Assembly (NCBI RefSeq): GCF_006345805.1
Contig: NW_021833799.1
Span: 1-64,000 of the forward strand
Source of the DNA: Octopus sinensis
Taxonomy: Eukaryota
DNA: 64,000 nt
Direction: 5' to 3'
Part shown: in pieces, positions 1 through 64,000 of the stretch
Layout: each line of letters opens with the position of its first letter
Numbering within the stretch: the first letter of the stretch is position 1
The notes under the pieces: generated by a model
The model's database searches: none
What the model was told of the DNA's origin: nothing
Seen by the model: the letters and a program-made list of their open reading frames with translations, nothing else
Program-made: the position numbers and the translations under genes

Positions 1-478
1 CCGGACGGAGAAAGCACCTCTCCTTCGATTGAGATGAAATCGTCGCAGATAGAGCTTTTCAGAGTGACCCCACAGCTGATGCTCTGGAGCAGGAGTGAAG
101 AACAGCTCTTTCGAGAGGTTACACTTTCCGCTTATGATGTGAGCAAGAATGAGATCACCACGGCGTCATCGTTTTTCTAGAGAATAAAGGTCGAGCGTCT
201 TCAGCCTTTCTTCATAAGACAAATGCTTGAGACCAAGAACCATGCGGGTAGCCAGCTTCTGGACTCTTTCAAGATGCTGAATGCCTTTGAGGAGATAAGG
301 AGAAGAGGCTTGAATACCGTACTCCAATATGGGTCTCACCAGCGTGACATAGAGCGGTAGGGGATATGGCTGCTGTGAGCATTCCGAATGACCGTTGAAT
401 CAAGAACAGAATTCTGCATGCTTTGTTGGCAGCATGGACGCACTGGGCCGAAGGCAAAAAGGAAGAATCCACCAAGAT
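1..478 (-). pseudogene. CR1/L2-group LINE ORF2 C-terminal fragment (frameshifted, runs off window start)
   Basis: Minus-strand translation across a frameshift gives ...[65 protein letters not shown]..., the typical post-RT region of CR1-like ORF2. Confidence 0.85.
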
Positions 479-1039
479 ACCCAGGTCCTTTACCTGGTCG
501 GTCCTCTCCAGTCCTCTCCAGTAACTTAGCGGTTCGGCAAAAAAGACTGATAGAATAAGTACTAGGCTTACAATGAATAAGACCTGGGGTCAATTTGCTT
601 GACTAAAGATGAAACAAATAAAAGAATAAAAGAATATATATGTATGTATTTATGTGTGTGTCTGTGTTTATACCCTCACTATCGCTTGACAACTGATGTT
701 GGTGTGTTTATGTCCTTGTGACTTAGCGGTTCAGCATAAGAGACTGATACAATAAGTATTACACTTACAAAGAATAAGTTCTGGAGCCAATTTATTCAAC
801 TACTATGAATATAATATAATATAAGTTAATATAAAAAAAGCATTAAAAAACAAAAAAAAACAACCATTTGTTACAAACCACATCGTGCTGGGTTCAGTCC
901 CACGTCGTGGCACCTTGGGCGAGTTTCTTCTACTATAGCCTCGGGCCGACCAAAGCCTTGTGAGTGGATTTAGTCGATGGAAACTGAAAGAAGCCCCTTG
1001 TATATATGTATATATAAATATATGTATATACGACTGTAG

Positions 1040-1207
1040 GCTCAGGAGTGGCTGTGTGGTAAGTAGCTTGCTTACCAACCACATGGTTCCTGGTTCAGTC
1101 CCACTGTGTGGCACCTTGGGCAAGTGTCTTCTACTATAGCCTCGGGCCGACCAAAGCCTTGTGAGTGGATTTGGTAGACGGAAACTGAAGGAAGCCCGTC
1201 GTATATA

Positions 1208-1250
<43 letters not shown>

Positions 1251-1480
1251 AGAGAGTGTGTGTGTGTGTGTATATGTTTGTGTGTCTGTGTTTGTTCCTC
1301 CAACATCGCTTGACAACTGATGCTGGTGTGTTTATGTCCCTGTCACTTAGTGGATTGGCAAAAGAGACCGAGAGAATAAGTACTAGGCTTACAAAGAATA
1401 AGTCCTGGGGTCGATTTGCTCGACTAAAGGCGGTGCTCCAGCATGGCCGCAGTCAAATGACTGAAACAAGTAAAAGAGTA
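1040..1480 (+). mobile_element. SINE family A (tRNA-like head, internal (TA/TG)n, LINE-like tail)
   Basis: A-box-like TGGCTGTGTGG, B-box-like GGTTCAGTCCC, tail GGCGGTGCTCCAGCATGGCCGCAGTCAAATGACTGAAACAAGTAAAAGAG. More than 15 copies or fragments in the window. Confidence 0.85.
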
Positions 1481-1554
1481 TATAAACAATTGAATTGACT
1501 TGTATAAGTCTCATCAGAGCTAAGGTTTAATGATACACTCATAGTATATTATGT

Positions 1555-1865
1555 TATCATCATCATCATCATCATTTAGCGTCCGTTTTCCATGCTAGCA
1601 TGGGTTGGATGGTTCAACTGGGGTCTTGGAAGCCAGAAGGCTGCACCAGGCTCCAGTCTGATCTGGCAGTGTTTCTACAGCTTGATGCCCTTCCTAATGC
1701 CAACCACTCCGTGAGTGTAGTGGGTGCTTTTTACGTGCCACCTGCACAGGTGCCAGACGAGGCTGGCGAACGGCCATGTTCGGATTGTGCTTTTTACGTG
1801 TCACCGGCATGGGGGCCAGGCAAGGCTGGCATCGGCCACGACCGGATGGTGCTTTTTACGTGCCA
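1555..1865 (-). mobile_element. Retroposon family E (3' (GAT)n tail, internal GC-rich subrepeats)
   Basis: (CAT)n followed by TTTAGCGTCCGTTTTCCATGCTAGCATGGG...GATGCCCTTCCTAATGCCAACC; 8 related copies in the window. Confidence 0.75.
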
Positions 1866-1874
1866 CATATATAG

Positions 1875-2212
1875 TAAAGTAAAGACCCCCTTCGGTCATG
1901 AATGACCATGGGATTGCACCTAGAAAGTTACCCTCCTAGACACAAGTCCGGGCAAGGTTGTTTATGGAAGACCAGCAGTCGCCCATGCATACCAGCCTCC
2001 CCTCTCCACGCCACCAGTGTTATCCAAGGGAAAGGCAAAGGGGCCGATACAGCTTGGCACCAGTGACGTCGCAACTCATTTCTACAGCTGAGTGAACTGG
2101 AGCAACGTGAAGTAAAGTGTCTTGCTCGAGAACACAACACGCAGCCCGGTCCAGGGTTCGAGCTCACAACCTCACGATCGTAAGCTCAACGCTCTAACCA
2201 CTGAGCCATGCG
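1875..2212 (-). mobile_element. SINE family F (tRNA-like head GGCGCATGGCTCAGTGGTTAGAGCG)
   Basis: tRNA-like A/B boxes at the right end on the minus strand; related copies at 31185-31570 (+) and 34005-34330 (-). Confidence 0.75.
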
Positions 2213-2700
2213 CCACATATATATATGTATATATATATATATATATATACATACATATATACACAAGGACCTCGAACCCACAAGAGTAAACAAGAGAGAC
2301 AGAGAAAGGCAGAGACAAGGAAAATGCCACTTATATTTGAACACTATACAAATATTCTTTTCAAAAAAACTTTTCTTATAATTTTAGTAAATTTAATTAT
2401 TTAATCGTTACAGTTGAAAAAGCCTCAATGACTGAAACCGGTACTGAAATGTTCTTTATAAAATTATTTTAGCATTTTCTATCATGACTTTTTTTTTCCA
2501 TATATACATATATATAGAGAGACAAACAGACATATATATATACATACATATGTAAATCAATATATACTTCAATAGAAGAGTTCTATATTTATACATTCAT
2601 GTACATATATGTGTGTGTTTATGTGTGTGTGTGTGTGTGTGCGTGTGTGTGCGTGTGTGTATATACATATATCTATACCTACATGTATTGTGTGTGTGTT

Positions 2701-2736
<36 letters not shown>

Positions 2737-2738
<2 letters not shown>

Positions 2739-3140
2739 GTGCAGGAGTGGCTGTGTGGTAAGTAGCTTGCTTACCAACCGCATGGTTCCAGGTTCAGTCC
2801 CACTGCGTGGCATCTTGGGCAAATGTCTTCTACTATAGCCTCAGGCCAACCAAAGCCTTGAGAGTGGATTTGGTTGACGGAAACTGAAAGAAGCCTGTCG
2901 TATATATGTATATATATATATATATATATGCGTGTCTGTGTTTGTCCTCCCAACATCGCTTGACAACCGATGCTGGTGTGTTTACGTCCCCGTCACTTAG
3001 TGGTTCGGCAAAAGAGACCGATAGAATAAGTAATGGGCTTACAAAGAATAAGTCCAGGGGTCGATTTGCTCGACAAAAAGGCGGTGCTCCAGCATGGCCA
3101 CAGTCAAATGACTGAAACAAGTAAAAGAGAGTAAAGAGAG
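2737..3140 (+). mobile_element. SINE family A copy
   Basis: Full head, microsatellite and tail match to family A. Confidence 0.85.
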
Positions 3141-3899
3141 AATATATATATATATAATATATATATATACATGCATACATACAGAGAGAGAGAGGGGGGA
3201 GACAGACAGACAGACAGACAGAGAAACAGACAGACAGGCAGACCGAAAGATTAAAAAAAAACACACAAACACACATAGAACATCAAACAGGATGTTGAAC
3301 ATGAGAAAATTCAACAAAGAAAAACAAACCAACACCCCCAAAAAAAACCCCAGAAAAAAATCCCCCCAGAACCCTTAAAGAACCTTCAGAAGAAGTTAAA
3401 GATGTAATAAGCGGCCCAGATGCGGAGCGGTGAGCACATCATCTTATATACATACATCTGGAAACAATATCCCAGACGGTCACATGACCATATCTCCGCT
3501 TCTCTATTGTGCCCCGGTCTCACACACACTTGTGTGTATGCGTGTGTGTGTGTGTGTATGTGTATATATTATAATATATATATATATATATATATTATTA
3601 TATATATATATATATATTATATATATATATATTTTATATTTATATGTATATATATGTATGTATAGTGTATCTGTATATATATATATAATATATATTATTT
3701 TATATGTATAATGTATGTATGTACATATATACACTTTGTCCTACATCAGTGAGGGTTATTATTTTAGCAGACATAGTGTAATTACAGTGTGTATGTAAGG
3801 GTATGTATATTTATTTGTGTATGCATGTGTATATGTATATATATGTATACTACATATATTCTATATACATACATATATAATATATATAATATACATACA

Positions 3900-3931
<32 letters not shown>

Positions 3932-4147
3932 CACACACACATATATATATATATAATATATATATTATATATGTATGTATATGTATGTGGTTTGTGTATC
4001 TATGCATATATATAGATATTTAAATACATATATATATATATATATAGCTAGGTAGATATACATACATATATATATATATGTGTGTATATATACATATATG
4101 TATATGTGTGTATCTGTATGATTTTATATATGTGAGGCATATATTAT

Positions 4148-4203
<56 letters not shown>

Positions 4204-4307
4204 CATGCATAATATAGGCATGCACACACAGAGTTATACACATATACTACTCAAATATATGTATGTAAGCAGATGCTTATTGTCTTAATGTAAATAGAAC
4301 ACATATG

Positions 4308-4356
<49 letters not shown>

Positions 4357-4507
4357 CATATACATACACATTCACACACACACATATATATCTATATGTA
4401 AGTACATATGCCTGTATGTAGGACACCTTTTAATTTTTGTTATAATGAACAGTAAGGGATAGAGTGAGAGGTAGGGGAGTGGATAAAGGGGAAAGAGAAG
4501 GCAGGGG

Positions 4508-5010
4508 GCTACCACCACCAGCACTACCACCACCACCACCATTACTACTACTACTACTACTACCACCACCACCACCACTACCACCACCACCACCACCACC
4601 ACCAACACTACTACTACTACTACTACCATCACCACCACCACCACCACCACTACCACCACCACCACCACCACCATCAACACCACCGCCATCAACCACCACC
4701 ACCACCACCACCACCACCGCCACCACCACCAACCTACTACTACTACTACTACCACCACCACCACCACCACCACCACTACCACCACCGCCACCACCACCAC
4801 CGCCACCACCACCACCACCACTACCACCACTACCACCACACCACCACCACACTACTACTACTACTACTACCACCACCACCACCACCACCACCACTACCAC
4901 CACCACCACCACTACCACCACCACCACTACCACCACCACCACCACCACCACCACCACCACCACTACCACCACCACCACCACCAACACTACTACTACTACT
5001 ACTACTACTA
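4508..5010. repeat. (CAC/CTA)n trinucleotide microsatellite
   Basis: Direct inspection. Confidence 0.95.
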
Positions 5011-5034
5011 GGAATACTCAGAGTAATGGTTTCA

Positions 5035-5240
5035 AATTTTGGCACACGGTCAGTAATTTCAGGGCGGGAGGGGAATAAGTTGATTACATCACTCCCAGCG
5101 CACAGCTGGTACTTATTTTTACTGAGCCCGAAAGGACGAAGGGCAAAAATCGACCTTGGTGGAATTTGAACTCAGAACGTGAAGATGGACAAAATGCCGC
5201 CAAGCACTTTGCTCAGCGTGCAAATAATTCTGCCAGCTGA
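5035..5240 (-). mobile_element. SINE family D copy
   Basis: Reverse complement of GTTCTGAGTTCAAATTCC..GAGGTCGA....AAGTACCAG; related copies at 6245-6385, 6495-6665, 12180-12325 (-) and 29115-29327, 42393-43348, 50868-51066 (+). Confidence 0.7.
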
Positions 5241-5266
5241 ACACCTTTAATAATAATAATAATAAT

Positions 5267-5267
<1 letters not shown>

Positions 5268-5317
<50 letters not shown>

Positions 5318-5336
5318 ATGTAGTAGTAGATGTAGT

Positions 5337-5375
<39 letters not shown>

Positions 5376-5377
5376 AT

Positions 5378-5412
<35 letters not shown>

Positions 5413-5597
5413 TGTAGTAGCAGTAGTAGTAGTAGATGTAGTAGTAGTAGTTGTTGTAGTAGTTGTAGTAGTAGTAGTAGGAGTAGTAGTTGTAGTAGTA
5501 GTAGTAGTAGTAGTAGTAGATGTAGTAGTAGTAGTGTAGTAGTAGTAGTAGTAGTAGTATAGTAGTGGTGATGGTAGTAGTAGTAGTAGTAGTAGTA

Positions 5598-5631
<34 letters not shown>

Positions 5632-6175
5632 TGTACCCTGATGCAGTACCAGGCAGTGGCTCTCATGGCTTCTGATCTTAACTGATTGGAAGTGTTATCA
5701 TGTACATTGTTTTGTCTTGGTATAAAAGATGGTTTTACAGCAAATATTCTGCTCAATACCACAGATTTGCTTGTCAGTTGTTTGACCTTAACCAGTTGAG
5801 CATTGTCCCTTGGTGGCTGATGATATGTGCATCTCTGATCACGAGCAGAAGTAGTGGGGGAGCATCATAGCCATGTGTTGAAAGGAATTCTTAGAGGTTT
5901 GGATAATTTACCTCTGGAAACATGGGTGTTTCATTCAACATCCTTAAACAACCCTTATTCAGGGACCTTTTGAGTGGGATGGGTTACTCGACCTGAAGAA
6001 AATTCTAACTGGGCCCCACCCGCAGGGTCATGTGCTGTTTATCTTGATATGAGATCACCATGTCGCGCACATATGGTTGTGATGCATGTGCCTGGTGTAC
6101 CCTTATCAGATGGGTAGTCATGATGGGTATACTGGGCTTCGTATATTTTACCCCAGTGTCACTTTGATGACATTA
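5268..6175 (-). mobile_element. Unclassified retroposon (about 5636-6175) whose 3' (TAC)n tail continues as the (TAG)n tract at 5268-5635
   Basis: Complex sequence ends, on the minus strand, in GCATCAGGGTACAACTACTACTAC, which is continuous with the microsatellite. Confidence 0.5.
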
Positions 6176-6212
6176 ACTGCTGTCTCACTCAATAATAGTA
6201 ATAATAATAATA

Positions 6213-6245
<33 letters not shown>

Positions 6246-6779
6246 TCAAATTTTTGCCACAAGGGCAACTTGGGAGAGGTAGGGATTTTTCGAGTACACC
6301 GACCCCAGTGTTCAACTGGTATCTAATTTATCAACCCCGAAAGGATGTAAAGCAAAGTTCACCTCGGCGGAATTTGAACTCAGAACATAGCTTCATATAT
6401 TTTACCCCAGGGTCACTTTGGTGGCATCCACTGCTCTCATACTCAATAATGATGATAATCTTTTCTACTAAAGGCAGAAGGCCTGAAATTTGATGGGGAC
6501 GGTACTAGTCAATTACATCAACCCCAGTATGCAACTGGTACTTAATTTATCGACCCTGAAAGGATGAAAGGCAAAGTTGACCTCGGTGGAATTTGAACTC
6601 AAAACGTACGGAGGGAAAAAATACTGCTAAGCATTTCGCCCGGTGTGTTACTGATTCTGCCAGCTCTCTTCCTTAGTAATAAAAATGCTAGAAGAAGTTA
6701 TGAGATGAAGAAGGAAAAGAAGAAGATGAAGGGGAGAGTGGAGAGGGTGGTGGGTGATGTGTCTAGCCATTCCCTACCA

Positions 6780-6836
6780 CCCACCACCACCACCATCATC
6801 ATCATCATCACCATCATCATCACCATCATCACCACC

Positions 6837-6888
<52 letters not shown>

Positions 6889-6958
6889 CCACCACCACCA
6901 CCACCACCATCATCCTCAACCCATCATCATCATCCCCCACCACCACCACCACCACCAC

Positions 6959-7006
<48 letters not shown>

Positions 7007-7043
7007 GATCATCATCATCACCACCACCACCACCACCACCACC

Positions 7044-7077
<34 letters not shown>

Positions 7078-7100
7078 TCACCATCATCACCACCACCACC

Positions 7101-7167
<67 letters not shown>

Positions 7168-7230
7168 CCATCATCACCACCACCACCAACACCACCACCA
7201 CCACCACCACCACCACCACCACCACCACCA

Positions 7231-7280
<50 letters not shown>

Positions 7281-7351
7281 CCACCACCACCACCACCACC
7301 ATCATCCTCATCCTCATCATCATCATCCCCCACCACCACCACCACCACCAC

Positions 7352-7407
<56 letters not shown>

Positions 7408-7517
7408 CCACCACCACCACCACCACACCACCACCACCACCACCACCACCACCATCATCCTCATCCTCATCATCATCATCCCCCACCACCACCACCACCA
7501 CCACAATCATCATCATC

Positions 7518-7549
<32 letters not shown>

Positions 7550-7604
7550 CATCATCATCACCACCACCACCACCACCACCACCACCACCACCACCACCAC
7601 CACC

Positions 7605-7681
<77 letters not shown>

Positions 7682-7833
7682 TCACCACCACCACCACCAC
7701 CACCACCACCACCACCACCACCATCATCATATCAATCATCATCATCATCATCACCATCACATCATCATCATCATCATCATCACCATCATCACCACCACCA
7801 CCAACACACCACCACCACCACCACCACCCCACC

Positions 7834-7864
<31 letters not shown>

Positions 7865-7909
7865 ATCATCATCATCATCCTCACCCCATCATCATCCCCC
7901 ACCACCACC

Positions 7910-7943
<34 letters not shown>

Positions 7944-7972
7944 TCACCCCATCATCATCCCCCACCACCACC

Positions 7973-8006
<34 letters not shown>

Positions 8007-8280
8007 TCATCTTCGTCATCATCGACATCTTCGTCATCATCATTGTCATCACCATCACAATTGCCATCATCATCACCATCGTCATCATCATCATCATCAT
8101 CATCAATATCATCACCATCATCTTTATAATCGTCGTGATCATCATCATCACCACCACCACTATCACCATCACCATGCTCCTCCTCCTTATCATCATCATC
8201 ACGATCATCGTCATCACCATCACCACCATCACCACCATCATCATCTTCATCATCATCACCACCACCACCATCATCTTCGA
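6780..8280. repeat. (CAT/CAC)n compound microsatellite, 1.5 kb
   Basis: Direct inspection; source of the spurious poly-I/T/H/S and poly-M/V ORFs. Confidence 0.95.
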
Positions 8281-9035
8281 TCATAAGTCTGTCTGAAGCA
8301 GGCCTGACCTGGGGCTAACAATAACAACAACAACAACAACACCTATAGCCACTAATACTAACTACTATACTGTACATTGGATAATATTGTCCAAGATACA
8401 CTATGCCTGAATAAAAGATGGGATGGTCACAGCTGGAACGTCTTTGATCATAAGTCTGTGTGGATCAGGGCTGACCTAGGGCTAAACAACAACTATAGCC
8501 ACTAATACTAACTACTATACTATACATTGGATAATGTAGTCCTAGATACACTATGCCTGAATAAAAGATGGGATGGTCACAGCTGGAACGTCTTTGATCA
8601 TAAGTCTGTCTGGATCAGGGCTGACCTGGGGCTAAACAGTAACTATAGCCACTAATACTAACTACTATACTATACATTGGATAATGTAGTCCTAGATACA
8701 CTATGCCTGAATAAAAGATGGGATGGTCACAGCTGGAACGTCTTTGATCATAAGTCTGTCTGGATCAGGGCTGACCTGGGGCTAAACAGTAACTATAGCC
8801 ACTAATACTAACTGCTATACTATACATTAGATAATGTAGTCCTAGATACACTATGCCTGAATAAAAGATGGGATGGTCACAGTTGGAATGTCTTTGATCA
8901 TAGGTCTGTCTGGAGCAGGACTGACCTAGGGCTAAACAATTACTACAGCCACTAATACTAACTCCTATACTATACATCAGATAATGTAGTCCTAGATACA
9001 CTATGCCTGATCAGGACTGACCTGGGGTTAAACAA
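8278..9035 (+). repeat. 150-bp tandem repeat, about 5 units
   Basis: TGATCATA(A/G)GTC recurs at 8445, 8595, 8745, 8895; same family as 19185-19910 in the opposite orientation. Confidence 0.9.
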
Positions 9036-9336
9036 CAATAAACCAGTAGTTACTTTTATTTCGAGGTTTTCCATTCTTGATTCTAGGGTTGGTCAGAGTT
9101 ATGTCCCTTGTTTCAGTTAATTTTATTTTTCCCTTTCTGGAATGGGATAAGGCTGGAAACCCCAGATTTCGCAAATTGGGCACCGAAAAGGGCACAGCTG
9201 CAGACCGCTAATGCAACTGGGTGTGCATGTGTATGTAAACTTACGTTTTGTATGCGTCTGACTGTGTGTGTATGCAAATTTTCACTCATTTTAGATATAC
9301 ACACACACACATATATCTTTTCTTTTCCCTCTTTTC

Positions 9337-9865
9337 CTTGTTTCAGCCATTTGACTGCGGCCATGCTGGAGCACCGCCTTTAGTCGAGCAAATCGACCCC
9401 GGGACTTATTCTTTATAAGCCCAGTACTTATTCTATCGGTCTCTTTTGCCGAACGGCTAAGTTTACTCTTTTACTCGTTTCAGTCATTTGACTGCGGCCA
9501 TGCTGGAGCACCGCCTTTAGTCGAGCAAATCTACCCCGGGACTTATTCTTTGTAAGCCCAGTACTTATTCTATCGGTCTCTTTTGCCAAACCGCTAAGTG
9601 ACGGGGACATAAACACACCAGCATCGGTTGTCAAGCAATGCTAGGGGGACAAACACACACACACAAACACATACATATATATATATACATATATATACAT
9701 ATATACAACAGGCTTCTTTCAGTTTCCGTTTACCAAATCCACTCACAAGGCTTTGGTCGGCCCAGGGCAATAGCAGAAGACACTTGCCCAAGGTGCCATG
9801 CAGTGGGACTGAACCTGGAACCATGTTGGTTAGCAAGCTACTTACCACACAGCCACTCCTGCACC
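9337..9865 (-). mobile_element. SINE family A copy with duplicated 3' tail
   Basis: Tail segment occurs twice (9337-9462 and 9465-9600), followed by the body and head. Confidence 0.85.
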
Positions 9866-9879
9866 TATGTATATATATA

Positions 9880-10007
9880 TATTTCAAAATAGAAAATTAC
9901 CCATTAACAGGTAATTTTACATGCTAGAGATAGCAGCCAACACGGTAGAAATAGCATTTCTAGCATGTAAAATTACTTGTTAAAGGGTAATTTTCTATTT
10001 TGAAATA
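9880..10007. mobile_element. Small foldback/MITE, about 48-bp inverted arms, TA at both ends
   Basis: TATTTCAAAATAGAAAATTACCC...CATGCTAGA mirrored by TCTAGCATG...GGGTAATTTTCTATTTTGAAATA. Confidence 0.65.
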
Positions 10008-10137
10008 CGAATATGTTGTCTATTGACTTTTTATACATGCTAGGCCACTGGTGGTGATATTTATAATGAGTATTTGCCACCCTATATATATATATGTGTG
10101 TGTGTGTATGTGTGTGTTTGTATACACACACCATACA

Positions 10138-10188
<51 letters not shown>

Positions 10189-10191
<3 letters not shown>

Positions 10192-10754
10192 CGTAGGTGT
10201 GGCGGTGTGGTAAGTAGTTTGCTTACCAACCACATGGTCCCGGGTTCAGTCCCACTGTGTGGCATCTTGGGCAAGTGTCTTCTGCTATAGCCCCGGGCCG
10301 ACCAATGCCTTGTGAGTGGATTTGGTAGATGGAAACTGAAAGAAGCCTGTCGTATTTATGTATGTGTGTGTGTGTGTCTGTGTCTGTCCCCCTAGCATTA
10401 CTTGACAACCGACGCTGGTATGCTTACATCCCTGTCACTTAGCGGTTCGGCAAAAGAGACCGATAGAATAAGTACTGGGCTTACAAAGAATAAGTCCCGG
10501 GGTCGAGTTGCTCGACTAAAGGCGGTGCTCCAGCATGGTCGCAGTCAAATGACTGAAACAAGTAAAAGAGAGTAAAAGAGATATATATATAGGCGTAGGT
10601 GTGGCTGTGTGGTAAGTAGTTTGCTTACCAACCACATGGTTCTGGGTTCAGTCCCACTGCATGGCACCTTGGGCAAGTGTCTTCTGCTATAGCCCCGGGC
10701 CAACCAAAGCCTTGTGAGTGGATTTGGTAGACGGAAACTGAAAGAAGCCTGTCG

Positions 10755-10789
<35 letters not shown>

Positions 10790-10990
10790 CTGTGTTTGTC
10801 CCCCTAGCATTGCTTGACAACCGATGCTGGTGTGTTTGCGTCCCCGTAACTTAGCGGTTCGGCAAAAGAGACCGATAGAATAAGTACTAGGCTTACAAAG
10901 AATAAGTCCTGGGGTCGATTTGCTCGACTAAAGGCTGTGCCCCAGCATGGCCACAGTCAAATGAATGAAACAAGTAAAAAGAGTAAAAAA
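10189..10990 (+). mobile_element. Two head-to-tail SINE family A copies
   Basis: Heads at about 10189 and 10592, each with a full tail. Confidence 0.85.
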
Positions 10991-11217
10991 TAAAAAAGTG
11001 TATATAGTCCCTTTTTAAAGTAGAAGAAATAGTTAAGATTTTTGGCTGCTATTTCTAAACTTCGGTATGTGGTAAAGCAAATCTTTGCTGAACCCTATTT
11101 ATTAAGTATTACTTAAGTTTACCGTGAAATGGTCCTTTTTTCATGCCGAATTCTACTTGGTGGAATTATTGATTACTTCTTAATTAATTAATTTTACCTT
11201 TTGTTATTATATATGGA

Positions 11218-11598
11218 AGCACTCCGTCGGTTACGACGACGAGGGTTCTGGTTGATACGATCAACGGAACAGCCTGCTCGTGTAATTAACGTGTAAGTGG
11301 CTGAGCACTCCACAGACACGTGCACCCTTAACGTAGTTCTCGGGGATATTCAGCGTGACACAGAGAGTGACAAGGCCGGCCCTTTGAAATACAGGTACAA
11401 CAGAAACAGGAAGTAAGAGTGGAGTGAGTGAAAGTTGATGCGAAAGAGTACAACAGGGGTCGCCACCACCCCCTGCCGGAGCCTCGTGGAGCTTTAGGTG
11501 TTTTCGCTCAGTAAACACTCACAACGCCTGGTCTGGGAATCGAAACCGCGATCCTCCAACCGCGAGTCCACTGCCCTAACCACTAGGCCATTGCACCT
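11218..11598 (-). mobile_element. SINE family C (tRNA-Arg-like head)
   Basis: Family head GGCGCAATGGCCCAGTGGTTAGGGCAGCGGACTCGCGG with B-box-like GTTTCGATTCCC; copies at 22956-23570, 32104-32488, 44405-44868, 53654-53972. Confidence 0.8.
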
Positions 11599-11803
11599 CC
11601 TTTATTATATATATATATGTGTGTGGTGTGTGTGTTTATTTTTCATAATTACTGGTATCTTTATATATTATACATGTAAAGAATATGTTATACATGTATG
11701 TATATTATTGTAATTATCAGTTTAGTAAATAAATAAATTAATTAACGTAATAGAATGTCTAAAAGTTGATGAACCACCTATTGATCCCCTCCATTTTCTT
11801 ATT

Positions 11804-11871
<68 letters not shown>

Positions 11872-12333
11872 CAATTAAGGATAACTTCTTAATAAGGAAT
11901 CTTAACAAGAAATTATCAGGTAGTTAGCGTGAAAAACCTCATAAGAGAAAAAAATTCGAAAATAATTTTTTTCCTTTTGAAAATATTAATTTATATTGTA
12001 TAGAGGGCATTATTACACATAAATGCCTCACACTAAGAGGGACATAAGTCATTACTACCAAAATTTCACTAATCATACCCAATGCAGTTTTCAAAGCAGG
12101 ACATTTAAAAAATGAATTTAGTTCTATATCACCTGTGATATATATATATTTCTATATCACCTGTGATATATATATATATTTCTTTACTGCCCACAAGACA
12201 AAGGGATTAAGTCGATTACATCGACCCCAGTGCGAAACTGGTACTTTATTTATCAACCCCGAAAGGATGAAAGGCAAAGTCAACCTCGGCGCAATTTGAA
12301 CTCAGAACGTAGCGGCAGACGAAATATGGCTAC

Positions 12334-12720
12334 GGAGTGGCTGTGTGGTATGTAGCTTGCTTACCAACCACATGGTTCCGGGTTCAGTCCCACTGCGTGG
12401 CACCTTGGGCAAGTGTCTTCTACTATAGCCTCGGACCGACCAAAGCCTTGTGAGTGGATTTGGTAGACGGAAACTGAAAGAAGCCCGTCGTATATATGTA
12501 TATATATGTGTGTGTGTTTGTGTGACCCCCACCACCAGCATCGCTTGACAACCGATGCTGGTGTGTTTGCGTCACCGTAACTTAGCGGTTCAACAAAAGA
12601 GACCGATAGAATAAGTACTAGGCTTATAAAGAATAAGTCCCGAGGTCGATTTGCTCGACTAAAGGTGGTGCTCCAGCATGGCCATGGTCAAAATGACTGA
12701 AACAAGTAAAAGAGTAAAAA
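12334..12720 (+). mobile_element. SINE family A copy
   Basis: Head, short microsatellite and tail. Confidence 0.85.
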
Positions 12721-12741
12721 GGGACTATATATATATATATA

Positions 12742-12960
12742 AAGTTAATCCAAACAAGAAACAAAAACAAAAAAACACACCAACGCGAGGACGTGGAACA
12801 ATTAAGTATTATTGGACGCTCAGGAAAGAAGGAAAGAAGGAGGGTTTAACGTTTCGAGCGGAGCTCTTCGTCGGAAACATAGGAGAAGGAAAGATCCAGA
12901 GAAGGGAAGACTGAGGGAAAAAAATCGCCAACGGTACACACGAGGTCTCATATTAAAGAC
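12742..12960 (-). mobile_element. Penelope-like terminal-repeat remnant with minimal hammerhead-like motif
   Basis: Minus strand GTTT-CCGACGA-A-GAGC-TCC-GCTC-GAAAC-GTT-AAAC; second copy at 25646-25830. Confidence 0.55.
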
Positions 12961-12961
12961 C

Positions 12962-12997
<36 letters not shown>

Positions 12998-13346
12998 AAT
13001 GAATACGCGCACATACATTTTGTGTGTATGAATGTGTGTATGTGTGGGTGTGTGAGTGTGTTTACATACCAACCTACATATGTAGATACATATATACAAT
13101 ATATATATATATATACACACATGCATACACACATACATACATACATACACATAGGCATGCACCCATGCATACATACATACAGACATACGTACATACATAT
13201 ATACAACACATACATACACACACACACACATACATACATACATACTACACAAACATATATACATACATACATTACATACATATAAATACATACACACATA
13301 CATACATACATACATACATACATACACACATACATACATACATACA

Positions 13347-13380
<34 letters not shown>

Positions 13381-14068
13381 CATATATACATACATACATA
13401 CATACATACAATGATACATACACATACATACGTACATACACACATACATTCATGCATACATACACACACACATACATACATACATACATATACATACATA
13501 CACACATACATACACACATACACACACATACATACACACACACATACATACATATATACAACATACACATACATACACACATACATACACACATACATAC
13601 ATACACACATACATACACACATACATACATACATACATACATACATACATACATACATACATACACACATACATATACACATACATATACACATACACAC
13701 ATACATACATACATACATACATTCATACACACATACACACATACATACATACACACACACATACATACATATATACAAACATACACATACATACACACAT
13801 ACATACACACACACATACATACAGACACACATACATACACACATACATACATACACACATACATACACACATACATACATACATACATACATACATGCAT
13901 ACATACACACATACATGCATACATACACACATACATATACACATACACACATACATACATACATACATACATTCATACACACATACATACATACATACAT
14001 ACACACATACATACATACACACATACACACACACACACATACATACATACACACACACATACATACAT
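12960..14068. repeat. (TACA/CACA)n microsatellite
   Basis: Direct inspection; forms the left flank of the CR1-like LINE. Confidence 0.95.
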
Positions 14069-14413
14069 GCATACGATGACCACCACAGATCTACAATGGA
14101 AGAATTCACCACGTGTAGTTGAGGGTAAAAGAAATCGTTGAACGACAGTAAGTACGTCCAAAATTTATAAAGCAGTGACATACATACATACATAGATACT
14201 TGTAGCACACATGTATATACGTGCAGAGTGAAAATAAATCACACTATTTAATGTGACGGACTACACTGCAAAAAAATCAAAAATTTCATTTCTGTTTACA
14301 AACTTTCTCCGTGTCTATACGCACAAATACTTTTATGTATACACACGCAATATTTAAGAACAAGAATATACACATTTTCTGTCTCTACGGATGACCAGAA
14401 CCAACAGAATCGC

Positions 14414-14783
14414 ATGGTGAAATCCATAGCGGCGTGCGATAAGACTGGTCGCTGCTCTAAAATAGAACACTGCCCAGAAAATCACACCTGCCACATCTGT
14501 ACGGAACCCGAAAATACGTTCCGTAATCGCTGGGTCGAATGTGGGACATGTCTCATCTCTGTCTGCCTCCAATGTGCCACGGACTTTCAGAAGATCCCAG
14601 GCCAAAAAAAGAGCCATCATAATGCTATGATGGATAGACTCTGGAAGATGGTTCAGCTTAAATCTTGGACTTTTCAGTGTCAGGCCTGCGTGCCTCCACA
14701 ACCGACGATTGTGTCTCCCCCTGCCACTCCCGTGGAGGAGGCGGAACAGCAACAGCAGCAACAACAAAATCAACCACAACCAG

Positions 14784-14816
<33 letters not shown>

Positions 14817-15547
14817 TAGAGCAGCAGCAGCAACAACAACAAAATCAACCACAACCAGAGCAGCAGCAACAACAAAATCAACCACAACCAGAGCAACAGC
14901 AGCAACAACAACAACACCAATTGACCAGTGCGGTTCTTGCAGAACTGCAACAATCGATCTGTGCTTTAAAAGGGGAAGTAGCAGGAATAAAAGCAACCAT
15001 TCAGGTTGGACTCCACAATGAGGGGTCTTATCGGAATGCTCTGCTAAAGAACCTCCCTGTACCTGTACCTCTTGTCGCATTTAAGACCGCGGATTCTGCC
15101 ACCCATGAAGTCATTGCCATTGGGGTACCAGAAGACATGGCTGATCTTCAGGCTTTTGCTGCCAACTCAGCCAAAGACCTAGGCTGCGTTCCCCCAACGG
15201 GTGCTATCCGCCTTGGACGACCTGGCCCAAAACCTAGGCTCATCAAGTTGTCTTTTACGGACCCCACTGAGGCAACCTCTTACCATCTGGCCTCAGTTAA
15301 AGCTGGGCGGGAAAATCGGACCACCTTCCGAACACGCCCAGGCTTACCGTCCGATGTACGTCCGAAGCTACGTGTAGTGGCTTCCCTGAATAGGAACTCA
15401 GCTCTACAGGAAAGCTTCAGTCTTCGGGAAGATGGACAAATCTGGAGATTTGTCAAGACTGCTGAAACGTGGAAGAGAGATACCAGCTGGTCTGAGTGCT
15501 CTCTACCCACAATAACTAAAAAGACTACAGCAACTCAGGGAAACTAA
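14414..15547 (+). CDS. LINE ORF1p: PHD-like Cys finger, poly-Q linker, coiled coil, RRM-like C-terminus (377 aa, uninterrupted)
   Basis: CHIC...CGTC-x4-CLQC...CQAC; ELQQSICALKGEVAGIK; SYRNAL; VIAIGVPED; RLGRPGPKPRLIKLSF, all typical of CR1-type ORF1. Confidence 0.85.
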
Positions 15548-18365
15548 GCCAGAACAACCTGCCATCCTCTACACACCATCATAAACTGCGAGCAGGGTAC
15601 AAATTGTTGTCCTTAAATGCTCGCAGTTTATGCAACAAAATACATTTGTTCAACGCCTACGTCAGAAGTGTTGACCCTGACTTCATCACTGTCACGGAAA
15701 CATGGGCGCATTCCTTACTCTGTGATGGGGTTTTCAACATTACGGGGTACAACCTCTTCCGTAAGGACCGCACTACCGCCGTGGTGGTGGTGTGATGGTC
15801 TACGTTCGTTCAAATTTTTTGGTAATTCCTTGTGCCGATTTGAACGAATCACAAGAAGAAGTTTTTTTCTGTGACGTGCGTATGACCATGTCAACACTCC
15901 TGCTTGGCGTTGTTTATCGTCCCCCAAGTTACCATCGGGACACACAGCTTTGCAATGTCCTCCGAGCTGCTGCCAGGAAAACAGCCACTTATGTGTTTAT
16001 TGCAGGCAATTTCAATCATCCTGAGATCGATTGGGAGACCTTCCATTGGCCACAGAGTGCAAACGATTTTGTTGAGCTTGTGCTGGACTCAAACTGGTCA
16101 CAAGTAGTCACCTCTCCAAGAGGCGACAACACCTTGGACCTGCTCTTCACCACAACTCCTGAAGCGGTTATCAATTGCACTACGGAGGAACCTCTAGGTG
16201 ACTCTGATCATGCTATGATCATCGCCAATCTGGCTCTTGCGGGCAACAAAAACCTGAACCATCTCCAATCTGCTTCCTTCGATTGGAAGAGAGCAGATTG
16301 GAACCTGTACCACACTGAACTACAGCACCCAAACTGGCGTGAATTCTACAACTCTGGAGATGTGAATACTATACTCCAGAGTATCCTGGACTCAATATGG
16401 GCAGCATGTGCAGCATCAGTGCCACGTAAACAAAAAAGAAGAACCGCCCCAAAAGGGCAATTTGGGAAACTTCAGCGGTCCGACTTGCCAGGAGGGAACG
16501 TCGGACTGCTGAACGGGAATACAGGTTGCATAAATCAGACACCAACAGGAAGAAGCGGAATAAATCCTCCAACCATCTCAAGCAAGTGACAAAAAAAGCA
16601 GTGCTTGAATTTGAACAGTGCATAGCAGCCAATCCTGACAGCAAGGTTTTCTGGAAATATGTGCACTCAAAGCAGAGACCTCACTCTCCAGTGGGCCCTC
16701 TTCGCAACCCTCACACAAACCAGATCACTGACGACCCCAAGGAATGCGCAGAACTCATTGCCGAGTGCTATGCAAACATATTCACTGTTGAAAGTCAAAA
16801 TGTACCATCTTCACCATCACTAACAGCAAACTCCATAACAACTATGGAATTTACACCTGCAATGCTGCGACGTCACCTTCAAAATAAGCGCAACTATGCC
16901 TCCCCTGGTCTCGATGGAGTTACATACCTGCTTCTCAAACGTGGCAGGCACTTCCTTTTACACCAGCTTTCTATTTTCTTCCAGTACTGTCTCAACAATG
17001 GTGCTACTCCGGAGCAGTGGAAAACTGCCAGTGTCATTCCTCTGTTCAAAAAGGGCGACCGCACATCACCTGTCAACTATCGCCCAGTCAGTCTCACTAG
17101 CTGTATTGCAAAACTGATGGAATCGTGTGTCAGAGAAACACTCTGGAACTTCTGGAGCTCTCACAGTCTCATCCGACCCTCACAATATGGATTTGTCCCT
17201 AACTCCAGCTGCAGTGACCAGCTTGTCGAGTTCCTTGAGGACATTACTCAGATCACTGACAGTGGCTCATGGGTGGATGTTGTCTACCTTGACTTTGCTA
17301 AGGCTTTCAACTCTGTGCCACACAAAAGGCTTATGGTGAAACTCTCTGCAATGGGTGTGGGGGATGACCTTTTTAACTGGTTGAAATCCTTCATCCTCAG
17401 CCGAAAGGAGGTAGTCACAGTTCTAGGACAGCACTCTACACCATATGAGATGTCATCGGGTGTACCACAGGGATCTGTCCTTGGTCCCCTCTTGTTTGTG
17501 GCATACATTAACGACATAGATGCCAATTTAAAGAATGCCACAGTATTGAAATATGCAGACGACATCAAGCTGTACCTTGAAATCAAGAGGACAGATCCTG
17601 ATGTCTACAACTCTTTCCTGCAATCAGACCTAGACACAATGCAGCAATGGATCACAGACTGGCAACTGAAACTGGCTGTGGACAAGTGTACCACCATGCA
17701 TTTTGGGAGAAAAAACCCTGCGTTCACATACTCCCTCCACAACACTGATATCAAGAAATCCTCTTGCGAGCGTGACCTAGGCATCACTGTCAGCAGTGAT
17801 TTGCGTTGGTCAAAGCATATCTCTAAAATTGTCAGGAAGGCCGAGGGTGTCTTGGCATCACTCAGCAAGACTTTTGTTAGCCGCTCTCCAGCCATCTATT
17901 TAAAACTGTATACAGCTATGGTACGACCACACTTGGAATTCGCATCATCAGTTTGGAACCCCTATCTTGCTCAGAACATTGACCTCCTGGAATCTGTCCA
18001 GAGACGTGCAACCAAACGCATACCCTCCATCAGACACCTACCATATTCTGAGCGCCTTGTTTCCCTGGGCATGGATTCACTGAAGCTCCGGCGCTCTGGC
18101 GACGGACTTGGTAAACACCCACAAAGTTATCAACCACCTCACCAACAACAACACTGAACACCTTTTTGATCTCCATGTGTCTAACACACGTGGACATGCC
18201 TACAAAGTCAGAAAACAATACAGCTCCCATGACTTTCGGAAACATTTTTTCACGCTCAGAGTTGCTGAAGCATGGAATAAACTGCCTGCGTCAGTTGTTG
18301 ACTGCCATGACACTGCATCCTTTAAGGCCCTCATGCTTTCCGAAATCCGCCGAAACTACACCTGA
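15520..18365 (+). pseudogene. LINE ORF2p (apurinic endonuclease + reverse transcriptase), broken by three single-base indels
   Basis: APE motifs SLNARSL, VTETW, VYRPP, GNFN, SDHAMI; RT motifs YRPVSLT, YLDFAKAF, GVPQGSVLGPLLF, YADD. Frame changes near 15773 (-1 nt), 16435 (-1 nt) and 18093 (+1 nt). Confidence 0.92.
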
Positions 18366-18438
18366 TTATATATACACTTTAGATGAGTTGTAGTGCACCT
18401 GAGCACTGTACACAATTATTATTATTATTATTATTATA

Positions 18439-18620
18439 CAAACATACATACAAACAAACAAACATACATACATACACACATACATACACACATACATACA
18501 TACATACACACATACATACATTCATACACACACACATACATACATACATACATAAATACATACATACATACATACATACATACATACATACATACATACA
18601 TACATACATACATACACACA
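18439..18620. repeat. (TACA)n microsatellite, right flank of LINE
   Basis: Direct inspection. Confidence 0.95.
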
Positions 18621-19184
18621 CATTGTCATGGTGTTAATGTCCACTTTATCCAAAGTTCAAACAGCGCCTCCGCCGCCAACCCCACCACGACCACCACCAC
18701 CACAGTCGCCTCTCTGCCAGCAGGGAACCAGTTCAAACCAGTTGAGAACAAGGAATGCTGGAATGTCTCTCTCTCTCTCCTCTCTTTTGTTTTGTTTTGT
18801 TTTGTTATCTCTTTAAAACCTGTTTTTTTTTATTGTTTCTTTGTGTTTTTGTTACTGTTAGTTGTTGTTTTCCACACTGACGATGGTGGCGGCGGCGGTG
18901 GTGCCGTGGTGGTGGTGGTGGTGGTGGTGGTGGTGGTGGTGGCGGTGGCAGTGGCGGTGGTGGTGGTGGTGTGGTGGTAGTGGTGGTAGTGGGGTGGTGG
19001 TGTGGTGGTGTGGTGGTGGTGGTGGTGGTGGTGTGGGTGGTGGGGCGTGGTGGTCTTGGTGTGGGAGTGAGGATAGAGTATTTAAGTTAAGGGAGGAAGG
19101 GGGAGAATAATGAGGCTAGCATCACGTGATGTGACGGGGTGGGGGGGAGTTGTTGCTGTTGTTGTTGTTGGTGGTGGTGTTTAG

Positions 19185-19910
19185 CCCTAGGTCAGTCCAG
19201 ATCTAGACATCAAGACCTATGATTGAGGATGTTCCAGCTGTGACCAACTCATCTTTTATTCAGGCATAGTGTATCTAGGACTACATTATCCAATGTATAG
19301 TAGTTTCTATTAGAGGCTATAGTTGTTGTTGTTGTTTAGCCCCAGGTCAATCCTGTTCCAGACAGACCCATGATCAGAGATGTTCCAGCTGTGACCAACT
19401 CATCTTTTATTCAGGCATAGTGTATCTAGGACTACATTATCCAATGTATAGTAGTTTCTATTAGAGGCTATAGTTGTTGTTGTTGTTTAGCCCCAGGTCA
19501 ATCCTCATCCAGACAGACCCATGATCAGAGATGTTCCAGCTGTGACCAACTCATCTTTTATTCAGGCATAGTGTATCTAGGACTACATTATCCAATGTAT
19601 AGTAGTTTCTATTAGAGGCTATAGTTGTTGTTGTTGTTTAGCCCCAGGTCAATCCTCATCCAGACAGACCCATGATCAGAGATGTTCCAGCTGTGACCAA
19701 CTCATCTTTTATTCAGGCATAGTGTATCTAGGACTACATTATCCAATGTATAGTAGTTTCTATTAGAGGCTATAGTTGTTGTTGTTGTTTAGCCCCAGGT
19801 CAATCCTGATCCAGACAGACCCATGATCAGAGATGTTCCAGCTGTGACCATCCCATCTTACCTTCAGGCATAGTGTATCTAGGGCTACATTATCTAATGT
19901 ATCATATAAT
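19185..19910 (-). repeat. 151-bp tandem repeat, about 5 units, inverted relative of 8278-9035
   Basis: GTTCCAGCTGTGACC at 19231, 19382, 19533, 19684, 19835. Confidence 0.9.
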
Positions 19911-20104
19911 AGCTAGTATTCAACAGAATCACGCTGTTTCTGTCCACAAAGCAAGACAATAAAACAAAGCCGTTGGATAAAGGATTACATTTGTTCCAGT
20001 AAATATTTCTGGATTTATATAGTTTCTGGTTATGTATTTGTTGTATGCATTTGCGTGTATGTGTGCGCAAGTGTGTATTTCTGTATGTGTGTGTGTATAT
20101 TGTT

Positions 20105-21005
20105 TTACTCTTTTACTTGTTTCCGTGCCAAACTGTGGAGTTACAGGGACATAAACACACCAACATCGGTTGTCATCAGTTGTAGCTTGCTTACGAACCA
20201 CATGGTTCCAGGTTCAGTCCCACTGTGGGGCACCATGGGCAAGTTTGTTTTACTATAGCCTCGGGCCAACCAAAGCCTTATGAGTGGATTTGGTAGACGG
20301 AAACTGAAAGAAGCCCATCGTATATATATATATATAGGTGCAGGAGTGGCTGTGTGGTAAGTAGCTTGCTTACGAACCACATGGTTCCAGGTTCAGTCCC
20401 ACTGTGGGGCACCATGGGCAAGTTTGTTTTACTATAGCCTCGGGCCGACCAAAGCCTTGTGAGTGGATTTGGTAGACGGAAACTGAAAGAAGCCTGTCAT
20501 ATATATGTATATATGTGTGTTTGTGTGTCTGGGTTTGTTCCCCCCCAATACTGCTTGACAACCGATGCTGGTGTGCTTACATCCCTGTCACTCAGCAGTT
20601 CGGAAAAAGAAACTGATAGAATAAGTACTAGGCTTACAAAAGAATAAGTCCTGGGGTTGATTTGCTTGACTAAAGGCGGTGCTCCAGCATGGCTACAGTC
20701 AAATGACTGAAACAAGTAAAAAGAGTAAACTTAGCATTTCAGCAAAGAGAACCGATAGAATAAGTACTGGCTTACAAAGAATAAGTCCCGGGGTCAAGTT
20801 GCTGCTCGACTAAAGGCGGTGCTCCGCATGGCTACAGTCAAATGACTGAAACAAGTAAAAGATAAACTTAGCGGTTCGGCAAAAGAGACCGATAGAATAA
20901 GTACTGGGCTTCCTAAGAATAAGTCCTGGGGTCGAGTTGCTCGACTAAAGGCGGTGCTCCAGCATGGCCGCAGTCAAATGACTGAAACAAGTAAAAGAGT
21001 AAAAG
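20105..21005 (+). mobile_element. SINE family A cluster: duplicated head, one full copy, two extra tandem tails
   Basis: Head twice (about 20180 and 20337); tail ends at about 20730, 20860 and 21000. Confidence 0.8.
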
Positions 21006-21333
21006 AATTAAAGAATTTCAGTTATGATAAATTAATTATTATTATTAATGACACTGAAAATATCAAAAATGATGCTAATTAATTTAATTTTTTTTATAAA
21101 AATCAATGAGTATTGAACATGTTTTCTTTTTCTGTAACTGTATACCTACTTTTGTTCCCTCCTGTATAGAGGACAAGCTTCTTTCAGTTTCCATCAACCC
21201 AATCCACTCACAAGGCTTTGGTTAGCCTGAGACTATTGTAGAAGACACTTGCCCAAGGTGCCATGCAGTGGGATTGAACCCAGAACCATGTGTTTGGGAA
21301 GCAAGCTTCTAACCACACAGCCACGCCTGCACC

Positions 21334-21399
<66 letters not shown>

Positions 21400-21469
21400 T
21401 GTGTTGTGTGTGTGTATGTATATATGTATATAGCACCAACCAATCAGGGCTGCTGCCAGCCTCCACTGG

Positions 21470-21660
21470 CACCAGTGGAGGTGGCACGTAAAAAGCACCC
21501 ACTACACTCACGAAGTGGTTGGCATTAGGAAGGGCATCCAGCTGTAGTAACACTGCCAGATCAGACTGGAGCCTGGTGCAGCCTCCTGGCTTCCCAGACC
21601 CTGGTCGAACCGTCCAACCCATGCTAGCATGGAAAACGGACACTAAACGATGATGATGAT
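21470..21660 (+). mobile_element. Family E 3' fragment
   Basis: TTGGCATTAGGAAGGGCATCCAGCTG...GGAAAACGGACACTAAACGATGATGATGAT. Confidence 0.75.
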
Positions 21661-21694
21661 ATATATGTATGTATATATATATATATATATATAT

Positions 21695-22200
21695 ACTAGC
21701 AGTATCGCCCGGCGTTGCTCGGTTTTGTAAGGGAAATAACTATATAAGCATTTTTAGAGTTACTTCCCTTATAGATGCCAATTCGGGCTTTCTTAGCCAT
21801 TTTTGTTTTTGGTGTCTTCAAGCCATGAAGTCGTTGTTCTAAAAGAACGCTGGTCTCCTTGACAACGCTTTACGACGTTGATTTCCTTACACTCCCTTCC
21901 CCCCACAGCTTCACGAGGAGGGAAGGGGGAGAACAAACAGGTGCAGGTGTGACCATGGACGCCAACTCCGCCGCCATCGACACACGATGCATTTTATGCA
22001 TAAAATGGAATAAAATGATGTTAAATTATTTTAAAATCGTAGACTCATCGTAGACGCGCGCTAATAGCCAGACGGGCTCGATATGATACGACTATAAGAT
22101 ACCAGATACCCGAATTTGGTTAAACTGCCCGCAAAATGGGGAGTAGTTAGAATCTAATCGAAGGGGACAGACACTCACACACTACAGTTTTAATATATAA
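21695..22200 (+). mobile_element. Non-autonomous Helitron-like (Lep1/HINE-type architecture) element
   Basis: Starts ACTAGC..CCCGGCGTTGCTCGG (5' hairpin) inside (TA)n and ends GACAGACAC...TTTTAATATATA; assignment by architecture only. Confidence 0.55.
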
Positions 22201-22955
22201 TATATATATATAGATATATAGAATTCACAAAAAAAACAAAAGACAAAGGCAGGTGGTGTATAAAACAAACGGATGTATTAGTATGACGTTCGGGAACTGA
22301 AAAAGTTCTTAGCGTTTCAAGCCTACGCTCTTCTACAGAAAGAAACAAAGAGAGAAAAACACGTGTGTAGTGGCTACCAATCTATCATGGTGAATGCCGG
22401 ACAGAAGGGTCACACAGAATATAAATATATACACATATATATATATATATACGTGAGTGGACTTGGTATACGGAAACAGAATGAAGCCCATCATGTGTGT
22501 GTGTGGGTCTTTTGTGTCTGTCTTTGCCACCCACACCATTGCTTGACAATCGATGTTGGTGTGTTTACATCCCTATTAGCTAGTGCTTCAGCTAATGGTG
22601 GTAGAAGTGATAGATTAAGTGCTAGGCTTACAAAAAAATAAGTCCCAGCGTTGATTTCTTTGACATAAAAGGTAGTGCTCCAGAATGGCCACATTCAAGC
22701 ACTTGAAAAAAATTAAAACGATAAAAGAAGAATATGTATGTATGGCCTAGTGGTCTGGATGGTTCTTTGTGCTCTTGAGGGAAACACTTCATCTCATGTT
22801 GCTGTGTAATCACTTTGTCACTTGACCCGAGGTAGACTTGTGCAGCTGCTCAGGAAATGTCGATTTGATGGCGGAAGTAAGTTTATGTGCAGCAAATACT
22901 TTTGATCTCAATAGACAAATCATTTGTACAGGTCATACGTCACCTTCAATGCGTG

Positions 22956-23570
22956 TGGAGGCGCAATGGCCCAGTGGTTAGGGCAGCGGACTCGCGGTCA
23001 TAGAATCACGGTGTCGATTCCCAGACTGGGCGTTGTGAGTGTTTATTGAGCGAAAAAACCTAAAAGCTACACGAGGCTCTGGCAGGGGATGGTGGTGATC
23101 CCCGCTGTACTCTTTCGCCACAACTTTCTCTTACTCTCTCTTCCTTATACTTGAGTAGTGCTGCGATGGACCGGCGTGCCGTCCAGCTGGGGGGAACACA
23201 TGTTCCACAGAAACCGGGAAACCGGGCCCATGAGCCTGGCTAGGCTTTAAAAGGGTGCATTTGTTTGTGGAGGCGCAATGGCCCAGTGGTTAGGTCAGCG
23301 GACTCGCGGTCGTAGGATCGCAGTTTCGATTCCCAGACCAGGCGTTGTGAGTGTTTATTGAGCGAAAAAACCTAAAAGCTCCACGAGGCTCCGGCAGTGG
23401 CTGGTGGCGACCCCTGCTGTACTCTTTTGCCACAACTTTCTCTCACTCTCTCTTCCTTATACTTGAGTAGTGCTGCGATGGACTGGCATGCCGTCCAGCT
23501 GGGGGGAACACATGCGCCACAGAAACCGGGAAACCGGGCCCATTAGCCTGGCTAGGCTTGAAAAGGGCGA
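22956..23570 (+). mobile_element. Two tandem family C-head SINEs with an alternative 3' body
   Basis: 310-bp direct duplication starting TGTGGAGGCGCAATGG at 22955 and 23267. Confidence 0.8.
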
Positions 23571-23695
23571 TGTAATTGTAACAGCAATGACTAGTGTCCG
23601 AGACACTTAGAAACACTTCCTGTTTCTGTTGTACCAGCATTTCCAAGGGACCAGCCTTGTCACACTCTGCATCACGCTGAATCTCCCCGAGAACT

Positions 23696-25262
23696 ATCTT
23701 AAGCATACACATGTCTGTGGAATACTCAACCACTTGCACATTAATTTCACGAGCAGGCTGTTCCAATGATCGGATCAGCTGGGACCCTCATGGTTGTAAC
23801 CAATAAGGAACCAGAGTAGGCCCTTAGAACCACGTTAAGGTATGCTTGTCTGTGGAGTACTCAGCCACTTGCTTGTTAATTTCATGAGCAAGCTGTTCCG
23901 TTAATCGGATCACCTGGAACCCTCATGGTTGTAACCAATAGGGAGCCAGAGTAGGCCCTTAGAACCACGTTAAGGTATGCTTGTCTGTGGAGTACTCAGC
24001 CACTAGCACATTAATTTCATGAGCAAGCTGTTCTGTTGATCGTATCAGCTGGGACCCTCATGGTTGTAACCAATAGGGAGCCAGAGTAGGCCCTTAGAAC
24101 CACGTTAAGGTATGCTTGTCTGTGGAGTACTCAGCCACTTGCAAGTTAATTTTACGAGCAAGCTGTTCCGTTGATTGGATCAGCTGGGACCCTCATGGTT
24201 GTAACCAATAGGGAGCCAGAGTAGGCCCTTAGAACCACGTTAAGGTATGCTTGTCTGTGGAGTACTCAGCCACTTGCACGTTAATTTCACGAGCAAGCTG
24301 TTCTGTTGATCGGATCACCTGGAACCCTCATGGTTGTAACCAATAGGGAGCCAGAGTAGGCCCTTAGAACCACGTTAAGGTATGCTTGTCTGTGGAGTAC
24401 TCAGCCACTTGCAAGTTAATTTCACGAGCAAGCTGTTCCATTGATCGGATCACCTGGAACCCTTATGGTTGTAACCAATAGGGAGCCAGAGTAGGCCCTT
24501 AGAACCACGTTAAGGTATGCTTGTCTGTGGAGTACTCAGCCACTAGCACATTAATTTCATGAGCAAGCTGTTCTGTTGATCGTATCAGCTGGGACCCTCA
24601 TGGTTGTAACCAATAGGGAGCCAGAGTAGGCCCTTAGAACCATGTTAAGGTATGCTTGTCTGTGGAGTACTCAGCCACTAGCACATTAATTTCATGAGCA
24701 AGCTGTTCTGTTGATCGTATCAGCTGGGACCCTCATGGTTGTAACCAATAGGGAGCCAGAGTAGGCCCTTAGAACCACGTTAAGGTATGCTTGTCTGTAG
24801 AGTACTCAGCCACTAGCACATTAATTTCATGAGCAAGCTGTTCTGTTGATCGTATCAGCTGGGACCCTCATGGTTGTAACCAATAGGGAGCCAGAGTAGG
24901 CCCTTAGAACCACGTTAAGGTATGCTTGTCTTTGGAGTACTCAGCCACTTGCAAGTTAATTTTACGAGCAAGCTGTTCCGTTGATTGGATCAGCTGGGAC
25001 CCTCATGGGTGTAACCAATAGGGAGCCAGAGTAGGCCCTTAGAACCACGTTAAGGTATGCTTGTCTGTGGAGTACTCAGCCACTTGCATGTTAATTTCAT
25101 GAGCAAGCTGTTCCGTTGATCGGAGCAGCTGGGACCCTCATGGTTGTAACCAATAGGGAGCCAGAGTAGGCCCTTAGAACCACGTTAAGGTATGTTTGTC
25201 TGTGGAGTACTCAGCCACTTGCACGTTCATTTCATGGGCAAGCTGTTCCGTCGATCAGATCC
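23696..25262 (+). repeat. 135-bp minisatellite, about 11.6 units, derived from the SINE C 3' end
   Basis: CACGTTAAGG recurs every 135 bp from 23831 to 25181; the unit matches the SINE C tail GTCTGTGGAGTGCTCAGCCACTTACACGTTAATTTCACGAGC. Confidence 0.92.
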
Positions 25263-25324
25263 ACAGGAACAAGGTCAACCCTGTTGGGATTTGAACTCAG
25301 AGCGTAATGATGCCCAGCATGCTA

Positions 25325-25575
25325 ACAATACAAAGTTCGCTCTTTACAAATCATGTCTTACCATCCCTGTTGTATTCTTCTCGAACGTGGACATGTTATG
25401 AAAGACATTTCAAATTGTTGGAGCAATTCCACCGAAGAGGCCTTCATCGCATTTTAAACTTTAAATGGAGTTCTTTTACTCCAAACACAGATGTTCTTAC
25501 ATCTGCAGGCACCACCTCAATTAAAGCTATGATTTTGAGAATTCAAATGCGATGGTGTGGCCATATTGTTCAAAT
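25325..25575 (+). pseudogene. RTE(BovB-like) LINE ORF fragment
   Basis: TKFALYKSC(V)LPSLLYSSRTWTCYERHFKLLEQFHRRGLHRILNFKW...QMRWCGHIV, the RTE post-RT signature. Confidence 0.8.
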
Positions 25576-25599
25576 ATATATATATGTGTGTGTGTGTGA

Positions 25600-25645
<46 letters not shown>

Positions 25646-25650
<5 letters not shown>

Positions 25651-25830
25651 TAATCCAACAAGAAAACAAAAAGACAACAACGCAAGGACGTGGAACAAAT
25701 AAAGTATTATTGGACGCTCAGGAAAGAAGGGAAGAAGGAGGGTTTGACGTTTCAAGCGGAGCTCTTCGTCGGAAACATAGGAGAAAGAAAGATTCCGAGG
25801 TGGGAGGACAGAGGGAAAAAAATGCAAGTT
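25646..25830 (-). mobile_element. Penelope-like terminal remnant, second copy
   Basis: High identity to 12742-12930; hammerhead-like core with a GUC triplet. Confidence 0.55.
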
Positions 25831-25842
25831 GTGTATTCTATC

Positions 25843-25883
<41 letters not shown>

Positions 25884-26082
25884 TATATATTATATATATA
25901 TATAAGTACAAAGTGAGATAGGGGTTATGAGTGTAACCCACTATGGGTTATCATTTATCCAATATACTGCCAGTAAAGTACCCAAAAGGCTAATATATAA
26001 ATGCTTACAATTGCAATGCAATTAGTTCATTTATTGTATTATATGGGCGATGGTAAAATATTTTGCCTCAAATTCATAATAC

Positions 26083-26381
26083 AAATAAGAAAATGGAGGA
26101 ACAGATTCATTTCAGTCATCAACTTACAGATAATACCAATTCATATTATTTATTAACTACATAAACAGGAACATCCAAATCCAACAGAATAAAACAATAT
26201 ACATCAATAAGTAAGATAATAATACCATAAAAATAATACACATAAAATGGATCTTACAGCTGTTTCGGCCTGTAGATAAGGGTATCTCATTCTGCCTATT
26301 TATGTAGTTAATAAATAATATGAATTGGTAATATCTGTAAGTTGATGATTGAAAGGAATCTGTTCCTCCATTTTCTTATTT
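26083..26381. mobile_element. Inverted-repeat element (83-bp arms), probably Penelope-like inverted termini
   Basis: 26083-26165 is the near reverse complement of 26299-26381; the spacer holds GGCCGAAACAGCTGTAAG on the minus strand. Confidence 0.65.
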
Positions 26382-26417
26382 ATATATATATATGTGTGTG
26401 TGGTGTGTGTGTGTATG

Positions 26418-26451
<34 letters not shown>

Positions 26452-26570
26452 CATATATAGATATATATGTGTATATATGTATGTGTATGTCTATATATTT
26501 GTATATAAGCATATACATCCACACACACACATATATATACATATATATATATGTATGTATGTATATATGC

Positions 26571-26610
<40 letters not shown>

Positions 26611-27124
26611 TATGTGTGTGTGTGTGTGTGTCTGTGAAACTGCCACTATCCTCAGTGCATGTTGGCATATATATGAGTGTGTGTGTGTATATATATATAC
26701 ATATATATTTTTTATTTTTTATATTTTATTTAGTTTTAGCTAATGAGCTGTGTCCATGCTGGAGCACCGCCATATATATATATATATATATATATATGTA
26801 TTACAGATGTATACACACACACACACTCACACACACACATATATATATTATACACACACACCGTATATATTATTTCTTCTTCTGCTGATCATTGAGTAAA
26901 ACAGATGGAGTTGGCAGTAAACCTTCGCTGCTCTCGGCAGGGAGACTTGCTGTACCACACACCTGCAAACAACAACAACAGCTGCAGTGGTGGTGGTGGT
27001 GGTAGTAGTCCTTGTGGTGCTGGTGGTGATGGTGCCAATGATCGTAGTCTGGTGGTGATGTTAGTGTAAGTAGTAGTAGAGGTGGCAATGGTGGTGGAGA
27101 TGCTTGTGTTTTTGATGTAAGCAA

Positions 27125-27158
27125 TAGTTGTAGAAGCAGCAGCAGTAGTAGTAGTAGC

Positions 27159-27193
<35 letters not shown>

Positions 27194-27252
27194 TGGTAGT
27201 AGTAGCAGCAGCAGTAGTAGTAGTAGCAGTAGTAGTAGTAGTAGCAGTAGTG

Positions 27253-27289
<37 letters not shown>

Positions 27290-27360
27290 TAGTAGCAGTA
27301 GTAGTAGTAGTAGTAGTAGTTGTAGCAGCAGCAGTATAAGTTGTAGTAGTGGTAGTAGTG

Positions 27361-27397
<37 letters not shown>

Positions 27398-27405
27398 TAG
27401 TAGTA

Positions 27406-27448
<43 letters not shown>

Positions 27449-27789
27449 TAGTAGCAGTAGTAGTAGTAGTAGTAGTAGTTGTAGCAGCAGCAGTATAAGT
27501 TGTAGTAGTGGTAGTAGTGGTAGTAGTAGTAGTAGTATAGTAGTAGTGGCAGCAGCAGTAGCAGTAGTAGAAGTAGTAGTAGTAGTAGTGGTAGTGGTAG
27601 TAGTAGTAGTGGTAGTGGTAGTAGTAGTAGTAGTAGTAGTAGTGGCAGCAGCAGTAGCAGTAGTAGAAGTAGTAGTAGTAGTAGTGGTAGTAGTAGTAGT
27701 AGTAGTGGTAGTGGTAGTAGTAGTAGTAGTAGTAGCAGCAGCAGTAGTAGTTGTGTTAGTAGTAGTAGTAGTAGTAGTTAGTAGTGATG

Positions 27790-27829
<40 letters not shown>

Positions 27830-27840
27830 CAGCAGCACCA
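27125..27840. repeat. (TAG/CAG)n microsatellite
   Basis: Direct inspection. Confidence 0.95.
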
Positions 27841-28072
27841 GAACCATACAATTAGTGTGGTTTGTTTGCAATTAGGGCAGGTGGGATATTAGCGTACTTA
27901 CAAACAGGTGAGGATTGGGAGCAGGAAGGGCATCCACCAACTGGATATATGCCTTTGTATAATAATCCTTCTGACCCATGCAAGCATGGAAAATCTGATG
28001 TTAAAAACTGCAATGATAAAAAGAAATATATATATATATATATATAATATATGAATGATAATATATAAATTT

Positions 28073-28123
<51 letters not shown>

Positions 28124-28640
28124 ATATATATAAAATGATAAATATCAAAGTGAATTATATACAGTAGCGGTAACACATCGACGTATATTTGCCATTTCAA
28201 TATGGCTAACCCCTAAGGGTGGATGCTACTGTAGTTTTTTAGCCCCAGGAGGACACCTCCTCCAGCTGGCTATAGACACACTTCTGTGCCCTATCAGTAT
28301 TTGCAAAGGGAAGTCATCCTTCCCGTCTTCAACTTATGATACACACGACTCGAGTTCGAGGTATTGACCTCTCGTCAGCGTGTGACATCATAGTTGTCGG
28401 CGAGAATTAGATTTCCTTCACAAATACTTATACTTTTTTTCCAGCGTCCACTGTCGCTGATATTGAAAAAGTGAAATCAAACAATGATAAATATCAAAGT
28501 GAGTTATATACAGTAGCGGTAACACATCGTGACGTATATTTGCCATTTCAATATGGCTAAAAACTACAGTAGCATCCACCCTTAGGGGTTAGCCATATTG
28601 AAATGGCAAATATACGTCACGATATATATATATATATAAG

Positions 28641-28913
28641 TGAAAGAATGGAGTCGAACAAAGATGTTAACAAAATTCCTTTACTCTCGACATGGATTTT
28701 TTAAAAAAAACACTCATTATCGCTCTGTTTACCATGTAGGCAATCATCGAAATTTTTGTTTGTCTTGTTGTCGAGAGAGGCTCCCTTTCTTTCCTGATGA
28801 GAAGATTGCATAATGCACCCTTTATTCCTTCAGAATGAAAATATGCTGTCTTCGAAACATGTGTCGAGAGTAAAGGAATTTTGTTAACATCTTCGTTTGA
28901 CTCCATTCTTTCA
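28641..28913. mobile_element. MITE-like element with about 54-bp terminal inverted repeats
   Basis: TGAAAGAATGGAGTCGAACAAAGATGTTAACAAAATTCCTTTACTCTCGAC mirrored at 28858-28913. Confidence 0.7.
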
Positions 28914-29084
28914 TTGATTCATATACAACACACAAATTTCTGCGCATAAACCGGAGTTTCTACCCTTGACAGGTCGCTTCAACCGTGTTTTCTGACGTGA
29001 ATTTGCTACCCAGGTTTCGGTTAAACGAATTTTCCATGCTGACGATAAACATAGGATAATTCATTCAACTACTTATATATATAT

Positions 29085-29615
29085 ATACGATATAGTATAT
29101 ATTTATACACATAAGGCGGCAAGCTGGCAGAAACGTTAGCACGCCAGGCGAAATGTGTTGCCGTATTTCGTCTGCCATTACGCCGAGGTCGACTTTGCCT
29201 TTTATCCTTCCGGGGTCGATAAATTAAGTACCAGTTACGCACTGGGGTCGATGTAATCGACTTAATCCCTTTGTCTTTCCTTGTTTGTCTCCTCTGTGTT
29301 TAGCCCCTTGTGGGTAGTAAAGAAATATATATATTTATACACATAAGGAATCCACTTATAGGTAATTCAGCACGCTAGAAAGAACAGCTAGGTTCTGTAA
29401 ACCACAAAAATAACGGATAAAATTCGACGAATAAATTTGGAAATGAAAAACATTTACCATCTAGTACCCTGGACCAATTGGTTTCTGATCATCTTTCAGC
29501 GAGTCAATTGGAACTCACAAGGTCTGATTTTCTTCAGCAAGGTCCAACCTTTCTAGCGTGTTGAATTCCCTATAAGTGAATTCCTTATGTGTATAAATAT
29601 ACACTATATCGTATG
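29085..29615. mobile_element. Inverted-repeat element interrupted by a SINE D insertion
   Basis: Left arm TACGATATAGT..TTTATACACATAAGG[SINE]AATCCACTTATAGG..CACGCTAGAAAG mirrors 29549-29615. Confidence 0.65.
29115..29327 (+). mobile_element. SINE family D with about 21-bp target-site duplication
   Basis: TATATATTTATACACATAAGG at 29096-29116 and 29328-29348. Confidence 0.85.
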
Positions 29616-30472
29616 TATAATATATAGTCTTCTTGACTATTTTTATTGCACGTTAGACCACTGGAAATGTAAATTTTGATTGAATGTTTCAATTTTAATT
29701 AAATTCCATTTCCCTTTGACATGATTATATATATATATATATATATATATTTAAAATTAAGGATAAAATCTTTATAAGAAATTATCAGTAGTTAGCATGA
29801 AAATCGTGAAAAAGTTAGGTGACATGTAACTAAATTCTGTTTTTAAATGACTTGCTTTGAAGTTTTGCATTCAGTACAATTTGTTTATTTTTTAGTAGTT
29901 TTGACTGCAAAAGTCCCTCCTAGCATGCGGTACCTATGAATAATAGTACCCTCTATATAAATATATATATATAATATATATATATATACAAAATGAGAAA
30001 ATGGAGAAACATACCTAAATCAATCATCAACCATCAGATAATACCCAATCAATACTTTATTAAACCATTACACAACAGCAATGATATTATACATAATATA
30101 TACAAATATAACAAGACATAGAAATAGAAATAGAAAATACATTTATATTGTAGCTGACTACAGCTATATATATTATATATATATATATATATAATATTTA
30201 TTCATGCTATGCAAATTAGCAGCACCCATTCTCTGTAGCTTCTGGTTTTGTTGAGTATATAAACAGATTGACTGCTGTTTCTCTGGGATTGCTCAAATGA
30301 TGTAGATGTCACTGATGAGAGTGCAATAAGGTCCGAAAATCAATTAAGTTTCTAAGTTTTTTCAATTTACAAAAAAAAAAAGCTAAATTAGCCCCTATTG
30401 TATATCTGCTATGGATGTTTACATATGCTACATCATACTTTGATGCTGTGGGAATTGAGATTCCTGTAGTCT

Positions 30473-30905
30473 CATCATCATCATCATCATTGTTTAACGT
30501 CCGCTTTCCATGCTAGCATGGGTTGGACGGTTCGACCGGGGATCTGGGAAGCCAGAAGGCTTCACCAGGCTCCGGTCTTATCTGGCAATGTTTCTACAGC
30601 TGGATGCCCTTCCTAATGCCAACCACTCTGTGAGTGTAGTGGGTGCTTTTTACGTGCCACCTGCACTGGAGCCAGGCGAGGCTGGCAACGGCCACGATCG
30701 GATTGGTGTATTTTATGTGCCACCGGCACGGAAGCCAGTCGAGGCGGCGCTGGCATCGACCATGATTCGGATGGTGCTTTTTACATGCCACCGACACGGA
30801 AGCCAGTCGAGGCGGCGCTGGCATCGGTCACGATTCGGATAGTGCTTTTTACGTATCTCCAGTCCAGGGGTCCTGGCATCTGCCAGGTGCCAGTCATAGG
30901 ATTGG
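30473..30905 (-). mobile_element. Family E copy with 3 internal subrepeats
   Basis: Matches 1555-1865 and 58693 onward. Confidence 0.75.
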
Positions 30906-31184
30906 TTCAATTTCGATTCCTATTTGTCTGGTTACGGATAATTAAATAGAGTGTTAAATACTTGTGTTATGCAAATTAGTTGCTCCCATCTTTTGTAGCT
31001 ACAGGATTTGTTGAGTATATAAACAGATTGACAGCTTGTTTCTCTAAGATTGGGCAATCTAATGTAGATATCACTGATGAGAGTCCAATAAGATCCGAAA
31101 ATCAGATAAAGTTGTATATCATTTTCTCAGTATACAAAGAAATAGTTAAGTATTCCATCAGGTTCACAATAATGAGGTAGTGAG

Positions 31185-31570
31185 TTCAATTCATGTTCTA
31201 ATTCACTCATCTGTAGAAATGAGTTGCGGCATCAGTGGCGCCAAGCTTTGCCTTTCCCTTGGAGAACATGAGTGGCATAGAGGGGAGAGACTGGTATGCA
31301 TGGGCAACGGCTGGTCTTCCATAAACAACCTTGGCCAGACTTGTGCCTCGGAAGGGAACTTTCTAGATTCAATCCCAGGGTCATTCATGACCAAAGGGGG
31401 CCTTCACCCTTTACCCTATGTACATATAATGACATAGAGAGGCGAGGCTGGTTTGCGTGGGCGACTGCTGGTCTTCCATAAACAACCTTGGCCAGACTTG
31501 TGCCTCGGAAGGGAACTTTCTAGGTGCAATCCCAGGGTCATTCATGACCAAAGGGGGTCTTGACCCTTTA
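31185..31570 (+). mobile_element. Family F 3' halves, two tandem pieces
   Basis: CTGGTCTTCCATAAACAACCTTGGCCAGACTTGTGCCTCGGAAGGGAAC occurs twice. Confidence 0.7.
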
Positions 31571-31624
31571 AGCTTACATACACACATACACACACAGTCA
31601 CACATACATAGGGAAATATATTCT

Positions 31625-31972
31625 TTTATTCTTTTACTTGTTTCAGTCATTTGACTGTGGCCATGCTGGAGCACCGCCTTTAGTCAAGCAAATCGGCCCC
31701 TGGACTTATTCTTTGCAAGCCTAGTACTTGTTCTATTGATCTCTTTTACTGAACCACTAAGTCACGGGGACATAAATACACCAACACCGGTTATCAAGCA
31801 ATGGTGGGAGGACAAAAACAGACACACAAACACACACACATACATACATATGATGGGCTTCTTTCAGTTTCCGTCTATCAAATCTACTTGGTTGGCCCAA
31901 GGCTATAGTGGAAGACACTTGCCCAAGGTACCACACAGCGATGGGACTGAACCCGGAACCATGTGGTTGGTA
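31625..31972 (-). mobile_element. SINE family A copy
   Basis: Reverse-strand tail, body and head. Confidence 0.8.
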
Positions 31973-32103
31973 ATATCTTTGGTTTACTTGTTTCAATCAT
32001 TAGACCGTGGCCATGCTGGGGCACTGCCTTGAAGAATTTCTTAGTTGACTGAGCCAACCCCAGGACTTATTTTTGTTAAGCCTGGTATTTATCCTATCTA
32101 ACT

Positions 32104-32488
32104 GTGGAGGCGCAATGGCCCAGTGGTTAGGGCAGCGGACTCGCGGTCATAGGATCGCTGTTTCGATTCCCAGACCAGGTGTTTTGAGTGTTTATTGAGT
32201 GAAAACACCTAAAGTTCCACAAGGCTCCGGCAGGGGATGGTGGTGATCCCTGCTGTACTCTTTCACCACAACTTTCTCTCACTCTTACTTCCTGTTTCTC
32301 TTGTACCTGTATTTCAAAGGGCCGGGCTTGTCACTATCTGTGTCATGCTGAATTTCCCCGAGAACTATGTTAAGGGTACACGTGTCTGTGGAGTGCTCAG
32401 CCACTTACACGTTAATTTCACGAGCAGGCTGTTCCGTTGATTCGGATCAACCGGAACCCTCGTCGTCGTAACCGACGGAGTGCTTCCA
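32104..32488 (+). mobile_element. SINE family C full copy
   Basis: tRNA-like head through tail GTCGTAACCGACGGAGTGCTTCCA. Confidence 0.85.
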
Positions 32489-32758
32489 TCCTATCTAAGT
32501 TATAACTGCTTCACCACATACCGATATTAGAAATAGGTGTTAAAAATTCCCTTTCTGCTACTATAAGAATCTCCATGATGGTAAACATAGTTTTTTACGA
32601 AGGCAAAGAGAAAAACAATGAATCAACACGACCAGGATTAACTACATACACGTTTCGAGATTAAAGTAATTTAAATTTTACTTACTTCTCTCTTCAGTAT
32701 AATATTTCCAATTTTTTATAAAATTTGAAAGTGCTTCTATTATTAATTTAAAATTATG

Positions 32759-32792
<34 letters not shown>

Positions 32793-33006
32793 AAATATTA
32801 CAAAAAAACCACCTTTTATCAATTCAAAATGAATAATTAAATTACACCATCTAGAAAATTACATATAACAGAAATATTAAAATTAAAATAACAATTAAAA
32901 AGTAAAGATAAGTAAATTACAAAAATAATAAAAATGTATATAATAGATATTATATTATTTATATATATATATATATTCCCTCAAATAATAATTATTTATA
33001 TATATA

Positions 33007-33037
<31 letters not shown>

Positions 33038-33124
33038 AACCAGCTTAGAGAAGAAGAAGAAACGAAACAAAAACCGAAACAAATCAAATCGAATCGACAT
33101 GTTATACAAATATATATATATATA

Positions 33125-33202
<78 letters not shown>

Positions 33203-33269
33203 ATGAGGTAATCAGAAGATCGGATGGTTCATATTTACAGATATTTATTTATATATTACATTTTTTGCT

Positions 33270-33903
33270 TAGGACACTTGTCCTAAAGCCACTTTGACTA
33301 TTGCTCTCAGCTATGGTCACCATCCAGTGTCAGTTGATCACAGAACTTGAGGCGATCCAACGAAGCTACACGAAGAAGATAGCCTCTGTGCAGCATATGA
33401 GCTACTGGGAAAGACTCAAGAGATTAAGCTCTATTCCCTGAGCGTAGGCGAGAAAATATGCCATAATATATATCTGGAAGATCCTGAAAGGACTTGTCCT
33501 AGACTTTGGCATCGAGAGTCACACAAATGCCAGAATCGGACGCCACTGCGTAGTACCAAGGACTCCAAATTTGCCATCAAGATGTAGGACAAGATATTGT
33601 GATAGCCTGGGCTTCAGAGGCCCACAGCTCTTCAATATCCTCCCGAAGAACCTGAGGGACCTGCATGGTGTAGATGCGGATGTCTTTAAAGTAGGACTGG
33701 ATCTCTTCCTGTCAGGTTCCCGGATGAACCAACTTGACGGCGGAGGTGTGCAGATGAGGGCAGCTGCATCGAACTCTCTCATGCATCAGATGGCGTTTGC
33801 TAAAAAGCATCCGTGAGAAGGTAATCGTTGTAGGCAACCAATGGCGGTGCCCCAGCATGGCCACAGCTCATTAGCTGTAACTGGAAAAATCAAAATCAAA
33901 ATC
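33270..33903 (+). pseudogene. CR1-like LINE 3' fragment with 3' terminus
   Basis: Frameshifted translation TLVLSHFDYCSQLWSP..ELEAIQRSYTKKI..SYWERLK..YSLERRRE..GPQLFNILPKNLR..FKVGLDLFL..RAAASNSL; ends in (AAAATC)n. Confidence 0.85.
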
Positions 33904-34004
33904 ATATATATATATCATATCATTTGAGATCATATCATTGAGATCATTAGCGCTTTCTCCCATTCTATATATATGCATGTATGTATTTATATATATGAAA
34001 GGAA

Positions 34005-34330
34005 GGTCTCCCTTCAGTTATGAATGACTATGAGACTGTCCCTAGAAAGTTCCCCTCTGAGGCACAGGTCCAGGCAAGATTGTTTTTATGGGAGACCAGT
34101 AGTTGCCCATGCATACCAGCCTCTCCCTCTCCAGGCCACCAATGTTATCCAAGGGAAAAGCAAAGGGGCCCCGATACAGCTTAACACCAGTGACATCCCA
34201 ACTCATTTCTACAGCTGAGTGAAGTAGAGCAACGTGAAATTAAAGGGTCTTGCCCAAGAACACATCGCACAACCCAGTGTGGGAATTGAACTCACTACCT
34301 CGTGATTGTGAGCCCGACGCTCTAACCACT
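34005..34330 (-). mobile_element. SINE family F copy
   Basis: Matches 1875-2212. Confidence 0.75.
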
Positions 34331-34715
34331 GACCAAAAAAAAATTGGTGTAGGGGTGGGTGTTGGTGTAAAAAAAAAATTTTTGTTTGCATTCTTTTGAT
34401 TTTATGTAAAGAATGCCCAAAGAATGTCTATTATTTTGGCTTTTGTTATTTTGACAACATTGTACTGTTTGTTTAAACTAAACATGAGAATGGGAAGAAA
34501 TTGTCTGGGAATCACACGACAACCACAAATACACACACACACACACACACACACATACACACTTGTTGGTGTGTGTGTTTGTTGTGTCCTTATACACTTG
34601 TTGCGGAGCATCAGTTGTCCCCACTTTCATCCTCTCTCAGTTTGTGTATTCGTTTGTGATAACGAATCCAAAATACCATGGATGTGTATGTGGGATGTAT
34701 ATTTGTAGGTATCTG

Positions 34716-34746
<31 letters not shown>

Positions 34747-34754
34747 TTGTGTGT

Positions 34755-34850
34755 AGACAGATAGATGGATAGATAGATAAGCAGACAGTCACACAGAGAG
34801 ACATACAGACAGATAGATTGATAGTTGGATAGATAGATAGATAGATAGAC

Positions 34851-34904
<54 letters not shown>

Positions 34905-34906
34905 GC

Positions 34907-34973
<67 letters not shown>

Positions 34974-35193
34974 GAGATAGATAGGCAGACAGACAGGCAC
35001 ACAGACAGACATAGATAGATATATAGATATATAGAGAGAGAAAGAGAAAAAGAAAGATATATAGATATAGAGGAGAGAAAGAGAAAAGAAAGATAGATAT
35101 AAATAGATGATATAGACAGACAGACAGACAGATAGATAGAAGATAGATAGAAAGACAGACAGACAGACAGACAGATAGATAGATAGATAGATA

Positions 35194-35224
<31 letters not shown>

Positions 35225-35245
35225 TTATAGAAGATGATAGTAGAA

Positions 35246-35280
<35 letters not shown>

Positions 35281-35299
35281 TAGATAGATATAGATAGAA

Positions 35300-35336
<37 letters not shown>

Positions 35337-35337
35337 T

Positions 35338-35404
<67 letters not shown>

Positions 35405-35415
35405 CAGACAGACAC

Positions 35416-35446
<31 letters not shown>

Positions 35447-35510
35447 CGACAGACAGACAGACAGATATACAGACAGCACAGACATACAGACAGACAGACA
35501 GACAACAGAC

Positions 35511-35569
<59 letters not shown>

Positions 35570-35583
35570 TAGATAGAAAGATA
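34755..35583. repeat. (GATA/GACA)n microsatellite
   Basis: Direct inspection; continues at 38595-38905 on the other side of the Tx1-like element. Confidence 0.95.
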
Positions 35584-38500
35584 TGTTTCTTTATTAGCCA
35601 CACAGGGCTGCACACAGATAGAACAAATTACAAGGTAGAGCTTTTCTTTTGAAGGTATTAAAAAAAAAAAAAAAAAAAAAAGGAAGGGGAGGTTCGATCA
35701 AAAGGGATCGTAAAAGGAGAGAAAGAGGACAAAAAAAAAGGGGGTAAAAAAAAAAAAAAAAAAAAAAAGGGGGGAGAGAAAAAAAAAAAAAAATGATCAA
35801 TAGGATCGTTATCACAGAAATGTCAATATGAAGTGTAAAGGGGAGGACAGGTGAGGTTCCCGTGAAAGAAAAGCCTACGGAAAAGACCACGGTAACCTCG
35901 TCAATGAAGTCACATTTTATATTTCTTTTTTTTTTTTTTTTTTTTTTTGCAATAAGTAACTCTCTGTGTTCGATTTCGGGTTCATAGACTATGCTCAAGG
36001 TGGCTTCGTCATTCATACGTGCCATTCTTGCAAACATTCACCCATCTTTTTTTTAAAACATTCGCTAGACAAAACTTGCCTCTCTACTACTCTCACTTTC
36101 CTTTTCAAGTGGTACTTGAAGAAGTTGATGAGAGATTGACCAGAGAGGAAAGTGTTTGTCTCCAATCCTTTCAGACGCGTCCACCAGATACATTCTTTCG
36201 CCATAGCCACAAGATGATGAAATAGCTCTTCTTCCCGTTTGAAGGAAGGAGGCGTGACAATATTGACGATAGACTCAGCTGATAAACCGACTCGTCCCAC
36301 CGTGACAGCAGTTGTTCGACATAAGCCCACAGGTCGGAAATTGTTGGACCTGAACGAGTGCGTGCAGAACGGTTTTCGTCGCTCTGACCGCATCTCGGGG
36401 CAGGTCGGCCCCGTGTTTCTCGAGCCGTGTCTGTAGAGCTTATCCCGAACGGGTAGCGCTTCTCGGTAGCACTGCAGGCCCAGGGATCTCTGGAAGTTGT
36501 CTGGGCCCTGGGCCCGAAAGTCGTCCCGAACAGGCGGGTCAGGTACTCCTCGTCGACGTCCAGGTTCGCCCCGAGCTCGTCGTCGTACCTCCCCTCCACA
36601 CTAAACCCCTATAGAATGCTTGGTTGTGTTGAAGTCACTTAAGGTCGACCCAGGACGGCAGACTTGCTTGAGAGCAACGCGAACACTCGCGGTGCCATTC
36701 GCCCTTCCTCGGCCTCTTTTTGATCCACGACTGCAGTTCGGTCATGGAGACGAGCTGCGGGAAAGCGTGCCTCACAAACGGCGACCACACCTGTTCACCG
36801 TCGTCTACATAGAGCCAGAGATGTCGCAGTCTCAGCGCGTGTCTCGCACATCATCATCAACCACGGCATGCCCAGCCCTCCTTTTAACGGGTGTTGACAG
36901 CAAATGGATCGCCTGACCATCGGGACGCATCCTTTCCACAAGAGCGAAAGAGGATGCGTTGTAGTTTGGTGATGGTAGGGTCGGGACAAGGTACGACGGT
37001 CAAGCGGTAGTAGATGACGGACGCGATGTACGTGTTCGCCACCTCCGCTCGACCTTTTAGGACAGTTTCTCTCGGCCCATTGCCGGGCGAGAGTCCACCA
37101 CCCTACTCGTTTCCCTCGTTCCAGTTCTTCTCCACTTGAGGTCCGGACCAAACCAGACCCCGAGCAACTCACCGGGCCGTCGGTCCAGCGTCCCACGACG
37201 GAGGCGCTGGTGGACGGCATGGGCTTGCTTCTCCAGGTGCCTAGTCGCAAGCCCCTCTGACTTTTCCCGGTTGATTTTCGCTCCTGTCACCGCTTCGTAT
37301 TTTTTCAGTGTCATCTCGCCGACCAGCTCGATGTGCTCGTGGCTAGACACTATGACCGTGACGTCGTCCGCGTATGCAGACACGCTCGTCCCGCATCCCA
37401 ATTCTCGCGGGATGCCCCTTAAGAGTCGCCAGCTTCCGCAGTAGTGGCTCAAGAGTCAATACGTATAGAAGCGCCGAGAGGGGGCATCCCTGACGGACCG
37501 AACGTGCAATGTCGAAAGGTCTCGATAGATGTCCATTTACGCGAATTACAACGGATGCCTCTGTACAAGGCAGCTATCCAGCCGCGGAAGACGGACCGAA
37601 ACCAGCCGCTCTCAGGACTGCCTCCAAGTATCGATGGTCTATATATATAAACCCTTCAAAGGCTTTTGATTGATCCAAGTTGATCAGGGCCCCACCCATG
37701 CCAGGTTCGTTAACTACCCTGTCTATGATGTAGCGCATCAGATGGAGGTTGTCATGGATGGTCCGGCCTGGCACGGCGCATGTTTGCGCCTTGTCGACCA
37801 GTTTCTCGATGACAAGCGCCAACCTCTTGGCTAGCACCTTGGCCAAATTTTCAAGTCTGCATTAAGCAGAGTGATGGGCCTAAAGTTATCTATTACATTT
37901 CCCTTGTTTAGATCTTTCTTCAGCAGTGTTACGGCTCCTCGGCTCACAAAACCAGGAATGCTCCCGTTTTGCTGCCAGTTGCAGTACACCGCCGCCAAGA
38001 GATCCTCCAAACAAGTCTGGCATACAATTGTAAAGCTCGTAGGGTAGACCATCCAAACCCGGTGATTTGTCCCTCGAGCATTCTGCCATCGCTTCCCCGC
38101 ACTTCCGCCGCCGTGATGGCACCTCGCAGCACCCTGCCTTTCTTGTCGAGAGTCGTGGTAGGCTATGTAGGTAGGCACTGAAGTCCACCCTACGTTCTTG
38201 CCCTCCCTCGTTCCGAACAGTCGGGCAAATGCTGCTGAAAGGCCTCACACTTTTACTTGGCTCGAGCAATTCGCGCCCCTGTTCATCTACCAGTGACCGA
38301 ATGGTGGCTTTGTTGCCCTGTTGCGCCTCTGCCACCCGGGCCTCTCTCGCGGCTCCAACACCTTCTTCCTTAGAGCACGCATCCTAGCTCTGACAGCACA
38401 TCCCGTGTTTTGGCGTTGAAGTGTTGGTCGAGGGCCAACCTCGCGGCCAAAACGTCGGATGCGATGCCGCTTCTAATTGCCTCTTCTAGCTTCTTAACTA

Positions 38501-38594
38501 GCTCACCCCCTCTACTCTATTTCTATCTATGGCTAGTGCTTTGCTGTACCTAATCGCTTCTGCTTTTACTGCTCTCTGAGGCAAACCACCTAGA
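35584..38594 (-). mobile_element. 5'-truncated Tx1/L1-clade non-LTR retrotransposon, decayed ORF2
   Basis: Fragments KSPGLDGLPYELY, FRPITLLNADLKI, AQTCAVPGRTIHDNL, LDQSKAF, SAYADDV, GAKINREKS, and a CPRC..H..C zinc motif near 36350-36400; U-rich 3'UTR; AATAAA at the 3' end; 17-bp TSD. Confidence 0.88.
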
Positions 38595-38655
38595 AGATAG
38601 ATAGAAAGATAGATAGACAACAGACAGACAGACAGACAGACAGATAGATGAGAGA

Positions 38656-38807
<152 letters not shown>

Positions 38808-38828
38808 TAGATAGAAAGATAGATAGAA

Positions 38829-38897
<69 letters not shown>

Positions 38898-39675
38898 TAT
38901 ATATATATATAGATTGATAGGTACATACATACATGCATGCATACATACATACAAACCCACACATACACACAAACGTTGACACAAAGAAGCAATCGCCACA
39001 AAGTCAAAAACGCCAAGAAACACACGTGCACAAACACAACACACACATACAAAGTACATACACACACACATACGCATACATACGCACACATATATACCCC
39101 CCACACACACACACATTGAACATAAGGCGAGTGAAGGCGAGTGCGACAGGCGGCGGAATTTGTCGAAGCCACGATATTCAAACAACAAAAACAACGAAAG
39201 CCGAAGAAAACGATGTCATTATCATAAACTTATAATATTATAATTAGCTACGTCGTTTATCATAGCGCACTAATTATAATATTATTATTAGCTGCTAATT
39301 ATAATATTATTATTAGGCTTTCGCGATAAGTTTTAGAGCAAAAGCAAGGAAGAAGAATAACAGAGTTTAATTTACAAGAGAAATAAGAAGAACTTTGGGA
39401 CTTCGCCGAGAAAGTTTACTTGGTAAGAGCATATGTGTGTATGTATATATATATATGTATGTATATATATATATATACACATACACACATATATATATAT
39501 AAAGACATACAAACTAGAATACATATTTAAGCATATAAATACATACAGACACATAGAACACATGCGTATATACATCCAATATATATATATATATATATAA
39601 TGGTTAATGATATATATATATATAATATATAGTATATATAAATATATATATATATGTCTATAATATATATATATA

Positions 39676-39711
<36 letters not shown>

Positions 39712-41425
39712 TTATAATATATATATATCATATATATATATCTTATATATATACTCATATATATATATAATATATATATATAGTATATATATAGTATATA
39801 TATATAGTAATACACGTGTATATATATATATATTACTCATGTATGTATACCCGAGTGTGTATATACACATTTTTTTACATACATATATATACAGACAACT
39901 ATTGATAAGTTATTTATATGTATCTCTCTCTCTTTCCTTTTCTATTTATACACCCATCTCTCTATCTATCCATCTCCCCCCCTCTCTCTCTATATATATA
40001 TATATATACATTTATTTATAAACCTATGTCTGTGTGTATGAAAGGAGGTGTATGTGTGTGTGCCCCAGCATGGGCGCCGTCTGATATGATACAAAAGAGT
40101 AGAAGTCTATATGTATGTATAGTTCTTTTCATTTCGTTTGAACACCCGTTCGCGGGAAGTTTTTTTGTAGTAATTGCATGGATAAACTTTGTCAATCAAA
40201 CTTTCCCGACTCAATATATTGCACGTGTGTTCATGTGTGTGTGTGTTTGTATGTATATATGTATGATTGTATGTTTGTATGTATGATTGTATGTGTGTGT
40301 GTGTGTGTATGTATGTATATATATATATGTGTATGTATGTATGTACATATGTATGTATGTATATAAGTATGTATGATTGTATGTATGTGTGTGTGTGTAT
40401 GTATGTATGTGTGTGTATGTATGTATGTATATACGTATGTATGTATGTGTGTGTATGTATGTATGTATATACGTATGTATGTATGTGTGTGTGCATGTAT
40501 GTATGTATGAATGTATGTATGTATGGATGTATGTATGTATGTATGTATGTATGTATGTATGTATGTCTATATGTATGTATTATGTATGTATGTATGTGTG
40601 TATGTATGTAATGTATGTATGTGTGTATGTAATGTATGTATGTATGTTGTAGTATGTATGTATGTAGGTATGTATGTATGTTATGTATGTATGTATGTAT
40701 GTGTGTATGTAAATGATGTATTTATGTATGTATGTTTGATGTATGTTTGTATGTGTGTATGTATGTATGTGTGTATGTATGTATGTATGTATGTGTGTAT
40801 GTATGAATGTATGTATGTATGTATGAATGTATGTACGTATGTATGTGTATATGTATTTATGTATGTATGCATTGAAAAATTCCGCCGAAGGCTTACTGAC
40901 CGAATACTTCGAAGTTACTATCATTGTAAAGTTCAGTTATAAACATATGCTTATAGTTCGTTTTAACCATGCTGTGCGTATATTTGTGTGTGTGTGTGTG
41001 TGTGTGTATGTATCAGTGTACCTACCTCTATGCATATATACTTATATACACACACACACACAAACACATACATATGTGTGAGCAAGGCTCCAACATGGCC
41101 TTGACCGTGAAGGGTAAAGCAGTGTTAAGTACATAACATTCAAATGACACACGGACGAACAGTGTATATATATATATATATACATACACACACACATATA
41201 TAGACATAATCACACACAGAAGCATTTGTATGTGTGTATATAAATTACTCGCGCGTGTGTGTATGTGTATAGGTATGTGTGTGTGTATATATGTATATAT
41301 ACATTTATATATTTATATGTATATATTTATATATGTGTGTATATTTATATATATATATTTATATATGTATTTATTTATATATATGTGTGTGTGTATTTAT
41401 ATACACATATTCGTGTCTTTCCCTA

Positions 41426-41506
41426 ACCTGATTATACACACACTTTAGATGAGTTGTAGTGCACCTGAGCACTGTACACAATTATTATTATTATTATTAT
41501 TATTAT
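41426..41506 (+). mobile_element. 81-bp 3'-terminal copy of the 14070-18438 LINE
   Basis: ACCTGATTATA..CACTTTAGATGAGTTGTAGTGCACCTGAGCACTGTACACA(ATT)n, nearly identical to 18360-18438. Confidence 0.9.
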
Positions 41507-41624
41507 AGCAAAACTTTTTTTGGGGGGTGGGGTATAAATTTCCCTCGTTTTGCAAAAATATAAAGATGTGCCCTCGCTTTTCAAGTAATTCTGGTTACTA
41601 GAAGCCAGTTAATTACACACACAC

Positions 41625-42230
41625 ACCTGCATACCTGCCTACCTACCTACGTACATACATACCTACATACATACATACATACATATACATACATACACAA
41701 ACACATACATACATACATACCTACATACATACATACAAACATACATACATACATACATACATACATACATAAATACACACATACATACACACATACATAC
41801 ATACATACATACATACATACATACACACATACATACATATATACATACACACACACATAATACACACACACATACATACATACACACATGCATACATACA
41901 TACATACACACATATACATACATACACACATACATACACACATACATACACACATACATACATACATACATAAATACACACATACATACACACATACATA
42001 CATACATACATACATACATACCTACATACACACATACATACATACATACATACATACATACATACATACATACATACATACATACATACATACATACATA
42101 CATGCATACATACCTACATACATACATACATACACACATACACACATACATACATACATATATACATACATACATACATACATACATACACACATATATA
42201 CATACATACATACATACATACACACATACA
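41625..42230. repeat. (TACA)n microsatellite
   Basis: Direct inspection; a (TATG)n tract also lies at 40230-40865. Confidence 0.95.
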
Positions 42231-42392
42231 CCATGCATGCAAGCATAAAATGTAAGGGCATTCCTACAGTTTGAGGCTCCAACGTTTGTTTTCCCATAAC
42301 TTGTGATGTTCATAATTTTAAATGAAATTTTGCAGAGATACATTTAAGAGGATATAGATTACGATTAATTTGGTAATATTTTTTAAAAGATA

Positions 42393-43348
42393 AGGTGGTA
42401 AGCTGGCAAAAACGTTAGCACGCCGGACAAAGTACTAAACGGTATTTCGTCCGTCTTTATGTTCTGAGTCCAGGATTCCGCCGAAGTCGGCTTTGTCTTT
42501 CATCGTTTCGGGGTCGATAAATTAAGTACCAGTTCCGCACTGGGGTCGATGTAATCGACTTAATACCTATGTCTGTCCTTGTTTGTCCCCTCTATGTTTA
42601 GCTCCTTGTTGGTAGTAAAGAAATGGGTATTTCGTCTGTCTTTATGTTCTGAGTTCAGGATTCCGTCGAAGTCGGCTTTGTCTTTCATCGTTTCGGGGTC
42701 GATAAATTAAGTACCAGTTCCGCACTGGGGTCGATGTAATCGACTTAATACCTATGTCTGTCCTTGTTTGTCCCCTCTATGTTTAGCTCCTTGTTGGTAG
42801 TAAAGAAATGGGTATTTCGTCTGTCTTTATGTTCTGAGTTCAGGATTCCGTCGAAGTCGGCTTTGTCTTTCATCGTTTCGGGGTCGATAAATTAAGTACC
42901 AGTTCCGCACTGGGGTCGATGTAATCGACTTAATACCTATGTCTGTCCTTTTTGTCCCCTCTATGTTTAGCTCCTTGTTGGTAGTAAAGAATGGGTATTT
43001 CGTCTGTCTTTATGTTCTGATTTCAGGATTCCGTCGAAGTCGGCTTTGTCTTTCATCGTTTCGCGGTCGATAAATTAAGTACCAGTTCCGCACTGGGGTC
43101 GATGTAATCGACTTAATACCTATGTCTGTCCTTGTTTTCCCCTCTATGTTTAGCTCCTTGTTGGTAGTTAAAGAAATGGGTATTTCGTCTGTCTTTATGT
43201 TCTGAGTTCAGGATTCCGTCGAAGTCGGCTTTGTCTTTCATCGTTTCGGACTCGATAAATTAAGTACCAGTTGAGCACTGGGTCCGATATAATCAATTTA
43301 CCTCGTCCCACGAATTTGCTGGCCTTGTACCGGAATTTGAAACCAATA
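42393..43348 (+). repeat. SINE D expanded into a 185-bp tandem array (about 4.5 units)
   Basis: GGTATTTCGT at 42441, 42626, 42811, 42994, 43179. Confidence 0.9.
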
Positions 43349-43595
43349 TTTTTTATTTCAATTCCTGAGCATTATACTAATACATCTGTTTGTTGTCTAC
43401 ACCACCTGTCTCCATCTTTTGTTTTATTTTTGTGAATTCTCCACATATATATATGTACATACATACTTACATACATACATATATCTATATATATATAGAT
43501 ATATATATAATATATATATTATATCTATATATATATATATATATTATATATATATATTATATATATATATATACACATACATACATACATACATA

Positions 43596-43748
43596 GGCGC
43601 GGAGTGGCTGTGTGGTAAGTAGCTTGTTTACCAACCACATGGTTCCGGGTTCAGTCCCATCTCTGCAGGTGTCTTCTGCTATACCCCGGCCGACCAATGC
43701 CTTGTGAGTGGATTTGGGTAGACGGAAACTGAAAGAAGCCCTGTCGTA

Positions 43749-43787
<39 letters not shown>

Positions 43788-44000
43788 TGTGTGTTTGTGT
43801 TTCTGTGTTTGTCCCTCTAGCATTGCTTGACAACCGATGATGGTGTGTTTACGTCCCTGTAACTTAGCAGTTTGGCAAAAGAGACCAATAGAATAAGTAC
43901 TGGGCTTCCAAAGATTAAGTCCTGGGGTCGATTTGCTCGACTAAAGGCGGTGCTCCAGCATGGCCACAGTCAAATGACTGAAACAAGTAAAAGAGTAAAG
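43596..44000 (+). mobile_element. SINE family A copy
   Basis: Full copy. Confidence 0.85.
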
Positions 44001-44404
44001 ATATATATATATATATATATAGATAGATAGATACATACATACCTATAGATATTTTGTTCATCAAACCACAAAATTTTACTTGTATATTTGCTTCAGTTGT
44101 TTGTTGTCTCCATCACTATCCACTCAGATTCTCCTTGTAATAATTCTTAGCCCCCACCCCCACCCCCGACCTGGTCCTTGGTGAAGAGATCAGGGGTCTA
44201 AGTTCAAATCATTTGGGCGTCACTAATTGTTTTCCTGTATAGAGATTCCCACAATTTCCTCTGTTGAATGTACATATACACGTGTGTGTGTGTACGTATG
44301 TATGTATGTATGTATGTATGTATGCATGTATGTATGTATGTATGTATGTATGTATGTATGTGTGTATGTACGTATGTACGTATGTATATATGTATGTATG
44401 TATG

Positions 44405-44868
44405 TGATCACGTGACCGACCAGTCCATCAGATGTAGTTACACATCGCCGGTCACAATGCGTTCGCATTGTTTTAGCCTTCGAACGACACCACCCCACTG
44501 GCTAAGCGAGCAGGCCAACAGAAGAAAGAGTGGGAGAAAGAGTGCCGAAAGAGTACAGCAGGGATCACCACCATCCCCTGCCGGAGCCTCGTGGAGCTTT
44601 AGGTGTTTTCGCTCAATAAACACTCACAACGCCCGGTCTGGGAATCGAAACCGCTATCCTATGACCGCGAGTCCGCTGCCCTAACCACTGGGCCATTGCG
44701 CCTCCACGGTGAAAGAGTACAGCAGGGATCACCACCATCCCCTGCCGGAGCCTCGTGGAGCTTTAGGTGTTTTCGCTCATAAACACTCACAACGCCCGGT
44801 CCTGGGAATCGAACGACCCGCGATCCTACGACCGCGAGTCCGCTGCCCTAAGCCACTGGGCCATTGCA
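44405..44868 (-). mobile_element. SINE family C copy plus tandem duplicate of its head
   Basis: Head present twice (ending about 44707 and 44868). Confidence 0.8.
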
Positions 44869-45321
44869 CACATCCACATGTATGTATGTATGTTTGTATA
44901 TATAGATGTAAAAAAATACAACTGGGACAAGAACGCAAAACATTTAGAAGACAATACAATGTCCCGTCCGTGTTTTTTGTATTGCGTTCTTGTCCCAGTT
45001 TGTATTTTTTTACATATACATATATGTAGCGGCGCCCGTACCCTTTTGGTCTCATATGTATGTATGTACGCATGCTTGTGTGTCTATATATATATGTATA
45101 TAAGCTTGTATGTCATTGTTCGGTTTTATTTCAAGATTTCTTGCCAATAGAGAAAGAACCAGTTTCTAACCTAGGTCCAAGGGTCCTTCACTGGACATCA
45201 ACAAAAGGGTATTTTTGTATATATATATATATATGTATGTATGTGTGCATATTTGTATGTATTCTTATGTATATAGTTCCATATCTCGACATGCTCATGT
45301 ATGTATATATGTATGTATACT

Positions 45322-45692
45322 CTTTTACTCTTTTACTTGTTTCAGTCATTTGACTGTGGCCATGCTGGAGCACCGCCTTTAATCGAGCAACTCGACCCCA
45401 GGACTTATTCTTTGTAAGCCTAGTACTTATTCTATCGGTCTCTTTTACTGAACTGCTAAGTTATGGTGACAAAAACACACCAGCATTGGTTGTCAAGCGA
45501 TGTTGGGGGACAAATACATACATACATACATATATACAATGGGCTTCTTTCAGTTTCCGTCTACCAAATCCATTCACAAGGCTTTGGTCGGCCCGAGGCT
45601 ATACTAGAAGACATTTGCCCAAGGTGCCACGCAGTGGAACTGAACCCGGAACCATGTTGTTGGTAAGCAAGCTACTTACCACACAGCCACAT
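45322..45692 (-). mobile_element. SINE family A copy
   Basis: Reverse-strand full copy. Confidence 0.85.
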
Positions 45693-45696
45693 GAAT

Positions 45697-45950
45697 GTGT
45701 GGAGGCGCGTGGCTTAGTGGTTAGGGTGTCAGCACCATGATTGTAAGATTGTGGTTTTGATTCCTGGACCGGGCGACGCGTTGTGTTCTTGAGCAAAACT
45801 CTTCATTTCACATTGCTCCAGTCCACTCAGCTGGCAAAAATGAGTAACGCTGCAATGGACTGATGTCCCGTCCAGCTGGGGAAGACATATGCCATAGAAA
45901 CCGGGAAATCGGGCCCATGAGTCTGGCTAGGCTTTAAAAGGGCACATTTA
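45697..45950 (+). mobile_element. tRNA-headed SINE with central TTGAGCAAAAC..TTGCTCCAGTCCACTCAGCTG domain and the 22956-type 3' body
   Basis: Head, conserved-domain-like segment and tail GGCTAGGCTTTAAAAGGG. Confidence 0.7.
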
Positions 45951-46621
45951 TTTTTATTTATATATATGAATGTATGTATGAATCATCATCATCATCATCA
46001 AGGATTTGAACTCAGAACCTAAGGACTAAGGATCATTGTTTAGTGTCCGCTTTCCATGGTGGCATGGGTTGGATGGTTCAACTGGGGTCTGGGAAACCAG
46101 ATGGCTGCACCAGGCCCCAGTCTGATCTGGCAATATTTCTACGACTGCATGCCCTTCCTAATGCTAACCACTCCATGAGTGTAGTGGGTGCTTTTTATGT
46201 GCCAGACGCGGCTGGCAAATGGCCACGATCGGATGGTGCTTTTTACATGCCACCGGCACAGAGGCCAGTTGGTGCGGCACTGGCAACATCCGCGTTCAGA
46301 TGGTTCTCTTATGTGCCACCGGCACTGGTATCACAGCTATATATATATGCTTGTATTTATATATGTGTGTGTATGTGCCTATATATGTATGTATGTGTGT
46401 GTATATGTTTGTGTGTCTGTGTTTGTCCCCCCCTCCCTGCAACATCGCTGGACAACCGATGCTGGTGTGTTTACGTCTCCGTAACTTAGCAGTCTGGCAA
46501 AAGAGACCGATAGAATCAGTACTAGGCTTTCAAAGACTGGGTCCTGCAGTCGATTTGCTCAAGTAAAAAGGCAGTGCTCCAGCATGGCCGCACTCAAATA
46601 ACTGAAACAAATAAACGGATA

Positions 46622-46786
46622 GGCGCAGGAGTGGCTGTATGGTAAGTAGCTTGCTTACCAACCACATGGTTCCGGGCTCAGTCCTACTGCGTGGCATCTT
46701 GGGCAAGTGTCTTCTGCTATAGCCCCGGGCTGAACAATGTGCCTTGTGAGTGGATTTGGTAGAACGGAAACTGAAAGAAGCCCGTC

Positions 46787-46837
<51 letters not shown>

Positions 46838-46983
46838 ATTAATATATATATATATATTATGTATATATATGTATATATATATGTATATATATATGTATAT
46901 ATATATGTATATATATAGTATAATTATATGTATATTATATATATATGTATATATATATGTATATATATATGTATATATATATG

Positions 46984-47015
<32 letters not shown>

Positions 47016-47240
47016 ATATATTTATGTTTGTGTGTCTGTGTTTGTCCCCCTAGCATTGCTTGACATCCGATGCTGGTGTGTTTACGTCCCCATCACTTAG
47101 CGGTTCGGCAAAAGAGACCGATAGAATACGTACTGGGCTTACAAAGAATAAGTCCCGGAGTCAATTTGTTCGACTAAAAAGGCGGTGCTCCAGCATGGCC
47201 GCAATCAAAATGACTGAAACAAGTAAAAGAGTAAAAGAGT
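46622..47240 (+). mobile_element. SINE family A with about 240-bp internal (TA)n expansion
   Basis: Head 46622-46788, tail 47030-47240. Confidence 0.85.
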
Positions 47241-47767
47241 AAGAGTATACACACACACACACACACATACACACACATATACATACATGAAAGCGTTTAA
47301 AAATCCCCTACATATGCCTTCAATATCTAAGACTCCTTGTGGAGAAAACTTCTTTAGCAACATGTATTAACAGTGCCGGATGGCGAGCAGGCCCGGGTGG
47401 GTGTAGGAAAAAACTCTAAACGTTTCTGTATGTTAGGGCTTACCCCCTCTAAGCCCTCTTCTACGGTGCACTGGGTTGTGTATGAAGGCGTTGGTACTAT
47501 TTCACTGCTACCCCCCCCCTCCTATCCAGTTTTTTTTTCCTTTTAAGAAAAAACCGAAATGTGTATACATGCGTCCACTGTTCAAGTTCTTGGGTTACAC
47601 AGACTAACTTTGATTAATTAGACACACACACACACACACACATATACATATGTATATATGTGTGTGTGTATATGTATATATGTTTATATATATATATGTA
47701 TATATTTATATATGTGTATATATGTGTGTGTGTATATATATATAGAGAGAGAGACATTTATATTTAT

Positions 47768-48166
47768 AGGCGCAGGTATGTGTGGTATGTAGCTTGCTTA
47801 CCAACCACATGGTTCGGGGTTCAGTCCCACTGTGTGGCACCTTGGGCAAGTGTCTTCTACTATAGCCTCGGGCCCACCAAAGCCTTGTGAGTGGAATTGG
47901 TAGATGGAAACTGAAAGAAGCTTATTGTATATATGTATATATATATGTGTGTGTTGTGTATCTGTTTATGTGTCTGTGTTTGCCCCCCCAACATTGCTTG
48001 ACAACTGATGCTGGTGTGTTTACATCTCAGTAACTTAGTGGTTCGGCAAAAGAGACCGATAGAATAAGTACTGGGCTTACAAAGAATAAGTCCTGGGGTC
48101 GAGTTGCTCAACTAAAGGCAGTGCTCCAGCATGGCCACAGTCAAATGACTGAAACAAGTAAAAGAG
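47768..48166 (+). mobile_element. SINE family A copy
   Basis: Full copy. Confidence 0.85.
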
Positions 48167-48673
48167 TCTATAGATATGTGTGTGTTTGTGTGTGTGCATT
48201 TATGTGAGCATACTTGGCCCGGTGGTTAGGCTGTTGCAGTCACGATTGCGAGATCGTGGTTTCAATTCCCAAATTGGCTGCACATTGTTTTCTTGAGCAA
48301 GACATTCCAGTTCCCACTGCTTCTGTCCAATCTAAACCCCAGATTGATAACCACCGCATCAGAGTATAAACTTTCAGAATATTTGCTTACCAACGAAGAA
48401 TTACCACAAATCCCCCCAACCAGATTTTCCTGTTCGTCTGCTGAATTTATATTTAGACACCATTAACAACCACCTGTCACCATTTCATTTTATTTCCATC
48501 CTTTCATTTACTCAACTGGTGTGCTGCTGGGAGCCATTTCTCGTTTGCCTGGATTCCATCTCGTTTTGTTTGTTCTTGGATTTTAGTTAACGAGCCCAAT
48601 CTTAGCACCACCTGTATGCACCTAATTCACATGCTTTTAATGTACAGCAATACCTGAACTATTGTAGGTGTTC

Positions 48674-49060
48674 ATCATCATCATCATCGTTTAGCGTCCG
48701 CTTTCCATGCTAGCATGGGTTGGACGGTTCGACCGGGGATCTGGGAAGCCAGAAGGCTGCACCAGGCTCCAGTCTGGTCTGACAGTGTTTCTATGGCTGG
48801 ATGCCCTTCCTAACGCCAACCACTCCATGAGTGTAGTGGGTGCTTTTTACGTGCCACCGGCACAGGTGCCAGACAAGGCTGGCAAACGGCCACAATCGGA
48901 TGGTGCTTTTTACGTGCCACCAGCATGGAGGCCAGTCGGGGCGTCGCTGGCAACAGCCACGTTCGGATGGTTCTCTTACGTGCCACAGGCACTGGAATCA
49001 CAGCTACAATTTCCATTGATGTTGATTGATTTTGATTTTCACTTGCCTCAACAGGTCTTC
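48674..49060 (-). mobile_element. Family E copy
   Basis: Matches the family; another copy lies at 49825-50240 (+). Confidence 0.75.
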
Positions 49061-49440
49061 ACAAGTAGGGTGTTGTGTTCCAAAAAAACCCGCGATAGAT
49101 GAAAATCCCTGAAGTAGAAACAGTACTTCAGGGTACTTTAGGTGGTGAGCTGGCAGTTGAATTATGTACTTAAGTCGAAGCACCAGGTCAGTCTGGTATT
49201 ATCTGCACAGCTCGAAGTAAGCTGAATAAAATCATGGATTTCTTCTGTCTTCTTGCTCTGTTAAAGTATTTGAGTAAAATTATATCAATGTGTCCAACTG
49301 GTTAAAATTCTATTTACTTATTTGTGCAGCTGAGGATAGCACTGCATTTAAATTGATGTTATGATTGCATTGTTCAATTAAATGGAACTGCTTGAAACAG
49401 TTGTACTGCATCACTTCTTGATATCCTGTTGCTTATTTTG

Positions 49441-49470
<30 letters not shown>

Positions 49471-49471
<1 letters not shown>

Positions 49472-49720
49472 GTAAAAATAATATGTGACAATTATTCAAT
49501 AGCCACGATAAAACTCTAAGTTTGGATGCCGAAGTGGAAATCCACAACACCATCTCTTCGGCTATCTGGCCATCTGAAAAACACTATCATAAAAACGCTA
49601 AACATACCGTTTTTCAGATGGCCAGATAGCTGAAGAGATGGTGTTGTGGATTTCCACCTCAGCATCCGAAACTCAGAGTTTTATCTTGGCTACCGAATAA
49701 TTGTCACATATTATTTTACA
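49471..49720. mobile_element. Foldback of about 110-bp arms (Penelope-like inverted termini) with hammerhead-like core
   Basis: 49471-49581 is the near reverse complement of 49608-49720. Confidence 0.7.
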
Positions 49721-50529
49721 GATAAATTTCCTCTATTTACATAATATTGAGGTCTCTTTCTTTCTTTTGTTATCTTACCGTGTTTACCAATATACATATA
49801 TATATATATATAAAGAATAAATCGAAATCGATGAACATCAATGGAAATTGCAGCTGTGATACCAGTGCCGGTGGTACGTAAGAGAACCAACCGAACGTGG
49901 CCGTTGCCAGCGCCGCCCCAACTGGCCTCGTGCTGGTGGTACGTAAAAAGCACCAACCGATCGTGGCCGTTGCCAGCCTCGCCTGGCCTCCGTGCTGGTG
50001 ACACGTAAAAAGCACCATCTGATCATGGCCGTTCGCCAGCCTCATCTGGCATGTAAAAAGCACCCACTACACTTTCAGAGTGGTTGGCATTAGGAAGGGC
50101 ATCCAGCCGTAGAAACATTGCCAGATCAGACTAGGCCTGGTGCAGCCTCCTCGCTTCCCAGACCCCAGTCAAACCGTCCAACCCATGCTAGCATGGAAAG
50201 CGGGCGCTAGACGATGATGATGATGATGATGATGATGATGAATAAGAAGTTTCGAATGGTACAACAATGCACTATAATACAGACAATGGGCTGAGTATAC
50301 CTGTTGTAATTTAGTCATCCATAGTCTTGATAATATCTCAAAATAAAATTCCTTCTTCAGATATTCTTAGACGGAGTCGCTGCTATAATCGGTTTTCCAG
50401 CGGTGTGTGTGTATAGACAATATATGTACATACATAGAATAAGTACTAGGCTAGCAAAGAATAAGTCCTGGGGTTGATTTGCTCCAGCATGGCCGCAGTC
50501 AGATGCCAAACAAATAAAGGAATAAATAC

Positions 50530-50708
50530 AGGAGTGGCTGTGTGGTAAGTTGCTTGCTTACCAACCACATGGTTCCGGGTTCAGTCCCACTGCGTGGCAC
50601 CTTGGGCAAGTGTCTTCTGCTATAGCCCCGGGCCGACCAATGCCTTGTGAGTGGATTTGGTAGACGGAAACTGAAAGAAGCCCGTCGTATATATGTATAT
50701 ATTAATAC

Positions 50709-50762
<54 letters not shown>

Positions 50763-50780
50763 GTATATATATATACATAT

Positions 50781-50848
<68 letters not shown>

Positions 50849-51074
50849 TACATACATATATATATAAGGCGGCGAGCTGGCAGAAATGTTAGCACGCCAG
50901 GCGAAATGCGTTGCCGTATTTCGTCTGCCGTTATGTTCTGAGTTCAAATTCCGCCGAGGTCGACTTGTCTTTCATCCTTTCGGGGTCGATTAAATAAGTA
51001 CCAGTTACGTTTGTCTGTCCTTGTTTGTCCTCTCTGTGTTTAGCCCCTTGTGGGTAATAAAGAAATAATATGTG

Positions 51075-51109
<35 letters not shown>

Positions 51110-51330
51110 GTGTGTGTGTGTGTGTTTGTTTGTGTGTCTGTGTTTGTCCCCCTAGCATTGCTTGACAACCGATGCTGGTGTGTTTACGTCCCCGTAATTT
51201 AGCGGTTCGGCAAAATAGACCGATAGAATAAGTACTGGGCTTACAAAAGAATAAGTCCCGGGGTCGAGTTGCTCGATTAAAGGCGGTGCTCCAGCATGGC
51301 CACAGTCAAATGACTGAAACAAGTAAAGAG
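50530..51330 (+). mobile_element. SINE A interrupted by SINE D (50868-51066) inside its internal (TA)n
   Basis: A head, (TA)n, D copy, (TA/TG)n, A tail. Confidence 0.8.
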
Positions 51331-51844
51331 TGTATATATAGATATATGTATGTGTATATATGTGTGTGTTTGTGTGTGTGTATACTACACAGATATAGAT
51401 AGATAGATGGATAGACCAATGGAGGGACAGACAGACAGACAATTAAAAAGATAGACAAACAGACAGACAGATAGACAGAAGCATAGATAGATAGACAAAC
51501 ACACACACACATGTACCCTGAATTAACAATGCAACTCTTATCCGCCACCCCACTGCCTCCACCCCTAACTCTACCCCCTTATCTCTCAATACTACACAAC
51601 TGTTAACCTTTTTCCACCCTGATCTCTGGTACAACTTAAATTACATTTCCTGTCATCCACCCCATCCACCCCGCCCCCCCCCCCGACCAACTACCCAGAG
51701 TGGAGGCTGGTTTAAAATTTACCCCCCCCCCCCGGGTCTTCTATGTGTGATGTCTGATCTCCCCTTCATCTACCTCCCTCTCCGCCTCCCCTCACACACT
51801 CCTCTGCTCAAGCAGAAGTGGTTGGCAGAGGGTGATGCTGTGTA

Positions 51845-51890
<46 letters not shown>

Positions 51891-51984
51891 TGGATAATGA
51901 TATTTTGATAATCTGACATTTTGAAAATTTGACATATGCTACAAGGTGCATTTCAGAAGTTTTGAGACTCAGTTTACAAAAGGC

Positions 51985-52620
51985 AGATCTTTTCAGTTTG
52001 ACCGGCAGTTTTTTCAAATAATTTCCAGGTAACTAAACACTTTTAAACTTCGTATACTGGTAGAATGTGTTTATAAAACATCTTTTTCTCTTGGCTTTAT
52101 TGAGAAAATTCTATGGTTTATAAGATATTTGGGTCTTTTCGGTTTGACCGGCGTTTTTAATTTTTTAAAATAATTTCCACGTAACTAAACACTTTTAAAC
52201 TTCAATACTTGGTAGAATGTGTTATAAGACATTTTTTCTCTTGGCTTTATTGAGAAAATTCTATAGTTTGTAAGATATTTGGGTCTTTTCGGTTTGACCG
52301 GCAGTTTTTTAAAATAATTTCCACGTAACTAAACACTTTTAAACTTCATATACTGGTAGAATGTGTTTATAAAACATCTTTTTCTCTTGGCTTTATTGAG
52401 AAAATTCTATAGTTTGTAAGATATTTGTTGTTTTTTTTTGTTCAATTTCTGCAATTCCAACCAATCAATGACGTCTATTGAGGTAAAAAACATTCTGTGC
52501 CATATGAATATGTCCCTCGTTTAAGAAAGGGATCTTTTCGGTTTGACCGGCAGTTTTTTAAGATAATTTCCACGTAACTAAACACTTTTAAACTTCGTAT
52601 ACTGGTAGAATGTGTTTATA
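51985..52620 (+). repeat. About 148-bp tandem repeat of a DNA-transposon-like terminus (GGGATCTTTTCGGTTTGACCGGCAG)
   Basis: Unit starts at about 51985, 52131, 52281 and 52528. Confidence 0.7.
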
Positions 52621-52757
52621 ACCAATAGAATAAGTACTGGGCTTACAAAAGAATAAGTCCCGGGGTCGATTTGCTCGACTAAAGGCGGTGCTCCAGCATG
52701 GCCACAGTCAAATGACTGAAACAAGTAAAAGAGTAAAGAGTATACATACATCTAAAT

Positions 52758-52910
52758 CCAGGGTTCTCAACTAATTTTTCCCTATGGACCCTTTGATTAC
52801 TATTTCATTCTGGTGAGCCAATCCCATCACCATTCGATGTTTAAAAGCTAGTTTTATAGAAACTTCTTTCAAAATCCCTATTTTGTTATTCCCACATAAC
52901 TAACTCATAG
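52758..52910 (+). mobile_element. hAT-like MITE remnant
   Basis: CAGGGTTCTCAAC start resembles hAT/Charlie termini; related subunits at 53470-53640. Confidence 0.4.
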
Positions 52911-52969
52911 GTTGAACAATGTAAAATGTTAGGGAAAGAAACCCAGCTGTTTCTTGCAATACATACCAA

Positions 52970-53445
52970 TACCGTTCATGGCCGTTGCCAGCCTCTCCTG
53001 GCCCCCGTGCCGGTGGCACATAAAAAGTACCATCCGATCGTGGCCGTTGCCAGCCTCGCCTGGCCCCCGTCCCGGTGGCAATAAAAAGCACCATCCGATC
53101 GTGGCCGTTGCTAGCCTCGCCTGGCCCCCGTCCCGGTGGCACATAAAAAGCACCATCCGATCGTGGCCGTTGCCAGCCTCGCCTGGCCCCCGTCCCGGTG
53201 GCACATAAAAAGCCCCATCCGATCGTGGCCGTTGCTAGCCTCGCCTGGCACCTGTGCCAGTGGCATGTAAAAGCACCCACTACACTCATGTAGTGGTTGG
53301 CGTTAAGAAGGGCATCCAGCCGTAGAAACATTGCCAGATCAGACTGGAGCCTGGTGCAGCCTCCTGGCTTTCCAGAGCCCAGTTGACCCGTCCAACCCAT
53401 GCTAGCATGTAAAGCGGACGCTAAACGATGATGATGATGATGATG
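52970..53445 (+). mobile_element. Family E copy with 5 units of about 62 bp
   Basis: GCCGTTGC at 52981, 53044, 53104, 53166, 53228; (GAT)n tail. Confidence 0.8.
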
Positions 53446-53653
53446 ACATACATCTAAAGCAAAATTGTTTCAGGGACCCTTAAAATACTCTTATGGGTCC
53501 CAAATTTACTATTTTGTTATGTGGACACCCCTTGATTACCATTTTATTCTGGCAAACCCCTTTCACCATTTGATATGTAAAAACTAGTTTTATAGAAACT
53601 TCTTTCAAAATTCCTTAAGAGGCCCTTAAAATACTACCATAGATTTCTGATTG

Positions 53654-53972
53654 TGGAGGTGCAATGACCCAGTGGTTAGGGCAGCGAAAACACCTAAAGC
53701 TCCACGAGGCTCCAGCAGGGGATGGTGGTGATCCCTGCTGTACTCTTTCACCACAACTTTCTCTCACTCTTACTTCCTGTTTCTGTTGTACCTGTATTTC
53801 AAAGGGGCCAGCCTTGTCACTCTCTGTGTCACGCTGAATATCCCCGAGAACTACGTTAAGGGTACACGTGTCTGTGGAGTGCTCAGCCACTTACACGTTA
53901 ATTTCACGAGCAGGCTGTTCCGTTGATTGGATCAACCGGAACCCTCGTCGTCGTAACCAACAGAGTGCTTCC
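53654..53972 (+). mobile_element. SINE family C with internal deletion
   Basis: Head joined directly to GAAAACACCTAAAGC. Confidence 0.8.
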
Positions 53973-54167
53973 ATCCAGATTTCTGATTCCCTATTTTGCT
54001 TGCATGGACCCCTTTTGATGACTATTTTATTCTGGTCGATCCACATAGTTATCCCTCACCTTCCCTACAGTCCAGAATTGGAGAGGCACATGGCTTAGTG
54101 GTTAGGGTGTTGGACTCATCATCTTAAGATTGTGGTTTCAATTCCTAGACTGGGGTGATGCATTGTG

Positions 54168-54530
54168 TTCTGGGTTCAGTCCCACTGCATGGAACCTTGG
54201 GCAAGTGTCTTCTACTATAGCCTCAGGCTGACCAAATCCTTGTGAGTGGATTTGGTAGACGGAAACTGGAAGAAGCCTGTCGTATATATGTGTGTATGTG
54301 TGTGTGCGCATGTGTGTGTGTGTATGTTTGTGTGTCTGTGTTTGTCCGCCCATCATCGCTTGGCAACCGATGCTGGTGTGTTTACATCCCTGTAACTTAG
54401 TGGTTCAGCAAAAGAGACTGATATAATAAGTACTAGGCTTACAACGAATAAGTCCTGGGGTCGATTTGCTCGACTAAAAGGCGGTGCTCCAGCATGGCCA
54501 CAGTCAAATGACTGAAACAAGTAAAAGAGT
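54168..54530 (+). mobile_element. SINE family A (5' part replaced by another tRNA-like head at about 54085)
   Basis: B-box through tail match. Confidence 0.75.
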
Positions 54531-55754
54531 ATTCCGACATTTAGACTGGAGTGTTAACTTCAGAGAGATTTTGGCTGTTGTTTCTAGCACGTTCAGTTAC
54601 CATATACAGATTGCCGCATTGACTATTGCTTGATGTTATCGGTGGTGGTGGTGGGAGGGTATGTTGTGGTGTGTGTGGGGGGGGGGTGATTATAGCTGAC
54701 TGTAGTGCAGGCGGCGTCGGCGGCGCTGTTCCTTGTAGCAGTGGCGATGGTGGTGATGGTGGTGATGGTGTTGGTGGAGACTGCTATTGATGATGGTGGC
54801 GGTGCAGGCAGCGCTGGCGATGATGGCGCCGCTGGGGGGCCTGCGGTGATAGCCGTGGCGACGGCGCTGGTGGCGCGGTAGTTGGGAGGTTGTTGTTGCT
54901 GTTGGCGGTGACGGCGGTGGTGTTTTGTATTGCTGCTGGTGGTGGCGGCGGTGGCTAAGCCGTTGGTACAGCGCTGCTGGTGGTGGTGGTGGTGGTGGTA
55001 GTGGTGGTGATGGAGCTGATGAATGCGGAGGTGGTGACGCTGTTGCTGCTGGTTTTGCTTATGGTGATGATGGTGGCGGCAGTGGTGGTCATGGTTGTGG
55101 TGGTGGTGATGGTTGTGGTGGTGGTGATGGTAGTGGTGATTGTGGTAGTGGTGGTGGTCGTGGTGATTGTGGTGGTGGTGGTGGTAGTGGTGGTCATGGT
55201 AGTGGTGGTCATGGTGGTGATGATGGTAGTGGTGGTGGTCGTGGTGATTGTGGTGGTGGTAGTGGTGGTGGTGGTGTTGATTGTGGTGGTGATGGTAGTG
55301 GTGGTCATGGTGGTGATGATGGTAGTGGTGATTGTGGTAGTGGTGGTGGTGGTGGTGGGGATTGTGGGGTGGGTGGTGATTGTGTAGGTGGTTGTGGTGG
55401 TGGTGGTGATGTGGTAGTGGTGGTGGTGGTGGTGGTCATGGTTGTGTAGGTGGTAGTGGTGGTGGTGTTCGTACACCATCGTGAGGGAGGAAATGTCGAC
55501 GAAAGAAAGACAAGAAATCTCTCCCGAAACTCTAAAAGACGAACAGAAAAGGGAGAGAGAGAAGGAGAGAGAGAGAAGGAGAGAGAGAGAAGGAGAGAGA
55601 GAGAGAGAAGGAGAGAGAGAGAGAGAAGGAGAGAGAGAGAGACTTGTTGTCTGTCTGACATGTTTGCGGTGCCCGGATGGGTTTTCTGGTCGTCTGCTCG
55701 CTCCGTCATTTAACGGTGTCAAAAGTCTGGTATGTACGATGGAGGCGGCAGCAG

Positions 55755-56080
55755 TGGTGGTGGTGGTGACGGCGTGTTTGTGGTGATGGTGGTGGTGGTG
55801 GCGGTGGTGACGGCGTGTGTTCGTGGTGGTGGTGGTGACGGCGTGTGTTCGTAGTGGTGGTGGTGGTGGTGGTGGTGGTGGTGACGGCGTGTGTACGTGG
55901 TGGTGGTGGTGACGGCGTGTGTTCGTAGTGGTGGTGGTGGTGGCGGTGGTGATGGCGTGTGTTCGTGGTGGTGGTGGTGACGGCGTGTGTTCGTGGTGGT
56001 GGTGGTGACGGCGTGTGTTCGTAGTGGTGGTGGTGGTGGTGGTGGTGGTGGCGGTGGTGATGGCGTGTGTTCGTGGTGGT
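55755..56080. repeat. GC-rich minisatellite (GGT)nGACGGCGTGTGTTCGT inside a 54600-56450 (GGT/GGC)-rich tract
   Basis: About 10 units of variable length. Confidence 0.85.
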
Positions 56081-56642
56081 GGTGGAGGTGTTGGCGACAA
56101 CGTTTTGTGGTAGTAATAGCGATGATGTTGGCGGCGGCGAGAACGGCGGGATGAAGATGGTGGCGGCGGTGATAGTGACGGAGTTAGGAAGTGGTGGTGA
56201 TGGTGATGGTGGTGTTGGCGACGGCGGAACGTCATCGTACTGAATGATGAAGGTGGCGGCGGCCGTGTCGGATCGAGGTGGTGGTGGGGGTGGTGGCGGT
56301 GATGTGGAAAATGATTGTGTCGACGGCGAGGGTTTGCGGGGGGTGGGGTGATGTCGGTGAGGCTGGCGGCGGCGGCAGCAGAAGGTGGCAATTGTGGTGG
56401 TGGTGGTGGTGGTGGTGGTGGAGGCAGCGGCGGCGGCGGCGTGATACCACTCTTGTTTGAGAACTATTAAGTCGGGTGGTTGGTGATAAGTTGTGTCTAA
56501 ATGTGTAGAATATATATATACATATATACATACATGTGTGTGTGTGTGTTTGGCCTTTTTGGCTGAGATCAAAGTGTGTCTTTGTGAATGCGCTGACCTC
56601 TTCTAGTTGGCATTCTGAGTTCGGTACCACTGCAGAGATACT

Positions 56643-57494
56643 GGCAACCTTTCGTCTCTAGTAGACCTTTCCGTCGATTTCCGTACAAAAAACTTCTTTT
56701 TTTTTTACATATGGGCTTGCGGGAACTTTTGAAGTAATGAGAGCGAAAGAGACTAAGAGAAAGCGATTGTATGACGAGGGAAGTTCTTTTGAAGTTACCG
56801 TGCATGGGAAGCATTGATGTACATGTGTGTGTGTTTGTGGGGTGTGGGAGACAGACAGTATGTTGTGTAAGTGAAGTGCTTCTGTTAGTAGTAATGAGAG
56901 CGAAAGAGACTAGAGAAAGGCGATGTATGACGAGGGAAGTTCTTTTGAAGTTACCGTGCATGTGAAGCATTGATGTACATGTTGTGTGTGTGTGTGTGTG
57001 TGGTGTTTGATGGGGTGTGGGAGACAGACAGTATGTTGTGTAAGTGAAGTGCTTCTGTTAGTAGTAATGAGAGCGAAGAGACTAAGAGAAAGCGATTGTA
57101 TGACGAGGGAAGTTCTTTTGAAGTTACCGTCATGTGAAGCATTGATGTACATGTGTGTTGTGTGTGTGGTGTGTGTGTTTGATGGGGTGTGGGAGACAGA
57201 CAGTATGTTGTGTAAGTGAAGTGCTTCTGTTAGTAGTAATGAGAGCGAAAGAGACTAAGAGAAGCGATTGTATGACGAGGAATTCTTTTGAAGTTACCGT
57301 CCAGGGGAAGCATTGATGTACTGTGTGTGTTGTGTGTGTGTGTGTGTTTGATGGGGTGTGGGAGACAGACAGTATGTTGTGTAAGTGAAGTGCTTCTGTT
57401 AGTAGTAATGAGAGCGAAAGAGACTAAGAGAAAGCGATTGTATGACGAGGGAAGTTCTTTTGAAGTTAGTTACCGTCCAGGGGAAGCATTGATG

Positions 57495-57525
<31 letters not shown>

Positions 57526-58092
57526 TTGATGGGGTGTGGGAGACAGACAGTATGTTGTGTAAGTGAAGTGCTTCTGTTAGTAGTAATGAGAGCGAAAGAG
57601 ACTAAGAGAAAGCGATTGTATGACGAGGGAAGTTCTTTTGAAGTTACCGTCCAGGGGAAGCATTGATGTACATGTGTGTGTGTGTGTGTGTGTGTTTGAT
57701 GGGGTGTGGGAGACAGACAGTATGTTGTGTAAGTGAAGTGCTTCTGTTAGTAGTAATGAGAGCGAAAGAGACTAAGAGAAAGCGATTGTATGACGAGGGA
57801 AGTTCTTTTGAAGTTACCGTGCATGTGAAGCATTGATGTACATGTGTGTGTGTGTGTGTGTGTTTGATGGGTGTGTGGGAGACAGACAGTATGTTGTGTA
57901 AGTGAAGTGCTTCTGTTAGTGTGTGTGAAGAGACAGAGTAATGTGTGAAAGAGAAAGAGATAACTGAAATTTTTTACTCGGTGTATGTGTATATGTATGT
58001 ATATTACTTCAAAAGTTCCCGCAAGCCCATATGTAAAATAAAATATTTTTACGGAAATCGACGGAAAGGTCTACTAGAGACGAAAGATCGCC
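56643..58092. mobile_element. Non-autonomous DNA transposon, Merlin-like (GG-initiated 90-96 bp TIRs, 8-bp TSD, internal tandem array)
   Basis: TIRs 56643-56738 and 58003-58092; TSD GAGATACT at 56635-56642 and 58093-58100; 7 internal units of 157-178 bp. Superfamily is inferred from the termini only. Confidence 0.8.
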
Positions 58093-58692
58093 GAGATACT
58101 TAGTCAAGTGTCGTTTATTGGAGTCTCAGGCCTACCAAAGACTGGTGAGTGAATTTGGTAGACAGAAACTGAAAGAAGCCCATCGTAAAGTACATTCTTT
58201 TATTCTTTTATTTGTTTCAGTCATTTGACTGCGGCCATGCTGGAGCACCGCCTTTAGTCGAACAAATCAACCATAGGACTTATTCTTTGTAAGCCTAGTA
58301 CTTATCCTGTCAGGCTCTTTTGCCGAACCGCTAAGTAACGGAGATGTAAACACACCAACATCGGTTTAAATGCAGTGCCATCAGTTTAAATGCAGTGCCA
58401 TCGTCAGCTGCACAAATAAATAAATGGAATTTCAACAAGTAGGACACATAATTTTTCTTGAATAGTTTAACAGAGCAAGAAGATGGAAGAAATTCATGTT
58501 GTCGCTATTGTAGCTAAGAATAGACTACAACTTCTAAGAATCTCATGGAGCATAGTGGGGTTATAGGGTTTTAAGGGTTGTAATTCATTTCTAATTCAAT
58601 TATCTCTTTATCAACTTCTAAAACTAAGACTAGAAGACTGTGTCTATTTTTGAATAAAGGACAAGAGTGAGCTGACAGCTTATTTTGATTAT

Positions 58693-61600
58693 ATCATCAT
58701 CGTCATCATCATCGTTTAACGTCCGTTCTCCATGCTAGCATGGGTTGGACGGTTCGACCGGGGTTCTGGGGAGCCAGAAGGCTGCACCAGGCTCCAGTCT
58801 TTTCTGGCAATGTTTCTACAGCTGGATGCCCTTCCTAACGCCAACCACTCCGAGAGTGTAGTGGGTGCTTTTTATGTGCCACCCGCACAGGTGCCAGGCG
58901 AGGCTGGCAACGGCCACGGTCGGGTTGGTGCATTTTACGTGCCACCGGCACGGAAGCTGGTCGAGGCGGCACTGGCTCCGGATGGTGCTTTTTACATGCT
59001 ACCGGCACGGAAGCCAGTCGAGGCGGCACTGGCATCGGCCACGATTCGGATGGTGCTTTTTACATGCCACCGGCACGGAAGCCAGTCGAGGCGGCACTGG
59101 CATCGGCCACGATTCGGATGGTGCTTTTTACATGCCACCGGCACAGAAGCCAGTCGAGGCGGCCACTGGCATCGGCCACGATTCGGATGGTGCTTTTTAC
59201 ATGCCACCGGCACGGAAGCCAGTCGAGGCGGCACTGGCATCGGCCACGATTCGGATGGTGCTTTTTACATGCCACCGGCACGGAAGCCAGTCGACGGCGG
59301 CACTGGCATCGGCCACGATTCGGATGGTGTGCTTTTTACATGCCACCGGCACGGAACCAGTCGAGGCGGCACTGGCATCGGCCACGATTCGGATGGTGCT
59401 TTTTACATGCCACCGGCACGGAAGCCAGTCGAGGCGGCACTGGCTCCGGCCACGATTCGGATGGTGCTTTTTACATGCCACCGGCATGGAAGCCAGTCGA
59501 GGCGGCACTGGCATCGGCCACGATTCGGATGGTGCTTTTTACATGCCACCGGCACGGAAGCCAGTCGAGGCGGCACTGGCTCCGGCCACGATTCGGATGG
59601 TGCTTTTTACATGCCACCGGCACGGAAGCCAGTCGAGAAGGCACTGGCATCGGCCACGATTCGGATAGTGCTTTTTACATGCCACCGGCACGGAAGCCAG
59701 TCGAGGCGGCACTGGCATCGGCCACGATTCGGATGGTGCTTTTTACATGCCACCGGCACGAAGCCAGTCGAGGCGGCACTGGCATCGGCCACGATTCGGA
59801 TGGTGCTTTTTACATGCCACCGGCCACGGAAGCCAGTCGAGGCGGCACTGGCATCGGCCACGATTCGGATGGTGCTTTTTACATGCACCGGCACGGAAGC
59901 CAGTCGAGGCGGCACTGGCTCCGGCCACGATTCGGATGGTGCTTTTTACATGCCACCGGCAACGGAAGCCAGTCGAGAAGGCACTGGCATCGGCCACGAT
60001 TCGGATAGTGCTTTTTACATGCCACCGGCACGGAAGCCAGTCGAGGCGGCACTGGCATCGGCCACGATTCGGATGGTGCTTTTTACATGCCACCGGCACG
60101 GAAGCCAGTCGAGGCGGCACTGGCATCGGCCACGATTCGGATAGTGCTTTTTACATGCCACCGGCACGGAAGCCAGTCGAGGCGGCACTGGCATCGGCCA
60201 CGATTCGGATGGTGCTTTTTACATGCCACCGGCACGGAAGCCAGTCGAGGCGGCACTGGCTCCGGCCACGATTCGGATGGTGCTTTTTACATGCCACCGG
60301 CACGGAAGCCAGTCGAGGCGGCACTGGCATCGGCCACGATTCGGATGGTGCTTTTTACATGCCACCAGCACGGAAGCCAGTCGAGGCGGCACTGGCATCG
60401 GCCACGATTCGGATGGTGCTTTTTACATGCCACTGGCACGGAAGCCAGTCGAGGCGGCACTGGCATCGGCCACGATTCGGATGGTGCTTTTTACATGCCA
60501 CCGGCACGGAAGCCAGTCGAGGCGGCACTGGCTCCGGCCACGATTCGGATGGTGCTTTTTACATGCCACCGGCACGGAAGCCAGTCGAGGCGGCACTGGC
60601 ATCGGCCACGATTCGGATGGTGCTTTTTACATGCCACCGGCACGGAAGCCAGTCGAGGCGGCACTGGCATCGGCCACGATTCGGATGGTGCTTTTTACAT
60701 GCCACCGGCACGGAAGCCAGTCGAGGCGGCACTGGCATCGGCCACGATTCGGATGGTGCTTTTTACATGCCACTGGCACGGAAGCCAGTCGAGGCGGCAC
60801 TGGCATCGCCACGATTCGGATGGTGCTTTTTACATGCCACCGCACGGAAGCCAGTCGAGGCGGCACTGGCATCGGCCACGATTCGGATGGTGCTTTTTAC
60901 ATGCCACCGGCACGAAGCCAGTCGAGGCGGCACTGGCATCGGCCACGATTCGGATGGTGCTTTTTACATGCCACCGGCACAGAAGCCAGTCGAGGCGGCA
61001 CTGGCATCGGCCACGATTCGGATGGTGCTTTTTACATGCCACCGCACGGAAGCCAGTCGAGGCGGCACTGGCATCGGCCACGATTCGGATGGTGCTTTTT
61101 ACATGCCACCGGCACAGAAGCCAGTCGAGGCGGCACTGGCATCGGCCACGATTCGGATGGTGCTTTTTACATGCCACCGGCACAGAAGCCAGTCGAGGCG
61201 GCACTGGCATCGGCCACGATTCGGATGGTGCTTTTTACATGCCACCGGCATGGAAGCCAGTCGAGGCGGCACTGGCATCGGCCACGATTCGGATGGTGCT
61301 TTTTACATGCCACCGGCACAGAAGCCAGTCGAGGCGGCACTGGCATCGGCCACGATTCGGATGGTGCTTTTTACATGCCACCGGCACAGAAGCCAGTCGA
61401 GGCGGCACTGGCTCCGGCCACGATTCGGATGGTGCTTTTTACATGCCACTGGCACGGAAGCCAGTCGAGGCGGCACTGGCATCGGCCACGATTCGGATGG
61501 TGCTTTTTACATGCCACCGGCACGGAAGCCAGTCGAGGCGGCACTGGCTCCGGCCACGATTCGGATGGTGCTTTTTACATGCCACCGGCACGGAAGCCAG

Positions 61601-61797
61601 TCGAGGCGGCACTGGCATCGGCCACGATTCGGATGGTGCTTTTTACATGCCACCGGAACGGAAGCCAGTCGAGGCGGCACTGGCTCCGGCCACGATTCGG
61701 ATGGTGCTTTTTACATGCCACCGGCACGGAAGCCAGTCGAGGCGGCACTGGCATCGGCCACGATTCGGATAGTGCTTTATACATGCCACCAGTCCAG
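58693..61797 (-). repeat. Family E element with a 68-bp subrepeat expanded to about 42 units
   Basis: Unit GAAGCCAGTCGAGGCGGCACTGGCATCGGCCACGATTCGGATGGTGCTTTTTACATGCCACCGGCACG; period 68 (59041 to 59109). Confidence 0.92.
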
Positions 61798-61808
61798 TGT
61801 GTGTGTGT

Positions 61809-61960
61809 TTGGCCTTTTTGGCTGAGATCAAAGTGTGTCTTTGTGAATGCGCTGACCTCTTCTAGTTGGCATTCTGAGTTCGGTACCACTGCAGAGCTAC
61901 TTAGTCAAGTGTCTTTTATTGGAGTCTCCCGCCTACCAAAGACTGGTGAGTGAATTTGGC
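61809..61960 (+). mobile_element. U2-like-headed, SINE-A-related element; empty-site paralog of 56550-56642 plus 58101-58187
   Basis: Near-identical to the flanks of the Merlin-like insertion, with a single GAGCTACT at 61894-61901. Confidence 0.75.
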
Positions 61961-62622
61961 CGACATATATATATATATATATACACACACTCACACACAT
62001 AGGCAGATCAATAATTGAAGGGAAACCCATAAGAGGACATACACAGTGAATGCCTTAAGGTTGATATGCAATTGAAGATGGGGAAAAAAAGTGGGGGGGG
62101 GATATGAAGTTTCAAGCAAGGCTCTTGGTCAGAGCCCCGGAATGAGCCAGGTTTCTGTGAATAAGTCTGGGAAACTTTACTATAGCCTGGGGGCTGACTA
62201 CTAAACCCTTGTTGGTGGATTTGGTCCGAGGAAAGTACTGGGGTTAATCTGTTTGAGGAAACCAGTTCTAGGCTGTGCTCCAGCATGGTCGCTGTCCAAT
62301 GAGTGAAACAAGTAAATGTAAAAGTACCCAGATACTTGCATCTGTCTTTCTCCCTCCACCCCCTCTCTCTCTCCCCTCCCCCCATCATACAAAGACATAA
62401 CTATTGGGCGCTCACTCCCCCTCCTTTGCCGCTTGCCTTAAAACCAACAAACCCAGGAGAAAGACAAGCTAAGACAAATAAATATGCCCACCACCACTGT
62501 ATGCCTGCTACTGTTGCTTTTTGTTCATTTGTTCATATATATATACACACATATATATATATATACATACATATAAATATATATATACAAATATATATAT
62601 ACATACATATAAATATATATAC

Positions 62623-62662
<40 letters not shown>

Positions 62663-62905
62663 CACATATATATATACACACATATATATATACACATATA
62701 TATATATATACACACATATATATATACACATATATATATATACACACATATATATACACATATATATATATACACATATATATATTACATATATATATAC
62801 TATATATACATATATATATATATATATATACCACATATATATATATACATATATATATACACATATATATACATATATACACACATATATATATACATAT
62901 ATATA

Positions 62906-62954
<49 letters not shown>

Positions 62955-63429
62955 GTGTTTGTGTGTGTATAATATATATTATATATTTGGCACCAGAATC
63001 CCCTCCGTACCACCACCAATCAACACTATCACAACCCGAACTCACCACCACCACCACCACCACCATTTTCATCACCATCATCATCATCATCCTCACCATC
63101 ACCAATACATCAACCACCACCACCACCCTCTTCCCTTCTTCCCCCTCTCTCTCTCCCTCTCACCAACCAACAAACCAATGCACAGCAGCCCTTTTATGTT
63201 ACAGTACCCCACTTTTGTAATTATAAGGGTACCCCTGACCCCAGCTGCTACCTCCCAGACACATCTTTCATCTCATATGTCAAAGGTGAAAGTCAGAAGA
63301 CACCTGCTCAACTCATGCTGTCCACCTAAGCCCACCCCCACCATGGGGCCCTCCTCACAGCCCTTTTTCTGCTATTTTGACATTTCAGTGGAATGCAGGG
63401 TGGTAGGGGTAGGGATACTATGCTGGTGG

Positions 63430-63975
63430 CAGTGGTGGTGGTAGTTGTGGTGGTGGTGTTGGTGGCTGTTGTGGTGATGGGGTGGGGGTGTTAGCTGTTC
63501 CGGTGGCAGTAATGGTTATGGTGGTGTTGATTGTGATGGTGATGGTGGTTGTGGTAATGGTTGTGATGGTGGTGGTAATAGTTGTGGTTGTGGTGGCAGT
63601 GTTGGTAGTGGTAATGGTTTTTGATGGTGATGGTGGTGGTTGTGGTAATGGTTGTGATGGTGGTGGTAATAGTTGTGGTTGTGGTGGCAGTGTTGGTAGT
63701 GGTAATGGTTTTTGATGGTGATGGTGGTTGTGGTGGTTGTAGTAATGGTTGTGGTAATGGTTGTGGTGGTGGTGGTAATAGTTGTGGTTGTGGTGGCAGT
63801 GTTGGTAGTGGTAATGGTTTTGATGGTGATGGTAATTGTGGTGGAGATGATTGTGATGGTTGTGGTTGTGGTTGTAGTGCTGGTGGTGGTAATTGTTGTG
63901 ATGGTAGTGTTGCAGTAGTGGTAGTTGTGGTGGTAGTAGCTAGGTTCGTGATGATGATGATGATGATGCCATGAT
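63430..63975. repeat. (GGT/GAT)n-rich low-complexity tract with a 90-110 bp internal repeat
   Basis: GGTGGTAATAGTTGTGGTTGTGGTGGCAGTGTTGG occurs three times. Confidence 0.85.
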
Positions 63976-64000
63976 GTAAATCACGTCTTTCCATTTTTGC

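What the first reader, a model, noticed from the sequence alone, without database searches (positions are those of the whole stretch)
15517..15610. Canonical -1 ribosomal frameshift heptamer (G_GGA_AAC) joining LINE ORF1 to an AUG-less ORF2
Seen: ORF1 ends CAG GGA AAC TAA, so the X_XXY_YYZ heptamer GGGAAAC (15538-15544) sits in the correct phase immediately before the stop. The -1 frame is open from 15520 and runs straight into the endonuclease (LSQNNLPSSTHHHKLRAGYKLLSLNARS). The first in-frame ATG is at 15795, downstream of the SLNARS and ETW catalytic motifs. Known: GGGAAAC is a functional -1 slippery site in LTR-derived and viral genes such as PEG10, whereas studied LINEs mostly express ORF2 by re-initiation. 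Inference: this family may make an ORF1-APE-RT fusion by programmed frameshifting. I see only a weak downstream stem (CCTGC 15558-15562 with GCAGG 15592-15596).
Basis: partly seen in the sequence, partly recalled or inferred. Interest (0 to 1): 0.78.

Follow-up and report, generated by a model that had tools for sequence, protein, structure and literature searches.

The report
Conserved ribosomal frameshift site in LINEs
An octopus jumping gene (a LINE) and its distant relatives all carry a seven-base "slippery" signal at the end of their first gene. The signal most likely makes some ribosomes slip back one base and read on into the enzyme gene, a retrovirus-style mechanism that is not established for this class of element.

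Summary
ORF1 (14414-15547) ends CAG GGA AAC TAA, so G_GGA_AAC (15538-15544) is in the phase needed for a -1 slip. The -1 frame is open from 15520 into the endonuclease.

This window copy is a dead copy of an Octopus LINE: three 1-nt indels break its ORF2. The junction, however, is a family feature. Four other O. vulgaris copies keep GGGAAAC-TAA in the same phase. These copies belong to two subfamilies that are 78% identical in DNA, and one has an intact 955-codon ORF2.

Intact relatives from marine metagenomes, with ORF2 only 25-52% identical, always have ORF2 in the -1 frame. [quoted passage not shown]

About 120 ORF1 families that are under 50% identical to each other end in "GN" or "[NDH]F" tails, which encode these sites.

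No downstream RNA structure is conserved in any lineage, and nothing has been measured at the bench.

Best reading (about 0.78): programmed -1 frameshifting makes an ORF1p-ORF2p fusion. The main rival is reinitiation after termination. I rate it a new variant of a known kind.

The parts
14300..18437 (+). One copy of an Octopus APE-type LINE (CR1/L2-like), about 4.1 kb. ORF1 is intact and ORF2 is broken.
   Evidence: It is 94-96% identical to O. vulgaris locus L001 from 14300 to the (ATT)n tail. It is 78% identical to L002 and L003. Pfam finds Exo_endo_phos_2 and RVT_1.
14414..15547 (+). ORF1, 377 codons plus TAA, intact in this copy.
   Evidence: Its homologues are O. vulgaris hypothetical proteins P0001-P0003.
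14435..14689 (+). Cys-rich, PHD-like zinc-finger region of ORF1 (C-x2-C ... C-x2-C ... C-x2-C ... C-x2-C).
   Evidence: Read directly from the sequence. Only weak Pfam ZZ, C1 and FYVE hits. PHD-type N-termini are described for CR1/L2 ORF1s in PMC4120745.
14744..14920 (+). Gln-rich tandem repeat (33-36-nt units) inside ORF1. Its length varies between copies by in-frame indels.
   Evidence: Tandem Repeats Finder. The indels relative to L001 are 21, 33 and 9 nt.
14915..15544 (+). ORF1 C-terminal half: a predicted coiled-coil helix, an RRM-like fold and a C-terminal beta domain, followed by a variable tail ending Q-G-N.
   Evidence: AlphaFold model with pLDDT 63. The best PDB fold match is the human LINE-1 ORF1p trimer 2ykp plus RRM domains, at weak E-values of 5e-3 or worse. 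The ORF1 profile finds 684 families.
15520..15547 (+). The 28-nt window in which the ORF1 frame and the ORF2 (-1) frame are both open. A ribosome can change frame only here.
15538..15544 (+). Slippery heptamer G_GGA_AAC in the ORF1 phase.
   Evidence: It is invariant in all nine fetched copies that carry this heptamer, which fall into five lineages. GGGAAACTA is the longest invariant run in the junction alignment.
15545..15547 (+). ORF1 stop codon TAA, directly 3' of the heptamer.
   Evidence: Relatives have TAA or TAG here, or TGA 8 codons later in L029.
15544..15600 (+). ORF2 leader in the -1 frame (LSQNNLPSSTHHHKLRAGY). It has no ATG and no stop.
   Evidence: All indels between subfamilies in this stretch are 3 nt long.
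15601..18365 (+). ORF2 remnant. The APE endonuclease runs from KLLSLNARS at 15601 to about 16260. The RT domain is at about 17054-17731, with YADD at 17552-17563. A CR1-like C-terminal domain follows, and the stop is at 18363-18365. The ORF is broken into four frame segments.
   Evidence: Pfam. tblastn with the intact L002 ORF2. YADD coordinates.
15775..15775 (+). 1-nt deletion relative to L001. It moves ORF2 from frame 1 to frame 0, within RKDRINRRGGGV.
   Evidence: L001 and L002 read through here.
16433..16433 (+). Second 1-nt deletion relative to L001. It moves ORF2 from frame 0 to frame 2.
18094..18094 (+). 1-nt insertion relative to L001. It moves ORF2 from frame 2 to frame 0.
15580..15632 (+). 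Strong hairpin found only in subfamily A. It has a perfect 15-bp stem (15580-15594 / 15618-15632) and starts 35 nt 3' of the heptamer. Its role is unknown.
   Evidence: RNAfold gives -29.6 kcal/mol and z = -5.8. Also found by the repeat finder. There is one mismatch in L001, and the hairpin is absent in subfamily B and lineage C.
18366..18437 (+). 3' UTR with a conserved small stem-loop (GTGC-ACCTGA-GCAC, 18393-18406) and an (ATT)n tail (18415-18437).
   Evidence: Alignment of six copies. Coordinates.
41426..41503 (+). Second, extremely 5'-truncated copy of the same LINE family: the last 78 nt including the (ATT)n tail. It marks the true 3' end of the element.
   Evidence: 97% identical to 18360-18437.

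Best explanation
**What it is.** The window holds a dead copy of an Octopus CR1/L2-like LINE. Its family expresses ORF2 (endonuclease plus reverse transcriptase) by programmed -1 ribosomal frameshifting.

**Proposed mechanism.**
1. Ribosomes translate ORF1.
2. With tRNA-Gly on GGA in the P site and tRNA-Asn on AAC in the A site, a minority slip back one base to GGG AAA.
3. Those ribosomes then read CUA AGC CAG... and produce an ORF1p-leader-APE-RT fusion of about 1,330 residues. Its junction reads ...TTATQGN-LSQNNLPSSTHHHK...
4. The majority terminate at the adjacent UAA and make ORF1p alone.

This sets a low ORF2p:ORF1p ratio, as in retroviral Gag/Gag-Pol. The fusion could also tether the enzyme, through the ORF1p coiled coil, to the RNA that encoded it.

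**Shown:**
- the heptamer, its phase, and the -1 frame relation;
- the absence of an ATG before the catalytic motifs in the octopus family;
- conservation and turnover of slip sites across deep lineages.

**Inferred:**
- that slippage actually happens;
- its efficiency. I expect it to be low, because no stimulatory structure was found;
- that the fusion protein is the active form.
For: 1. **Same junction in five Octopus copies** from two subfamilies that are 78% identical in DNA (window, L001; L002, L003, L027). All have xxG GGA AAC TAA with ORF2 in the -1 frame. L002 has an uninterrupted 955-codon ORF2 whose first ATG is codon 100, beyond the LNARS and TETW motifs.
2. **Same heptamer in more distant lineages.** L024/L025 and L028 have ORF1 42-43% identical and end G_GGA_AAC UAG, with overlaps of only 16 and 34 nt. 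In L029-L031 (ORF2 28% identical, 977 codons intact) the ORF1 stop lies 8 codons further on. G_GGA_AAC is still the only in-phase canonical heptamer in that ORF1 and sits inside the 46-nt overlap.
3. **Different slip sites at the same place.**
   - L026 and L005 have A_AAU_UUU CUU UAA.
   - L033 has A_AAA_AAC GAG UGA in a 19-nt overlap, with a 985-codon ORF2 whose first Met is codon 159. I predicted this heptamer from the protein tail "PKNE" before fetching the DNA.
   - L032 has G_GAU_UUU.

   These sites share only the tandem-slip form (near-canonical in G_GAU_UUU).
4. **ORF2 is in the -1 frame in all seven lineages.**
5. **Invariant block.** GGGAAACTA is the longest invariant block of the junction alignment. 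The three wobble positions it needs are kept even though the preceding residue differs (Q versus L).
6. **Protein tails across many families** (each under 50% identical to the others).
   - 43 of 55 octopus-type ORF1 tails contain GN, against 8.4 in shuffled tails.
   - 50 of 66 tails of the second type end [NDHY]F plus 1-4 residues, against 8.0 in shuffles.
   - The residue before GN can be encoded by an NNG codon in 52 of 53 cases. The residue before NF can be encoded by an NNA codon in 48 of 48. In the background, 26% and 24% of tail residues cannot.
7. **Chance estimate.** A canonical in-phase heptamer in the overlap has a 3-10% chance per lineage. The product over four conservatively independent lineages is about 8e-6.
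8. **Literature.** G_GGA_AAC is listed among the most slippery heptamers on mammalian ribosomes (PMC5009743).
Against: - **No conserved stimulator.** No hairpin or H-type pseudoknot starts 5-10 nt after the slip site in any lineage. Folding z-scores are about 0 except for the distal subfamily-A hairpin. The consensus fold is -3.5 kcal/mol. My stem and pseudoknot scan does not exceed shuffled sequences.
- **Some relatives have an in-frame AUG.**
  - L024 has its first in-frame AUG at LL-M-LNARS.
  - L028 has an additional in-frame AUG 11 codons before that position.
  - L032 has an AUGA stop/start overlap.

  Initiation or reinitiation is therefore possible at least in those lineages.
- **Precedents for other routes.** ORF2 of human L1 and of SART1 is known to be made without frameshifting (PMC5381506, PMC3894237).
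- **No natural fusions.** The top 150 ORF1 relatives include no single-ORF ORF1-ORF2 protein, so there is no natural precedent for the fusion within this family.
- **Limited sampling and no experiment.** Only five octopus copies were available, not a genome-wide consensus, and nothing was measured.
Confidence: 0.78

Rival explanations
1. ORF2 is made as a separate protein, by reinitiation after termination at the ORF1 stop or by unconventional non-AUG initiation. The precedents are SART1 (UAAUG) and human L1. On this reading the heptamer is not the functional element.
For: - The 0-frame stop lies 0-2 codons after the slip site in most families. In 38 of 53 type-2 tails it lies exactly one codon after. 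This would suit a mechanism that depends on the stop.
- L032 has an AUGA stop/start overlap. L024 and L028 have in-frame AUGs just before the endonuclease.
- CUG codons exist in the octopus leader.
- SART1 uses UAAUG coupling, and L1 ORF2 is thought to be made by reinitiation (PMC3894237, PMC5381506).
Against: - It does not explain why three unrelated canonical slip sequences (plus near-canonical G_GAU_UUU), always in the ORF1 phase, occupy the overlap in every lineage.
- It does not explain why wobble bases are held fixed.
- It does not explain why G_GGA_AAC stays when the stop moves 8 codons away (L029).
- There is no AUG, and no conserved near-cognate codon, in the leader of lineages A, B, D, E and F.
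- About a third of type-2 tails end in H or Y. Their codons cannot end in A, so they cannot form an AUGA overlap.
Confidence: 0.13
2. The -1 relation and the heptamer are an accident of this decayed copy. On this reading, a 1-nt deletion near the G3/A3 runs turned a single ORF, or an in-frame pair of ORFs, into an apparent frameshift site.
For: The window copy does carry three 1-nt indels in ORF2. Each of the two deletions moves the frame by -1, which is the same direction as the junction shift.
Against: The identical junction is present in every other copy. This includes elements with fully intact ORF1 and ORF2: L024, L029, L033, L032, and the ORF2 of L002.
Confidence: 0.01
3. The conserved bases serve something other than recoding. 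They could be kept as a C-terminal Gly-Asn or Asn-Phe motif of ORF1p, or as an RNA signal such as a packaging site or an ORF1p binding site. ORF2 would then be expressed by a route not visible in the sequence.
For: - The GN and NF dipeptides are conserved at the protein level.
- In type-2 junctions the invariant block extends about 13 nt beyond the heptamer.
Against: - A protein motif would not constrain the wobble base of the preceding codon (52 of 53 and 48 of 48).
- A protein motif would not tolerate G/K/E-N and N/D/H-F substitutions. Those residues share codon form (RRA-AAC, NAU-UUU) rather than chemistry.
- The motif sits in an otherwise unconserved tail, at a variable distance from the folded domain.
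Confidence: 0.06

Closest known systems
Retroviral and LTR-retrotransposon gag-pol -1 frameshifting and its domesticated descendants (PEG10, PNMA3/5)
   Same: - There is an X_XXY_YYZ heptamer in the phase of the upstream structural gene.
- The enzyme ORF lies in the -1 frame and lacks its own start.
- The expected product is a fusion made at low ratio.
- G_GGA_AAC is the PEG10 site (from my memory) and is among the most slippery heptamers (PMC5009743).
   Different: - The element is a non-LTR retrotransposon. It has an L1-ORF1p-like RNA-binding protein instead of Gag, and no protease to cleave a fusion.
- No pseudoknot or hairpin follows the site, whereas PEG10 and retroviruses have one.
Dictyostelium TRE5-A and TRE3-A non-LTR retrotransposons
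   Same: [quoted passage not shown] So LINEs with ORF2 in the -1 frame and presumed frameshifting are already on record.
   Different: - That statement is an inference from ORF layout. No slip site, conservation or assay is cited in the passage I read.
- Those elements are amoebozoan, target tRNA genes and belong to a different clade.
- Here canonical heptamers are conserved and replaced by one another across many animal LINE families.
SART1 (Bombyx) UAAUG translational coupling
   Same: It is a bicistronic LINE without an intergenic spacer, and ORF2 expression depends on events at the ORF1 stop (PMC3894237). Relative L032 has a comparable AUGA overlap.
   Different: - The octopus family and lineages D, E and F have no AUG at or near the stop.
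- SART1 has no slippery heptamer requirement.
- SART1 yields separate proteins, not a fusion.
Human and mouse L1 ORF2 translation (unconventional reinitiation or IRES)
   Same: ORF1p has the same architecture (coiled coil, RRM, C-terminal domain; weak fold match to 2ykp). Both elements need very little ORF2p.
   Different: - L1 has an AUG-initiated ORF2. Human L1 has a spacer, while mouse L1 ORFs overlap (PMC5381506).
- No slip site is involved in L1.
Drosophila HeT-A gag frameshift
   Same: It is a non-LTR element whose expression needs a frameshift (PMC5009743).
   Different: The shift lies inside the gag-like gene of an element that has no RT. It does not join ORF1 to ORF2.

Membership tests
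Canonical -1 programmed ribosomal frameshift signal | An X_XXY_YYZ heptamer in the phase of the upstream ORF. | tested here: met
   G_GGA_AAC at 15538-15544 with GGA and AAC as 0-frame codons.
Canonical -1 programmed ribosomal frameshift signal | The downstream ORF is in the -1 frame, open across the heptamer, and the heptamer lies inside the 0/-1 overlap. | tested here: met
   The overlap is 15520-15547. The same holds in all seven lineages, with overlaps of 16-52 nt.
Canonical -1 programmed ribosomal frameshift signal | The slip site is conserved among relatives beyond what coding requires. | tested here: met
   GGGAAACTA is invariant across six copies in three lineages. Other slip sites (two canonical, one near-canonical) occupy the same place in other lineages. 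Wobble-base test: 52 of 53 and 48 of 48.
Canonical -1 programmed ribosomal frameshift signal | The downstream ORF lacks its own initiation codon. | tested here: inconclusive
   Met in the octopus family and in lineages D, E and F: the first ATG is at codon 100 in L002, 30 in L029 (after LNARS) and 159 in L033. Not met in L024, L028 and L032.
Canonical -1 programmed ribosomal frameshift signal | A stimulatory RNA structure (hairpin or pseudoknot) lies 5-9 nt downstream. | tested here: not met
   No structure scores above shuffled sequences at that spacing in any lineage, and no consensus fold emerges. The only strong hairpin (15580-15632) is 35 nt away and occurs only in subfamily A.
Canonical -1 programmed ribosomal frameshift signal | A measured trans-frame product. 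| not testable with these tools
   This needs a reporter assay, Ribo-seq or mass spectrometry.
APE-type LINE (non-LTR retrotransposon), CR1/L2 group | ORF2 has an N-terminal APE endonuclease and a central reverse transcriptase. | tested here: met
   Pfam Exo_endo_phos_2 at 1.5e-11 and RVT_1 at 1.9e-36. LNARS and TETW are at the start and YADD is at 17552.
APE-type LINE (non-LTR retrotransposon), CR1/L2 group | No LTRs, 5'-truncated copies, and a 3' end consisting of a short stem-loop plus a simple-repeat tail. | tested here: met
   A 78-nt truncated copy lies at 41426-41503. The GTGC...GCAC stem-loop is conserved, with an (ATT)n tail, or an (ATTCT)n tail in L024.
APE-type LINE (non-LTR retrotransposon), CR1/L2 group | The RT groups phylogenetically with CR1 or L2 reference elements. 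| not tested
   No reference LINE library was available. The assignment rests on the ORF2 C-terminal motif (LE.VQRRA......RV..WN.LP), recalled from memory, and on ORF1 types described in PMC4120745.
APE-type LINE (non-LTR retrotransposon), CR1/L2 group | Target-site duplications flank the element. | not tested
   Both flanks of the window copy are (ACAT)n microsatellites, so duplications could not be read.
Type II LINE ORF1p (coiled coil, RRM, C-terminal domain; L1 ORF1p-like) | The fold resembles L1 ORF1p. | tested here: inconclusive
   The model has pLDDT 63. The top PDB hit is the L1 ORF1p trimer 2ykp at E = 5e-3, and RRM domains follow. No match by sequence in Pfam or PDB.
Termination-reinitiation (stop/start overlap such as UAAUG or AUGA) | An AUG of the downstream ORF overlaps or abuts the upstream stop. 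| tested here: not met
   The octopus junction reads AAC UAA GCC, with no ATG in the -1 frame before the endonuclease. The feature is met only in the distant relative L032, which reads CAAUGA.

The most novel reading that the evidence does not exclude
A deep and widespread group of animal LINEs makes its endonuclease and reverse transcriptase only as an ORF1p-ORF2p fusion, through -1 frameshifting that needs no RNA structure.
- The group comprises hundreds of ORF1 families, with ORF2s down to 25% identity, and was found here in octopus and in marine metagenomes.
- The slip site appears to belong to the 3' end of the ORF1 module and to travel with it. Lineage D combines a type-2 ORF1 and an A_AAU_UUU site with an ORF2 that is 56% identical to the octopus one.
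- If confirmed, this would be the first well-founded case of Gag-Pol-style recoding in non-LTR retrotransposons. It would also offer a built-in explanation for cis-preference.
Probability: 0.5. Interest if true: 0.78.

Novelty: new variant of a known kind. Interest (0 to 1): 0.68.

Why it matters
How LINEs translate ORF2 from a bicistronic RNA is a long-standing open question. The 2013 review of non-LTR protein biogenesis (PMC3894237) discusses coupling, reinitiation, IRESes and 2A peptides and does not mention frameshifting at all. The 2016 recoding review cites no LINE ORF1-ORF2 case.

A clade in which canonical slip sites are conserved, and replace one another, would add a fourth, retrovirus-like strategy. 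It implies a covalent ORF1p-ORF2p fusion, which bears on cis-preference and on RNP stoichiometry.

It would also supply a set of natural -1 sites that seem to work without a downstream structure. That makes them useful for studying minimal or trans-stimulated frameshifting.

In practice, it means ORF2 of such elements should be annotated from the slip site and not from the first ATG.

Tried and rejected
1. **Other copies in the window.** There is no second junction copy. The only other piece of the family is a 78-nt 3' fragment.
2. **Endonuclease protein search.** It gave three hits, because octopus gene sets largely omit this LINE.
3. **Metagenome scan with an endonuclease profile.** It returned 18 loci with 30-46% identity (L006-L023). 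They are too distant, many are decayed, and they say nothing about this junction. My first phase check had an indexing bug and was redone.
4. **A misreading of L005.** I first thought L005 fused ORF1 and ORF2 in one frame. The contig in fact starts four codons before the ORF1 stop and has the normal A_AAU_UUU junction.
5. **Downstream structure.** I tried single-sequence folds, a consensus fold and my own hairpin and H-type pseudoknot scan against shuffled sequences. None gave support.
6. **ORF1 against PDB and Pfam by sequence.** Only coiled-coil noise came back.
7. **TURBS-like UGGGA motif.** I considered it because subfamily B reads UUGGGAAAC. I rejected it because it is absent from the A_AAA_AAC and A_AAU_UUU lineages.
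8. **Transcriptional slippage.** I rejected this because the homopolymer runs are only 3-6 nt long.
9. **Literature.** Nine full-text searches found no description of a slippery heptamer at a LINE ORF1/ORF2 junction. The nearest is the TRE5-A/TRE3-A statement. The Kojima 2005 SART1 paper is not held.


Full report
**1. The observation**

- ORF1 runs 14414-15547 (377 codons) and ends CAG GGA AAC TAA.
- GGGAAAC occupies 15538-15544, with GGA and AAC as ORF1 codons. That is the phase a tandem -1 slip needs.
- The -1 frame is closed by TAA at 15517-15519 and open from 15520. It reads GK-LSQNNLPSSTHHHKLRAGYKLLSLNARS into an APE endonuclease.
- Pfam confirms Exo_endo_phos_2 and RVT_1 downstream.

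Two details need correcting.
- First, this copy is broken. Against a 96%-identical copy it has 1-nt deletions at 15775 and 16433 and a 1-nt insertion at 18094.
  - The -1 frame therefore stops at 15795.
  - The "first in-frame ATG" at 15795 is in frame only in intact relatives, where it is the M of RGGGVMVYVR.
RNAfold instead finds a perfect 15-bp hairpin at 15580-15594 / 15618-15632 (z = -5.8).

**2. What the locus is**

ORF1 homologues are O. vulgaris proteins, so the window is Octopus DNA. The element spans about 14300-18437.
- ORF1 has three parts:
  - a Cys-rich, PHD-like N-terminus;
  - a Gln-rich repeat whose length varies;
  - a C-terminal half modelled as helix plus RRM-like fold plus beta domain. 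The model has pLDDT 63, and its best PDB fold match is the human L1 ORF1p trimer at a weak E-value of 5e-3.
- ORF2 is APE-RT with a CR1-like C-terminal region.
- The 3' UTR carries a conserved small stem-loop and an (ATT)n tail.
- A 78-nt 5'-truncated copy lies at 41426-41503.

This is an ordinary CR1/L2-group LINE in every respect except the junction. I did not test the clade assignment by phylogeny.

**3. Is the junction an accident of a dead copy?**

No. Because every indel in this copy is 1 nt long, I first suspected that a deletion in the A/G runs had created the frameshift. Four other O. vulgaris copies rule this out.
- L001 (subfamily A) and L002, L003 and L027 (subfamily B, 78% DNA identity) all read xxG GGA AAC TAA with ORF2 in the -1 frame.
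- L002 has an uninterrupted 955-codon ORF2. Its first ATG is codon 100, beyond LNARS and TETW.
- The sequence around the site has diverged: the ORF1 tails read TKKTTATQGN and TTGNTKILGN. Even so, GGGAACTA preceded by G is the longest invariant run of the junction alignment.

**4. Deeper relatives**

Profile searches with ORF1, followed by retrieval of the encoding contigs, gave complete or nearly complete elements from marine metagenomes and Logan assemblies.

| Lineage | Loci | Similarity to the octopus element | Junction | 0/-1 overlap |
|---|---|---|---|---|
| C | L024, L025 | ORF1 43%, ORF2 52%, both ORFs intact | CAG GGA AAC TAG | 16 nt |
| C2 | L028 | ORF1 42% | CAG GGA AAC TAG | 34 nt |
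| E | L029-31 (three samples) | ORF2 28%, 977 codons intact | TCG GGA AAC + 8 codons + TGA | 46 nt |
| D | L026, L005 | type-2 ORF1; ORF2 about 56% | A_AAT_TTT CTT TAA | 25 nt |
| G | L032 | ORF2 25%, 922 codons intact | CAG GAT TTT CAA TGA | 25 nt |
| F | L033 | ORF2 28%, 985 codons intact | CCA AAA AAC GAG TGA | 19 nt |

- In lineage E the heptamer is the only in-phase canonical heptamer in that ORF1. The slip site therefore stays when the stop moves away.
- Lineage D has no ATG before LNARS. Its decayed relative L004 reads G_AAT_TTT at that site.
- I chose lineage F because its protein tail "PKNE" predicted A_AAA_AAC. The DNA confirmed the prediction, and the first Met of its ORF2 is codon 159.
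- ORF2 is in the -1 frame in all seven lineages.
- In-phase canonical heptamers occur at 0.0061 per codon in these ORFs. The chance of one in the overlap is therefore 3-10% per lineage. Over four conservatively independent lineages the product is about 8e-6.

**5. Protein-level survey**

The ORF1 profile finds 684 representative proteins, each under 50% identical to the others. Almost all are stand-alone ORF1s of 200-300 residues. Their otherwise unconserved tails fall into two classes.
- The octopus-like class has GN in 43 of 55 tails (8.4 in shuffled tails), or else KN or EN.
- The second class ends [NDHY]F plus 1-4 residues in 50 of 66 tails (8.0 in shuffled tails).
- G/K/E-N and N/D/H-F are alike as codons (RRA-AAC and NAU-UUU) and not as amino acids.
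- The residue before GN can be encoded by an NNG codon in 52 of 53 cases. The residue before NF can be encoded by an NNA codon in 48 of 48. In the background, 26% and 24% of tail residues cannot be encoded this way.

This is what selection on a nucleotide slip site predicts. Selection on a peptide motif would not predict it.

**6. What argues against**
- No lineage has a hairpin or pseudoknot at the usual 5-10-nt spacing, and there is no consensus fold. If frameshifting occurs it is either inefficient or stimulated in some other way. Low efficiency is plausible, because LINEs need very little ORF2p; that is an inference.
- Possible alternative stimulators are listed as unexplained:
  - the close 0-frame stop;
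  - a C-rich tract 14-33 nt downstream in subfamilies A and B;
  - an invariant 13-nt flank in type-2 junctions.
- Some relatives have an AUG just before the endonuclease (L024, L028) or an AUGA overlap (L032). Reinitiation therefore cannot be excluded there.
- No natural single-ORF fusion appeared among the top 150 ORF1 relatives.

**7. Comparison with what is known**
- -1 frameshifting at X_XXY_YYZ is standard for retroviruses, LTR elements and PEG10. G_GGA_AAC is among the most slippery sites (PMC5009743).
- For LINEs, the documented routes are SART1 UAAUG coupling and L1 reinitiation or IRES (PMC3894237, PMC5381506).
- A review says Dictyostelium TRE5-A and TRE3-A "require a -1 frameshift" (PMC5911963). 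HeT-A gag also needs a frameshift.
- I found no description of conserved canonical slip sites at a LINE ORF1/ORF2 junction. Recent work on the CR1 group and on ORF1 does not mention frameshifts.
- The held library lacks most subscription journals and the Repbase notes, so prior mention cannot be excluded.

**8. Verdict**

I put programmed -1 frameshifting that yields an ORF1p-ORF2p fusion at about 0.78. It is a new variant of a known kind: a known recoding mechanism in an element class where it is not established, and apparently without a structural stimulator. The window copy itself is a dead element. The interest lies in the family and the clade.

Noticed in passing
window 15580-15632: A perfect 15-bp inverted repeat forms a strong hairpin (z = -5.8) inside the ORF2 leader and the start of the endonuclease. 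The 3' arm is the conserved LNARSLC coding sequence and the 5' arm is variable leader. It occurs only in subfamily A, has one mismatch in L001, and lies 35 nt from the slip site.
   Followed up: partly
window 15775, 16433, 18094: Three 1-nt indels break ORF2 of this copy, while its ORF1 is intact. The near-identical copy L001 shows the opposite pattern: its ORF1 is broken by a 10-nt deletion and its ORF2 is mostly open.
   Followed up: yes
window 41426-41503: A 78-nt, 97%-identical copy of the LINE 3' end (stem-loop plus (ATT)n tail). It is either an extreme 5' truncation or a short non-autonomous element that uses the same tail.
   Followed up: partly
window 13063-14074 and 18436-18620: Long (TACA)n/(ATAC)n microsatellites lie on both sides of the LINE (about 256 and 46 units). 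They hide any target-site duplication.
   Followed up: no
window 14744-14920: The Gln-rich repeat in ORF1 (33-36-nt units) differs between copies by in-frame 9-, 21- and 33-nt indels.
   Followed up: partly
window 19167-19902: A tandem array of a 151-bp unit, 4.8 copies at 95% identity, lies just downstream of the LINE. It follows a (TGG)n tract at 18884-19054.
   Followed up: no
window 12302-12541, 20141-20561, 21208-21643: Short related segments recur on both strands, with translations such as ...VPRSGTEPGTMWLVSKL... They look like copies of a SINE-like repeat.
   Followed up: no
window 1-514 (- strand): A fragment of a different LINE: the C-terminal part of ORF2, 28-35% identical to the octopus element's ORF2. 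It runs off the window start.
   Followed up: no
window 54000-62000: A G+C-rich stretch (0.52-0.59) shows strong GC skew at 54-58 kb. At 58.7-62 kb long ORFs are open in all three + frames at once. Pfam gives no convincing match. It is probably stop-poor repetitive DNA rather than genes.
   Followed up: partly
L010 230-1948 and L013 33-851 (metagenome LINEs): An unrelated LINE family carries a 2A-like peptide (LLCGDIERNPGP) upstream of its endonuclease in one ORF. This is the recoding device described for APE-type LINEs in PMC3708506.
   Followed up: no
L026, L005, L004 versus L032 and L002: Lineage D combines a type-2 ORF1 (45% identical to that of L032) with an ORF2 that is 56% identical to the octopus one. 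L032's own ORF2 is only 25% identical to the octopus one. ORF1 modules, with their slip site, seem to have been exchanged between LINE lineages at the junction.
   Followed up: partly
L026 755-780, L005 5-30, L004 609-634, L032 796-821: In type-2 junctions the invariant block extends about 13 nt beyond the slip site (AUUUUC..U.A.G.UUUUA), although the flanks are highly diverged. It could reflect a conserved leader peptide (FS[LM][TR]xL) or an RNA element.
   Followed up: partly
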